The translations under genes and the position numbers were made by a program. Below, piece by piece: positions 1-64,000 of a stretch of 64,000 nucleotides of DNA. The number at the start of each line of letters is the position of its first letter. Positions within the stretch are counted from its first letter, which is position 1. This DNA comes from Octopus sinensis. Taxonomy: Eukaryota. The notes under the pieces are model-generated. The model did no database searches. It saw only the letters and a list, made by a program, of their open reading frames with translations, and was not told where the DNA came from. The stretch covers positions 25,234,001-25,298,000 of the forward strand of contig NC_043004.1 in the NCBI RefSeq assembly GCF_006345805.1. Direction: 5' to 3'.

Positions 1-331
1 GAGTAATTTCTTTTCTTTCAATGTATTTTATAAAAAGTTAAAAGTTACGTTATTTACTAACTGGACCCGTGAATATTTCACGGAATTAATGGTAAACTTA
101 TTGGGTTATTTCTGAAAACTTTATCCTAAGAAGATATCGCTCATCTGCTAATCATTGAAAAGTGAAGGGAATTGGAATAAGATGATTACTTAATGCACTT
201 TATATATATATATATATATACACTTTATCTACTTTATGCACAATTGTAGAGACTTAATACACAACACTCACCCTCTTTCTCTCTCATTATTCACCTCACC
301 TTCTTCTACTCTCTCCTTTTTCTTTCGCTTT

Positions 332-565
332 TCGCTTTTCCTTTCAACTAATCACGCGAAAGCGTTACAGACGGGCTAAGTAACGAAAGAAAAAACTTAG
401 TTTAAAAAAGTACACATTTCACGCACCAGCACCTCTCCCTCCCCTCCCATATCTCCTCTCGCTATCTCCCCCACATCCCTCACCACATCACCCTCCTATT
501 CCTCGCTTTCCCTTCAACTAATCACGTGGAAGCGTTACAGACGGGCTAAGTAACGGAGTGACTAG
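332..565 (+). mobile_element. Helitron-like 3' end, duplicated
   Basis: Two ~54 bp copies (332-385, 503-555) of a segment ending in the cgttac..gtaacg hairpin. The second is followed by CTAG|T (562-566). Confidence 0.5.
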
Positions 566-819
566 TAGAATTATTATAAGATTTGAAGGTTATTATGTAC
601 ATATTAAAAATAAAATATTATGATGCCGATGAAATAAAAATACAAAGAAAAAGGAGAAGAAACTTACACAGTTGTTTGATGAAAGCTTTTCTAAAAACGA
701 ACAGCGATATGAACGAGAACTAAAACCACTGGGAGTGTGTTTATATTTTATTGACAATCTCATTTTTCCAGACTATATCAATTACAACACAACTATTTTA
801 GGAAGGTAGAGGCAGCAAT

Positions 820-994
820 CATTCGTGAATGAGTGTGGCTTGGTCGCATGTACTATGCTTTTGCGAACGGTTTTAAGTACCTATGTAGTCATGGGTAGAC
901 ATAGACACCGTTGCACGTGTCTTGTTCTATAGCCCCAGTCCTACCAAAGCTTCGTGAGTGGATTTTGTTGACAGAAACTAAAAGAAACCCATCG

Positions 995-1067
<73 letters not shown>

Positions 1068-1425
1068 TGAAAGAACCTGCCGTGTGTATGTGTGGGTGTG
1101 TGAATGTGTGTGTGCATATGTGTGTGTATAGTCCAAGGTGGTGCTCCAGCATGGCCGCAGTCAGATGACTGAAGCAAGTAAAAGAATAAAAGAATATATA
1201 TGTGTGTGTGTGTGTTGTGTGTTTGTGTTGTTTGTCTTTACCACCGCTTGACGATCGGTGTTGGTTTGTTAATGTCTCCGTAATTTAGTGGTTCGGCAAA
1301 ATAGACCGTTAGAGTAAGTACCAAACTTAAAAAAAGAAACAAGTATTGGGGGTCGATCTGTTCGATTAAAACCCTTCAAGGCGGTGTCCCAGCATGGCCG
1401 CAGTCCACTGACTGAAACAAATAAA
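820..1425 (+). mobile_element. Degenerate tRNA-derived SINE (family A) pieces with an internal (TATC)n
   Basis: Matches the family A copies at 28025 and 36805 (ccagcatggccgcagtc...tgactgaa end). (TATC)n at ~995-1066. Confidence 0.7.
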
Positions 1426-2242
1426 TAATTAAACGATAAGGCGAACACTTTCACAACGGAGTCGTGTACCTTTTTGTTCCACATAAAATATCGTAGAAAG
1501 CAAACACAAAAATGAATATTTCTAATTTTCTGTTTGATTAAATATTTTTTGTTTAAATAATATTTACCCTATTCTTTCCCTGTTATATCTATCTTTCTAT
1601 CTCAGCAGCACCTTAAAAAAATAGCGCTCAATCACTTTTAACGAATTTTTGTAAGCATTTCGAAATTTTCAAGTCGCCTACTTATTTATTTCTATATTTA
1701 TTGTAAACGGATTTGAAGAGCGAGAAGTTAGCAATTGTCCACTCCTTAACTGAAGCTACTAAATTGTTTATCTAGGGAAACACCTTCTACTTAACGTTAT
1801 ACCAACCAGCAGAGATCTTTAATTTCGATTCTAGGAATTCAAGATGAACATTTCTGTAGGTGTTAAATAGCTAATTAAGTAGTTAATTACCTATACAATA
1901 AAGAGATAAATAATTAGCAGACAGAAATATTTATACAGTTAATTACAACTTATAACAATAACATCCTGAATTGTTCAGTACTTTTCAATTAATTGGGCGA
2001 TAAACTGGAAAACTCAGACGATTGGCCGAAATATTTGGCGATATTTGGTTATGTCTTTTTTATGTTCTGACTTGAAATCCTGCCAAAATCGATTTTGCTT
2101 TTGTTTCTCATCCTACCGTGTTTAATGAAATCAAATAGCCATAAAGAATAGCAATTTATTTACATTCTTATAATGCATGTGTTTTTTTAAAATAATATTT
2201 TCATACATATTTCTCCAAGAATGGCATCTTAAGATTTCCACA

Positions 2243-2274
<32 letters not shown>

Positions 2275-2859
2275 ATATATATATATCTATATATAAATAT
2301 ATTAAATGGAAAAATGAATTATCTTGTTAAGGATTATTCAAAATTTAACCGATACCTGGGTAGCAAAAATCACAACAGAAAAAAAACACGGTTGGTTGAA
2401 GTTACGACCTTGGGGGTGTCGCAACCGTGCCTTAGCGCGGATAATTGAAGTTTAATATATTTAGTGAAGGGAAGAAATGGAGCTGAACGAAGATTCTACA
2501 GAATTCCTTTTATTATTTTCTACACATGTTTCAAGGCCGCAAATTTCCAAATTCGGATTGAATAGGAGACCATTTTGCAGCATTCTCTTCAGGAAAATCC
2601 AGGAATTTAAAAATCCAAAAAACAATGCGCAACAAGGTATTCGAACAAAACGCTCCTTAGGAGCCCATGAAAAAGCACAAAACTGTCTCTCAATGTATAA
2701 TATATATATATATACATACATACATACATATATGCATAAATATATATATACATACATACACATATATTATATATACAATATATATATATTATATATATAT
2801 ATATATATACATACATATATATATACATATATATACATATATACATACATATATATATA

Positions 2860-2959
2860 NNNNNNNNNNNNNNNNNNNNNNNNNNNNNNNNNNNNNNNNN
2901 NNNNNNNNNNNNNNNNNNNNNNNNNNNNNNNNNNNNNNNNNNNNNNNNNNNNNNNNNNN
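2860..2959. other. Assembly gap (100 N) inside a (TA)n/(TACA)n microsatellite
   Basis: Run of N flanked by TA-rich simple repeat. Confidence 0.99.
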
Positions 2960-3306
2960 AATATAAATACTAACTCAAACATATTCAGTTATTAAAATAT
3001 GTTTGACCATACACAAATGTTTTTAAATGTCAAACAAAATCACAAACAACAACAAAAAAAGAAATGTTATCTTTCTACAAACTTTGGTAAATTCTAGATA
3101 CTTCAGCATCCGATTATGAATAACGAATGATGATGATGATCTGAAATACACTGTAACAATTATGCTCTCAGCAGTTGGTAATTCAAGCCATTAATGGCAC
3201 ATTTATCTGTGGTTACAAGTAAAAGCAAACAAGATTTTTCCAAGCAGCTGTTTCTGAAGGAAAGAAAGAGTAAATGTAACAAAGCTTTTATGGTAAATCA
3301 ATATAT

Positions 3307-3312
3307 TTTATT
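3307..3312 (-). terminator. Candidate polyadenylation signal AATAAA for PAK1IP1
   Basis: AATAAA on the minus strand 25 nt after the stop codon. The region is AT-rich, so it may occur by chance. Confidence 0.45.
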
Positions 3313-3336
3313 TACAAAATATACAATAAACATTGA

Positions 3337-3398
3337 CTATTGAATGACTTCTATAGCTGTCTTCTTTTTCTTCTTCGTCTTTTTGTGTTTCCCCACTT
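3337..3398 (-). CDS. PAK1IP1: PAK1IP1 terminal exon 10 (E-VGKHKKTKKKKKTAIEVIQ*)
   Basis: ttttgtttacag acceptor, phase 1, TAG at 3337-3339. Lys-rich NLS/NoLS-like end typical of the family. An extra small exon within the 9.5 kb intron cannot be excluded. Confidence 0.8.
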
Positions 3399-4712
3399 CT
3401 GTAAACAAAAAACAAAACAGTTTCAGATTTTAATTTCTAAACAAATCTCAGTACAAACATACACAGTATTAGTGTCAGTAATGGTAGTAGTAGTAGAGAC
3501 TGGTAGAGCACCAAATTAAATTTTTAACAGTATTCAACATTATTTCTTTCTGCTTTAAGTTTAGGGGTCAACTTAGCCTCCTTCACCCTTTCAGAAGGGT
3601 AATGACTACACTAATGCAAGAGTTCATAATTATTTTTTAAGGACCTAAACCAAGATAAGGGACAACTTTAATGCTTTTATAGCCGGTTTGGTTACTATTT
3701 GTGTAACACTACTTTTATATGTTTCCTATTTGGAAATAGATAATAAATATATTTTACTTTTGAAGTAGGAATACATATTGATAAACACATCACTTATAAC
3801 TTACTTATCATTATACATAAATTCTGACTCCAGCTACACAAACTACATAAATGCCATAGCGAGAAATATATACTCTGAAATGCTAATGGGTATTTTATGC
3901 GTGCATGTATGTTGAAGATAAATAAATTTGTGTTCTTTTAACCACTATAAAAAAATACAGTTTCATAATTGCAGAAATAAATTTCATTAACAAGTTGAAG
4001 AATGTGAAGAAAGAGAAAATAATTACTACATGAGTTTATTTATGTACGTTTAGCATTTATAGTACAATTGGAAAGTAAAGCCATTTTGTTGTAGAGAATT
4101 ATGACTTAAAATTCACACTAGCTAATCCTTCATACTAACTACTAGAGTTCACAACAATTCAAATAAGTCTTGTTGGATTTTTATTATAGACATGGCATAA
4201 AAAATAGCCAATATCTCAATGAGTGAGTGTCATGGAGTTTAGTAACATCCTACAAACACTGAGTAATTTCCCCTAAATCAGGGTATTTATAACCGCTCAT
4301 ATCCAAATTCTAGGAACCATATTTTGTGAAAAATCTTTTTGACAAAAGTTTAGAATTTGTATATGGGCAGTAATTTTAACCAATGGGATTACCAACAATT
4401 ATGCTTGTTCGGGCAAATGACCATTACGTCATATTGCCACCTTTTATGACTTGCTACAATGCCTAAGAATAATTGCGAGTGTATAAAGGCCTGTGGGGTT
4501 GCATCTATAACTGAAAAGCAAAAGACAAAAAAGTGAGTCTTTAAACTTACAAATTCATAGAGATATTTAGGTTTTTAACGATTTAACACTTTAGCAATTA
4601 AACTGGCCATATTCAGCCTTCCACTTCATTGAAATCTTAATGTTACAAGATAATGCAAGATTAACCCCTTCAAATGCTAGTGAGGATCCTTAGAAGTAGT
4701 AGATAGTTTCCA

Positions 4713-5500
4713 TTACTTAGGTGACCAGGTTAGCAGCGGTGGAGGTTGTTCTGAAAGTATAGCTGCTAGAATAAGAATGGATAAGGAAAAGTTCAGAGAG
4801 TTTACTACCTCTGTTAGTAACAAAGGCAGATTGCATGATGCAGGCATAGGAAGAGCCATGCTACATTGCAGTGTAACATGGGCTGTGACTACTGAGGACA
4901 TGTGAAGGCTTCAAAGAAATGAAGTCAGCATGCTCCATTTGGTTGGTAATATATGACTCTGTAAGTGATTTGAGAGAAAAAATAGATATGAGGCATTAGA
5001 TGTAGTATACAGAAAAGACTGTGCTGGTATGGTTATGTAATTCATACATGAGGAGAGCTGCATCAAGAAGTGCCAATCTAATTGTGAAGGGAACGTATAG
5101 AAGGGGAAAACCCAGGAAGCCAAGGGACAAAGTGGTGAGAATGGATCTTAAGACACTGGGCCTCACAGTGGGTATGACAAGGAACTGAGACTTCTGGTGG
5201 TTTGCTGTGCTTGAGAAGAGAGTGGTTGTCCTCGCATCTAGGCATGTCTTCCACATTCTTCTTTAGCTGATCCTAATCTTGTGAATGCATGGTTGCCAGT
5301 TCCACATAAAAGCACCCACGCCAGTGCTGCATGAAAGCACCCAGTACACTCTGTAAAGTGGTTAGTGTTAGGAAGGGCATTCAGCCATAGAAGCCATGCC
5401 AAAATAGATGTGGAGCCCTGGCAGCTCTTCAGCTGGCCAGCTCCTATTAAACTGTCCAACCCATGCCTGCATAGTAAACAGACTTTAAATAATGATGATG
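4713..5500 (+). mobile_element. Degenerate RTE-clade LINE 3' fragment
   Basis: Translates with frameshifts to YLGDQVSSGGGCSESIAARIR...KFRE.LPLL, homologous to the 10152-11062 copy. Ends in the family 3' UTR plus (GAT)n. Confidence 0.75.
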
Positions 5501-5502
5501 AT

Positions 5503-5925
5503 CATCATCATCATTGTTTAACGTCCGCTTTCCATGCTAGCATGGGTTGGACGGTTTGACTGGGGTCTGGCGAACCAGATGGCTGCACCAGGCTCCAGTC
5601 TTGATCTAGCAGAGTTTCTACAGCTGGACGCCCTTCCTAACGCCAGCCACTCCGAAAGTGTAGTGGGTGCTTTTACGTGCCACCAGCACAGGGGCCAGTC
5701 CAGCAGCACTGGCAACAAGCTCGCTCGAATTTTTTTACACATACCAACGGCACAGGTGCCAGTAAGGTGATGCTGGTAATGATCCCGCTTGAATGGTGCC
5801 TCCTACATGCCACCGGCACGGAAGCCAGTTAGCTGCTCTGGCAACGATCACACTTGGATGGTGCTCTTAGCACCCTACTAGCACGGGGCACAAGTGCTAG
5901 AAAGGCGAATGATGATGATGATGAT
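5503..5925 (-). mobile_element. RTE-family 3' UTR fragment with (GAT)n tail
   Basis: catcatc..tttaacgtccgctttccatgctagcatgggttggacgg signature. Tail-to-tail with the preceding copy. Confidence 0.8.
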
Positions 5926-6884
5926 AATTCAAAACAATGCTAATAAGTATTACAATTGACAGAGTAATCCAAGCGCTAAAGAGCTAAACTGTATTTATTG
6001 TATAGGTTCTTCATGACAGTGCTAGCAGGTGAAATTTTTGCCAGCAGGAAGTGTTAATCACAACCAGTGATCTAGACAATTAGTTGAAACAGTTTAACCC
6101 TTTTTTGTTACTATATTTCTGTCAAATTACAATTACACTCGGTAGGTTATATTTAGTTATGTCAAAAGATCCAGCAAAAAAAGTGACATTTGATGTGAAT
6201 GCAATGCAAAGTAATAAAAGAAAGAGCACTGAAATATCAAACCTGTTTTTAAACGGATCTGGCTTAGGCTTGCAGCCAGCTGATGTAGCTATCAATTTCA
6301 GCAGCTGAGCCCTTCCCGACCTTAAATATATTGGTGTGGACTTAATGATTAGAAAAATAATACGATCATGATGACATATAACCCACATGCTTTAACATAG
6401 GTCTGTTTGTACTCAATATTCACTTTTGGAAATTCTTTCCTATAACCATTTCCTCCATCCAATACAATACAGTCAGCCATCGCTTGTGGATATGACTTAG
6501 AGGAGTATGCATCATGCTTTCCCTATTTCAAGTGTCTAAGTAGTCACAAGCAGACTCGCGACCTCTTTGCAACCTCACTTCCTTGAGTCAGAAGAACAGC
6601 CAGGATATACGAGATCAAAAGAAGAGAATTGCATCAGCACCCAGCTGATACTCATTAAAGCTGAGCAAACTGGAGTATATTGTACTTTGTTCAAGAACAC
6701 AACAACATGCCACCTGTGCAGGAATTGAACCCAAAATGTTACAATCATGAGCTGAACATCCCACTTATATAAAAATGCCAACATCATGACTACTGCTCAA
6801 TACCCTGTGAACACTGTAAAAGCTGTAAAACATGACATAGCTGCAACAGAGTCTATGAAGAAAGAGACAGAAGGTATTCTGATT

Positions 6885-7400
6885 GTGTCTGCATGCTAGT
6901 GTTCATCCCCACATCTTCAAACAGGGCCTTAAGCTTAATTCAGACAGCTATGTGAAGCTGCTGGAAACTGTTTAACCCTTGGTTGGAGAGGGTTGCTGCT
7001 GGAAGACCATATGTGTGGCAGCAGGATTTGGCTCCTTGCCATCAAGTAATGGCCTCCTAATCCCCCCCCCCCCATATTAAACCTTGGATTACCATGCATA
7101 GGATGATATTGAGTAAGATACTAACCACACTCCCTGCAACACCAAGGTCAATTGGAGGCCAAGTTCAAGGAGGTGTTTGAAGATCTTCCCAGTGAAACAG
7201 TGAGGAACACATGCACCACGTTCCAGAGCTGCCTTGAGGCCATGGCAGAAGCTGAAGGCTACCTTGAATAAATTGTTTTCTTCAAGGCATAATCAGGTTG
7301 ATATTTTTTGAAGTTTTTCAAATACTTTAATTTCTGGAAGGGATATTGTGATTACTTTTCCTTTTAAGCAAACTGCCAAATCTAGTCCAAACACCCAGTA
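6885..7400 (+). mobile_element. Tc1/mariner transposase remnant (3' part) with right TIR
   Basis: Degenerate translation GLKLNSDSY.KLLETV..PWLERVAAGRPYVWQQD.APCH...WPPN..P..L.PLDY...EAEGYLE*, i.e. DDD-domain motifs. Ends ...aaacacccagTA. Confidence 0.75.
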
Positions 7401-8410
7401 TATTTTCTGATCAATTTCAGAAAAAATTTCAAATAAAAGCTTAGTTGTTGAAGTTATAGATCATACAGTCTGTTCACCAAAGTTGTGATAATAATGATTT
7501 AAACTGAATCTGCTGGCTTTATTCTATTATTCTATTCAGGAGGCTTTATTCTAAAAGCTTTTAGAATTTTGTCTCTGCTCTGAGTGATGAATTAATTTTT
7601 TCATGACCAGATTTTGAATAAAACACTATAATCAACAATTAAGTGAGATTTAGTAAAATAAACTTTGTCAATTAATTTAGAGTTTGGAATTTAATAAAGA
7701 GGTTCTTACATACACTTTCTAGCCGTAGCATAATATCATGTAAGATGTATTGCCATTGATTATATTCACTCTCCACTCCTGCAAACGAATGGTACTTATA
7801 ATCACTTAAGAAGGAGGAATGACAAAGTTGACTCCTAATAAGATTTGAGCTCAGAAAGTTATTAAATAATGCAAGCATTTTGTCCAGAGTAGAAACTGAT
7901 ATTACCTGCTACAACTCTCATAACCATTTCTAGCTTAAACACTAGACTTGAAATTTGGGTATGGAGAAGGGTAATAATTTTATATTGCTCCTGAGAATCG
8001 TACTTTATTTTATCAACTTTGAAAGGATGAAAGGAAAAGCTGACTTAAACTCAGAATTTTCTCCTTAGAACTTCCTCTTTTCTATTTCCTTCTTTTTCTT
8101 GCAAGTTACATAGCAACATCATTAGATCTAGTGGCATGGCAAAAGCACCCAGTGTACCCTGTAAAGTGGTTGGAATTAGGAAGGGCATCCAGCCACAAAA
8201 ACTATGCGAAAGATGACACTGGAGTTAGATGCAGCCCTGCTGCTTGCCAATTCCCTGTCAAACCGTCCTACACATGCTGGCATGGATAAGACAGTTTGAC
8301 AGCATGTTAAATAATGATTAATGTAAAGAGCCATAACAAGGACTGGAAAGTATTGTTGTCTGATGCTGTAACAATTCTGCCATTTCATCAGCTTCCACCT
8401 TCATAGCAAT

Positions 8411-8719
8411 AACAAGAGCACTAAGAGAGCGCAAACCTCTGCCAAGGCAACACCAACGTCCTCTCAAAGATTACCAGGAGATGATTTTTAAAATGAGAAT
8501 ATCTGAAATAAACTTGACTGCTCTCACAAACGAGAATCCAGAATCATTGTCTGATACCGGATCGATCCAAAAATCTAATCAGTTCATGCCAGTCATGAGG
8601 GGCAAACATCCCTGAAAGTTTCATCTGAATCTATCCAGTGGTCCTTGAGATATCTTGTCTATGGACAAAAACAAATATGACTGAAAACAATACCTCTGCC
8701 TTCACTAAGGCAGAGGTAA
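8411..8719 (+). mobile_element. Short non-autonomous element with terminal hairpin (Crypton-like?)
   Basis: Begins aacaagagcactaagagagcgcaaacctctgccaagg and ends with the perfect hairpin cctctgcctt-cact-aaggcagagg. The family assignment is from recollection only. Confidence 0.4.
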
Positions 8720-9394
8720 TAACAGTTTCAAATTTTGGTACAGGGCCAGCTAATTATGTGGAGAATTGATTACATTGGCTCCAGTGCTCAAGCAAAGTGA
8801 ACCTTGGCTGACTTTGAACTCAAAATACAAAAACCAGATGAAATGCTGCTAAGCACTTTGTCCAGTATGCTTATGATTCTGCCAATTTGCTGTCTTAATG
8901 AAAGAAATATCTTTTTCACAAAGGTAAAAGTTGGCCATTTCTGGAAGAAATATAGTCAATTTAAATCAACTTCATCACCCTTTAGCATTTAATCCAGCTA
9001 TATCTTGTCCAAATATTCTACATTTTATATTCAAACCAGCTAGATCTAGTCTCTCATATCTACCAAATAATGGACGATTAATTTTCAAAAATGTGAATAA
9101 ATAGGCATTATGTTACAGAGAGTAATCTGAATGCTAATGGGTTAACTGATACTTCTTTTAATTGACCCTTAATGGAATTTGAACTTGTAATGATTAGTGT
9201 TAAAGTGTAGTGGGTTACTAAGTGGAGCTGTGTTCAAGCCTTGTATTAGCCAAACAACACTCAGTTCATCATCATCATCGTTTAACGTCCGTTTTCCATG
9301 CTAGCATGGGTTGGCCAATAGAATGAGAACGATCTATCCCCATTCACTCCCATTGGATTTAATAATGGATTCGGTTCTAAATCCCAAGAACATT

Positions 9395-9880
9395 AGCACG
9401 TAAAAGCACCATCCGTTCGTGTCCGTTGCCAGCTCCGCCTGGCCTCCGTGCCGTTGGCACGTAAAACACCATACGCTCGTGTCCGTTGCCAGCCTCGCCT
9501 GGCCCCCGTGCCGGTAGCACGTAAAAGCACCATACGCTCGTGTCCGTTGCCAGCCTCGCCTGGCCCCCGTGCCGGTAGCACGTAAAAGCACCATCCGCTC
9601 GTGTCCGTTGCCAGCCTCGCCTGGCCCCCGTGCCGGTAGCACGAAAAAACACCATCCGTTCGTGGCCGTTTGCCAGCTCTGTCTGGCACCTGTGCAGGTG
9701 GCACGTAAAAAGCACCCACTACACTCACGGAGTGGTTGGCGTTAGGAAGGGCATCCAGCCGTAGAAACACTGCCAGCTCAAACTGGGCCTGATGAAGCCA
9801 TCCGGCTTCACAGACCCCAGTTAAACCGTCCAACCCATGCTAGCATGGAAAACGGACGCTAAATGATGATGATGATGATT
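9395..9880 (+). mobile_element. RTE-family 3' UTR fragment with ~5 internal ~60 bp tandem units
   Basis: Repeated gcacgtaaaagcaccat.cgctcgtgtccgttgccagcctcgcctggcccccgtgccgg units, then the family end plus (GAT)n. Confidence 0.8.
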
Positions 9881-10151
9881 ACCAAATACAGAAGGCAACT
9901 GAAGATCAGCAGGTATAATGGCTAAAATATTGCGACTAAAGCAGCAAAGAGGAGGACACTATTATATATCAATATATATAATAAAACTTAAAAGCATTTT
10001 GTTAAATGTGTTACATTTAATGCAGTGATCATTAAAACCTATTTATAAATTAATTATAATGTGATTAATCAACACAAAAACATAAGGGGAACAACTCTGG
10101 ATATGATTTGGTCTTAGATTTCCCCAAAGAAGCATAAAACTCAATGTACAT

Positions 10152-11062
10152 CATCATCATCGTTTAACGTCCGCTTTCCGCGCTAGCACGGGTTGGACGG
10201 TTCGACCGGGTCTGGGAAGCCAGGGGCCGCTCCAGGCTCCAGTCTGAATCTGGCAGAGTTTCTACGGCTGGATGCCCTTCCTAACGCCAACCACTCCGTG
10301 AGTGGATTGGGTGCTTTTTACGTGCCACCTGCACAGGGGCCGGAGGGTCCGGCATCGTCACGATCGGTTCGAGCATTTTAACGTGTCAGCGACACGGGGG
10401 CAACGAGGTCCGGGGTACTTTGGGGATCGGGGTACTTTGGGGATCCAGGGTACTTTGGGATCCGGGGTACTTAGAATGGGTAGGGGGTATGTGGAATGCT
10501 GCAGAAAGCAGCCCGGGTCTTTGTAGTCACAGCATATCTCCAGAGATCTCGTCCTTCGCCATTGCCTCAGTGAGGCCCAATGCTCTGAGGTCATGCTTGA
10601 CCACCTCATCCCATGTCTTCCTGGGTCTACCTCTCCCCCTGATACCTTCAACTGTTTGGGAGTGGCACTTCTTCACACATCTCTCTTCATCCATCCGCAG
10701 CACATGACCATACCATCGCAAGCGTCGCTCTTGCACACCACATCTGATGCTTCTTATATCCAGCATTTCTCTCAGGATACTTACACTCTGTTTTGCGTGC
10801 ACACTGACACTACACATCCAGCGGATCATGCTAGCTTCATTTCTTTCAAGTCTACGCATGTCTTCTGCAGTCACAGCCCATGTTTCATTACCGTGAAGCA
10901 TGGCAGTTCGCACACATGCATCATACAATCTACCTTTTGCTCTGAGGGAGAGACCTTTTGTTGCCAGTAGGGGTAGGAGCTTTCTGAACTTTGCCCAGGC
11001 TATTCGTATTCTAGTGGTGATACTCTCTGTGCATCCACCTCCGCTACTAACTTGGTCACGTT
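10152..11062 (-). mobile_element. 5'-truncated RTE-clade LINE (RT C-terminus plus 3' UTR)
   Basis: ORF 10527..10928: YDACVRTAMLHGNETW...RRLRWYGHVLRM...RGRGRPRKTW, a typical RTE end. (GAT)n tail at ~10152. Confidence 0.92.
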
Positions 11063-11399
11063 ATAAAAAAATCAACTGTATCACTTATAGATGTACAATC
11101 GAGTACATGAGTAGGCATGAAAGGTAGCATTTTTTATTTTGTGAGAATAGGCATTAATTTATATATTGAAAGCATTTAGTCGAAAAAGAATTATTATTGC
11201 AGTGAACTGGCAGAACCATTAGCATGCTAGGTAAGATGCACTGTGGCATTTACATTTTGAGTTCAAATCCTGCTATTCTCAATTTAGCTTTTTATCATTC
11301 CGGGATTGATAAATTAAAGTGCTGCTCAAAGACTGAGGTTGATTTAATTGACATTTCCAAATTTCTGGTTTTATCAAATTCGATGATAGCACCACATGA

Positions 11400-11870
11400 C
11401 TGGCATCTGTGCTAGTGGAGCGCTAAGAGCACCATCCTAGTGTGTTTGTTGCCAGGGCCGCTGACTGGCTCCCGTACCAGTGGCACGTAAAAAGCACCAT
11501 TCAAGCATGATCGTTACTAGCGTCACCTTACTGGTACTTGTGCTGGTGGCACTTGAAAAGCAACATTCGAGTGAGGGCACTGCCAGTGCCACTGGACTGG
11601 CTCCTGTGCAGGTGGTATGTAAAAAAAACACCATTTGAATGTGGCCATTGCCAGTACTGCCTGACTGGCCCACGTGCTTTTACGTGCCAGTGGCATGTAA
11701 AAGCACCCACTACACTCTCGGAGTGGTTGGCATTAGGAAGGGCATCCAGCTGAAGAAACTCTGCCAGATCAGATTGGAGCCTGGTGCAGCCATCTGGTTT
11801 GCCAGTCCTCAGTCAAACCGTCCTACCCATGCCAGCATGGAAAGTGGACGTTAAATGATGATGATGATGT
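11400..11870 (+). mobile_element. RTE-family 3' UTR fragment
   Basis: Same signature 3' end plus (GAT)n. Confidence 0.75.
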
Positions 11871-12265
11871 TAGAAACAATTTTTATTGGTAGTAAGGTGA
11901 CAAACTGGCAAAATTATTAGCATGTCAGACAAAATGCTTAATGACATTTCTTCCTTTTATTACTCAGAGTTCTACTGCCTTACATCCTGTTTCTTTAGTG
12001 GGGGGGATAAAGTATCTGCCAAGTACTGTGACAGGAAATTTGACTAAACTCCTCTTATAATTAGTGGCCTTGTGCTTAAATTAGAAACCATTATATAGAA
12101 ACTGGCAGAATCATTACAGTTTTAGAAAAAAGACATTTGTAGTATTTCTTCCAGCATTTTTAAGCTCTCAGTTCAAATCCTATGGTACCAGTAAAATACT
12201 GGGATGGGAGGTGCTGATATAGGAAGGAAGTGGGGATTAGTGGTATGGTAACTAACCCTCCATAA

Positions 12266-12684
12266 GGTGGCGAGCTGGCATAAACGTTAGCATGCCAGGC
12301 GAAATGCTTAGCAGTATTTCATCTGCCACTACGTTCTGAGTTCAAATTCCGCTGAGGTCGACTTTGCCTTTCATATTTTCGGGGTTGATTAAATAAGTAC
12401 CAGTTACGCACTGGAGTCGATATAATCGACTTAACCCGTTTGTCTGTCCTTGTTCGTCCCCTCTGTGTTTAGCCCCTTGTGGGTAGTAAAGAAATAGGTA
12501 TTTCCTCTGCCACTACGTTCTGAGTTCAAATTCCGCTGAGGTCGACTTTGCCTTTCATCCTTTCAGGGTCGGTTAAATAAGTACCAGTTATGCACTGGAG
12601 TCGATATAATCGACTTAACCCGTTTGTCTGTCCTTGTTCGTCCCCTCTGTGTTTAGCCCCTTGTGGGTAATAAAGAAATAGGTA
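12266..12684 (+). mobile_element. tRNA-derived SINE family B (Meta-domain-like), with tandem duplication of its 3' two-thirds
   Basis: ggcgagctggca.aaacgttagca head, gttcaaattcc B-box, gaggtcgactttgcctttcatcctttc core. The segment from ~12320 is repeated at ~12500. Confidence 0.85.
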
Positions 12685-12950
12685 CCTAACCCTCCACCAT
12701 AATATCCTCAAAATTGCTGCTCTGATGCTCACTTAAATCAGCAGCAGCAGCAGAGTGTTTAGATCAGTTTCAGCACATTACACTATTGAGGAACACAGCA
12801 AAGTATAAAGAAAAAAAAAAAAAAAGGAGTGCTTCTTTAATAGTTCAAGACATCTGGTGCCATAATAACAAGCACACAAATACACACACATTTTTTTTAG
12901 TTTCTTGTTACAGAAATTGACAAACAAGACAAAATAGATTTTATCCTTAC

Positions 12951-13146
12951 CTTTATCTTCAAGTGAAATAACTTTACGCTTAGTTGTTTCTTCATCCTGA
13001 GATGGAACTTCAGTTTCTTTTGTTGATACTTCCTTTCTAGGCTTTGATTCTTTAGATTTACTGTCAGAAGATTTCACATAGACGGCTATGCAAGTCAGAC
13101 GGAATGAACTGTTGTGTTCTGCCAGCAATTTGGTGACAATGTTATT
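12951..13146 (-). CDS. PAK1IP1: PAK1IP1 exon 9 (NNIVTKLLAEHNSSFRLTCIAVYVKSSDSKSKESKPRKEV...LEDK)
   Basis: ttattgcag acceptor, AAG/GTAAGG donor, 196 nt, phase 0 to 1. Contains the RLTC motif (human NARLTCLGVW) followed by a K/E-rich tail; lies within ORF 12778..13212. Confidence 0.9.
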
Positions 13147-14170
13147 CTGCAATAATAATAATAATACAATGTTAAAATCAGAGTTAGAAGTTGGTATTGT
13201 AGTCATGGTCACTATTTAGTTCCAATGAGGTGGCAGAATTGTTAGTACACCCGACAAACTGTCTAGCAGCATTTCTTACTGCTTTATGTTCTGTGTCCAA
13301 ATTCCAATGCAGCTGACTTTGCTTTTATCCTCTCAAGGTTGAAAAGACAAGTAGCAGTTGAACATTGAGGTCAATGTATTTGACTAGCTTCTTCCCCAAA
13401 ATTTCAGGCACTATGCCTAGAGTAAAAAGGATTATTTAGCTCCAGGTCAACCCTGACGGAACAGACCTATGATAAAAGGTGTTCCAGCTGTTAAAATCCC
13501 ATCTTGGTTCTTTTCAGTTCGGCCGCCAATTTTCAATCTCTTCAATTCCTGCTTAAAATGATTTCATATTTGGTGTAATATGATTTTATATGCTAATCAC
13601 TACTTTGAAATACATTTTTGCAATAAATCAATAAATAAAGAATTAATAGCTTTTAAAGTTTGAAAATTTTGGGTAATTTTAGCCAATCATAAGCCATGGT
13701 TACATTCATGCCTAGTAACAAGCCAAACATGAGAACTATTTTGTCTGCAAGATAGCACATGTTGACAAATATATTCTATGCTGTGTTCAGCTGTTTGTAC
13801 CCTGGTCGAGAGATGTGCTAAAAATAACAACCAAATAGGCTTTATATCATGCACCCCACAATATTTTTTGTTTTTTTGGTCTTTGCATGATAGTATGAAT
13901 TCCCAAGTGTAGAATACAAATTCACAAACATTTTCTGAAAATTCTAAAAAAAATCAAAAAAAGTTATGAGGGGTTATATGTTGTGTGTAAAGCAAAAGTT
14001 GATTTATTTAGTTTCACATTAAAACATGTCACGCACAAAATGACAGCTCCTAAATCCTGTTTCCTGACTGGGTGAAAATGATCACACTTTAAACCTCTAT
14101 AACGTTTTTAAAAGCTTTTTCTGGAAAAAGTGAAATATATCCTGAGATTCAGCTTTGAAAACTACATTAA

Positions 14171-15455
14171 CCCTTTCGATACTAACCCGGCCGGCTAAAA
14201 ATTTTTTAGTTCAAAGTACCAACCCGGCCATACCCGGCCGTTAGAACCCATTGTTATTTAAATGTAAATTTGAACCCAAATCTCGTTGGTACATTCGTTA
14301 AGGCATGTGATTTCACATTGTAAATAGTTAAGTTATAGTATCCGACATTGCTTGAAGTGATATCTCAACTCAGTGAATTTTGGGAGATTTTTTTCCACAT
14401 GTTTTTCGGCATCGATTTTTCTTCAACTTTGAAAATGGATAGGAGTTTCATGTTATCAAGCATTGATTCCGAATTTAAAGCTTTGTCAACGGAAAATAGG
14501 GAGATATCGAGAAAAAGAATGAAATAGGTACTAAAGCACGTGGTGTACAAAATAATGAATATTTTTTTATCCGAAAATGAAAGCAGCGCCTTTCGAAGAA
14601 ACAAAGCGGCGAAGGCGACAGCGAAGACGATTTTACATCGGAATGAAGTAAAAAAACTTTTAAAATGTTTTTATTAGCAATTTTTCTGAGGAGATAAAGT
14701 TTATCTATAGCCTTTCTTAGGAAGTGAAACCATTAGACTTTTATTTTTTTCAGTATGCTAGTTTTAAGCGATCACTTCGGAAACAAACTTACGCAGATTG
14801 TAAACAAACCCAAAATCGGGGTTCAAAGTTTGGGAAATTTGTGAAGCAAATACTGGGTACTGCGTGGATTTAGTTTTTATACAGGGAAAATAATGTTAGT
14901 CAGCATGGCCTAGGGAACGATGTGGTCTGGAATTTATCACTTCCATTCCATAACCAGGGCCGTATATTATTTTTTGACCGATATCTTTAGTTCGGTCAAA
15001 CTTACGGTGGATTCCAATATTTCAGTTTATTCCACCTTTATGGTACACCTGTTGTGCATTAAATTCAACTGATGATCTAGTGATGTGCACAATTCTTCTT
15101 TATCAAAATTTTGTTGCATACCCATTTGAATATTAGCTGATGATTCATTTTCTATAGTGATGTTTAAACAAAATTTTAATTTTTTACCTTTTGCTCAATT
15201 TAAAATTTTAATATTTTTACCTTTTGCTCAATTTACCTGGATTTACCTGTAATTAAAGTCACTTTGAGACAAAAGTTATGCAATAGAATTGATTAAGAAC
15301 CCTTCCTTTAATTATGTTCCAAATATCACATTAAAATGTTGATAAGTAAAAAAGTTACAGTTATTTAATGAAACAAGCCTAAATTCATGATTATTTTAGA
15401 ATTTAATTGAAACTCATGAGGGGTTATTTTGGTCAGAAATATTGTAACGAAAGGG
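14171..15455. mobile_element. piggyBac-like non-autonomous DNA transposon
   Basis: TTAA target duplications (14167-14170, 15456-15459) and TIRs CCCTTTCGATAC / GTAACGAAAGGG (11/12 match). No transposase ORF. Confidence 0.85.
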
Positions 15456-16764
15456 TTAATGTAACAAATTTTTAAATTTTCAATAAACTTGGAATTTTTG
15501 GAAATTGGCAGCCAAACTTTAAAAAATCCCCCATCTTTTCTTTTCCCCAGGCATATTGAGAATATTTCTGACAATGTTATCCAATGTGTGAGTTCCACTT
15601 CCTTTTTAGGTTGGCAGAACATTATCGGAGGAAGATCAGGCTGTTAATTCTAGTACATTGGGTGATAACATCAAAGCATAAATATTGGAAGATCTAAATT
15701 TCTAATGACATTTTTTGTGTAGACAGGCATCAAATGTGACACCAATTAATGAAGTGCTAGCTAAGCAATATATTTACAGCTTCTCCAGCAACACTGCAAT
15801 TAACACAGAGTGCAGCTCTCTGCAAGTTTCAATATTTTGTATAATTCTTGGAGCACTATATACAGTTAAATATGTTTTGTAGTTGCTATCACTCACTTAT
15901 GAAATGAAAAAGTGGTAGCTAACTAAAATAAAAAGTTATGATCTTTTACCTAACACTTTTGCTTCAGACCTGCCTGAAACTGCCCATGGTTCTATGATAC
16001 AAATTCCTTGTTTTATAGTGACCTTAAAACTTTCCATTTATGCTAATTTATATTCCAAACAACAGATTAATAATTTATCAAGTTATTTTACTAAATTCTT
16101 CATTATTTTCAAAATTAATCCAATCAAAATGCAGTATATTTCAATAGAAATATGGCAATGAAAAGGGTTAACGGCACAATTTAATTTCTAGTTTAGTGGT
16201 TTTCAAACAATGTTGCAAAGGGATGTCTATGTATGTTATCTCTCTTCATTTTTTTAAAACTTACAACAATCATTAGACTATGGCCATGCTAGGACACTGT
16301 CTGAAAAAGTTAAAGGGTTTAGCCGAACAAGTTGACCCCAGTACTTATTTTTTCAAATCTGGTACTTATTCTGCCAGTTTCTTTTGTGAGCTGCAAAGTT
16401 ATGAGGATGTAAACAAACCAACATCAGGTGTCAAGTGGTAGCAGAGTACAAACACAGAGACACACACACATTTATGATGGGCTTCCACAAAGTTTCTGTC
16501 AACCAAATCCACTCACATGACATTCGTTGGCCCAGGGCTATAGTAGAAGACATGCCCAAGATGCAGTGAAGTAGGATTGAACCCAAAACTACACAGCATA
16601 CCCGTACCTATCTGTTGTGAATTAAAAAAAAAACATGCAAATCTTTAGAAAATCATTACAAATGTTTCATTGCCTAAAAAACCATGTTATTTTAAATTTT
16701 GTTTACACACAAGTAGTACTACTTAAATATAATAAGCAATAGTTTTCTTTGATAATTTTCTAAA

Positions 16765-17845
16765 TACTCTTTTACTTGTTTGAGTCATTTGACTGTGGCC
16801 ATGCTGGAGCACCACCTTTAGTTGAGCAAGTCGACCCCAGGACTTATTCTTTGTAAGCCTAGTACTTATTCTATTGCCCTCTTTTGCTGAACCGCTAAGT
16901 TACAGGGACGTAAACACGCCACCATCGATTGTCAAGTGATGTTGAGGGGGGGGGGACAAACACAGACACACATACATATATATATATATATAAGAATGAA
17001 TGTTTTTATATATAATGAACGTGAAATACAGGAAGGGACGAACACGGAACACAGACAAATCATTCGAAGCCTTCAATCTTCAGTCAGACACCGAATCATC
17101 ATAGCAAATTTCGGCTGTTCAATTCTGATATTTGCTCCAACTCGGCCAGCCCCAAGAAAAAAAACTAAGCTGTAAGCATTAGATTTCTTGGTAGAAGACA
17201 GGAATGTGAACGCACAAGACGGATGTAAATACAAGAGACGAAAACGAAATTGAAAACAGTAATGAATAAACAAAAATATATATAACGGTAGTTGTCATAC
17301 GACTTTAGACCAAATGAGACAGAAACAACAACATAGCAGCTGGCGTAGAAATAATTACCGTTTCGGTAGCGGGGACACATGTTGGTCGAGATACGATAGC
17401 CAACAGAATGGTTTAAGAAGCAGCAGGTTGCAGGAGAGAGAGAGAGACAGAGAGAGAGGGAATCAAAGAGGGTGGAAGGCAGGGGACAGAATCAGTGACC
17501 AAGAGAAAAGGAGAAAGAAGGGATTAAGGAGGATGGGAGGAAGAGGGGGGAAGAATCGGAGGGCACCAAAAAGTTTGGTGAAGAAGCAATGGCGGGTAGG
17601 AAAGACAGTGTGTATAGAAGTCGTGCAGGGTTTAAAATTGGACAAACAAACGGGGGGGGTGCACGTAACGCCGCAACACGACGGGCTTCTTTCAGTTTCT
17701 GTCTACCAAATCCACTCACAAGGCAATGGTCAGTCCGAAGCTATAGTAGAAGACACTTTCCCAAGGTGCCATGCAGTGGGACTGAACCTGGAACTATGTG
17801 GTTGATAAGCAAGCTACTTACCACACAGCCACTCCTATGCCTATA
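16765..17845 (-). mobile_element. SINE family A split by a ~700 bp insertion
   Basis: 3' half at 16765-16975 and tRNA-like head at ~17681-17845, separated at the SINE's internal (TA/TG)n spacer. Confidence 0.8.
16990..17680 (-). mobile_element. Possible Penelope-like element 3' fragment
   Basis: Strongly purine/pyrimidine-skewed, with a ctgactgaaga...cttcgaa motif on the minus strand reminiscent of a PLE hammerhead core. No intact ORF. Confidence 0.35.
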
Positions 17846-18103
17846 ATATTTAACTTCAAAAGCTTTCTTTTTTTTCTTTTTTTTTTTTTTAGAAAAAAAA
17901 AAACAACTTTCCACCTGTAGTGCACCATGCCATGAAATCATAAATATATTGGGAAGCACTGGTTTATTGCTATGTTTACTACAGGACCCTATGTTTCATA
18001 GGAATTTTGATATTGACAAAGAGTTTTTTCATTTGCTCTCCCAAAACAATTACAAATTGATACCTAAACTAAAAGAGTAGCTTAATAATAGAGTTATACT
18101 TAC

Positions 18104-18206
18104 ATCATCAATGATAACCTTCCATACTCTGACGTAGCCATCACTACAAGCATTAGCAAGGATATTGTCACCAGATGGCAGCACTTTGTGACTCAGACCA
18201 CGAATT
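18104..18206 (-). CDS. PAK1IP1: PAK1IP1 exon 8 (IRGLSHKVLPSGDNILANACSDGYVRVWKVIIDD)
   Basis: tattttcag acceptor, GTAAGT donor, 103 nt, phase 2 to 0. SDG-x-V-R-V-W-K WD40 end. Confidence 0.92.
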
Positions 18207-20860
18207 CTGAAAATACATAATTATAAAAGAAAGTGTTAATGTTTATATTTTATGGTCATTGGGGGTTAGGTGTTTCATTAAAAAGGAGATAACTTGTTTT
18301 AATTTTATTTCTATAGAACTCTTTCAATACAAATCTCCCAATCTTACTAGAAGCCATGGACACATTCATGCCTATTTACATAGTAATAGGCCAAACATGA
18401 GAACTCTTTTGTTTGCAAGATAGCACATGTTGACAAATATATTCTATGCAGTGTTCAACTGCTTGTACCCTGGTTGAGAGATGTGCTAAAACTAACAACC
18501 AAATAGATTTTTATGAAATGCATGTAGTCCAGAATAAAAATTATAAAAATATTACAACTGCATAAATCGGGATAAAATTTGATACAATGTATTGACTATA
18601 GAAATAATATATTTCTAAATCTCTCAGAGACATTTATGCAGCAGCAGTATGATAAAGTGATAGTATGTTGCCAACTTAATGTGACAGTCCTATAAAATGG
18701 AAGAATGCTACTGTTATTTAGCCCTAGGAAACACCGTTTCCTGGTGGACTTGACACATTTCCTGTGTCCTTATGTTTTCAAAGTGGAGATAAGCAACTCC
18801 CCCCCAACAAATAACACTTAGATTGCTTGTGTGTACAAATGATACTGACATCTGATTTTTCTTCTCCGACTTCAAGCTCTCTTTAATGAAATCCATAATA
18901 CCATAAAATTCTAACTCACTGCTTGAAGTATACTCACCGTGATGCTTCAAAATCAAAGAGAAAAATCCTAAGAAATGCACTAAATAAAACAAGAAATACA
19001 AATGCATACAGTGCAGACAAGAAGTCTTTTGGCAGGAACTTCTTCCTAAAATGAAGTTAAACTTTCTTCTTTTTCACACAGAATTTGTTCACAAGCAACA
19101 AACACAATTTGGATTGTAGTTATGCACAGTTAAGGGCTCGACAACAACTGCAGTCAATTGTGGTACAGGACTTTCAGCATTCAGGTTATTCTGTCGAATG
19201 TCATTTTTATTTATTCACATTGCTTTGAATTAATTGTGAATTATTTCAGTTTTGAGGTTTTAATGATATGATTGTTTATCTTTCGAGTGACAGTGTAGGG
19301 TAGATGTACGAGGCTGGGCCTGGTCAGTTTGATTTAAAAGAAAAAAAAAAGCAAACAGAATATTTGGGTTGGATATGGCTAGTTTGAATGCTAAAGGGAT
19401 AAAGATTAAAAATGAAATGACATGTACCCAGTTTAATAACTAAAACTCATTACTACAGAGTTATAGCTGATACACAGGGCAATAAAAATATTTAATATAG
19501 CATCACAACAGAAAACAGCAAGAGCTACTTACTTCTTGCTCCTTCAGTTGCATAAATGCATAATGCATCACAGGCACACAACCAACTTTCTGGACACCTC
19601 CTATAATCTGCACTAATTTATGAGAAGAAACTTCAAATTCCCACAGCTGCTACAATGTACAGGTACCTGTATTTCATTTAATTATTTAAGTAAATATATT
19701 TGTTTAATTTACAGGTGACAACCTCTGGTTCAGAAAATCAATGCTGTGCTTGTACTTGGTGTGTAGACTAGGTAAATAAGCAGTAGCAATACCTGATATG
19801 TACATGCTATACAGGTGTTGCCAATGCATTTGTGATGCAACCATATGCAGCCCACCTGAGTAAATGGTTGCATCTGAAAGAAGCCCAATGGTCAACTGAA
19901 ATAATTTTCCAGTGCACATTCTGCTCTGTAGTAACATACAGAGTAGGGTGATTTACATATTTCTATTTACTATCATAAAATACTTGTTTTTATATCCATT
20001 TTTTTATGGTGGCATTAACTGGATGAATAGATATTATTGAGGAATTATTTTACAGCTGCAGGTCCTTTCTTTCTATAACAAACCCCTACTAGTTTCTCAA
20101 GTAAGGGTTTTTAAATTCCACTTCCAAAGTGCAGAATTAGCAAATGATTTGACAGGGATAGTCAACAATTATCACCATTCTTAGGTGAACACTTTTGTGC
20201 AATGACATAGAATATGAATACCCACAACCATATATAGAGTAATGGCACAGGTGCAAACATGATTGAATGGTTAAGAAGTTCACTTCTCAGCTATGTAGTT
20301 TTAGGTTCAGTCCCACTGTGTGGCATCTTGGGCCAACCCAAGCTATGCTTTGTGACTGAATTTAGCAGCCAGAAACTCAAAAATCTGCCATTTGTGTGCA
20401 AGCATGCATGTGTGTTTCTGATCAGTCAGGAGGTAGAACTTTTCTAATTTTATAAATTAATTTCCTAATTACTTTAGTTGTATAGTTTGCTGTTTGAAAC
20501 AAAGTAAATGTTTACAATTTGTGCTAAGTTACAAAAGTCACCAATTGTAGTTCAGCGACAAGTGGTAATTTGCACTTTTAGAATTCCACCTCAAAAATGA
20601 GCCTTCATCCAACCCATACCAGGATGGGGGGAAAAAGAATGGAGTTAAATGAACAAACAAGATAAATAACAGCAAAATTAGTGGAACATATTAAGTAACT
20701 GACAGATAATCAGACAATGAAACATAAAACATAGTGATATTGGATTATACTGATACGACAACATACAACACAGAGAGGTAGGAACTAAAAAACAAAGTGA
20801 AAATGTATGTTCAATACAAAGAAATAAGGGAAGTAGAACAATAATATTTTGGTAAAATAC

Positions 20861-20958
20861 CTGCTGGAATTGGTAGTTAACGTGTAGACTTCTGCTTCTT
20901 TTTCTATGTCATAAAAGATTATATCTGATCCTTCACCACCATATACTATTAAAGAATT
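20861..20958 (-). CDS. PAK1IP1: PAK1IP1 exon 7 (NSLIVYGGEGSDIIFYDIEKEAEVYTLTTNSS-R)
   Basis: tctttccag acceptor, GTATTT donor, 98 nt, phase 0 to 2. WD40-like. Confidence 0.88.
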
Positions 20959-22349
20959 CTGGAAAGATACAATTTTTTTTGTTAAGGTGATGCATATTTA
21001 GTTAATAAAACCCACTTAATTCTTCAATTCACAGAAAGAGCGCTATTGGTCAGTGTGGTTGAGTTACAAAGACAAATATTCCATATAACCTTTGAAATGA
21101 ATATCATTGATTGACCTTGCGTCAAGAAAGGAACCCGTATGTGGTTGCTCAACTTGCTAGAAACAGCAGCCAAATTTCTTTCAATCCTTTAACATTCAGA
21201 TTACTTTGACATATGTTGTGGTTATTTATTCATATTGCTTAAAAATTAATACCTTATCTCATAGCTTAGATGTTTTGCTGATGTGGTTGTATATTTTTAG
21301 AATGACATTGTAGGGTAAGTGTGAAAAGCCAGATCTAGCTTGTTGAACATAAAACAGAATATTTGGGCTGGATATGGCCAGTTTAAATGCTTTATGGCTT
21401 ATGCTAGTTAATACTGCAGTGAATAATCTAGTATCGTATATATGATAGCTGACATAATAGTGTGCTGGACATAGGTATGACTGTGCAGTTAAAATATTTC
21501 CTTCTCAACAAGGAAGGTTTGGGTTTGATTCCACAGTGTAGCACCTTCGACATGTGCCTTCTACAACAGCCTTGAGTTGACCATTAGCATGCAAGTAAAA
21601 TTTTGATACATAGAAACTGTACATACACATACATACAATTATGTGTATTTATATATGTAAATATATCTCAATTGTTTCATGGTCACTTTTCCATGCTTGC
21701 ATAGTTCAGATGGAATTTGTTGATTTTCTATGGCTGGATGCCCTTCATGTCACCATTCAAGGCAATATATTCCCAAAGTTAAGCATGTTTTCCACAGAGG
21801 ACTGGAAACTAACAACCTCGCTTATATGATGATGATCATTTACAACAAACAATGTCAAGATAAGGGTACATACACACACACACACATTTTTCTCTGGTTT
21901 ATGATATTCATTCCTTCAAGTTTTTTGTCAACTGACATCCTTTGAATTTGCAGGCCTCTTCTTCCTTTGCAGTCCCTCATGCTACTGTGGCCTCAAACCT
22001 TGTTTAAGACATCATTTAAAGTCCATTTTCCATGCTGGCATGGGTTACACAGTTTGACTGGAACTGGTAAGCCAGACAACTGCACCACTCTTTTGGCTTG
22101 GTTTCTATGGCTTGATGTTCTTCTTAATGCCAACCACTCTACAGAGTGTACTAGGTGTCTATTACATATCACCAGCAATGTCCTTGACAATGCAAGAAGA
22201 TGGGATGTGCATTACTGGAACACATTTGACCATATCTGAACAGGATTATTAAGTTAGGGAGGGGCTCACAAACATTTGCAGCCACAGTTAGATACCACTT
22301 TTGGACCCAAACTTCAAACACATACACATTATGCTTAGTTTATACTTAC

Positions 22350-22412
22350 AGTCATATATAGCATGGAATTAATACGACCTGGAGCTTCAACAATTTGGAT
22401 TAAACCAGTTGT
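22350..22412 (-). CDS. PAK1IP1: PAK1IP1 exon 6 (TTGLIQIVEAPGRINSMLYMT)
   Basis: tttcacag acceptor, GTAAGT donor, 63 nt, phase 0 to 0. Fills the expected gap (human ...EKRISSVKFL). Confidence 0.82.
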
Positions 22413-22508
22413 CTGTGAAATTAGAATAAAACCACAATGTTTGTAAAAGAAGTCAAGTCGAACGTAGAACATTTATGGACGAGAATTGCAGCAACATTTA
22501 AAACAGGA

Positions 22509-22736
22509 TTAACCTTTTAGCATTCAGATTACTCTGTTAAATGTAATGCTTATTTATTCATATTGTTTTGAATTAATCATGCATTATGTTGTAGCTTTGC
22601 GATTTCGATGGTGTGTTTGCTTAGCTTTAGAATGACATTGTAGGATAGGTGTAAGAGGCTGAATCTTGCCAGTTTGAACATAAAACAGTTGGAATATTTG
22701 AGCCGGATATGGCTGGTTTAAACATTAAAGGGTTAA
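22509..22736. mobile_element. TTAA-flanked ~220 bp MITE (piggyBac-type ends), representative copy
   Basis: TTAACC(C/T)TTTAGCATT...AA(T/C)(G/A)(C/T)TAAAGGGTTAA. Related copies at ~8975-9146, 19170-19405, 21185-21390, 33815-34007, 36308-36535 and 62885-63077. Confidence 0.8.
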
Positions 22737-22749
22737 CTCTTAAATTACT

Positions 22750-22902
22750 TAAAGTATACTAGCCATCTCAATATGGCTAACCACTAAGGGTGGGTGTTAC
22801 TGTAGCCTAAAGCCAGCTGGAGACGATGATCTCCTGGGGCTAAAAGCTACAGTAACACCCACCCTTAGTGGTTAGCCATATTGAGATGGCTAATATACTT
22901 TA
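22750..22902. repeat. Near-perfect fold-back (57 bp arms), probable TA-flanked MITE
   Basis: Arms 22750-22806 and 22846-22902 differ at one position. Confidence 0.9.
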
Positions 22903-23325
22903 CGTTGTCGAGCGGTTACTGTTTAGATCTCGTTCAGAGATTTATTATTGCTCTTAAATTACTGAAGTGCTTTTTCTAAATAAATCTCTTAATCTTGTTA
23001 GAAACTAGGTAATTTGATAAAATGCAGTACAATCATGAAAATATTACTATTCAATGAATTTGGATGAAACTTACTGATACAATATGATTGTTGCTGTACA
23101 ATACATTGTAAATATATGTCTTATCTGCTGTTGTTGATCATTACCTGTGGCCATGTCACTTTCACATGCCCAGGTAGACTGAATAGACAACCCATAGGTG
23201 CTAGACATAGTAAATAAAACCATCCTGCCATCAATAGTGAAGTCTGATAGAGTTACAAATAACAGGTTTAGAAAACAGAGTTTTATACCAAATCTAATCA
23301 CATGTCACATGACAAACAGTCTTAC

Positions 23326-23408
23326 CTTTGTGAGGTAAATTTCCAATTTGTGATTAAACACCAGACAATAAGTATCACCAGTTAATGACCACACTACAAG
23401 ATCAGCAA
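23326..23408 (-). CDS. PAK1IP1: PAK1IP1 exon 5 (VADLVVWSLTGDTYCLVFNHKLEIYLTK)
   Basis: tttattttag acceptor, AAG/GTAAGA donor, 83 nt, phase 1 to 0. Resembles human AHIVEWSPRGEQYVV..KIDIY. Confidence 0.9.
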
Positions 23409-23479
23409 CTAAAATAAATGAATAAATAAATGCTAAATACAATTCTTATTATTTACTCTTTAAAAATTCTTTGAAAATC

Positions 23480-24520
23480 AGCAATGTTAATAATAATAAT
23501 AATAATAGCTTCAAATTTTAGCTCAAAGCCAGCATGGGTGTGAGTAAGTTGATTACATAGACCCCCAGACCTTGGCAAAATTTGAACTCAGAGTGGAAAG
23601 ATGGATGATATGTCACTAAGCATTTTGCCTGATGTGCTAATGACAACTCACTATCTTAATAATTATAATAAACTTTTCTACTAAAGGTACAAAGCCTGAA
23701 ATTTTGGGGGAGGGAACTAGTCAACCACATCAACCCCTGTGTTTCACTGGTACTTAATTTATGAACCCCCAAAAGCAAGAAAGGCAAAGTTGACCATGGC
23801 AGAATTTGAACTCAGAATGCAGCGATAGGTAAAATACCACTAAGCATTTTTGTCCAGCTTGCTAACAATTTTGTCAGCTCGCCACCTTAATAATAATGGT
23901 TTCAAATATTGGCACAAGACCATCAAGTCTGGGCATAAGTCAATTACATCAATCCCAGTGTTCAACTGGCTTTTTATTTTATCGACCTCGTAAAGATGAA
24001 AAGCAAAGTCAAATTCAAATTTGGAATCAGAAAGTAAACATGAACAAAAAGCTGCTAAGCATTTTTGCCTGGCGTACTAATGATTCTGCCAGATTGCTGC
24101 CTGTAAATATAATAATAATAATAATATAGGTACAAGGCCTGAAATTTTGGGGGAGGTGCTAGTCGATTACATTGACCCCCTAGTGCTCAACTGGTACTTA
24201 TTTTATTGAACCCGACAGGATGAAAGGCAAAGTTCACCTTGGCAAATTTGAACTCAGAATAAATAACAATAATCCTTTCTATTATAGGCACAAAACTTGA
24301 AATTCTGGACAGTGGGATAGCTAATTACATTGACCTCAAAAGGATGAGAAGCAAAGTCAACTTCGGCAGAATTTGAACTCAGAATGAATAATAATTCTAC
24401 TATAGGCACAAGGCCTGAAATCTGTGGGGAAGGAGTAAGTTGATTACATCAACCACAGTGCTCAAGTGGTACATATTTTATTGATCTTGAAAGGATGAAA
24501 GGCAAAGTCATTGGCATTTG
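23480..24520 (-). mobile_element. Cluster of ~6 degenerate SINE family B fragments, head-to-tail
   Basis: Repeated gaaaggcaaagt..gaatttgaactcag and ggtacaaggcctgaaattttggggga segments separated by (AAT)n. Confidence 0.7.
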
Positions 24521-24544
24521 AATTGAGACCATAGTTGAACGAAA

Positions 24545-26378
24545 TCATCATCATCATCATCATTTAACGTCCGCTTTCCATGCTAGCATGGGTTGGACGG
24601 TTCAACTGGGGTCTGGGGAGCCCGAAAGCTGCACCAGTCCAGTCAGATCTGGCAGTGTTTCTACAGCTGGATGCCCTTCCTAACGCCAACCACTCCGAGA
24701 GTGTAGTGGGTGATTTTATGTGCCACCGACACAGGTGCCAGACGAGGCTGGCAAACGGCCACGCTCGGATGGTGTTTTTTATGTGCCACCGACACAGGTG
24801 CCAGACGAGGCTGGCAGACGGCCACGCTCGGATGGTGTTTTTATGTGCCACCGACACAGGTGCCAGATGAGGCTGGCAAACGGCCACGATCGGATGGTGT
24901 TTGTTACGTGCCCACAGCACGGAGGCCAGTCGATGCGGTACTGGCTACGGCCACGTTCGGATGGTTTTCTTGTGTGCCACGTGCCACCGGCACTGGTACC
25001 ACAAAGATACAAATTCCATTGATGTTCATCTATTTTGATTTGTTTTGATTTTCACTTGCCTCAACAGGTCTTCACAAGTGTCACAAGAAGGAAGGTATGC
25101 ACAGGTGGACTGACTACGTCCCAGGTAGGGGCCACAGGTTATGGCCTGACTAGTCTTGCCGGGTCTTCGGATGGTGTTTTTATGTGCCACCGACACAGGT
25201 GCCAGATGAGGCTGGCGAACGGCCACGATCGGATGGTGTTTGTTACGTGCCAGTCGGTGCGGTACTGGCTACGGCCACGTTCGGATGGTTTTCTTGTGTG
25301 CCACCGGCACTGGTACCACAAAGATACAATTTCATTAATGTTCATCTATTTTGATTTGTTTTGATTTGATTTGATTTGATTTGTTTTGATTTCATTTTGA
25401 TTTTCACTTGCCTCAACAGGCCTTCACAAGTATCACAAGGAGGAAGGTATGCACAGGTGGACTGACTACGTCCCAGGTAGGGGCCATGGGATATGGCCTG
25501 ACTAGTCTTCGGATGGTGTTTTTATGTGCCACCGACACAGGTGCTAGATGAGGCTGGCGAACGCCACGATCGGATGGTGTTTGTTATGTGCCCACAGCAC
25601 GATGGCCAGTCGATGCGGTACTGACTACGGCCACGTTCGGATGGATTTCTTGTGTGCCACAGGCACTGGTACCACAAAGATACAAATTCCATTGATGTTC
25701 ATCTATTTTGATTTGATTTGATTTGATTTTCACTTGCCTCAACAGGTCTTCACAAGTGTCACAAGAAGGAAGGTATGCACAGGTGGACTGACTAGTCTTG
25801 CCGGGTCTTCGGAAGGTGTTTTTATGTGCCACCGACACAGGTGCCAGATGAGGCTGGCGAACGGCCATGATCGGATGGTGTTTGTTACGTGCCCACAGCA
25901 CGGAGGCCGGTCGATGCGGAACTGGCTACGGCCACGTTCGGATGGTTTTCTTGTGTGCCACCGGCACTGGTACCACAAAGTGTGTGCCACCGGCACTGGT
26001 ACCACAAAGATACAGATTCCATTGATGTTCATCTATTTTGATTTGTTTTGATTTTCACTTGCCTCAACAGGTTTTCACAAGTGTCACAAGAAGGAAGGTA
26101 TGCACAGGTGGACTGACTACGTCCCAGGTAGGGGCCATGGGTTATGGCCTGACTAGTCTTGCCGGGTCTTCGGATGGTGTTTTTATGTGCCACCGACACA
26201 GGTGCTAGATGAGGCTGGCGAACAGCCACGATCGGATGGTGTTTGTCATGTGCCTACAGCACGGAGGCCAGTCGATGCGGTACTGGCTACGGCCACTTTC
26301 GGATGGTTTTCTCTTGTGTGCCACCGGCACTGGTACCACAAAGATACAAACATCTATTTTGATTTGTTTTGATTTGAT
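24545..26378 (-). repeat. RTE 3' UTR-derived higher-order tandem array (~300-360 bp units, 4 complete plus 1 partial)
   Basis: Unit starts near 24830, 25170, 25511, 25811 and 26171. Each has 60-70 bp sub-repeats, (GATTT)n and an RTE post-ORF segment. There is a single (GAT)n tail at ~24545. Confidence 0.85.
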
Positions 26379-28024
26379 GCTATAAGAATTTTGTCCAGAA
26401 CACTAATGATTCAGCCAGTTCGAGTCTTAATAATAATAATAATGATGATGATGATAAATTTTATTTTTGCTATCAGGATAATGGATATGAGGAAATTCTA
26501 GAGGACGGGTTACACTAAGTGATGGAGAGGGAGGGGGTATGCACAATAAACTGTCACCTAGGATCAATCAAAGGACTCTCCAAATCCAAGTTTACTTTGA
26601 CTATGAAGGGTAAGAGCCCTTTCCCAACTGTCATTTCCTGACCTTACAGACTGAGAGTATACATCTTCATTCAGATTATGCTCACCACTTTCACTGACTT
26701 ACCTACAAATTTAATGAGAAATTGCTCTTTTTTCTCCACCTTCACCTACCTTTCTAAATGGGACTTGAAGGCTTGGCTGAGAGTGTCTTCAAACCTATCA
26801 AACACATACTTGTCACACAACTTCATTCACCTCAGCTACCAGGCAAAGAAAACTGGTTGGAGGAAAGTGACAACAGGATTTTCATGATAGTCAGATCCAT
26901 TCTATGTTGACAACCACAGTTTGACAAAATCCAACAAGTTAGAAATGTGCAGGCTCTTAAATGAGACTTCATGCTTCTGCATACATCTCAGACAGGCATG
27001 GCTCATAGCACTTCTCTTCCTGTAGAGTTCATCATAAACTAAGAATTCCCACTCCTAGAAGCAATGACAGTCTAGGGATTTCTGGAAGTTATAGGTTCTA
27101 ATTGGTTCTTACTGGTATCTAGTATTTTGCAAAAAATGTTGTTTATCTTCCTAATAGTAGTTTCCTAAAAAGCTAAAATAGTAGTTTCATTGATTGCATT
27201 ACTTCACTAGTATCTGTAAATTTCAGATGACACTCCAGACATTAGGTGTCCCGTGTAGGTATTTACTTGACCCAGGACAGCAGTCACATATATGAAAACT
27301 GTGGAAAAATGTACATGACAAAAGACAGCTACATCTGCTCACTATCTAAAAATCTTCAGTGCACGTCTGTGCATCATCAGCCACAACATGCTACACGGAT
27401 GATTGCAGCAAAAGGATTAGTGGAATACTTCCCTTCCACAAAGAGTGAAAGAGAATGCTCCGATCACATCAAACAAAAACTAGAGTAAGGTATGATAGCC
27501 AGGTGTTAATATAGGATACAAATGTATACATTAACTGCTTCTGCCTGATCTTTCAGAGAAAGCTTCCACTCAGCCTATTTCTAGATGAGACTGGCCACCC
27601 TGATTGTAAATTTATTGGTACAGTATCCTATGATGCAGGCTCAAGGAACAGACCTTCTCCAAGTGTTGAGCTACAAGCCCACTGATTTGACTGGACTGGT
27701 CTTTGCTCCTGTTACTGCTTCATATTGCTTAAGTAAAGTGCCACCAACTGACTTTCATAATACCCAACACCATTACAATCCCATTGAACTGCTTTAATCC
27801 TATATTGTGTTTATAATCCTATAATAGTGTTTCTAAAGTAATAAACTAAAAAAATGCCTAAATCCATGGTCTTAATTTAAAGAAACATAGCCATTTTGTT
27901 TTTGGAATGGGAGTCATAAGTTTAAAAAAGTTTTTATGGCAAAAACCTACTTTCAATACTTCCAAACAACCAACAGACTTTCTTTTTGAAAACAATGCAT
28001 GTGGACATATTGATGGAAAATGTG

Positions 28025-28400
28025 AAACAGCTGTGTGGTAAGTAGCTTGCTTATCAACCACAAAGTTCCGGGTTCATTCTCACTGCATGGCACCTTGGGC
28101 AAGTGTCTTCTACTATAGCCTTGGTCCAACCAAAGCCTTGTGAGTGGATTTGGTAGACAGAAACTGAAAGAAACCTGCTGTGTATATATATATGTGTGTG
28201 TGTCTGTGTTTGTCTCCCTAACACCGCTTGACAACTGATGATGGTGTGTTTACATCCCCATAACTTAGCGGTTCGGCAAAAGAGACCGATAGAATAAGTA
28301 CTAGGCTTACAAAGAATAAGTCCTGGGGTCAATTTGCTCGATTAAAGGCGATGCTCCAGCATGGCCACAGTCAAATGACTGAAACAAGTAAAAGAGTAAA
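28025..28400 (+). mobile_element. SINE family A, full-length
   Basis: tRNA-like head (gctgtgtggtaagtagcttgc...ccgggttca), internal (TA)(TG)n and a gactgaaacaagtaaaagagt end. Confidence 0.9.
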
Positions 28401-30599
28401 GTTACAAGGTATGTGCAAATATCTTTTTCACTATTTCACAAGACTATTTAAACTTATTAAGTAAAATTGCTAGTGGATCTTGATAGAAAAGCATGCAAAA
28501 TGTTGCTTTTATGCTTTGTCATTTTCAAGTAACACCATACACTCTAGCATAATTACATGTCGAAAACGAATGTAAATAGTGAGAACTGATCATTTTAGGA
28601 TTTCTGAGTAACTTTGTAAAGGTTTGTATGTCATTTGTCACCTTTCAGATGAAAGTGCAGCAATTTCTATGGTAAAAAGAAATGTAGCAAGAGTTTTTTG
28701 TTTTTAACTCATTTAAAACATGTCCTCTTAATGGTTGAAAATATTTCAGCCAAAATCATTCTAGATTTTAGATACAATTGTTCTAAAAAGAATTACGGAA
28801 CGCTTCTAGAAACTTCCATGGGAAGTTATAAAAGCCTGGGTTTTTTCCAATTTTAGCCAGCTTGTCTTCTGGAAGCTGCCTACTCTCACAGTTAGTTATA
28901 TTCAAACGTTCTTGCTATGTTGATACCAGACATTTGCTTTCCTCCACAATAACCTTAAGTCATATATCTGACTTTTCTTTAAATTAGTTAAAAGAAACTA
29001 GATAAGAGATTCAATTCTTGTCATCTCTAAAAGAATTAGATTTGATTTTCGATCATGCTCAGGTTTCTTACGCGCTTCTTTATTGACGAAGGGAGATTAC
29101 TCAGTTTATATGTAACCGTAATTGAATGTAGTAAAATAAACGAGAATCGAAAGGAAATATGTTGGAATTGATGTTTAAACATTTCTCAACAAATGTATTT
29201 TAACGACGCTTGACACTTTACCAACAGCATGTATGAAAGAACTGTGTCACTCACAACACATTGTGTCCATCTGAATATATTATCAACCATAAAATAAGTT
29301 GAAGACATCCATGTGTTGAATTGAAACAAATGTCTAAACATGCTTACTTCTCTCAAAAAGAATGAGTTATTTCCTTTCCTACTTCATTTTTGTATCTGGT
29401 TTGCAAGATTCGTTATGTGAATTCTTGTGTTGAAACAAATTTTGTTGTGTCTAGGGAGAGCCAGTACACCAATAAAATTAACATGCATTAGTTCAGTTCT
29501 ACTCCATTATCATAGTCAATTCTACTCCATTATCATCAAACTAATCGATTATTTGTTTAACTTGGTTAAACAATAAGTTGTTAGTCAAAGTTCTTTTGTT
29601 GCAATGTGCAGCCTTTTCAACGACTGTCTTCTTAGTCCATTATGGAGGTCACATTTGTCTACCTGAGACCTTGTTGCATGTGTGTGCGTGTGCTTGTATA
29701 TGTATATATTCTTCTGCATATTCATGTGTCTGTGCATTCTGCTTCCTTGTGTGTGTGTGTGTGTGGCTGTTGTATATGTATGTATGGTCATGTGTGTCTG
29801 TACTGCCTATTTACTTACCTATGTATGTACCTACCCACCAATTTGCTTGCCTATCTTCCCACCTATCTACCTACCTACATAATTAACTAGGTAACTAACA
29901 ATCTATATAACTACCCTAATCACCTAAAACCTATCTACCTACCTATTTACTTACTTGACTGCCTATTTATGAATGTGCCTATGTATTGCCCAATGTGCTA
30001 TGCAGTGGGGACTGACCCAGGAACCATGTGGTTGGGAACTTCTTACCACACAGCCACTCCTACCACTTAGTTGGATATTTAACCAATTGACTAATAATAA
30101 AGGAATGGAATGAACCAGTGCATCTGTTAAAAATATTGGCATCTCCCTAGATACAACAAAATTTCCCTTACCAATCATTGCATATAACTTCTTTTTCTAT
30201 TATGGTGACAATCATAGATTATATATAGCCTAGTGGCATACCACATTCCTTATATTTACAAGTCTAATTCACCAATATTCTAAACAGTCTAAATTTCAAG
30301 CAATGTCAACAACATTCATTTTAAAAGCCATCATAGATGTTGCTACCATCAACAGTTAACTATATTCTCCCTATCTTCATATTTGCTGAGAGAGATCTGC
30401 AGTCCAGAGTCTTTATAACTTTTCTGCTCTAAATCGTCTTTGATCTACTTCTCCCACAGCAACAAAGGACAAACTTGAATTTAAAAACAAAAGAAATCAA
30501 TGAATGAAACAAACATGATGTCATTGAAAATAATTAACAGACTACACCTAATTAACAATATGAATTCAAAAAACAAAGTTTAGCAAAGTTAAGAATTAC

Positions 30600-30727
30600 C
30601 TCGTTTCAGGTTGGTGGTGTAAGCACGAACACCTTTAATTAGATTCCATGCTTTCATGGTTTTATCTTTGGATACAGTGAAGGCTAATTTGCCTGAAGGA
30701 TGGACAGCAAGGCAGTTAATACCTGCT
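30600..30727 (-). CDS. PAK1IP1: PAK1IP1 exon 4 (AGINCLAVHPSGKLAFTVSKDKTMKAWNLIKGVRAYTTNLKR)
   Basis: ttttatttcag acceptor, GTAATT donor, 128 nt, phase 2 to 1. Contains the family-diagnostic HPSGKLA...DKT...WNL..G motif. Confidence 0.95.
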
Positions 30728-31766
30728 CTGAAATAAAATTTAAAAATCAAGAATTACAATTTGCTCTTTTGTGTCCATACTTCAAATGAAATACATTGAC
30801 TATGTGATTCAATTTATTTTTTAAATAAATCAAGAATTTGGAGGCATTGGGTAAAATAATATTTTCCTTATTTAATTCGTGTTTTTAGAGAAATTATGAT
30901 GGAAAGTATGAAAATCTTCAAACAAGTGGTTTTTGTATAAACAAATTTGAAGCAGTCTCAGATGGAATGGTATTACATAATTTCCATGCAGATTTAGCAG
31001 GACATGAAAGTGCTAGAAATATACAAGGTTAGACCTTCAAATTACTTGTACAGGTCATCCAACATGCTTTCACAGTTCCACTAACGAGATAGACTGATTT
31101 GAGGCTATAGTAGAAGACACTTGCTTCACACAATGGGGATAAATTCAGAATCTGAACTTCTTGACATTGTGCATAAATGTCTATCAACATATAGTAAACC
31201 ATCTCCTTGTAAAACAGCAGGTAGAATTAAACTATTTAAATCATAAATGACATACAAACTAACGAATCAGAATAACATTCAATAATGCAAAATCTCGGTT
31301 GATGAGCTTGATACCAAATATTTCTGATAGAGGACTAAAAGAAAAAAATTTGTTATATGTTAACTTTGAATTTATTCCAATCAAATAACAATTGCAACAG
31401 TTCACCTTTTGTTGAATGAAATTGGATACAGCAGAATTGTTTAATTAATAGTTAATACAACAGGAAATTTGCTTGCTATGTTGCATTAGAGCAACATTTA
31501 TAGAATTAATTTGCTTCTTGCAATTAATTCTAAAGGCAGCGAGCTGGCAGAAACGATAGCAGTCCAGGCTAAAGGGAACTTTTAAATTCTCATCTTCAGA
31601 CCAAGGAATTTACTAGCTAGACTTACTGTAGAATTTTCTATTGTGTCATATCTTACTGAAAGGTCTCTTGTGAAAAGATCCACTTGAAATACCTTGTCAA
31701 ATAAAGCATATCAAATTTGTAAGCTGCTTGATCAGAATAAAATAACTGGAATAAAGTTAAACTTAC

Positions 31767-31887
31767 TTGTGTCCTCTAAAGACACGTAGACATTCCCAAG
31801 TGACTGTCTGGAACAAACACATGGTACCATCTTCACTACATGTGAACAGGTGACTACCTTGATGAAATTGTAGGTGGGTTAAAGAAC
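31767..31887 (-). CDS. PAK1IP1: PAK1IP1 exon 3 (GSLTHLQFHQGSHLFTCSEDGTMCLFQTVTWECLRVFRGHK)
   Basis: tttttgcag acceptor, GTAAGT donor, 121 nt, phase 1 to 2. WD40 repeat. Confidence 0.93.
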
Positions 31888-32589
31888 CTGCAAAAACAGA
31901 AAAAGTGCTAGTAATATACAGGATTATCAACAGTACTTGCCTAAATAATTATATTTAGTCAAATTATTTACCCCCAAACCCCATAAGTTTGCATGGATTG
32001 GAAAAGCCGATAACATCCAAGTTGAAGGACTGCAATTTGCTCTGAAGTCTCAGTTTTAGCATAGTTTCTTTGGTTGGATATCTTTCCAATCAACTATTTT
32101 ACAATGTACTGGGTGTTTTTTTGTGGTACTGCACAAGAGGAGTAGCCTTGAACTTGCAAAAACTAAAAAGACCCTGCAAGTGAGAGAGAGAGAGAGAAGA
32201 CTTGGTGAGGTGAAGTGAAATGATAACGTATAAAAACAGGAACAGATTTCTTGCTGCAAGAGAGACTCTGCTGGTGAAAATAGACAAGTATCACTTTAAA
32301 ATTTTCTCATTAAATGTGGTAATATTAGCTATTCAATAAAATAATTGAATTTGCAACACATATATTTTAAGAAACTACCAAACACCTCAACACCTACCAG
32401 TCCGGTGAACACACAAACTTTACATCTTTCTCAGTTCTTGAAACATATATATATATATATATATGTGTATATATATATATATGAAGCAAACTTTTTACCG
32501 CACAGCCATGCCTGCACTTTTGTGTGTTTGTATTTTTATAGAAAGTTGTTTAGGAGACCCAAAAGCACAAGGTATTAAAATCACTAATG

Positions 32590-33200
32590 CATACCTTTCC
32601 TTCTTGGGACACAAAACCCTACTTGTGAAGACCTGTTGAGGCAAGTGAAAATCAAAATCTAAATCAACATCAATGGAAATAGCAGCAGTGATACCAGTGC
32701 CGGTGGTACATAAGAGAACCATCCGAACATGGCCGTTGCCAGCGCCACCCCAAACTGGCCTCCGGTGGCACGTAAAAAGCACCATCCGATCGTGGCCGTT
32801 GCCAGCCTTGACTGGCCTCCTTGTCGGCGGCACGTAAAATGCACCATCCAATTGTGGCTGTTTGCCAGCCTTGCCTGGCACCTGTGCCGGTGGCACGTAA
32901 AAAGCACCATCTGATCGTGGCCGTTGCCAGCCTTGACTGGCCTGTGCCAGTGGTACATAAAAAGCACCATCCAACTGTGGCCGTTTGCCAGACTCGCCTG
33001 GCACCTGTGCCGGTGGCACGTTAAAAGCACCCACTACACTCATGGAGTGGTTGGCGTTAGGAAGGGCATCCAGCTGTAGAAACATTGCCAGATCATACTG
33101 GGCCTGGTGCAGCCCCCTGGCTTCCCAGACCCCAGTTGAACCGTCCAACCCATGCTAGCATGGAAAGCGGACGCTAAACGATGATGATGATGATGATGAT
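32590..33200 (+). mobile_element. RTE-family 3' UTR fragment with internal tandem units
   Basis: gtgaagacctgttgaggcaagtgaaaatc start, ~60 bp units, family end plus (GAT)n. A second short tail copy follows at ~33230-33405. Confidence 0.85.
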
Positions 33201-33456
33201 GATATATATATATATATATATATGCTGGTAACATGCAAAAGACACCCAGTACACTCTACGGGGTAGGTGCTGTTAGGAAGGGCATCCAGCTGTTGAAATC
33301 AAAACCAAAAAGACTGGAGCTTGGCGCAGCTCTCCAGGTTACCAGTTCCAGTCAAACTGTCTAACCCATGCCAGTATGGAAAACAGACTTTAAATGATGA
33401 TGATGATATATATATATACAAAAATACACGCACATACATATAAAGATATAATATAC

Positions 33457-33625
33457 CTTCATGCTGAACGAGAGAGCCAATCATCTTCCGAGAATTGAGA
33501 TTGAACAACCATACATTTTCATCTGTACCGCCTGAGGCCAGGAAATTCCGGTTGTTTGACGTAGCCACATTTCTGACACAACCTGAATGAGAATGGTCTG
33601 TGAAACTTTCCTCAAGTTGCCAATT
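33457..33625 (-). CDS. PAK1IP1: PAK1IP1 exon 2 (NWQLEESFTDHSHSGCVRNVATSNNRNFLASGGTDENVWLFNLNSRKMIGSLVQHE-G)
   Basis: tttactttcag acceptor, GTATAT donor, 169 nt, phase 0 to 1. WD40 repeat matching the PAK1IP1 FTHHAH...GSKDE motif; lies within ORF 33299..33673. Confidence 0.93.
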
Positions 33626-34229
33626 CTGAAAGTAAATAAATGAAGTGAATAAACACCACAATAATGAATACATTCCAACGACTTACTGTTAACACTTTGA
33701 TACATTCAGTATCTCTTAAATTCTTACATTATAATCAAGTTATTTTTATCTCAATTAAAAAACTTCCGGACCTCAAAAGCATGAAAATTAAGTTAGTAGT
33801 AATATTTAGTAATTAACCCTTTACCATTCACATTATTCTGTTAAAAGTAATTTTTATTTATTCACATTATTTTGAATTAACCATGCATTATTTTGTAGCT
33901 TTGAGATTTTGATGAGCTAACTTAATTTTTAGAATGATATTGTAGGATTGGTGTGAGAGGCCAGATCTGGCCAGTTTGAGCATAAAACAGTATGCTAAAG
34001 GATTAATCTCCTTGAATTTGAGTGGAGGATTTCTTTAAAACATTATCAATTAGAATCAATGATTCTACAGAATCACATAAAATCCAAAAATAAGAAAATT
34101 TTAAATAAAATAACTTTTTCTTAATTTACATTATTTTAGTAATAATTTGATATTATTGATGATATGTAAACATCAAGAGAGATTTGCATAATAACATTAT
34201 GACAGAGCAATCATTATTTGTTGGAGCTC

Positions 34230-34620
34230 TCCAAGTGAAAGTGCCTTCTTAGGTTAGCTAGGCCCATATACTTCTCTTTAGGGTCAGAAGATATTTCAGC
34301 TCCCGACAACTGATGACAATCTACAAAGCTCAAGTGAGGCCGACAAAGGAGCACTGCACCCACATCTGAGGTAGTGCTGCAGCTGTGCACACAGACATCT
34401 TAGATCATACCCACAGAAAGGTCACTCAAGCTGACTGACATCCCATTGTCAACAGACACACTTCAGCCTCCCATCCCCAAGAGTACTGTCTCCTTTCTGT
34501 CTTTTCTATTGCACTGATAATAACCTTTACTCTTTGGAGCAAACCAGTCTCATATCTCCACTACTCAGGCACTCACTGACGTTCAACACTGTCTTTTCCA
34601 ATCCTTCCTCTCCACAACAT
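34230..34620 (+). mobile_element. Degenerate CR1/L2-group LINE RT C-terminal fragment
   Basis: Translates to QLMTIYKAQVRPTKEHCTHI*GSA, resembling the LYKAQVRP.MEYCSHIW motif of CR1/L2-group elements. Confidence 0.6.
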
Positions 34621-35594
34621 TATCCCTCTGGTATTTCCTCTTCAGTCTATGCCTTTGCTGAAAATGTTGATCAATCTCACCAGTCTTGGAGGGCCTGCAA
34701 GGGTCATGGGCATATCCTGGCTATGTTTTATTTTTTACTAAGTTTCTATGGCTGAATGCCCTTCTGAACATCAACCATTTTACAGAGACTATTGAATAAT
34801 TTTTATTGTGGTCCCAGCACTAGAGAAGTGTCATTTCCTCATGGCAAAAGAGATTTCAAAATGCTACATCACCTGCTCAGTCTTTTCATAGAGAGAAGTA
34901 TGATAGAGGCATGAATGAGTGTGTGATGAGAATGATTTGTGATAGAGGTAAGAGTAATAGGAATATTCAGTATTCCAAGATAGGTGCATATATTTAAGGC
35001 AAGATGACTGAATTACTGAATATAGTTTCAGGTAGGGGTCTGCAGCCATGCTGGAAGCATTGCCATCATTTTCTTTTACAGTAAAATCCCATAGCAGCCG
35101 AACCCTGCATCTATGGATAAGCATGGACAGATGCTACAAACAGTGTCATAACAATTCTTATGAAAAGTTTGAATACTAATTTGCTTTAATGCTGTTGTCT
35201 CAAACTAATTTGGCACCAGACAGAGAGAAGGAGATGGTGAAAACCATGAAGTTGACAGATGACAGGAAAAGATGGAGGAAGGAGATTGTTCCACTTGAAT
35301 ACATGCAAACTTTGTAGGTTATAGAACTTGATGGAATATAATACCCATAAGAATCTGACAAAAAGACATAAGCGTAAAAACCAGGAGCTACTAGATGATG
35401 ACAGGATCATATTGAACAAACATCAGGGTAAACCAGGTTTCATAATTATCATCATTCCAACATCTACTTGTTCATGCTTGTATGGATTGGATGGAATATG
35501 TTGAAGCAAATTTTGTATGGCTGGATGCCCATCCTGTTGCTAACTCTCATCTGTTTCCCCATGAACAAATATTTTCATAGAAGATTGAGAATGA

Positions 35595-36172
35595 AAGATA
35601 ACACTTGAATGAGGTGACACTTGTTTACAACCATCATGATGTCATGGCAAGGAGACAGTAACATATATACATGCACAATGGACTTCTTTCAATTTCCCCC
35701 GGTCAAATCCACCTACAAGGCTTTGGTCAGCCTGGGGCTATAATAGAAAACATTTGCTGGCATTCCTTCGTTTTAACTTGACAAAATCATAACAAGACCT
35801 TGGTTGTTTCTATGGCAACTCAACAACTCACTTCGGATATCTTCATGACATCCAAAAATTTGCGGATTTTACATACACACATGAAGCAGGTAAGAACAAA
35901 TAAGCATACTGTCAAGGAGGTCACGAAGATATCCGAAGTGAAATGTCGAGTTGACAGGGAAACAACCGAGGACTTGTTATGGTTTTGTCGAGTTAAAACG
36001 AAGGAATACCAGCAAGTGTTTTCTATTATAGCCCCAGGCTGACCAAAGCCTTGTAGGTGGATTTGACCGGGGGAAGTTGAAAGAAATCCATTGTGCATGT
36101 ATATGTTACTGTTTCCTTGCCATGACATCACAGTAGTTGTAAACAAGTGTCACCTCATTCAAGCGGTATCTT
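35595..36172. repeat. Long inverted repeat (~258 bp arms, 62 nt spacer) in PAK1IP1 intron 1
   Basis: Arm 35595-35853 is the reverse complement of 35916-36172, with roughly 10-15% divergence estimated by eye. Confidence 0.9.
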
Positions 36173-36804
36173 GAAGGAACGCCCACTTGCCCAAGGTGCT
36201 ACACAGTGGGATTGAACCCAAAACTATGTGGTAGGGAAGCAAACTTCTTACCATACACCCAATTTTAGAACAAGTTCTTTGTTATTCCTTCATAGTTTCA
36301 ATTATACTTAACCCTTTTGCATTTAAACCGTCCATATCTGGCCAAAACATTCTACATGTTTTATGTTCAAACTGGCCAGATCTGGCCTCACACAATCTCT
36401 ACAATGTCATTCTGAAAAGAAACCATCACATCATTGAAATCTCCAAGCTATGAGATAATGCATGATTAATTCAAAACAATGTGAATAAATAAGCATTACT
36501 TTTAAGAGAGTATTTTGAATGTTAAAGGATTAATGCCCAAGTTTCACTGAACTAATGAGACGACACCTAAGAATGGTCAAAATCCAGTGGCTGGAACCAG
36601 TAAGGAACTGATTTTATTTGTTGGTTGCTCAATTTAAATTTGTGTGATAGGACAAAACTCAGATGCTGTTACATTATTTCTGTAGATTCAACCAGATTAT
36701 CTTCTGCACCTTATACAACCTGTGATATTTTTTGTGGAATTTTCAGAAAACTTCTATAAATTTGTGTTCTATACACGGGAATACATACAACTATTAAGAA
36801 ATAT

Positions 36805-37200
36805 TCTCTTTACTCTTTTACTTATTTCAGGCATTTAACTGCGGCCAGGCTGGAGCACCGCCTTTAGTCGAGCAAATCGACCCCGGGACTTATTCTTTGT
36901 AAGCCCAGTACTTATTCTTTCGGTGTCTTTTGCCGAACCGCTATGTGACGGGGATGTAAACACACCAGCATCGGTTGTCAAGCAATGCTAGGGGGACAAA
37001 CACAGACACACAAACATATACACACATATACATATATACGACGGGCTTCTTTCAGTTTCTGTCTACCAAATCCACTCACAAAGCATTGGTCGGTCCGGGG
37101 CTATAGCAGAAGACACTTGCCCAAGATGCCATACAGTGGGACTGAACCCGGAACCATGTGGTTGGTAAGCAAGCTACTTACCACACAGCCACTCCTGCGC
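36805..37200 (-). mobile_element. SINE family A, full-length
   Basis: Reverse complement of the 28025 copy. Confidence 0.9.
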
Positions 37201-37962
37201 CTATATATCTATATATATTGTTAAATCAAAGTTTAAAATACTGACAATCCGAATTTATTTGCTTACATACCTGCAATGGACCACTCTTGTATGTATCATC
37301 ATTTCATTAAATGTGTTTATGGGGAGAAAAGAAAATTGAAAAACAACACGTCAACGTAACAATGGAATGAGGAAGGTATCAGGTGGTCATGAGTCGTGTA
37401 AAAATAACAGCTAAATCGCCCTTAAATCACACGTTAACTATTTTTCTTACTAGCAAGAACTTCTCTGAATTAGTCACGCAGTCTGTAAGAGTTCTCCCAA
37501 CTAGTGTTATTAAACATAGACATTGTAAAACAATAGAGTTAAAATGCGAATGTTTTCACAATACAATATTTTATAATCGAGATATTGACATTGTACAGCA
37601 GTCCAAAATGTATTGTTTTAATAGTTTCCTGATCACAAACTTAACCTTACGGAAAAGTGAACGGAGAAAAAGACTAGCGCTAAGGGTTTTCGTGGATTCA
37701 GAAACTGACTACCTAGCAACAACATACAGAATTGATATATTTGCATAAAAAGGGAATTAAAGCTATTATATAAGACACCGAAATACAGTTATCTATCTGT
37801 AAATTACATTTCCATCTTGTATTAAGATGTTGAATGCTCAAGAAGATATCTCCGCATACACATCTCATCTCATCTCTGCATTCTATCCCACGTGGTCAGA
37901 CAGTTACATCTCGCTGATGTTTTCTACATAGATAAAGTCCAATAAAAGAGTTTTCAACTTAC

Positions 37963-38043
37963 ATCACCAACAGCCGTTGCACGATAGGCTAATATCAATT
38001 CTTCGTATGTTCCGACAATTATTTCGATTATTGGACCTTCCAT
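37963..38043 (-). CDS. PAK1IP1: PAK1IP1/MAK11-like WD40 protein, coding exon 1 (MEGPIIEIIVGTYEELILAYRATAVGD)
   Basis: ATG at 38043, 81 nt, GTAAGT donor. Peptide resembles the PAK1IP1 N-terminus (human MELVAGCYEQVLFGF, from memory). Confidence 0.9.
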
Positions 38044-38305
38044 TACAAATTTTCAGGGAACTCAGTCCCAGCACAATGGCTGTTTCCTACAACGTATGCT
38101 GAAAACGTCACACAGTTGGTTGTTAACGTCATTATATGTTCTGTTTTGAAAAAGATTATTTTCGTATTTTAGTTTCGTATTTTTAAGTTCACGAGAAAAA
38201 TATTTTTCAGACAAGAATCAATATCACAAATTTTTTTTCTCTTTTGTTAGAAATTTGATTATTTTCATGCAAATTCTAAAATATTTTCACATCTATTGCT
38301 TTTTC

Positions 38306-38336
<31 letters not shown>

Positions 38337-38444
38337 TTACATTACTACAGTGAAAGCGCATTTACGATCGTTAGGACGTGGGTTCGTGTTTTGGAACAGG
38401 TAGTGCATTGTGCCCTTGTACAAGACTTTATTTCACAGCATAAA

Positions 38445-38450
<6 letters not shown>
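38044..38450 (-). promoter_or_regulatory. 5' UTR/proximal promoter region of PAK1IP1
   Basis: Unique, CpG-containing sequence between the ATG and the start of the retrotransposon island. Inferred from position only. Confidence 0.5.
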
Positions 38451-38514
<64 letters not shown>

Positions 38515-38533
38515 TGATGATGATGATGATGAT

Positions 38534-39130
38534 AATGTACGCCACTAGCCCAGAAGGAATATAAGAGACGCCACGACAATATCGCCAGGCTTGTCCATTG
38601 AACACTTTGCAACAAGTATGGACTTGACAGAGAAAAAATTTGGTACGACCACAAACCTGAAGACATCTTCGAAAATAGAAATGCAAAGATCCTAAGGGCT
38701 ATTTCGATTCAGTGCGACCATGTAATAGAGAATAGGAAGCCAGACATAGTCTTAATTGAGAAAGAAAACAAATACTATGTTGGATCATAGATATAGCATG
38801 CCCAGCTGACAAGAAGGTATGCGATAAGGAAGAAAGAAAAGTTGAGAGATATGACAGGTTAGCTTGGGAAGTTAAGCACTTGTGATCGATGAAAAAGGTA
38901 GCAGTATTACCAATAATTGTCGGAGCCCCGGGAACAGTGAGCAAAAATCTCGAGAAGTACGTTGAACAAATAGGGGCTGCAATAAGGGTGGAGCACTTGC
39001 ACAAAACTGCACTGCTAGGAACTGCTCGAATACTCCGGAAGGTGCTCGAAAAATAAGAGGTGTTACCTTAGTTCACTGGTAGTGAACAGCTGACACTAGT
39101 ACATCTCAAGCGTAGAAGCTGTGCAAAGGC
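38534..39130 (+). mobile_element. R4/Dong-clade retrotransposon 3' fragment (subfamily 1)
   Basis: LAQKEYKRRHD...RKPDIVL...D..CP...K.ERY..L...KTALLGTARILRKVLE*, i.e. restriction-like endonuclease (RLE) motifs. Followed by (AAT)n. Confidence 0.88.
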
Positions 39131-39187
<57 letters not shown>

Positions 39188-39188
<1 letters not shown>

Positions 39189-39729
39189 GCTCTGGTGCTG
39201 GACCAAGTAGTGGCTCTCATGGCTTCCGATCTAAACTGATTGGAAGTATTATCATGTACATTGTTTTGTCTTGGTATAAAAGATGGGCTACAGCAAATAT
39301 TCTACTCAGTATCATAGATTTTCTTGTCAGTTGCTTGACCTTAACCAGTTGAGCATGTCTCTTGGTGGCTGACAATATGTGCATCTCTGATCACAAGCAG
39401 AAGTAGTTGGGGAGCATCATAGTCATGCGTTGATAGGAATTCTTCGGGGTTTGAATAATTCACCTCTGGAGACATGGGTGTTTCGTTCAACATCCTTAAA
39501 CAAATCTTATTCAGGGACCTTTTGAGCGGGATAGGCTTCTCGACCAGAAAAAAATTCTAACTGGACTCCACCTGCAAGGTCATGCCCTGTTTATCTTGAT
39601 ATGAGATAACTACGTCGCGCACATATCGCTGTGATGCATGTGCCTAGTGTACCTTTATCAGACGTAGTCATGATGGGTATACTGAGCTTCGTATATTTGT
39701 ACTCCAGTGTCACTTTGATGGCATGCACT

Positions 39730-39732
<3 letters not shown>
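39188..39732 (+). mobile_element. ~550 bp non-coding element in (TAA)n arrays, copy 1 (strand arbitrary)
   Basis: Homologous end-to-end with 42641-43184 and 43583-44133. Followed by (CT)n. Confidence 0.85.
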
Positions 39733-39802
<70 letters not shown>

Positions 39803-39811
39803 AATAATGAT

Positions 39812-40770
39812 AATCGTGAGCGAGATCTGCTATAGTATGCAAGGAAGGCTATAGTATACTGTAGTATGCTGGTAGAAGGATTTACTAACAATGAGGTTGA
39901 GAGTGCCAATGAATTCCAATCACGAGTTGCTACTCCCACGAAATTAACAACTTAAAAGACCAAGAAGAATCATGGATGTAATTCAATAAAGGTGTTCTTA
40001 AAGTGAGGACTGAAACCTGATCATCGCTGCCTAGGACCAGGCATCGAATACCAAGCACACTAATTCAATGAAAAACGATATTATACCACACATGTGCAAC
40101 GAACCTCAGCAGAATGTGTGGGAAGAAGGCTGATAGCATGACTCACATCGTTAGAGCTTGTGGAAGTCTTGCACAGAAATAGTACAAGCGTAGACGCGAC
40201 AAGGTATCATTAAGTCTTCACTGGCTACAATGCCAGAAGTGTGGATATAAGGTAACGGACGCCTCGTACCAACACAAACCGGAAAAGATAATGGACGAAA
40301 ACGAGTAGGCAAAGATTCTCTGGGACTTTGACTTCCAGACAGATAAGGTCACCGGAGGCCGGATATAGTAGCGTTTAAGAGGCACAAGCAAGAGCGCCTA
40401 ATAGTTGACGTGGCAGTGCCAGATCAATATATTATGAAAGAATGAGAAAAGACAGACAAATATGGAGACCTGAAAATTGAGATCGCCAAGATATGGCAGC
40501 TACGAGAGTCGAATGTAAAGGTGGGTCCTGTTGTCATCGGAACATTGGGTTCAATAGCGCCGAAACTGAAGAAGCGTCTAGACACTTCAGAAATACCTTA
40601 CTATCTTGGTGTGTTGCAAAAATTGGCTTTTTCTTGGAACTGCACGCATATTGCGTGAAGTACTGCCTGTCTCAGATCCTTGTGACATGGCAGACAGCAC
40701 AAATCCTTGGTGGACACAATATCATCAATCTACAACATCATAATATTGGATAACGCGCGACGTCTTCTTG
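39812..40770 (+). mobile_element. R4/Dong-clade 3' fragment, degenerate (subfamily 2)
   Basis: Degenerate AA.DQA, CCHC finger, KILWDF..QTD, RPDIV, VDVAVP, GTARIL motifs, followed by an (AAC)/(AAT)n tail. Confidence 0.8.
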
Positions 40771-40795
40771 AACAACAACACCACCACCAACAATG

Positions 40796-40843
<48 letters not shown>

Positions 40844-40860
40844 TAATAATAATAATAATA

Positions 40861-41087
40861 CGTGTGATGTGAGATTGTCTTAACTGGTACATCACACGTA
40901 TTGAGAAGAGCATTGTCGATGTGAGAACTGTTGCTGCTCATGTATTTTAAGTTAAAAAAAAAAAAAATGAACGAACTATTGAGTTTGGTTTAATGGCCTA
41001 CCAATGTATACTATGAGTTTCTTTGCCCTAGGAGTCGGGAAGACACTCGGCAAGAAATGGAAGCAAATTTGGAAGAAGAAAAAAAAA

Positions 41088-41088
<1 letters not shown>
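40861..41088 (+). mobile_element. R4/Dong-clade extreme 3' end (related to the 45598 copy)
   Basis: IVLTGTSHVLRRALSM* versus IVLTGTAHVLRRALSL* at ~46135-46185. Similar 3' UTR (gccctagg..acactcggc.agaaa.ggaag) then (AAT)n. Confidence 0.75.
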
Positions 41089-41127
<39 letters not shown>

Positions 41128-41739
41128 TGATGATGATGATGATGATGATGATAATAATAATAATAATAATAATAATTTATAGCACAAAAACAGAGCCGTA
41201 AATATATAGATTTATAAGAAGAAGTGGTTTGTCGATGAAATCGCCAGTTCTCAACTCGTACATTAATTATTCTTAACTCCAAGAAGGATAAAAGGTGAGA
41301 TGAAACCCCATTCCAAAGGGACGTAACTACATATATAAGATAATTTATTCATATCTCTACAAGTCTTTAGTTACGTCCCCTTTACCAGAGTTCGAATAGT
41401 GCAGTGATAATATTTATTTATTTATTTGTTTATTTTTTTATTTATTTATTTTTTTATTTTTTTATTTTTAAGGTGGTTCGCTAGCAAAGTCATTAGCACG
41501 CTGGACAAAATGCTTTGTAGCATTCCGTCCGTCTTCACGTTCTGAGTTCAAATTGCGCCAAGTTCGACTTTGCCTTTTATCGTTCGGAGGCCGATAAAAT
41601 ATGTACCAGTTAAGCACTCGAGTCGATGTAATCGATTTACCCACTCCCCCAAATTGTTGGCCTTGTGCCAAAACGTGAAATCGATATTTATTTATTTATT
41701 TATTTATTTAAGGCTGGTAGAATAGTTAGCATCGTGGGT

Positions 41740-42512
41740 ATGGCTTGAGCGAGGTGATTTGAGGCATACCACCGAAAGCCCGATCACTGCTGCACAAGAC
41801 CAGGCTCTCGCTACCAAGTCAGTAGAGTATAACATCTATAAAAACTTCTGACACCCAGGAATGCAGACTCTGTGGAAAGAGTGTGGAAAATGTGACCCAC
41901 TTGGTAAGTAGATGTGAGAGCCTTGCACAAAAAGAATACAAACGCCGCCACAATAAAGTATGTGGGTATCTTCATTGGCTCTTATGCCGTAAACACCAAT
42001 ATGAAATAACAAAGAACTGGTATGAGCAATGTACCAAGTAAAGTTATGCAAGAGGATGGAAAAGTAACGATACTCTGGTACTATGATTTTCAGACGGATC
42101 GTATAATTGAACATCTTCGGTCGGATGTTGTCGTATTGAATAAGGGAGACAAATACTGTTTGATCATTGATGTAGCTATACCAAATGACATGAATGTTGT
42201 GAGTATAGAGGTTGAAAAAATCACCAAGTACTCCGAATTGAAAGTGGAAATGACAAGACTGTATGGAATGCGAGAGGGTAATGTAAAAGTGATGCCAGTG
42301 GTAATCAGAGCGTTTGGGCTCAATCCCATTGAAACTTCAAGACTTTTTAAGGTAACTGGAAATCCCATGCAAGATTGATGTTTTGCACAAAGCAACCTTA
42401 TTGGGCACAGCGCATATCTTAAGGAAAGCATTATATGTCTAAGGTCTTATTTTGTGACTTGACAGGTGACTAAAGACTCCGGTGCATTTTTACCTAGACT
42501 GTGTTACGAGGG
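41740..42512 (+). mobile_element. R4/Dong-clade 3' fragment (subfamily 3)
   Basis: AAQDQAL, CRLC...H..S.C, ORF 42022..42378 (ILWYYDFQTDRIIEHLRSDVVVL...IDVAIP...EKITKYSEL). (AAT)n tail. Confidence 0.88.
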
Positions 42513-42522
42513 AATAATAATA

Positions 42523-42567
<45 letters not shown>

Positions 42568-42575
42568 TAATAATA

Positions 42576-42640
<65 letters not shown>

Positions 42641-42641
<1 letters not shown>

Positions 42642-43184
42642 GCCTGATGCAGTACCAGGCAGTGGCTCTCATGGCTTCTGATCTAACTGATTGGAATGTT
42701 ATCATGTACATTGTTTTGTCTGGTATAAAAGATGGGCTACAGCAAATATTCTGCTCAATACCACAGATGCTTGTCAGTTGTTTGGCCTTAACCAGTTGAG
42801 CATGTCCCTTAGTGGATGAGATTGTGCATCTCTGATCACGAGCAGAAGTAGTGGGGGAGCATCATAGCCATGTGTTGAGAGGGATTCTTTGGGGTTTGAA
42901 TAATTCACCTCTGGAAACATGAGTGGTTTTTTCAACATCCTTAAACAACCCTATTCAGGGACCGTTTGAGTGGGATGGGCTACTCAACCTGAAGAAAATT
43001 CTAACTGGGCCCCACCTGCAAGGTCATGTGCTGTTTATCTTGATATGAGATCACCATGTCGCGCACATATGGTTGTGTGCATGTGCCGGTGTACCTTTAT
43101 CAGACAGGTAGTCATGATGGGTATATTGGGCTTCGTATATTTTACCCCAGTGTCACTTTGATGCATGAACTGCTCTCTCACTCA
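42641..43184 (+). mobile_element. ~550 bp non-coding element, copy 2
   Basis: tgcctgatgcagtaccaggcagtggctctc...gcatgaactgctctctca, flanked on both sides by (AAT)n. Confidence 0.88.
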
Positions 43185-43210
43185 TAATAATAATAATAAT
43201 AATAATAATA

Positions 43211-43447
43211 TTCAGACAAATACATAACAAAAACACCTATTCAGACAAATACATAACAAAACCACCAGGACTTACAAACACATATAACATACAGAAAATT
43301 GCACTACTAGGCACTGCACAATCCTACGCAGAACACTTTCCATACAATAACCATCAGAGCATCACAACAAATCACAGCACATACCCAGGGCACACAGAGC
43401 TGTGCTCGCTAGTGAAGTGAAAGCACGCTATAAAAATAAAACTACTG
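43211..43447 (+). mobile_element. R4/Dong-clade 3' tip, same subfamily as the 47268 and 50040 copies
   Basis: KIALLGTA.ILRRTLSIQ* end and the same 3' UTR (...aaaactactg) plus (AAT)n. Confidence 0.9.
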
Positions 43448-43507
43448 AATAATAATAATAATGATAATATAATAATAATAATAATAACAATAATGATAAT
43501 AATAATA

Positions 43508-43582
<75 letters not shown>

Positions 43583-44133
43583 GCCCTGATGCAGTACCAG
43601 GCAGTGGCTCTCATGGCTTCTGATCTTAACTGATTGGAAGTGTCATCATGTACATTGTTTTGTCTTGGTATAAAAGATGGGCTACAGCAAATATTCTGCT
43701 CAATACCACAGATTTGCTTGTCAGTTGTTTGACCTTAACCAGTTGAGCATGCCCCTTAGTGGCTGACGATATGTGCATCTCTGATCACGAGCAGAAGTAG
43801 TGGGGGAGCATCATAGCCATGTGTTGAGAGAGATTCTTTGGGGTTTGAATAATTCACCTCTGGAAACATGGGTGGTTCTTTCAACATCCTTAAACAACCC
43901 TTATTCAGGGACCTTTTGAGCGGGATGGCCTACTCGACCTGAAGACAATTCTAACTGGGCCCCACTTGCAAGGTCATGCGCTGTTTACCTTGATATGAGA
44001 TCACCATGTCGCGCACATATGGTTGTGATGCATGTGCCTGGTGTACCCTTATCAGACGGGTAGTCATGATGGGTATATTGGGCTTCGTATATTTTACCCC
44101 AGTGTCACTTTGATGGCATGAACTGCTCTCTCA
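43583..44133 (+). mobile_element. ~550 bp non-coding element, copy 3
   Basis: Same ends and internal sequence as copies 1 and 2, flanked by (AAT)n. Confidence 0.88.
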
Positions 44134-44136
44134 ATC

Positions 44137-44186
<50 letters not shown>

Positions 44187-44705
44187 TGATGATGATTCTT
44201 TCTACTAAAGGTACAAGGCCAGCAATTTCGGGAGAGGGTCTAAGTTGAATACATCGACCCCAGTGATCAAATGGTATTTATTTTATCGATCTCGAAAGGA
44301 TGAAAGACAAAGTCGACCTCAACGAAATTTGAACTCAGAACGTAAAGACGGACGAAATGCCGCAGAGCATTTTGTTGGGTGTGCTAATAATTCTGCTTCT
44401 GCCTTAATAATAATAATCTATATGATAATCTGCTCGTTCGTTCGCCTGTATACTTGAGTAAGATAGGTGGAGTAAAAGTGAGAGAGAAAAGAGGGAGAGA
44501 GAGAAAAGAGGGAGAGAGAGAAAAGAAGGAGAGAGAAAAGGGGGAGAGAAAAGTAAAAAAAATGTTAACGCCGTGCGGTAGGGTGGGGAGGGGAGGATAA
44601 AGAGAAAGAGATATGTTTATGATACAATATTTAGCAGAGGGCGATGTTCTGGTGATGAAATTAATGAAAGGCAGACAGAAAGAGATGGACAGGGTAGGCA
44701 GTTAC

Positions 44706-44740
<35 letters not shown>

Positions 44741-44997
44741 GAGAGACAGGGACAGAGATGAAAAGGAGAATTGCATGATTAAAGAGTTTGTTGAAAAGGT
44801 AGAGAGAAACAGGGAAATATAAAATGCTTAGGTGAGGGAAATTTTAAGATCATATAATATACTGTGACTGGAAGTAAAATAACTAAGTAAAATAAAAGTA
44901 AAAATGCACCTCATCCTTTCTTTCTTAAATAGCTTCTCTCATTCCTTTTCGTTCTGTAGAATTTTTACGAGTCCCACCAGCTATAATAATAATAATA

Positions 44998-45038
<41 letters not shown>

Positions 45039-45555
45039 TAATAATAAAGTACAAACACTAACCACCATTAATCACGTAGACATTCCCATCCTTATACATA
45101 TAGACACTACTGTTTGTACAAGCCACACACAGACAAAAAACAAACATCGATCATACAGTATTTGAAGTACTTAAATTAATAATAATATTGGTGTTAACAA
45201 TGATAATGGTGATGATGATGATGAGGATGGTAGTGGTAGTGATAATAATAATTAGGCCCCTTAGCACACCGGGCGAATGGCTTAGCGGTATCTCGTCTGT
45301 CTTTACGTTCTGAGTTCAAATTCCGCCGAGGCCGACTTTGCCTTTTATCCTTTCGGGGTCGATAAGTTAAGTAGCAGTTGCGTACTGGGATAGATCTAAT
45401 CGACTGGCTCACTTCCCCAAAATTTCGGGACTTGTGCCCGTAAGCTGACCAAGCTAGCGCTGTAGAGGTCACATATATTCCGCTCCCCACAAAAATTATT
45501 TTCTTTTGCTGCCCACGAATTTTTTCAAAAAGCCGATCCAGCCAGCCAACCAGCC

Positions 45556-45597
<42 letters not shown>

Positions 45598-46332
45598 AAA
45601 TGGAGCTGACCCAAAATGCCGATTCTGTAACGATGAGATTGAAACAATAGACCACCTGATCTCAGGGTGTAGAGTCTTAGCACCTGCAGAATATAAAGCA
45701 AGCATGACAGAGTCGGCCAGTATTTACATTGGACAATATGTCGGCATTATAAAATCAAAACCTCTGACAAATGGTATAAACATCATCCTGAAGCTGTGAC
45801 TGAGGGAGAAAATGTGTCGATTCTATGGGACTTTCTCGTGCAGACCGACAGGACTATAAAAGCTAATAAACCGGATATTATTATAAAAGATCAGATAAAA
45901 AGGAAGTGTTCATTAATTGACATGAGTATTCCCTGTGATCACAATATAGCGGTGAAAGAATTTGACAAGATTAGTAAATATAAAGACATGCTAATAGAAA
46001 TTGAAAACATGTGGCATCTCCAGGCAACTACAGTACCAGTGATTGTAGGATCTCTAGGAATGATAAAAAAAAAGGTACTGAAACCTATTTGAAAATGATT
46101 CCAGGCTTACCATCCCTACAGGAAGTGCAAAAAATCGTATTAACTGGAACGGCTCATGTACTGAGAAGAGCACTATCGTTGTGAAAATAACATCCATCCA
46201 TGAATTTATTTATTTATTAATTTTTAAATACATATTTTATCTGTGAATTTGCGCGTGTAATCTGGGAATATATACAATGCCCTTCTCTGCCCTAGGTGTA
46301 TGGAAAACACTCGGCGAGAAACGGAAGAAAAT
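45598..46332 (+). mobile_element. R4/Dong-clade 3' fragment (subfamily 4)
   Basis: CRFC..EIETIDHLISGC finger and ORF 45796..46092 (ILWDFLVQTD..ANKPDIII...IDMSIP..KYKD). 5' side abuts (CTA)n, 3' side (AAT)n. Confidence 0.88.
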
Positions 46333-46353
46333 TTGAAGAAAGAAGGAAAGAAC

Positions 46354-46416
<63 letters not shown>

Positions 46417-46429
46417 GTAATAATAATAA

Positions 46430-46790
46430 TTGAAAACATTCCGACGGAGTCAAACAATTTAGTGATAACATCAAAATGGAAGTTGGGCTCGACAAATATG
46501 TCAAGGCAACATTTACCAAGGGAAAACTTAACAAACATACAACACCACTCATGACAGCGATACCGAGATAAAAGGACAGTTATATTTCGGAGTATGTGAA
46601 GGAGATGGAGTTAAACACTCACCAATGAGAGAAAAAAAAATAAGAATGAGTGCTACCGAAGATTAGTTGAATGCCAGACACAAAATTGAGGCTATAAACA
46701 TATTGGCCATGCCTGTAATCACATATAGCTTCAATATTATAAACCGAACCCTTTCTGAGTTCAACAAAGGTGACGGCAGACGAAACACCT
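46430..46790 (+). mobile_element. Degenerate R4/Dong RT-thumb fragment
   Basis: VKQFSDNIKME.GLDK..KATF..GKL and LNARHKIEAINILAMPVITYSFNII motifs, starting at an (AAT)n array. Confidence 0.7.
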
Positions 46791-46794
46791 ATTT

Positions 46795-47020
46795 CTTTAC
46801 TACCCACAAGGGGCTAAACACAGAGAGGACAAATAAGGACAGACAAACAAATTAAGTCGATTATATTGACCCCAGTGCGTAACTGGTACTTAATTTATCG
46901 ACCCCGAAATGATGAAAGGCAAAGTCGACCTCGGCGGAATTTGAACTCTGAACGTAACGGCAGACGAAATACGGCTACGCATTTCGCCCGGCGTGCTAAC
47001 GTTACTGCCAGCTCGCCCTT
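46795..47020 (-). mobile_element. SINE family B, young copy
   Basis: Reverse complement of the 53213 copy. Further minus-strand copies at ~41470-41680, 44200-44410 and 45255-45445. Confidence 0.88.
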
Positions 47021-47171
47021 GTCAAGCAACTGACAAGCAAATCTGTGGTATTGAGCAGAATATTTGCTGTAGCCCATCTTTTATACCAAGACAAAACAAT
47101 GTACATGATAACACTTCCAATCAGTTAAGATCAGAAGCCATGAGAGCCACTGCCTGTACTGCATCAGGGCA
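47021..47171 (-). mobile_element. ~550 bp element, partial copy 4 (inverted)
   Basis: Reverse complement of the first ~150 bp of copies 1-3, adjoining (TTA)n. Confidence 0.85.
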
Positions 47172-47190
47172 ATTATTATTATTATTATTG

Positions 47191-47248
<58 letters not shown>

Positions 47249-47267
47249 CATTATTATTATTATTATT

Positions 47268-49964
47268 CAGTAGTTTTATTTTTATAGCGTGCTTTCACTT
47301 CACTAGCGAGCGCAGCTCTGTGTGCCTTGGGTATGTGCTGTGATTTGTTGTGATGCTCTGATGGTTATTGTATGGAAAGTGTTCTGCGTAGGATGTGTGC
47401 AGTGCCTAGTAGTGCAATTTTCTGTATGTTATATGTGTTTGTAAGTCCTGGTGTTTTTGTTATGTATTTTTCTGAATATTTTTTTATCATGCCTAATGCA
47501 CCTACTATGATAGGAATTGTTTCTGTTTTCAGATTCCACATTCTAGTTACCTCTATTTCCAGGTCTTTGTATTTTGAGAGTTTCTCCATTTCTTTTAGAG
47601 ACACGTTGTCATCTGCCGGTATTGATACATCAATTAGAAGGCATTTTTTTTCTTCATGATCTCTGAGAACTATATCTGGTCTGTTGGCCTTAATTTCTCT
47701 ATCTGTGTGTATCGGCATATCCCAGAGTAAGGTTGCTTTCTCGTTTTCTGTGACCTTTTCTGGTGTGTGCCTATACCATCTTTTTTCTGTTGTTATTCCA
47801 TAATGTTGGCATAGCTTCCAGTGTATGTAGGTTCCAACTCTGTCATGTCTGTGAATATATTCCTTCTTAGCCAGGACTGGGCAGCTAGAGATAATATGAT
47901 TTATTGTTTCTTGTCCATCTCCACATATTCTGCAGTTACTTGTAATATTTCTTTTCATTACATGTTTTTGGTAATTTCTGGTGGGGAGGCTTTGGTCTTG
48001 TGCTGCAATTAAAAATCCCTCTGTTTCTGCTTTGAGTCCTGAGCTTCTCAACCATTGCTGGGATTTTTCTTTGTTTATTTCTTTTGCGTTTAGTTTAGTG
48101 CAGTATTTACCATGAAGGGGCTTTTCTTGCCATCGTTTTATCATGGTTCGTTGCTGTTCTATTTTTAGTTTGGATTTCATTTGTTTTATAGCTTTTGTTG
48201 TTTCTGTTCTTCTTCATCTTCTTCTTCTTCTTCTTCTTCATGTTTATTAGGTGGTATGATTTCTTTTTGTATTTGTCAGCTTCCTTAAATACAGAGAACA
48301 GTTTTTGTTTTGCTCGTGTTTTGCCGCTATCTGGATCAGTTTTCCTTCCTTCTGAAGTAGATATTTTTGCAGTCCTATGGTGGTTATTTTATAGTAGTTT
48401 TCCAGCTGTATAAGGCCTCTACCACCTTCTATACGTTGTATATATAGTCTTTCTATGTCAGATTTTGGGTGATGCATCCTAGATCCTGTCATTATTTTTC
48501 TTGTTTTCCTATCTATTTTGGTCAGTTCATTTCGTGTCCAGTTAAGGATATTGTAGCTGTAACTTATAACTGGGACAGCTAAAGTGTTGATACCCATTAT
48601 CTTGTTTTTGGCATTGAGCTCTGTTTTTAGTATTGATCTAACTCGTCTATAATACTCTTTTTTTATTTTCTCTTTCATTTGTGTGTGTTGTGTCTTATCT
48701 AGTTCATGGATTCCTAAGTATTTGTAAGTTTGGCTTTGGTCTAATTCTTTTATTTCATTGGTTTTATCTAGTGGGATGTTGTTACTCTTAACTAGTTTTC
48801 CTCTTTTCAGGGTTACTTTGGCGCATTTTTCTAATCCAAATTTCATATCTATTTCTTTGGTAAATCCATGAACTGTCTTTAATAGTGTTTCCAGCTGTTT
48901 GTCATTTGCAGCGTATAGTTTTAGGTCATCCATATATAAAAGGTGGCTGATCGTTTTGCCGTAACATTTATATCCGCATCCAGTTCTATTTAGTATATCA
49001 GATAGAGGTGACAGTGCCAAGCAGAAAAGGAGTGGAGAGAGCGTGTCTCCCTGGAATATTCCTCTTCTAATGGGGATGTCTTTGGTTTTCATGAGTCCCT
49101 CCTTTGTTTGGAGGTGTAGGACTGTTTGCCATTTATTCATAGAGTGCTCTATGAATTTTATGATTGTTGGTGCTACTTTGTTAATGGCTAGTGTTTCGAG
49201 GATCCATGTGTGGGGGATGCTATCAAACGCCTTTTTGTAGTCAATCCAGGCCATACTGAGGCCTTTCTTCTTTCTGTGGCTGTCTTCAGTTATGGCTTTA
49301 TTAATCATTAGTTGATCTTTACAGCCATATGAGCCTTTGCGGCATCCTTTCTGCTCTTCTGGGAACAGTTTGTTTTCGTCCAGGTGCTTGTTCAGCCTTT
49401 GTGATATCACTGCAGTAAATGCCTTGAGCATAGTAGGGAGGCAGGTTATTGGTCTGTAGTTTTCTGGTTTTTCTGTTTCATTTGATTTGGGAATTAAGAT
49501 GGTTTTCCCCTTCGTGAGCCATTCAGGCATTGTCTCTGGCTCTGCTAGTATGTTGTTAAAGTTTTCAGCCAGCTTTTTGTGCATTCCTGTTAGATATTTC
49601 AACCAGAAGTTGGGGATCTTGTCATGCCCAGGTGCCTTCAAGTTGCTTAGTCTTTGCAGTGCCTGGGTGACCTCTTCAGTTGTTATGGGGGTCCAAAGTT
49701 GTTCAGATGCCGAGTTTGTTATTTTGATACTCCTTTTTTTTGGTTGTTCGTTCGCCGACCATATTTCTCTCCAGAATTCTTCCAATTCTTCTGCCGTTGG
49801 TGCTGCAGTGACTTCTATTTTATTTTTGCCCTGTTCTTGGTAGAACTTTTTGGGGTTGGAGTTGAACTCTTTGTTTTGTTCAAAGAAGCGTTGGCGTTTC
49901 TCGTACCGGCGGATCCTTTGTGCTTTGGCAAGGATATCTTGCTTCAGCTTTTCTTTTATCTCAG

Positions 49965-49965
<1 letters not shown>
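47268..49965 (-). mobile_element. 5'-truncated, very young R4/Dong-clade non-LTR retrotransposon (RT, CCHC finger, RLE)
   Basis: ORF 48247..49785 has RT motifs (NYRPITCL, WIDYKKAFDS, GIFQGDTLSPLLF, LLYMDDLK). ORF 47365..48180 has CRICGD..ETINHIISSC and NRPDIV...IDVSIP...K.SKY. The frame is open up to the 5' junction at 49965. (TTA)n on both sides. Confidence 0.96.
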
Positions 49966-50039
<74 letters not shown>

Positions 50040-50042
<3 letters not shown>

Positions 50043-51678
50043 TAGTTTTATTTTTATAGCGTGCTTTCACTTCACTACCGAGCGCAGCTCTGTGTACCTT
50101 GGGTATGTGCTGTGATTTGTTGTGATGCTCTGATGGTTATTGTATGGAAAGTGTTCTGCGTAGGATGTGTGCAGTGCCTAGTAGTGCAATTTTCTGTATG
50201 TTATATGTATTTGTAAATCCTGGTGTTTTTGTTATGTATTTGTCTGAATATTTTTTTATCATGCCTAATGCACCTACTATGATAGGAATTGTTTCTGTTT
50301 TCAGATTCCACATTCTGATTACCTCTATTTCCAGGTCTTTGTATTTTGAAAGTTTCTCCATTTCTTTTAGAGACACGTTGTCATCTGCTGGTATTGATAC
50401 ATCAATTAGAAAGCATTTTTTTCTTCATGATCTCTGAGAACTATATCTGGTCTGTTGGCCTTAATTTCTCTGTCTGTGTATATCGGCATATCCCAGAGTA
50501 TGGTTGCTTTCTCGTTTTCTGTGACCTTTTCCGGTGTGTGCCTATACCATCTTTTTTCTGTTGTTATTCCATAATGTTGGCATAGCTTCCAGTGTATGTA
50601 GGTCCCAACTCTGTCATGTCTGTGAATATATTCCTTCTTAGTCAGGACTGGGCAGCCAGAGATAATATGATTTATTGTTTTTCGTCCATCTCCACATATT
50701 CTGCAGTTACTTGTTATATTTCTTTTCATTACATGTTTTTGGTAATTTCTGGTGGGGAGGCTTTGGTCTTGTGCTGCAATTAAAAATCCCTCTGTCTCTG
50801 CTTTGAGTCCTGAGCTTCTCAACCATTGCTGGGATTTTTCTTTGTCTATTTCTTTTGCATTTACTTTAGTTCAGTATTTACCATGAAGGAGCTTTTCTTG
50901 CCATCGTTTTATCATGGTTCTTTGCTGTTCTAGTTTTAGTTTGGATTTTATAGCTTTTGTTGTTTCTTCATCATCTTCTTCTTCTTCTTCATATTTGTTA
51001 GGTGGTATGATTTCTTGTTTGTATTTGTCAGCCTCCTTTAAATACTGAGAACAGTTTTTTGTTTTGTTCGTGTTTTGCCGCTATTTGTATCAGTTTTCCT
51101 TCCTTCTGAAGTAGATATTTTTGCAGTCCTATGGTGGTTATTTTATAGTAGTTTTCCAGCTGTATAAGGCCTCTGCCACCTTCTATACGTTGTATATATA
51201 GTGTTTCTATGTCAGATTTTGGGTGATGCATCCTAGATCCTGTCATTATTTTTCTTGTTTTCCTATCTATTTTGGTCAGTTCATTTAGTGTCCAGTTAAG
51301 GATATTGTAGCTGTAACTTATAACTGGGACAGCTAAAGTGTTGATACCCATTATCTTGTTTTTAGCATTGAGCTCTGTTTTTAGTATTGATCTAACTCGT
51401 CTATAATATTCTTTTTTTATTTTCTCTTTCATTTGTGTGTGTTGTGTCTTATCTAGTTCATGGATTCCTAAGTATTTGTAAGTTTGGTTTTGGTCTAATT
51501 CTTTTATTTCATTGGTTTTATCTAGTGGGATGTTGCTACTCTTAACTAGTTTTCCTCTTTTCAGGGTTACTTTGGCGCATTTTTCTAATCCAAATTTCAT
51601 ATCTATTTCTTTGGTAAATCCATGAACTGTCTTTAATAGTGTTTCCAGCTGTTTGTCACTTGCAGCGTATAGTTTTAG

Positions 51679-51679
<1 letters not shown>
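50040..51679 (-). mobile_element. Second 5'-truncated copy of the same R4/Dong element, in tandem
   Basis: Highly similar to 47268-48930. ORF pieces 51028..51600, 50406..50822 and 50137..50376. (TTA)n on both sides. Confidence 0.95.
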
Positions 51680-51731
<52 letters not shown>

Positions 51732-52054
51732 GATGTTATTTTTAGTTTTGCATTAATTTGTATGAATTGCACCCAAGTCTCAGCCAGAGACGTCAAGAGA
51801 CAACGAGGTTTTGTATTTAACGATGCTAGTAAATGAGGTGCCATGCAACTGAAAGCATTGATGTCTGTGAGAGACAAAATACAGAGTGCAAAAGATTTAT
51901 GTAGAATGTGTGAGATTGTGTGAGGAATTTACGTAGAATGTGTGCGATACCCATTAGTATGATCTTTTAAGATTCACTTATTTTGGAGCTGCTAGGAATT
52001 TGGTCTACATACGTGTTTGCTCCTCTTGATGCCATTCCAAATACTCCAGTAACA

Positions 52055-52470
52055 TTACTCTTTTACTTGTTTCAGCCATTTGACTGCGGCCATGCTGGAG
52101 CACCGCTTTAGTCGAGCAAATCGACCAAGGACTTATTCTTTGCAAACCTAGTACTTATTCTATCGGTCTCTCTTGCCGATCGGTTGTCAAGCGATGTTGG
52201 GGGGACAAACACAGACAGACAGACAGACAGACACACACACACACACACACACACACCACACACACACACATTTATATATATATATATATATACGATGGGC
52301 TTCTTTGAGTTTCCGTCTACCTTATCCACTCACAAGGCTTTGGTCGGCCCGATGCTATAGTAGAAGACATTTGCCCAAGTTGCCATGCAGGAGTGGCTGT
52401 GTGGTAAGTAGCTTGCTTACCAACCACATGGTTCCGGGTTCAGTCCCACTGCGTGGCACCTTGGGCAAGT
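52055..52470 (-). mobile_element. SINE family A (minus) fused to a plus-strand head fragment
   Basis: Family A body reversed to ~52385, then gcaggagtggctgtgtggtaag...gggcaagtg forward. Confidence 0.8.
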
Positions 52471-53212
52471 GATACAATTAACAAGAATAGTAACAACAAC
52501 AGCAGCAACAGCAACAACAATAGCAACAACAACAGTAAAAGCCACAACAAAGCCTGCACATATACCAACACATTTGCCAAATGAAAATATTGGAGCAAAA
52601 CCTCAGTCGAGTGACAAAGATAAAGCAGACCCCGCATATAACTAACAGGTATTAGATATGAAACACTTGGGTGAACAAATATTTGCTAAGCCGTGTCATG
52701 TAATCAGAGATGAAGCATCTCCGCCAGAGTTCTTTCTTTTTTTAATACAAGAGCGTGAGATAAGAATGTCATGGTTCTCTGCGTCACCAGGACGGATCTT
52801 TCAAGAAACATTTGAAATTGTAAGTGTGTGTAGCGATATCTTCTCTGTCGGTTGGAGTAGGGCTTTGTTTTAAAGCTGAGGACAAGGTAAAGAAGCAATC
52901 TGATGACTCTTGAAGACCACAAATCTATTCCAGTGATGAGCCCTATAGAGGCTGTGGAAGAAAAGGTCATGAGACTGATGCAAAATCGAAGGCTAAGAGG
53001 CTACACGCGTGGCCAAAAGAACTGCTTAGGGGATTTGTACATGGAAGGACTTCAAAAACAGAGTAAAAGAGAGCTATGAAGATGGTCGTGAAAAAAATGG
53101 AAGACCACGAAAGTTACTGTTTTCAGGATACTACTGGGCGCAGCACCGAGGATGATGGAAAATCATGCCTCATTCACAATGTTAGATGTCGACGATAAAG
53201 AAGCTGAAAAGG

Positions 53213-53440
53213 TGGCGACCTGGCAGAACCGTTAGCACGCCGGGCGAAATGCGTAGCCGTATTTCGTCTGCCGTTACGTTCTGAGTTCAAATTCCGCCGA
53301 GGTCGACTTTACCTTTCATCCTTTCGGAGTCAATAAATTAAGTACCAGTTACGCACTGGGGTCGGTGTAATCGACTTAATCCGTTTGTCTGTCCTTGTTT
53401 GTCCCCTCTATGTTTAGCACCTTGTGGGTAATAAAGAAAC
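53213..53440 (+). mobile_element. SINE family B, full-length
   Basis: A-box-like tggcagaaccg, B-box gttcaaattcc, conserved core, and a tail ending aataaagaaa. Confidence 0.88.
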
Positions 53441-55906
53441 AGATAAAGAAGCTGACGACCAATAAGCTGAAGATTCTGTTTGTAAACTGAAGATTCTATC
53501 CCCAGTAGTATTACTACTTCGCCTGAGATGATGGAGAGAATATGGAGGATGAGCAGAGTATCATACAATCAGGAACACTGGAATCAAAAAAGGAACAGAA
53601 ATAATAATAACGATGAGCCCTGAAAGAAAGCATGTTAAACAAATAAAGAGAACACACTCAGAATGACAAAATTCAAGGTCGTACGAATAAAAAGCAATTC
53701 GTTGCGCTAAGAGGGTGTACTGAACAGCACTTCCTCCCCACTATTCAATGGTGCACCCTCAGATTTACAGTGGTCCACTTATTTCGAAACTCCACTTTAG
53801 CATTATAACAAATTAGTGCTCACGCAGAATATTCTGAAGCACCCTCAGGTACTAAAGTCTGACGACAGGCCTGCCTTCTGAGCAAAAGTGAACGTTTGAA
53901 GATTGATTCTAATGGCGATCTACGGCTGATGGGGAAGAAATAGAGCGGTTCAAAGGAGAATATTGGTGAAGACTACACTAATGGCCTATCATACCATGAA
54001 ACTAACACTCCGGTAGGTTTTTTCTATTCTATACAACATTTACCAAAATATTCCTGAAGCGAATAAACATTAACTTGACATGATAATGTAAAAATTACGT
54101 TTGCCAAAGTTCTCAGTTTCGTTTGGCAAACCTCACATTCATGAGATTTCAAATACTTAATGTGTAACTAATTTTCGTTTTTCCTGGTTGGTGTTAGGAT
54201 TTTTATACCATAATTTCCCTTATGAAAATGGTGACCCCAAAAAAGACAAAGAAAAAACAATTTTATGCGTGGAGTGGGAAGAAGTCTACTTACCTCTAAT
54301 TTTAGAGATAAATGCATTTGTTTATCGTTTGGTGGTATTGTTGCATTATAAGAAAGAAAAAAAGAAATGCTGAATGTTATCTTTTAGTCTAACCACAGAG
54401 TTTTAATTATTACTTACTCAAATTACTTAAATCTAAAATACACGCAGAAAAATAAATCAACTAAAATCAAATCTATTTAGTGTCCTGTTTTTATTAGAAA
54501 CGTGGTAAAAACTTTTGTTGCTCCTTTCAACATAATTTGCTCACCAAAATGAATAAAGAAAAAATTCCTGGAGAGTGAGATGTTAAACGACACTCTTCTG
54601 TACATGTATTTTACTAATTTTCTAACAAACATGAGAATATGTTAGTAACACAATACTTGAAGTTAAATATAGCACTGTTACGAGTTGAATTCATGAAATG
54701 TCGAGTAACATGTAAAATCAGTTTCAGTACAAGTTGATGAGTTAATAGATATAGCAGTCTCATAGCCTTTCTTTCCGCTCCTTTCACGGAGGTCAGCTCT
54801 GGAAGAGCTTTAGTTAGATTGGTACTTAGTGATTTCACTACGAAAGAAGAGCAAGCAAAATATTACCTATGAATGGGAAAACAGCAGGTGTAGTTATTTA
54901 CAACTTACTTGTAGTGGATCTTGCATGCATGAAGTGGATTCGATCCACCACAGCCAAATTTAAATTAACACTGCAACAGAACTTTTCCCACGGTGGAACA
55001 ATGGTTTTTCTTTGACAGTAGTTTTACATTTTCCAGATGCCTTTAGCTAGGCCGAAATAATGTCTTCACCACTTGATCATTTCTAACCTCTTCTACTTCA
55101 CCAAAACTAGAATAGAGATAACAAGACCACCAGCTAAATCTATTTTTCTCAATGATATATCTATCTTTCTGTATGGTTATATAAGCGAGCACACTCCAAG
55201 CAAAATCAGTTAGTCACCAGCCGGGTAACGACTCAACCGCAGTTAGTCACCAACCGGTGACGACTCAACGAAGTCTGGCTGAACAACCTTGGTCAGAGGG
55301 AGAAAGCTACTGTGAGACAACACCCTACAATTCTCTCTGGCTCTAATTCTGTTCTCTTACAACATCATTCTATCTCTCTCCGTAATTACTACTAAACAAC
55401 GAAGAGGTCACAAACAAACTTTACTTCGCATGCTTTTGGATGTATCAAAACCTGCCCGTCGAGGCAAAGCATTTGTAACGTAACGGTAAATAAACATTTC
55501 CTTAAAACTTCATGCATTGTTCATCTTGCACATCTTACAATTTGCCGTCCTAACACTAAATATCATCATATTATTGTTTACCAATCAAAAATAAAGTCGT
55601 TACATACTCAAGCCACAAACTATGTACGCCGGGAAATCGTGCTAAATTGTGGTGTTCTATAGCGCAAAACTTAAGTCGACATTGAAGTCAGTGAAGCAAA
55701 AATCGAAGAGGAAATACATTTCACGTTACGGAATATCACGTTACAGCATGATTTTCATCGACGCAGAACTTCCGTAAAGAGTGGGTTTCTAAACAAGGTA
55801 ACTGGGACCACAACTGGTAGAGGCACTAGCAAGGGTTTGTAGTATCAAATTTCACTATGTCCTATATTTCATGTACTCAGCTACTTACTTACTAAGCAGA
55901 TTTATA

Positions 55907-56278
55907 TCTCTCTATATATAAACGGCAGTTTGTCTGTGTGTGTTTCTGTATGTCTGTTAGGTTGTACCCTCACCCTGACCACGGCTTTCAACCGATTCTG
56001 ATGAAACTTGACACACACATAGCCCAATGTCATAATTCAAAACTAACGCAGCGAAAATTTTGAAAAGTTCCCCCAGTTCTGAAAAAAATCGATAAATTCG
56101 ACATGGGGTCGAGAATCAGAAACACAAACCACAGACTGTCTAGGGGACGCAACTCGACCTTTTTAAGTAAAAAAAAATTTACCATAATTTTTTTTTCCGT
56201 TTTTTGGCTATAACTCTCTAAAAATGCTTTATAGTTATTTCCCTTACAAACCTGAGCAACGCCGGGCGATACTGCTAG
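55907..56278 (+). mobile_element. Non-autonomous Helitron
   Basis: A|TC 5' end, subterminal hairpin cctgagcaacgccggg, CTAG|T 3' end, no TSD. Confidence 0.8.
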
Positions 56279-57004
56279 TATGAAGTAAAATAAAAATTAT
56301 ATATGTGGTTTGATTATTTAACAAAAAATAATTAATAATTGAGTACTTAAAAGGCAGCATCAATGAACTGTAGCCTTTTGTATACCCAATCACGATATTG
56401 ATGGATTTCAAGCGGGTAAACAAATATGGTTTGTTTACAGTGCCAAGTTAAAGCAGCTGTTGCTTGCCGATAAAAATGGACAGTTGAAAAAGTGCGAAAC
56501 TATCAGAAAATCGCCGACCTTGCAAGGAACATTAAATATGATGAAGTGTCCACTCTAGGTTCACGAGTCATTTGTTCATATCACCGATTATTATGAGAGT
56601 GACAGCTGCTAGAATCGAATGTTCGACATTTTGGATGGTTAATTTCCCGGAACCGACCTTATGCTCTGCCTCGGCACTTTCTGTGGATGTGCTGTATGTA
56701 GCAGAAACATATTGCATATTCGTTGTTGTTCTTCTGTCCCAAGTTAGCCCGGAGCAACCATTCCATTTTTTTCTTACATGCAAGGAATCCATGTGTGGAA
56801 AAGATATAAAAAAGAATTTTCTCCAATATTATCCAACTTCCTCCTCTACATATTTGCAGTAGACTCCTCTCAAAAGAGGAGGGCTTGGGTATGTGGTAAG
56901 AAGCTTGCTTCCCAATCACTTACAAAGACTAAGTCCTGGATTTCAAAAATAGAAATATTATTATTTATAAGTCTCTCTAAAGGAGACTACGGCAGCGGTA
57001 CTGG

Positions 57005-57396
57005 ATATTAACAGTTATCGCCAATCTAATATGGCAGTCCATAAATGTAAATCGAAAGCTGCCGTTGATTAGCTCCAAGAGGTCGTAGTCTCCTTTAATA
57101 TTTCTATTTTTGAAAACCAGTGGATGTATTCCACTGAAATAAGGTAAATAATCACTTGAACAGACGGTCAACAGCGACGCCTGCTGGGTTCCGCTACTCT
57201 GCATTGATAAAGGGCAAATATCCTGAAATATGTCTGCAGTTGCCTGACCAGCAAGGGGAAGCGGCTGACCTCCCCTGTTCAAAAGTTATAATGAACACAG
57301 GTTCGTGTGTCATAGCTAATCAACGGAGCTAATCAACGGCAACTTTCGTTCTATATTTATGGACTGCCACATTAGCTTGGCGATAACTGTTAATAT
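57005..57396. mobile_element. MITE with ~70 bp TIRs, TA-flanked (Tc1/mariner-type)
   Basis: atattaacagttatcgccaa.ctaat.tggcagtccataaat...gccgttgattagctcc at the left end, reverse complement at the right end. Confidence 0.85.
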
Positions 57397-57561
57397 ATAT
57401 ATATATATAGTCTCACGCAGTGGGACTGGACCTGGAATCATGTGGTTGTGAAGCAAGCTTTTTACTACACATCTACTTCTGCTTGCTGTATGATCAGCGA
57501 CTGAATGTTGCTTGAATTTTTATATATTATAGGCTTCAGCGAATTATTGCCATCTCTAGTA

Positions 57562-57628
57562 GACAAGGTGTCCAGCGCTGGCGAAGGATAGAAATAGCCC
57601 GAAACCAAGCTGGTTTGCTGGTCCTGTC
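57562..57628 (+). ncRNA. Decayed type I (minimal) hammerhead ribozyme
   Basis: Stem I ccagcg/tgctgg, core CTG(G)CGA, stem II aggata-GAAA-tagccc, GAAA, stem III acca-agc-tggt, H17=T. There are substitutions at A6 and 10.1. Confidence 0.55.
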
Positions 57629-57934
57629 GCTAGAAGGTCGTAGGGTTCGCTCCCCAGCTTGCATGCTCTAGTGGGATATCCTGCCAGAGGGTCTTGTCAC
57701 TAGAAGGTAGTAGGGTTCGCTCTCCAGCTTGCATTATATCGGATGTAGGTGGCATTATTAACCTACTAGAGGAGATATCCTCTTGGGGTTAAAGAAATAG
57801 CAGTAACGCCCGTACTTACGGAACAGCCACGTTGAAGTGGCGACAAACATTACTCGTCCGTACAGTTAATACTTTCATCTCTTACATAGATTTTATAACT
57901 AGCTGGTTTGTTTGTTGCAAGATCAGTAGCTAAT

Positions 57935-57966
<32 letters not shown>

Positions 57967-57974
57967 TGTATGTA

Positions 57975-58005
<31 letters not shown>

Positions 58006-58424
58006 ATTATGTATGTATATTCATACATACATATATGTGACATTGCGGATGTCACATATATGTATATCGGATGCAGGTGGCATCATTAACCTACATGTAC
58101 ACATGCACATTTATACATACATATTTGTGACATCCGCAAGTCTGTAATTGCCGACTTAATTAAATTAAATAATCAAATCATTGACCTGTATTTTTCTGGT
58201 TAGCTTTTTAATGCTTACTGTATTAAATGCGTCAACGCTAACTTAAACTATTGGTTTACAAGCGAATGGTGTCACAGGAATAATTTGTTTCTATAAAACT
58301 CAGGAACGGATTTCCATGACCGGAGTAGAATTTCGCTCAATGAAATTAATACGAAACAAACACTTTATTCCGTTAGGAAATTGTTTCTTGTTATATTTCA
58401 ATTGAAGCAATGTGTTCTTTATTT

Positions 58425-58803
58425 GGAGGCGCAATGGCCCAGTGGTTAGGGGCAGCGGACTCGCGGTCATAGGATCGCGGTTTCGATTTCCAGACCGGGC
58501 GTTGTGAGTGTTTATTGAGCGAAAACACCTAAAGCTCCACGAGGCTCCGGCAGGGGATGGTGGTGATCCCCGCTGTACTCTTTCACCACAACTTTCTCTC
58601 ACTCTTACTTCCTGTTTCTGTTGTACCTGTATTTCAAAGGGCCGGCCTTGTCACTCTTTGTGTCACGCTGAATATCCCCGAGAACTACGTTAAGGGTACA
58701 CGTGTCTGTGGAGTGCTCAGCCACTTACACGTTAATTTCACGAGCAGGCTGTTCCGCTGATTCGGATCAACCGGAACCCTCGTCGTTGTAACCGACGGAG
58801 TGC
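58425..58803 (+). mobile_element. tRNA-derived SINE family C (resembles octopus OR-type SINEs), young copy
   Basis: ggaggcgcaatggcccagtggttaggg...gtttcgatttcc with A/B boxes followed by a ~300 bp non-tRNA body. Confidence 0.8.
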
Positions 58804-59331
58804 TTCCATCGCATCTTTATTTGGAGCAAATAGCTTACTCTGTTTACACGTGTGTGGGTCGAGATAAGAATGCGTGTCTATAATTACTGGCATCTTGCCG
58901 TAACATGTAGTTCTGTAATCCGAATTTTTTTTTTTCCAATTGACTCCCATGTAACATAAAAGTCAACGAGGAAACTGATTTCGCGTTACAGAAAATCACT
59001 TTGCAACAAGTTTCTTTTTTTCTTTGAGGACGTAACACTTCCGTAACGTGGATGATGACCGCATACTAAATGCATTTTACGATGTATTTTATTGTAATAT
59101 ATAATTACAAGAACAGAAAACGAACAGTCAGGAACAGCAGTTTAGAGAAGTCAGTCAAATAAATATACATATTGCAGGAATGGCTGTATGGCAAGAAGTT
59201 TGCTTCCAACCACGTGGTTCAGGGTTTAATCCCACTGCGTGGTACTTTGGGCGAATGTCTTCTACTATAGCTTCGGGCCGACCAAAGCCTTGTGACTGAA
59301 TTTGGTAGACGAAACCGAAAGAAGTGCGACA

Positions 59332-59381
<50 letters not shown>

Positions 59382-59849
59382 CCAATGAATAATAACTGAC
59401 GATGGGTAATTGTCAGCTCATTACACCTGTTTCTTACGCATTTTTTTTTAAATAGAAGAATTACTTCATTGCAACATTACTTCCTTGCAAAAAACCGGAG
59501 TCATCGGATGACACATAATTTCAAAAACAAAAGGACGTCAATGTTAAATTCGATTTTAAATGAAACATTATAAGGGTCGTTAAACTGTACTCAAGCGACA
59601 GATACGGGTGCAAACTTTGCTGCATGGAGCTGTTTGAAATATTAAAGGGATCAAATAGTGAAAATCTAATTAATAATAAACTAGACCTTCGTCTTTTCCT
59701 GTATACGTAAGACTACCTACACCTTTAAATATTTTAAGTACATTAAATAACCTCCATGATGGATCTTAGACTGCGGCCAATCAAATTTACTCCTTCTTGT
59801 GTTGACCCAAAAGTCGATTGATCTGCTTATTCGCTTGAGTCCTTCCATT

Positions 59850-60350
59850 CTCGTTCCGCCTTTGTGTATAATACGCTGGGGATTTTTAGGGGGTTGTACC
59901 TCTGAAAAACCTAAACCTTGTGTATAATACGCACCCTTTCTCGAACTTGAGTCAAGGAGGTCAATATAACGTCCTTGGTTTGTAAAAATGTATACGGTAA
60001 CGTCCCTTATTATTAATGCATATATAACATAATGCAAACGTGTAGCTTTTTTGTGCATTTTGTTTGCAGAAAATAAAGAAATAACAGTAATAACGTTTAA
60101 TAAATGTTGCTTACTGCAAATTATGGATGATTCTTTTATGACTTCATTGCTTTCAGGGTTAGCTTATGGTATTTTCGCGCCCGACATCACAAAATGCGTC
60201 AGAATAAACATAGCCGGACAGCAAATAGAGACTTGGACATTGCCTTAAAAATAATTTTCATTTTTAACCTCGTATATAGTACGCACTAGGGGTTTTGACC
60301 TTTAAATTTTGGGGAAAAAATGCAGATTATACTCGAGGATTTACGGTATA
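59850..60350. mobile_element. pogo/Tigger-like non-autonomous remnant
   Basis: Right end ...ttatactcgaggatttacggTA and internal gtataatacgc repeats. The left TIR is not clearly identified. Confidence 0.4.
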
Positions 60351-61844
60351 TAATCCCGATAACATTACTTGCATAATGGTTTACCCATTATTATGCACAA
60401 GGTTAGATACTTTTAGGTTTGATACTATCGATCGCCTGCACAGTTCTTTTCCAATTCCACTAAGTAATCCTTATACCTAGATACTATTATTTGTGCCACG
60501 CAAGTTAAATAATAGAAGGAACACACTATCCAAATCTCCTACCTGCGACTATTGGTCAGAGTAGCAATACCTGATTCACACAATGGTGATTATTCTGTCT
60601 AATTAAATTATATAAACGCCGCCTATATAACAATCCAAATTATTAATCAATAGACTACTTCCAACTACTGGCTCACTTAGATATCCGATCTGGAAATTCC
60701 TCTAACTCGGTAGTAGGTGGAATTTATTATATAACCCCCCTGTTCTTTGAACTCCTTAATGACAAGTAGTCTACTACTATTACTACCAGGTATTTCCCGA
60801 CTCTTTATTTGTTAAGGTAATAATTTCTTTCCAGGCACACCTGTCCTCATATTACAAGTGGTCTCCACTATCCCATAAAACATATTCGTATCTATAACAG
60901 CATCCGACGACTTTCTCCTCTACCAGATAAATCAATCGCACAAAGCACTACAATTCCACAATAGTCAGAACTAATCATTTGATTTCCTTCCTACTCTCCC
61001 TCAACATTCATTCTATATTCACAGAATACTCCTAACTTTGATCTTTAGCCTTAACTAGCGAATCCAAAACCCCGACCCTATACCTAATTGGCTTTATTTA
61101 TGCACTTATATATTTCTCCACTTTTTACTTTTTTACTTTTTCTTTATTCTTTATCTTTACTTTATCTTCTGTCCTCTCTAAGCTACCAACTTCTCTAAGC
61201 CTAGTATAATAAAATATACACTTGAATCACCTACATTCCATCTCTAACCTCTCAAAGAACCACTATAGCTGACTCTTATTCACCAGGGACACTAATCATA
61301 AATATCATATAACACCTTTCACAAACTAAATTCTTAACCTAACTCAACACCCTGATACCCACAACGGCCAATTTTGTTAGTCATTCTCCCATTTCAGGGT
61401 AAGCCTCGACAGACTTCAGCCACGTCACTGCTGTATTCTTGGGATATTCTTTTGTTTTTGAAATTATGTTTCATCTGAAGATTACAGTATTTTGCAATGA
61501 AGTAATGTTCTCATTCTTCTGTTTAAAAAATGCGTTAGAAACAGGTGTAATGGCCTGACAATTATTCATTGTCTGTTATTATTCATTTGATTATAATACA
61601 CCCTAGGGATTTACGACACGTTGGATGCCTTAGAGTATACCAACAACATACAATCATGTAATGTGTGCTTTGGACAAGCCCCTAGGCGCTAAATATTCAT
61701 TGGGTTGGTGTTCTCTGTGTACACAACCGGAATAATATCCTGTTTGATATTTATCAACCATAGGCAGTGGCCACAGGATTACCAAACCCTATCTATTCAA
61801 CTATCCGATTCTATCTTCTTCTTCTTCTTCTTCTATATATATAT

Positions 61845-61879
<35 letters not shown>

Positions 61880-61881
61880 CA

Positions 61882-61949
<68 letters not shown>

Positions 61950-62544
61950 TTTCTTGCTTGTTTTTACCCCTCTGCGAGGTAATTTTATTTTAATTCTCTC
62001 GCAGGAAGGACTAGTTTAGCGAGTCGTGTTCTGTCTTGCCTTCGAAACACGCTAGAGTCGAACTAGTGACAGCTGATGAAGGGGACTTTTCCTTGTGTAG
62101 TATGCCCTGTACTCTGTTTTTCTGTTGTAAAAAAATGGTTTTTCCGTTTTCGTTTCTCGTTGAGTTCTACGTCTAGTTGTGGTGTCCTGTACTCACGTAT
62201 ATATATTTATATATGCATGTATATATACATGTAGATGTAGGTACGTACATATATGTTTGTATGTATGCATATATTTTATTTATTACACTATATATATATA
62301 TATATATATGTACGTATATATCAACATGTGTGTCTTTGTGTCTGTGTTTGTCTCCTACCCCCACCGTTTGATCTGGTATTGGTTATCAAGTAGTGTTGGT
62401 GTGCGTGTGTGTGCGTGTGTGTGTGTGTGCGTGTGTGTGTGTGTATGCGTAAATGTATGTATATATGCATGAATGTATGGATGTATAGGTGTACTTTTAG
62501 GTTGTCAAAATAAATCAATGCTGAAGTACAGTTATCTTGCATAA

Positions 62545-62580
<36 letters not shown>

Positions 62581-63112
62581 ATGTGTGTGTGTGTGTGTGT
62601 GTGCGCGTGTGTGCGCGTGTGTGCGCGCGCGCGCGGTGTGTGTGTGTGTGTGTGTGTTTTAAAAATTATCGTTGGATATTTTCTCTTCTCTCTAGTTTCA
62701 GCTCAGAGCTGCGGCCATGCTGATGAACGTTTTAAATTTAGGAGTGTGAACTGGTTTGACAAGCTCTTTCAGATCTTTCTCTGTTGTGATGATAGAGAAA
62801 TTAAACAATGACACAACTATACTTTCACATTATATATGTATTGTTAATACTAATACTAGTAATAGTTGTTTCATTTGGAACCTATTCCGGGATAACCCTT
62901 TAGTTGAAACTGGTCAGTTCCAGACTCTCACACCTAACCTGCAATGTCATTCTAAAAATAAACAATCACTTCTTCGAAATTTTGAAGCTATAAGATTAAA
63001 ATGTAAATAAGTAGGATTAAAATGTAAATAAATAAGCATTGCATTTGACAAAATAATCCGAATGCTTAAGGGTTAATGACGTAATAATTGTCAAATTAAC
63101 TTCAAGGAACAG

Positions 63113-63143
<31 letters not shown>

Positions 63144-63844
63144 ATATATTATAGGTAAACTTAAATTATCCTTGATGGCTTAGTGCAGCAATAAAGAAAG
63201 TCCTACAGTCTTCTGAAACAGCAAATCATTACACTGGAATACATTTCTGTTGATTTCATTTTATATAAACCCAGTCTTTTCAATTCACTGCGAAATTAAG
63301 AAACGCCTAGTCATATTTCTTTTTTGACACTCGTTATTACTTGCTTAATATAATCAAAACTGTGTTTTAAAGAAGAATCTGAAAAAAGAGTCGAAAACAA
63401 AAATATTACAGAGCAAGTTGCATAATCCGCCGTTGTTCTTGGATTTTATAAGGATAGGATGAATATTTCCATCAACTTATCAATCCATTCATAGGTGTTG
63501 ACATGGTTGTATGGTAAGACGTTTGCTTGCCAACTACATAGTTCCGGATTTAACACGCCGCGTGGTGCCTTGTGCAGAGGTTCTCTACAATAATTCCTGG
63601 CCAACCAAAACCTCGTGAGCAGATTTGGTAAACGGAAGCTGAAAGAAACACGTCGTACGTTTGTCATTATTCAATTTTATTTCAAGATTTCTCGCCAAGA
63701 AAGAGCCGGTTTCTAACCTAGATCTAAAGCTTCTTCATTGGAATTTCCACATCAGCAACAGGGTATTTTTGTATGTTTGTATGTATATGTGCAGGTTCGT
63801 ATGTTTTGTTTTATGTATGTATTCTCTTGCATATAGTTGCATAT

Positions 63845-64000
63845 CTAGACGTGTTCATATATACTTAAATGACAGATTTTTACAGTTCCAGTAATGGCTT
63901 GGATCTGTAGTCTTTGAATCAGCTTTCTCCTTTCTGGTCTTAGGAAGACTAATTTCTCAAGATTGGCATTTTGACAGGGTGTTATATATACCAATGCCCC
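63845..64000 (-). CDS. Possible coding exon of an unidentified gene running off the window end (GALVYITPCQNANLEKLVFLRPERRKLIQRLQIQAITGTVKICHLSIYEHV*)
   Basis: Stop-free, non-repetitive frame with protein-like composition. No family recognised and the splice sites are uncertain. Confidence 0.3.
   Translation of the reverse strand, partial: GALVYITPCQNANLEKLVFLRPERRKLIQRLQIQAITGTVKICHLSIYEHV

Follow-up and report, generated by a model that had tools for sequence, protein, structure and literature searches.

The elements closest to those described here are the Dong retrotransposons, with Dong of Bombyx mori, DongAg of Anopheles and DongBg of Biomphalaria glabrata as named members of the R4 clade. 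Dong is described as targeting (TAA)n in the majority of insects, molluscs and cnidarians (PMC7998251), and the snail element DongBg is a published example (PMC3812793); the preference for TAA repeats that a preliminary description of the present locus had mentioned is thus already on record, molluscs included. In Bombyx, a 5' ribozyme, HDV-like and self-cleaving, releases the Dong RNA by cleavage of a (TAA)n co-transcript (PMC3774820). The copies analysed here share with this family a single open reading frame with RT, CCHC and RLE, TAA repeats at both junctions and frequent 5' truncation (PMC3812793, PMC7998251, PMC3774820). Unlike the described cases, at least five lineages that are 32-55% identical occupy one locus, and none of the copies is 5'-complete, so the Myb-like N-terminus and the 5' ribozyme are unreadable here.

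Dong-R4 elements are abundant in cephalopods and recently active in octopus according to the Dong passages of three reports (PMC9115989, PMC8967140, PMC13282606). These passages include Dong-R4 LINEs in the repeat library of Octopus bimaculoides and give five recently active families with 1,129 insertions for O. vulgaris. If the window is of cephalopod origin, these coleoid LINEs are the same class of element, which on the same passages is old, shared among coleoids and still active. Neither target specificity nor stacking in microsatellites is mentioned in the Dong passages, and a term search of PMC13282606 gave the word 'microsatellite' only once, in a figure legend.

Among other RLE elements, Utopia is occasionally found as tandem insertions in U2 genes (PMC4640811). 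R2 and R4 in rDNA as well as Kibi, Koshi, Togen and Utopia resemble the present elements as RLE elements in a multicopy target where tandem insertion is possible, but they insert into host gene arrays or another microsatellite. In the present elements tail and target share one motif, and such an element could renew its own target.

The window is the whole stretch of 64,000 nucleotides that was analysed. Nine Dong-type coding fragments (A to I) and four copies of a 545-bp non-coding element (e545) were found head to tail in an island of 13 kb, with TAA microsatellites between them. Long (AAT)n arrays were confined to positions 38445-51731 of the scanned 64-kb window. All 172 matches to (AAT)8, allowing at most one mismatch, fell within 38477-51732 against an expectation of zero in shuffled sequence, and beyond the island the window contains only four AAT runs of five to six units each. 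Together the arrays measure about 1,007 bp, spread over at least thirteen pieces, and they lie on the plus strand up to 46430 and on the minus strand from 47172 ((AAT)8 matches on this strand from 47193). Using copy H and five full-length relatives as tblastn queries, RT and RLE fragments were found in the window only at 38536-51678; the earlier observation that RLE-type fragments are stacked in 13 kb with none elsewhere in the window therefore stands, with the number of fragments at nine.

The plus-strand part of the island starts with a composite (ATG)n-(AAT)11-(ATG)n array (38445-38537) that forms the left boundary and the 5' junction of fragment A (38538-39130). This fragment, identified by tblastn and the motifs KPDIVL and IIDIACP, comprises the CCHC end, RLE and 3' UTR and is decayed and 5'-truncated, with two stops and one frameshift. 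Its (AAT)18 tail (39131-39186) is also the 5' junction of e545a (39187-39730), whose 3' CTCTCTC was expanded into (CT)34 (39731-39799); a 15-bp AAT remnant comes next. Fragment B (about 39816-40791, the 5' limit being approximate) contains linker, CCHC, RLE and 3' UTR and is decayed, with three stops and frameshifts; it was identified by tblastn, with 40005-40105 read by eye. An (AAT)23 array (40792-40860) joins B to fragment C (40861-41088), an F-like piece with the last 16 or so codons and a 3' UTR of which the terminal 80 nt or so are conserved with F, and C is followed by a (TAA)12(TGA)9(TAA)8 tail (41089-41176). Fragment D (about 41732-42512, by tblastn), again with linker, CCHC, RLE and 3' UTR, carries three frameshifts and one stop; its (AAT)42 tail (42513-42639) adjoins the full copy e545b (42640-43183). 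A short (ATA)9 array (43184-43210) then leads from e545b into fragment E (43211-43447), a 3' end of the H/I lineage which is 96-98% identical to H and I and carries an internal 29-bp duplication. The (AAT)45 tail of E (43448-43582) is the 5' junction of a further full copy, e545c (43583-44136), which has an (AAT)16 tail (44137-44184). Another array, (ATA)22 (44983-45047), separates the segments 44418-44982 and 45048-45175. Fragment F (45598-46353, by tblastn) with CCHC, RLE and 3' UTR has no stops and two frameshifts, and its (ATA)25 tail (46354-46430) is the 5' junction of fragment G (46431 to about 46790, by tblastn), an RT part downstream of the catalytic YMDD motif whose 3' part was lost at the orientation flip.

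At the flip, a minus-strand SINE (46789-47017) was recognised by sequence comparison. Beyond it the elements are on the minus strand, starting with e545d (47021-47171), the inverted first 150 bp or so of e545. An array reading (ATT)32 on the plus strand (47172-47267) is the (TAA)n tail of fragment H (47268-49965), which contains 867 codons with RT (including YMDD), linker, CCHC and RLE. Fragment H lacks roughly the first 340 residues of full-length relatives, with the 5' truncation directly at an array, and has four stops, all in the linker beside an internal (GAA)n. The perfect (TTA)24 (49966-50039; plus-strand reading) is both the 5' junction of H and the tail of fragment I (50040-51679), which was 5'-truncated just after YMDD, has two frameshifts and is 95.9% identical to H in DNA over 1,740 bp. 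The 5' junction of I, a perfect (TTA)17 on the plus strand (51680-51731), is the right boundary, with unique sequence beyond. Some copies had earlier been called nearly intact; this holds for H as far as it reads through 867 codons, but not in view of its four stops and missing residues, and none of the Dong copies in the window is autonomous.

Several lines of evidence bear on the class of these elements. Fragment H matched Pfam RVT_1 (E = 9.6e-33) and zf-RVT and retains YMDD, and RT portions were also found in G and I. Fragments A, B, D, F, H and I contain the motifs C..C...H...C, (K/R)PD(I/V)(V/I), (I/V)D(V/I/M) and K..KY, in the RLE order of CCHC followed by a PD-(D/E)xK-type endonuclease C-terminal to RT. 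A full-length relative aligned with solved R2 proteins across RT, CCHC and RLE (E = 1.6e-32), and five full-length relatives (45-54% identical to H) gave no match to the AP endonuclease domain Exo_endo_phos and, in their N-terminal part, none to C2H2 or other zinc fingers. In the window itself, the N-terminal features separating R4/Dong from R2 are unreadable as there is no 5'-complete copy. Over 99% of its length, H shows 45% identity to an element family of Pediculus humanus (P0114), and this louse is among the R4/Dong-like representatives of a published set (PMC7998251), where it is listed as a species, with no accession matched to P0114. Rfam searches found no HDV-like ribozyme in the window or in four loci of relatives, although the Rfam models may not cover the Dong type, and no rRNA in the window. 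The R2 clade was rejected, as there is no 28S rRNA target, the junctions lie in a microsatellite and the match to R2 proteins is distant (E = 1e-32, compared with E = 0 for Dong-like relatives). The architecture, the R2-protein alignment, the relatives and the target are all consistent with the R4/Dong clade, in line with the RLE-type, R4/Dong-like identity first proposed.

The junctions follow a strand rule, and here the preliminary description was borne out on each point: eight 3' ends running into (AAT)n of the sense strand, most 5' junctions abutting arrays, and a joint flip of element orientation and array strand at about 46.8-47 kb, which we located between 46790 and 47020. The 3' ends run directly into the arrays in eight of the nine fragments (A, B, C, D, E, F, H and I), the 3' part of G being lost. 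Arrays adjoin the 5' ends of seven fragments (A, B, C, E, G, H and I), with the composite ATG/AAT array at A and the 15-bp AAT remnant at B. The two exceptions, both without (AAT)n, are D with a SINE head and (TATT)n and F with a perfect (CTA)14. The thirteen Dong and e545 elements show a single orientation switch (probability of at most one switch among twelve neighbouring pairs, 0.003). Since the 5' array of a stacked element is the tail of the next element upstream, the 5'-junction counts do not by themselves prove targeting; the junctions free of this shared-array problem are the outer ones (A and I) and those of the single-copy relatives L004 and L005.

The flip itself might reflect inversion of the minus-strand block at 47021-51731 within a cluster whose elements originally all pointed the same way. 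The two elements that border the flip, G to the left and e545d to the right, break off there, and a SINE lies in between. Simple insertion explains neither truncation; however, what G and e545d lack was not found from 51732 onward, and we regard an inversion as possible but less likely than not. Recombination between the inverted SINE pair at 46789-47017 and 53214-53442 was excluded, as the 13-bp target duplication of the right SINE (ATAAAGAAGCTGA) is intact.

Site-specific LINEs have short internally deleted or non-autonomous partners, such as the SIDEs of R2. The element e545 is like such partners in that it is short, non-coding, with fixed ends, and shares the target and orientation of the autonomous elements, occupying about 13% of the island in the same arrays as Dong. 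All four copies begin at the identical base directly after an array, and the three full copies end in CTGCTCTCTC, which in e545b and e545c is followed by ACTC or AATC and (AAT)n and in e545a by the (CT)34. Copies b, c and d are mutually 96-98% identical (98% between c and d) whereas e545a is older, with about 90% identity to the others, and the neighbours differ for all four. No protein similarity was found for e545 by tblastn. Unlike SIDE-type partners, its 3' end has no similarity, apart from the (TAA)n tail, to any of the five Dong 3' UTRs found here (A, B, C/F, D and E/H/I), and it also yielded no 5' ribozyme. Alternatively, e545 may have arisen as a transduced segment or may represent a 3' module of the H lineage. 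The earlier reading of the locus did not include e545, nor the four SINEs interspersed in the island (at 41470, 44197, 45250 and 46789); SINEs are also spread over the whole window.

We consider it probable that the island arose by repeated independent insertions into (TAA)n by R4/Dong non-LTR retrotransposons of at least five lineages, together with e545, although none of the sequences showed an empty site. From the known behaviour of RLE elements, we infer that the C-terminal restriction-like endonuclease would nick the (TTA)n strand, the element RNA would pair through its (UAA)n 3' end with the nicked DNA and the nick would prime reverse transcription, which would often stop early and leave 5'-truncated copies. 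The resulting copy would have TAA repeats on both sides and its sense strand on the TAA strand. As each copy would retain a 3' (TAA)n array, the locus would stay a target or become a better one and would fill head to tail over a long time.

In this scheme insertions would add target sequence beyond splitting it, and such positive feedback is consistent with about 1 kb of array in at least thirteen pieces and with the stacks in other genomes. Repeated hits on a single long-lived (TAA)n array maintained by slippage would explain the same data just as well, and feedback is therefore not singled out; in that case, insertions would split the array, add no target and involve no self-propagation. The arrays are highly pure even beside old decayed copies (100% in the array after A), and this speaks for slippage or homogenisation and not for inherited tails; according to Tay et al. 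(PMC2887409) insertion of Dong into pre-existing repeats adds none and would not raise repeat abundance, which runs against feedback. On the other hand, the 1,007 bp or so in at least thirteen pieces is a great length for one ancestral trinucleotide array, and a GAT unit at position 6 or 7 in the tails of E and H hints at an RNA-copied near tail, a weak hint as GAT variants are common in the island. On balance we find the single maintained array rather doubtful.

Independent insertion is further supported by the divergence of the copies. Protein identity among fragments A, B, D, F and H is as low as 32-55% (CCHC-RLE region; 32-54% by column count, 32-55% by BLASTP) and DNA similarity is not detectable, and thus they are not segmental duplicates. 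F shares 65-68% identity with foreign relatives against only 55% with H, and F and H are each nearer to foreign relatives than to one another. By these comparisons there are at least five old lineages, with C near F and E within the H/I lineage; H, I and E form one young lineage, and the protein identity of H and I is 90% across the roughly 507 residues that they share and rises to 95% in the C-terminal 192. The about five subfamilies first distinguished, and the reuse of the site by several old lineages, thus hold up, and the alternative of segmental duplication named at the outset was checked against the same five fragments. Local duplication of one or a few ancestral insertions, segmental or by unequal crossing-over between arrays, would account for the near-identity of H and I and of e545b, c and d and for the unit of H-lineage 3' end, array and e545 that occurs twice (E with e545c, H with e545d), and flanking arrays would favour unequal exchange. 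However, the 5' truncations of H and I lie at different points and each of the two adjoins an array directly, and the differing e545 neighbours also speak against it; duplicates are possible for at most a minority of the thirteen elements, and as an account of the island duplication is improbable.

It is very improbable that (TAA)n is only a 3' tail and the island a general dump of non-specific insertions in a tolerant region, for although SINEs also lie within the island, they occur throughout the window whereas the Dong fragments do not, seven Dong and four e545 5' ends directly adjoin arrays with which all are co-oriented, and relatives present as single copies in Diaphorina and Penaeus are flanked by arrays at both ends.

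Repeated insertion into (TAA)n also agrees with the loci of relatives in other genomes. Sense-strand (AAT)n was found on both sides in five of seven such loci and on at least one side in all seven. Three of them (L001, L002 and L006) are head-to-tail stacks of divergent lineages with arrays between, and L006 also shows a switch from AAT to ATT beside an inverted copy. Co-oriented stacking is thus no peculiarity of the present locus. Dong is already known to insert into (TAA)n (PMC7998251), a habit from which such an island would be expected; it is thus a clear example of this habit rather than a new kind of element.

At least thirteen (AAT)n-type arrays, totalling about 1,007 bp, were found in the island at 38445-51731 of a window that consists of repeat-rich eukaryotic DNA. 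All 172 window matches to (AAT)8 with no more than one mismatch lie within 38477-51732; those as far as 46430 are on the plus strand, and those from 47193 onward are on the minus strand. Shuffled sequences gave none, and only four (AAT)n runs, each of 5-6 units, occur elsewhere in the window. In tblastn searches with the protein of fragment H and five full-length relatives, Dong fragments were found solely within 38536-51678, six of them on the plus strand (A, B, D, E, F and G) and two on the minus strand (H, 47268-49965; I, 50040-51679). A ninth piece, fragment C at 40861-41088, comprises the last ~16 codons and the 3' UTR, and its terminal ~80 nt match F. Dong fragments account for 8.3 kb of the island's 13.3 kb. 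No ORF of at least 130 aa was found outside the repeats of the window, and Rfam gave no match at gathering level over the whole window.

In fragment H, an ORF at 48247-49785 (minus strand) matches Pfam RVT_1 (E = 9.6e-33) and a second ORF at 47365-48180 (minus strand), in the same frame, contains zf-RVT. The frame of H is open as far as the array at 49966, giving 867 codons with four stops, all of which fall in a short linker beside an internal (GAA)n. This repeat lies inside the RT-CCHC linker and reads (TTC)n on the plus strand (48207-48239 in H and 50964-50990 in I); slippage in it may have broken the frame of H. The exact 271-aa ORF of H has no database record, and the best protein relatives of H are only 54% identical. 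The full-length relatives measure about 1,200 aa and share 45-54% identity with H along its entire length. One of them (P0001) matches R2 proteins of solved structure (E = 1.6e-32) over a region that extends from the RT, across the CCHC motif, as far as the KPD...D...K endonuclease, and the elements are therefore of the RLE type. Neither an AP endonuclease nor an N-terminal zinc finger was found in the full-length relatives, and a ribozyme search at their 5' ends gave no match. Metagenome scans for the H 3' UTR were likewise without a match. One family of relatives is that of Pediculus humanus, a species included among the sources of R4/Dong-like elements (PMC7998251). With their (TAA)n target, the elements fit the R4/Dong clade, the copies in the window being without the N-terminus. 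Among the full-length Dong-like proteins, an N-terminal OTU-like cysteine protease was observed in P0017 (Pfam OTU, E = 7e-4, below the curated cut-off), and an N-terminal OTU-like domain is given by precomputed PF02338 matches in P0115 and P0117.

Fragments A, B, D, F and H show no DNA similarity among them at E < 1e-8, and their CCHC-RLE proteins are 32-54% identical by column count and 32-55% by BLASTP. F shares 65-68% identity with foreign relatives and only 55% with H, and H is ~65% identical to one foreign relative. F and H are thus closer to foreign relatives than to each other, and these lineages therefore split long ago. Among the younger pieces, H and I have 95.9% DNA identity over 1,740 bp and different 5' truncation points, each joined straight to an array; their lineage also includes E, a 238-bp 3' end, and the mutual divergence of E, H and I is 2-4% and star-like. 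The preliminary description had named descent of the fragments from one ancestral insertion by duplication as an alternative to its reading. This does not hold for the island as a whole; a few young pieces could possibly be local duplicates.

Eight fragments run at their 3' end directly into sense-strand (AAT)n, the remaining one, G, being without its 3' part. The 5' end adjoins an array in seven fragments (A, B, C, E, G, H and I), a SINE head and (TATT)n in D, and a perfect (CTA)14 at 45556-45597, one base per unit off TAA, in F. These junction counts are not independent because in a stack the tail of one element serves as the 5' array of the next one downstream. The outer junctions are free of this problem of shared tails; they lie at 38445-38537 for A and at 51680-51731 for I, beyond which unique DNA follows. 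Orientation is a stronger statistic than the junction counts, with only one switch among 13 elements in a row (P = 0.003 for no more than one switch in 12 pairs of neighbours).

At the switch the order is G (plus strand, cut at ~46790), a SINE at 46789-47017, a truncated and inverted copy of a non-coding element (e545d) and the first (ATT)n array, which implies a rearrangement of some kind. Part of one cluster may have been inverted, or two clusters may have grown towards each other; arrays and elements must flip together in either case. Inversion through the inverted SINE pair at 46789-47017 and 53214-53442 (91.7% identical) is ruled out, as the right SINE retains an intact 13-bp target duplication, ATAAAGAAGCTGA. 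The SINE-like repeat, of ~200 bp with the core GTTCTGAGTTCAAATTCCGCCGAGGTCGACTTTGCC, is scattered over the whole window, unlike Dong, and occurs at 12314-12684 (a tandem dimer of period 184), 41470-41685, 44197-44400 (minus), 45250-45440, 46789-47017 (minus) and 53214-53442.

A second family using the arrays, e545, was overlooked in the preliminary description. It is a 545-bp non-coding element with full copies a, b and c at 39187-39730, 42640-43183 and 43583-44136 and an inverted copy d of the first ~150 bp only at 47021-47171. The four copies all start at identical bases directly after an array, each directly behind a Dong tail (those of A, D, E and H). The 3' end is CTGCTCTCTC in the three full copies; between it and (AAT)n, b and c have ACTC or AATC. 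In copy a the 3' end carries a perfect (CT)34 at 39731-39799 that has grown from CTCTCTC, the other full copies having CTCTCTC only. Identity is 96-98% among copies b, c and d, and ~90% between a and the rest. Two of the Dong fragments that precede e545 (E and H) are of the H lineage, and a GAT unit is found in each of their tails, at position 6 or 7. None of the five Dong 3' UTRs resembles the 3' end of e545. The element may be a non-autonomous one exploiting the Dong machinery, a 3' transduction carried by read-through of a source of the H lineage, or a 3' module of that lineage behind an internal (TAA)n. No HDV-like ribozyme was found by Rfam at its 5' end, either at gathering level or at E up to 10. 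A double-pseudoknot descriptor of our own, used without a positive control, fitted copy a only, with weak G-T-rich helices, and 25% of shuffles also matched; this candidate was rejected. Metagenome scans for the 5' core of e545 gave no match.

Other features were also observed in the window. The segment at 41177-41412 has an AAT-type array on one side, and those at 44418-44982 and 45048-45175 have such arrays on both sides; none has another match in the window, and all three may be further decayed or unrecognised users of the (TAA)n target. A minisatellite of 61-63-bp units forms three arrays with closely related consensus units, at 9394-9716 and 32762-33031 (plus) and at 24714-24912 (reverse complement), and probably represents an internal repeat within a different family of transposable elements. 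At 25033-25729 a 352-bp unit bordered by (TTTGA)n runs occurs twice (87% identical).

The comparison with other genomes covered seven loci, each with a relative at its centre, from Pediculus (L003), Diaphorina citri (L004), Penaeus chinensis (L005) and ENA assemblies (L001, L002, L006 and L007). Sense-strand (AAT)n is present on both sides in five of these and on at least one side in all seven. Divergent lineages are stacked head-to-tail with arrays between them in L001, L002 and L006, and L006 has a switch from AAT to ATT beside an inverted copy. Stacking is therefore not peculiar to the island. In the Diaphorina locus, 5S-rRNA-like matches of up to 67 bits (1063-1176, 8498-8615 and 9048-9165) were observed near the Dong copy and the (AAT)34 upstream of it; these could be either 5S genes or SINEs derived from 5S.

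Target specificity is found in most RLE clades (PMC4640811), and for Dong a case has been published in the snail Biomphalaria, namely DongBg (PMC3812793, which cites Kojima and Fujiwara, 2004). In Bombyx a 5' ribozyme cuts the Dong RNA free of a (TAA)n co-transcript (PMC3774820). In coleoid cephalopods, Dong-R4 is listed with the LINEs that are old, shared and abundant (PMC8967140); the repeat library of Octopus bimaculoides includes a Dong with a full ORF (PMC9115989), and five recently active Dong-R4 families with 1,129 insertions are reported for O. vulgaris (PMC13282606). No paper on multi-lineage stacks or on a feedback model was found among the accessible texts, a set that excludes Kojima and Fujiwara (2004), the likeliest earlier source on Dong junctions. 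The island is a clear instance of known behaviour, with e545 as one new detail, and it brings a testable idea.

The anatomy of the island is consistent with target-primed reverse transcription into (TAA)n. By analogy with R2 and Dong, the RLE would nick the (TTA)n strand and the element RNA would pair with it through its (UAA)n end; synthesis, commonly halted early, would leave the new copy between two arrays. The preliminary description had proposed that each Dong insertion supplies new target. This step is plausible: the ~1 kb of array is in many pieces, the tail variant shared by E and H offers a hint, and stacks occur elsewhere. Tay et al. have argued that a Dong insertion adds no repeats (PMC2887409), and one array maintained by slippage may equally have been hit repeatedly in a passive manner.

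A further reading, which we hold to be possible but rather doubtful, is that Dong-clade lineages and e545 build and maintain their own co-oriented (TAA)n niche, a single growing multi-lineage array with RNA read-through. The fresh tail from each insertion would be a new target, and since the tails would themselves be targets, lineages split long ago would share one growing head-to-tail array. Promoterless elements would be transcribed by read-through from upstream and then excised as RNA. If true, such a niche would be a microsatellite counterpart of R2 in rDNA or of the arrays that telomeric retrotransposons form in Drosophila; the stacks in other assemblies suggest that building it could be the general habit of the family.

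The island provides a compact, readable example of a target-specific retrotransposon family confined to harmless DNA, and shows that several old lineages are able to coexist on one target; e545 would be a candidate for a non-autonomous element using the machinery of Dong. In annotation, such stacks should be separated by lineage and not merged into one "Dong-R4" call. If renewal of the target by insertion were true genome-wide, it would explain the abundance of Dong-R4 in some genomes, the clustering of (TAA)n arrays and the misbehaviour of microsatellite markers near such arrays.
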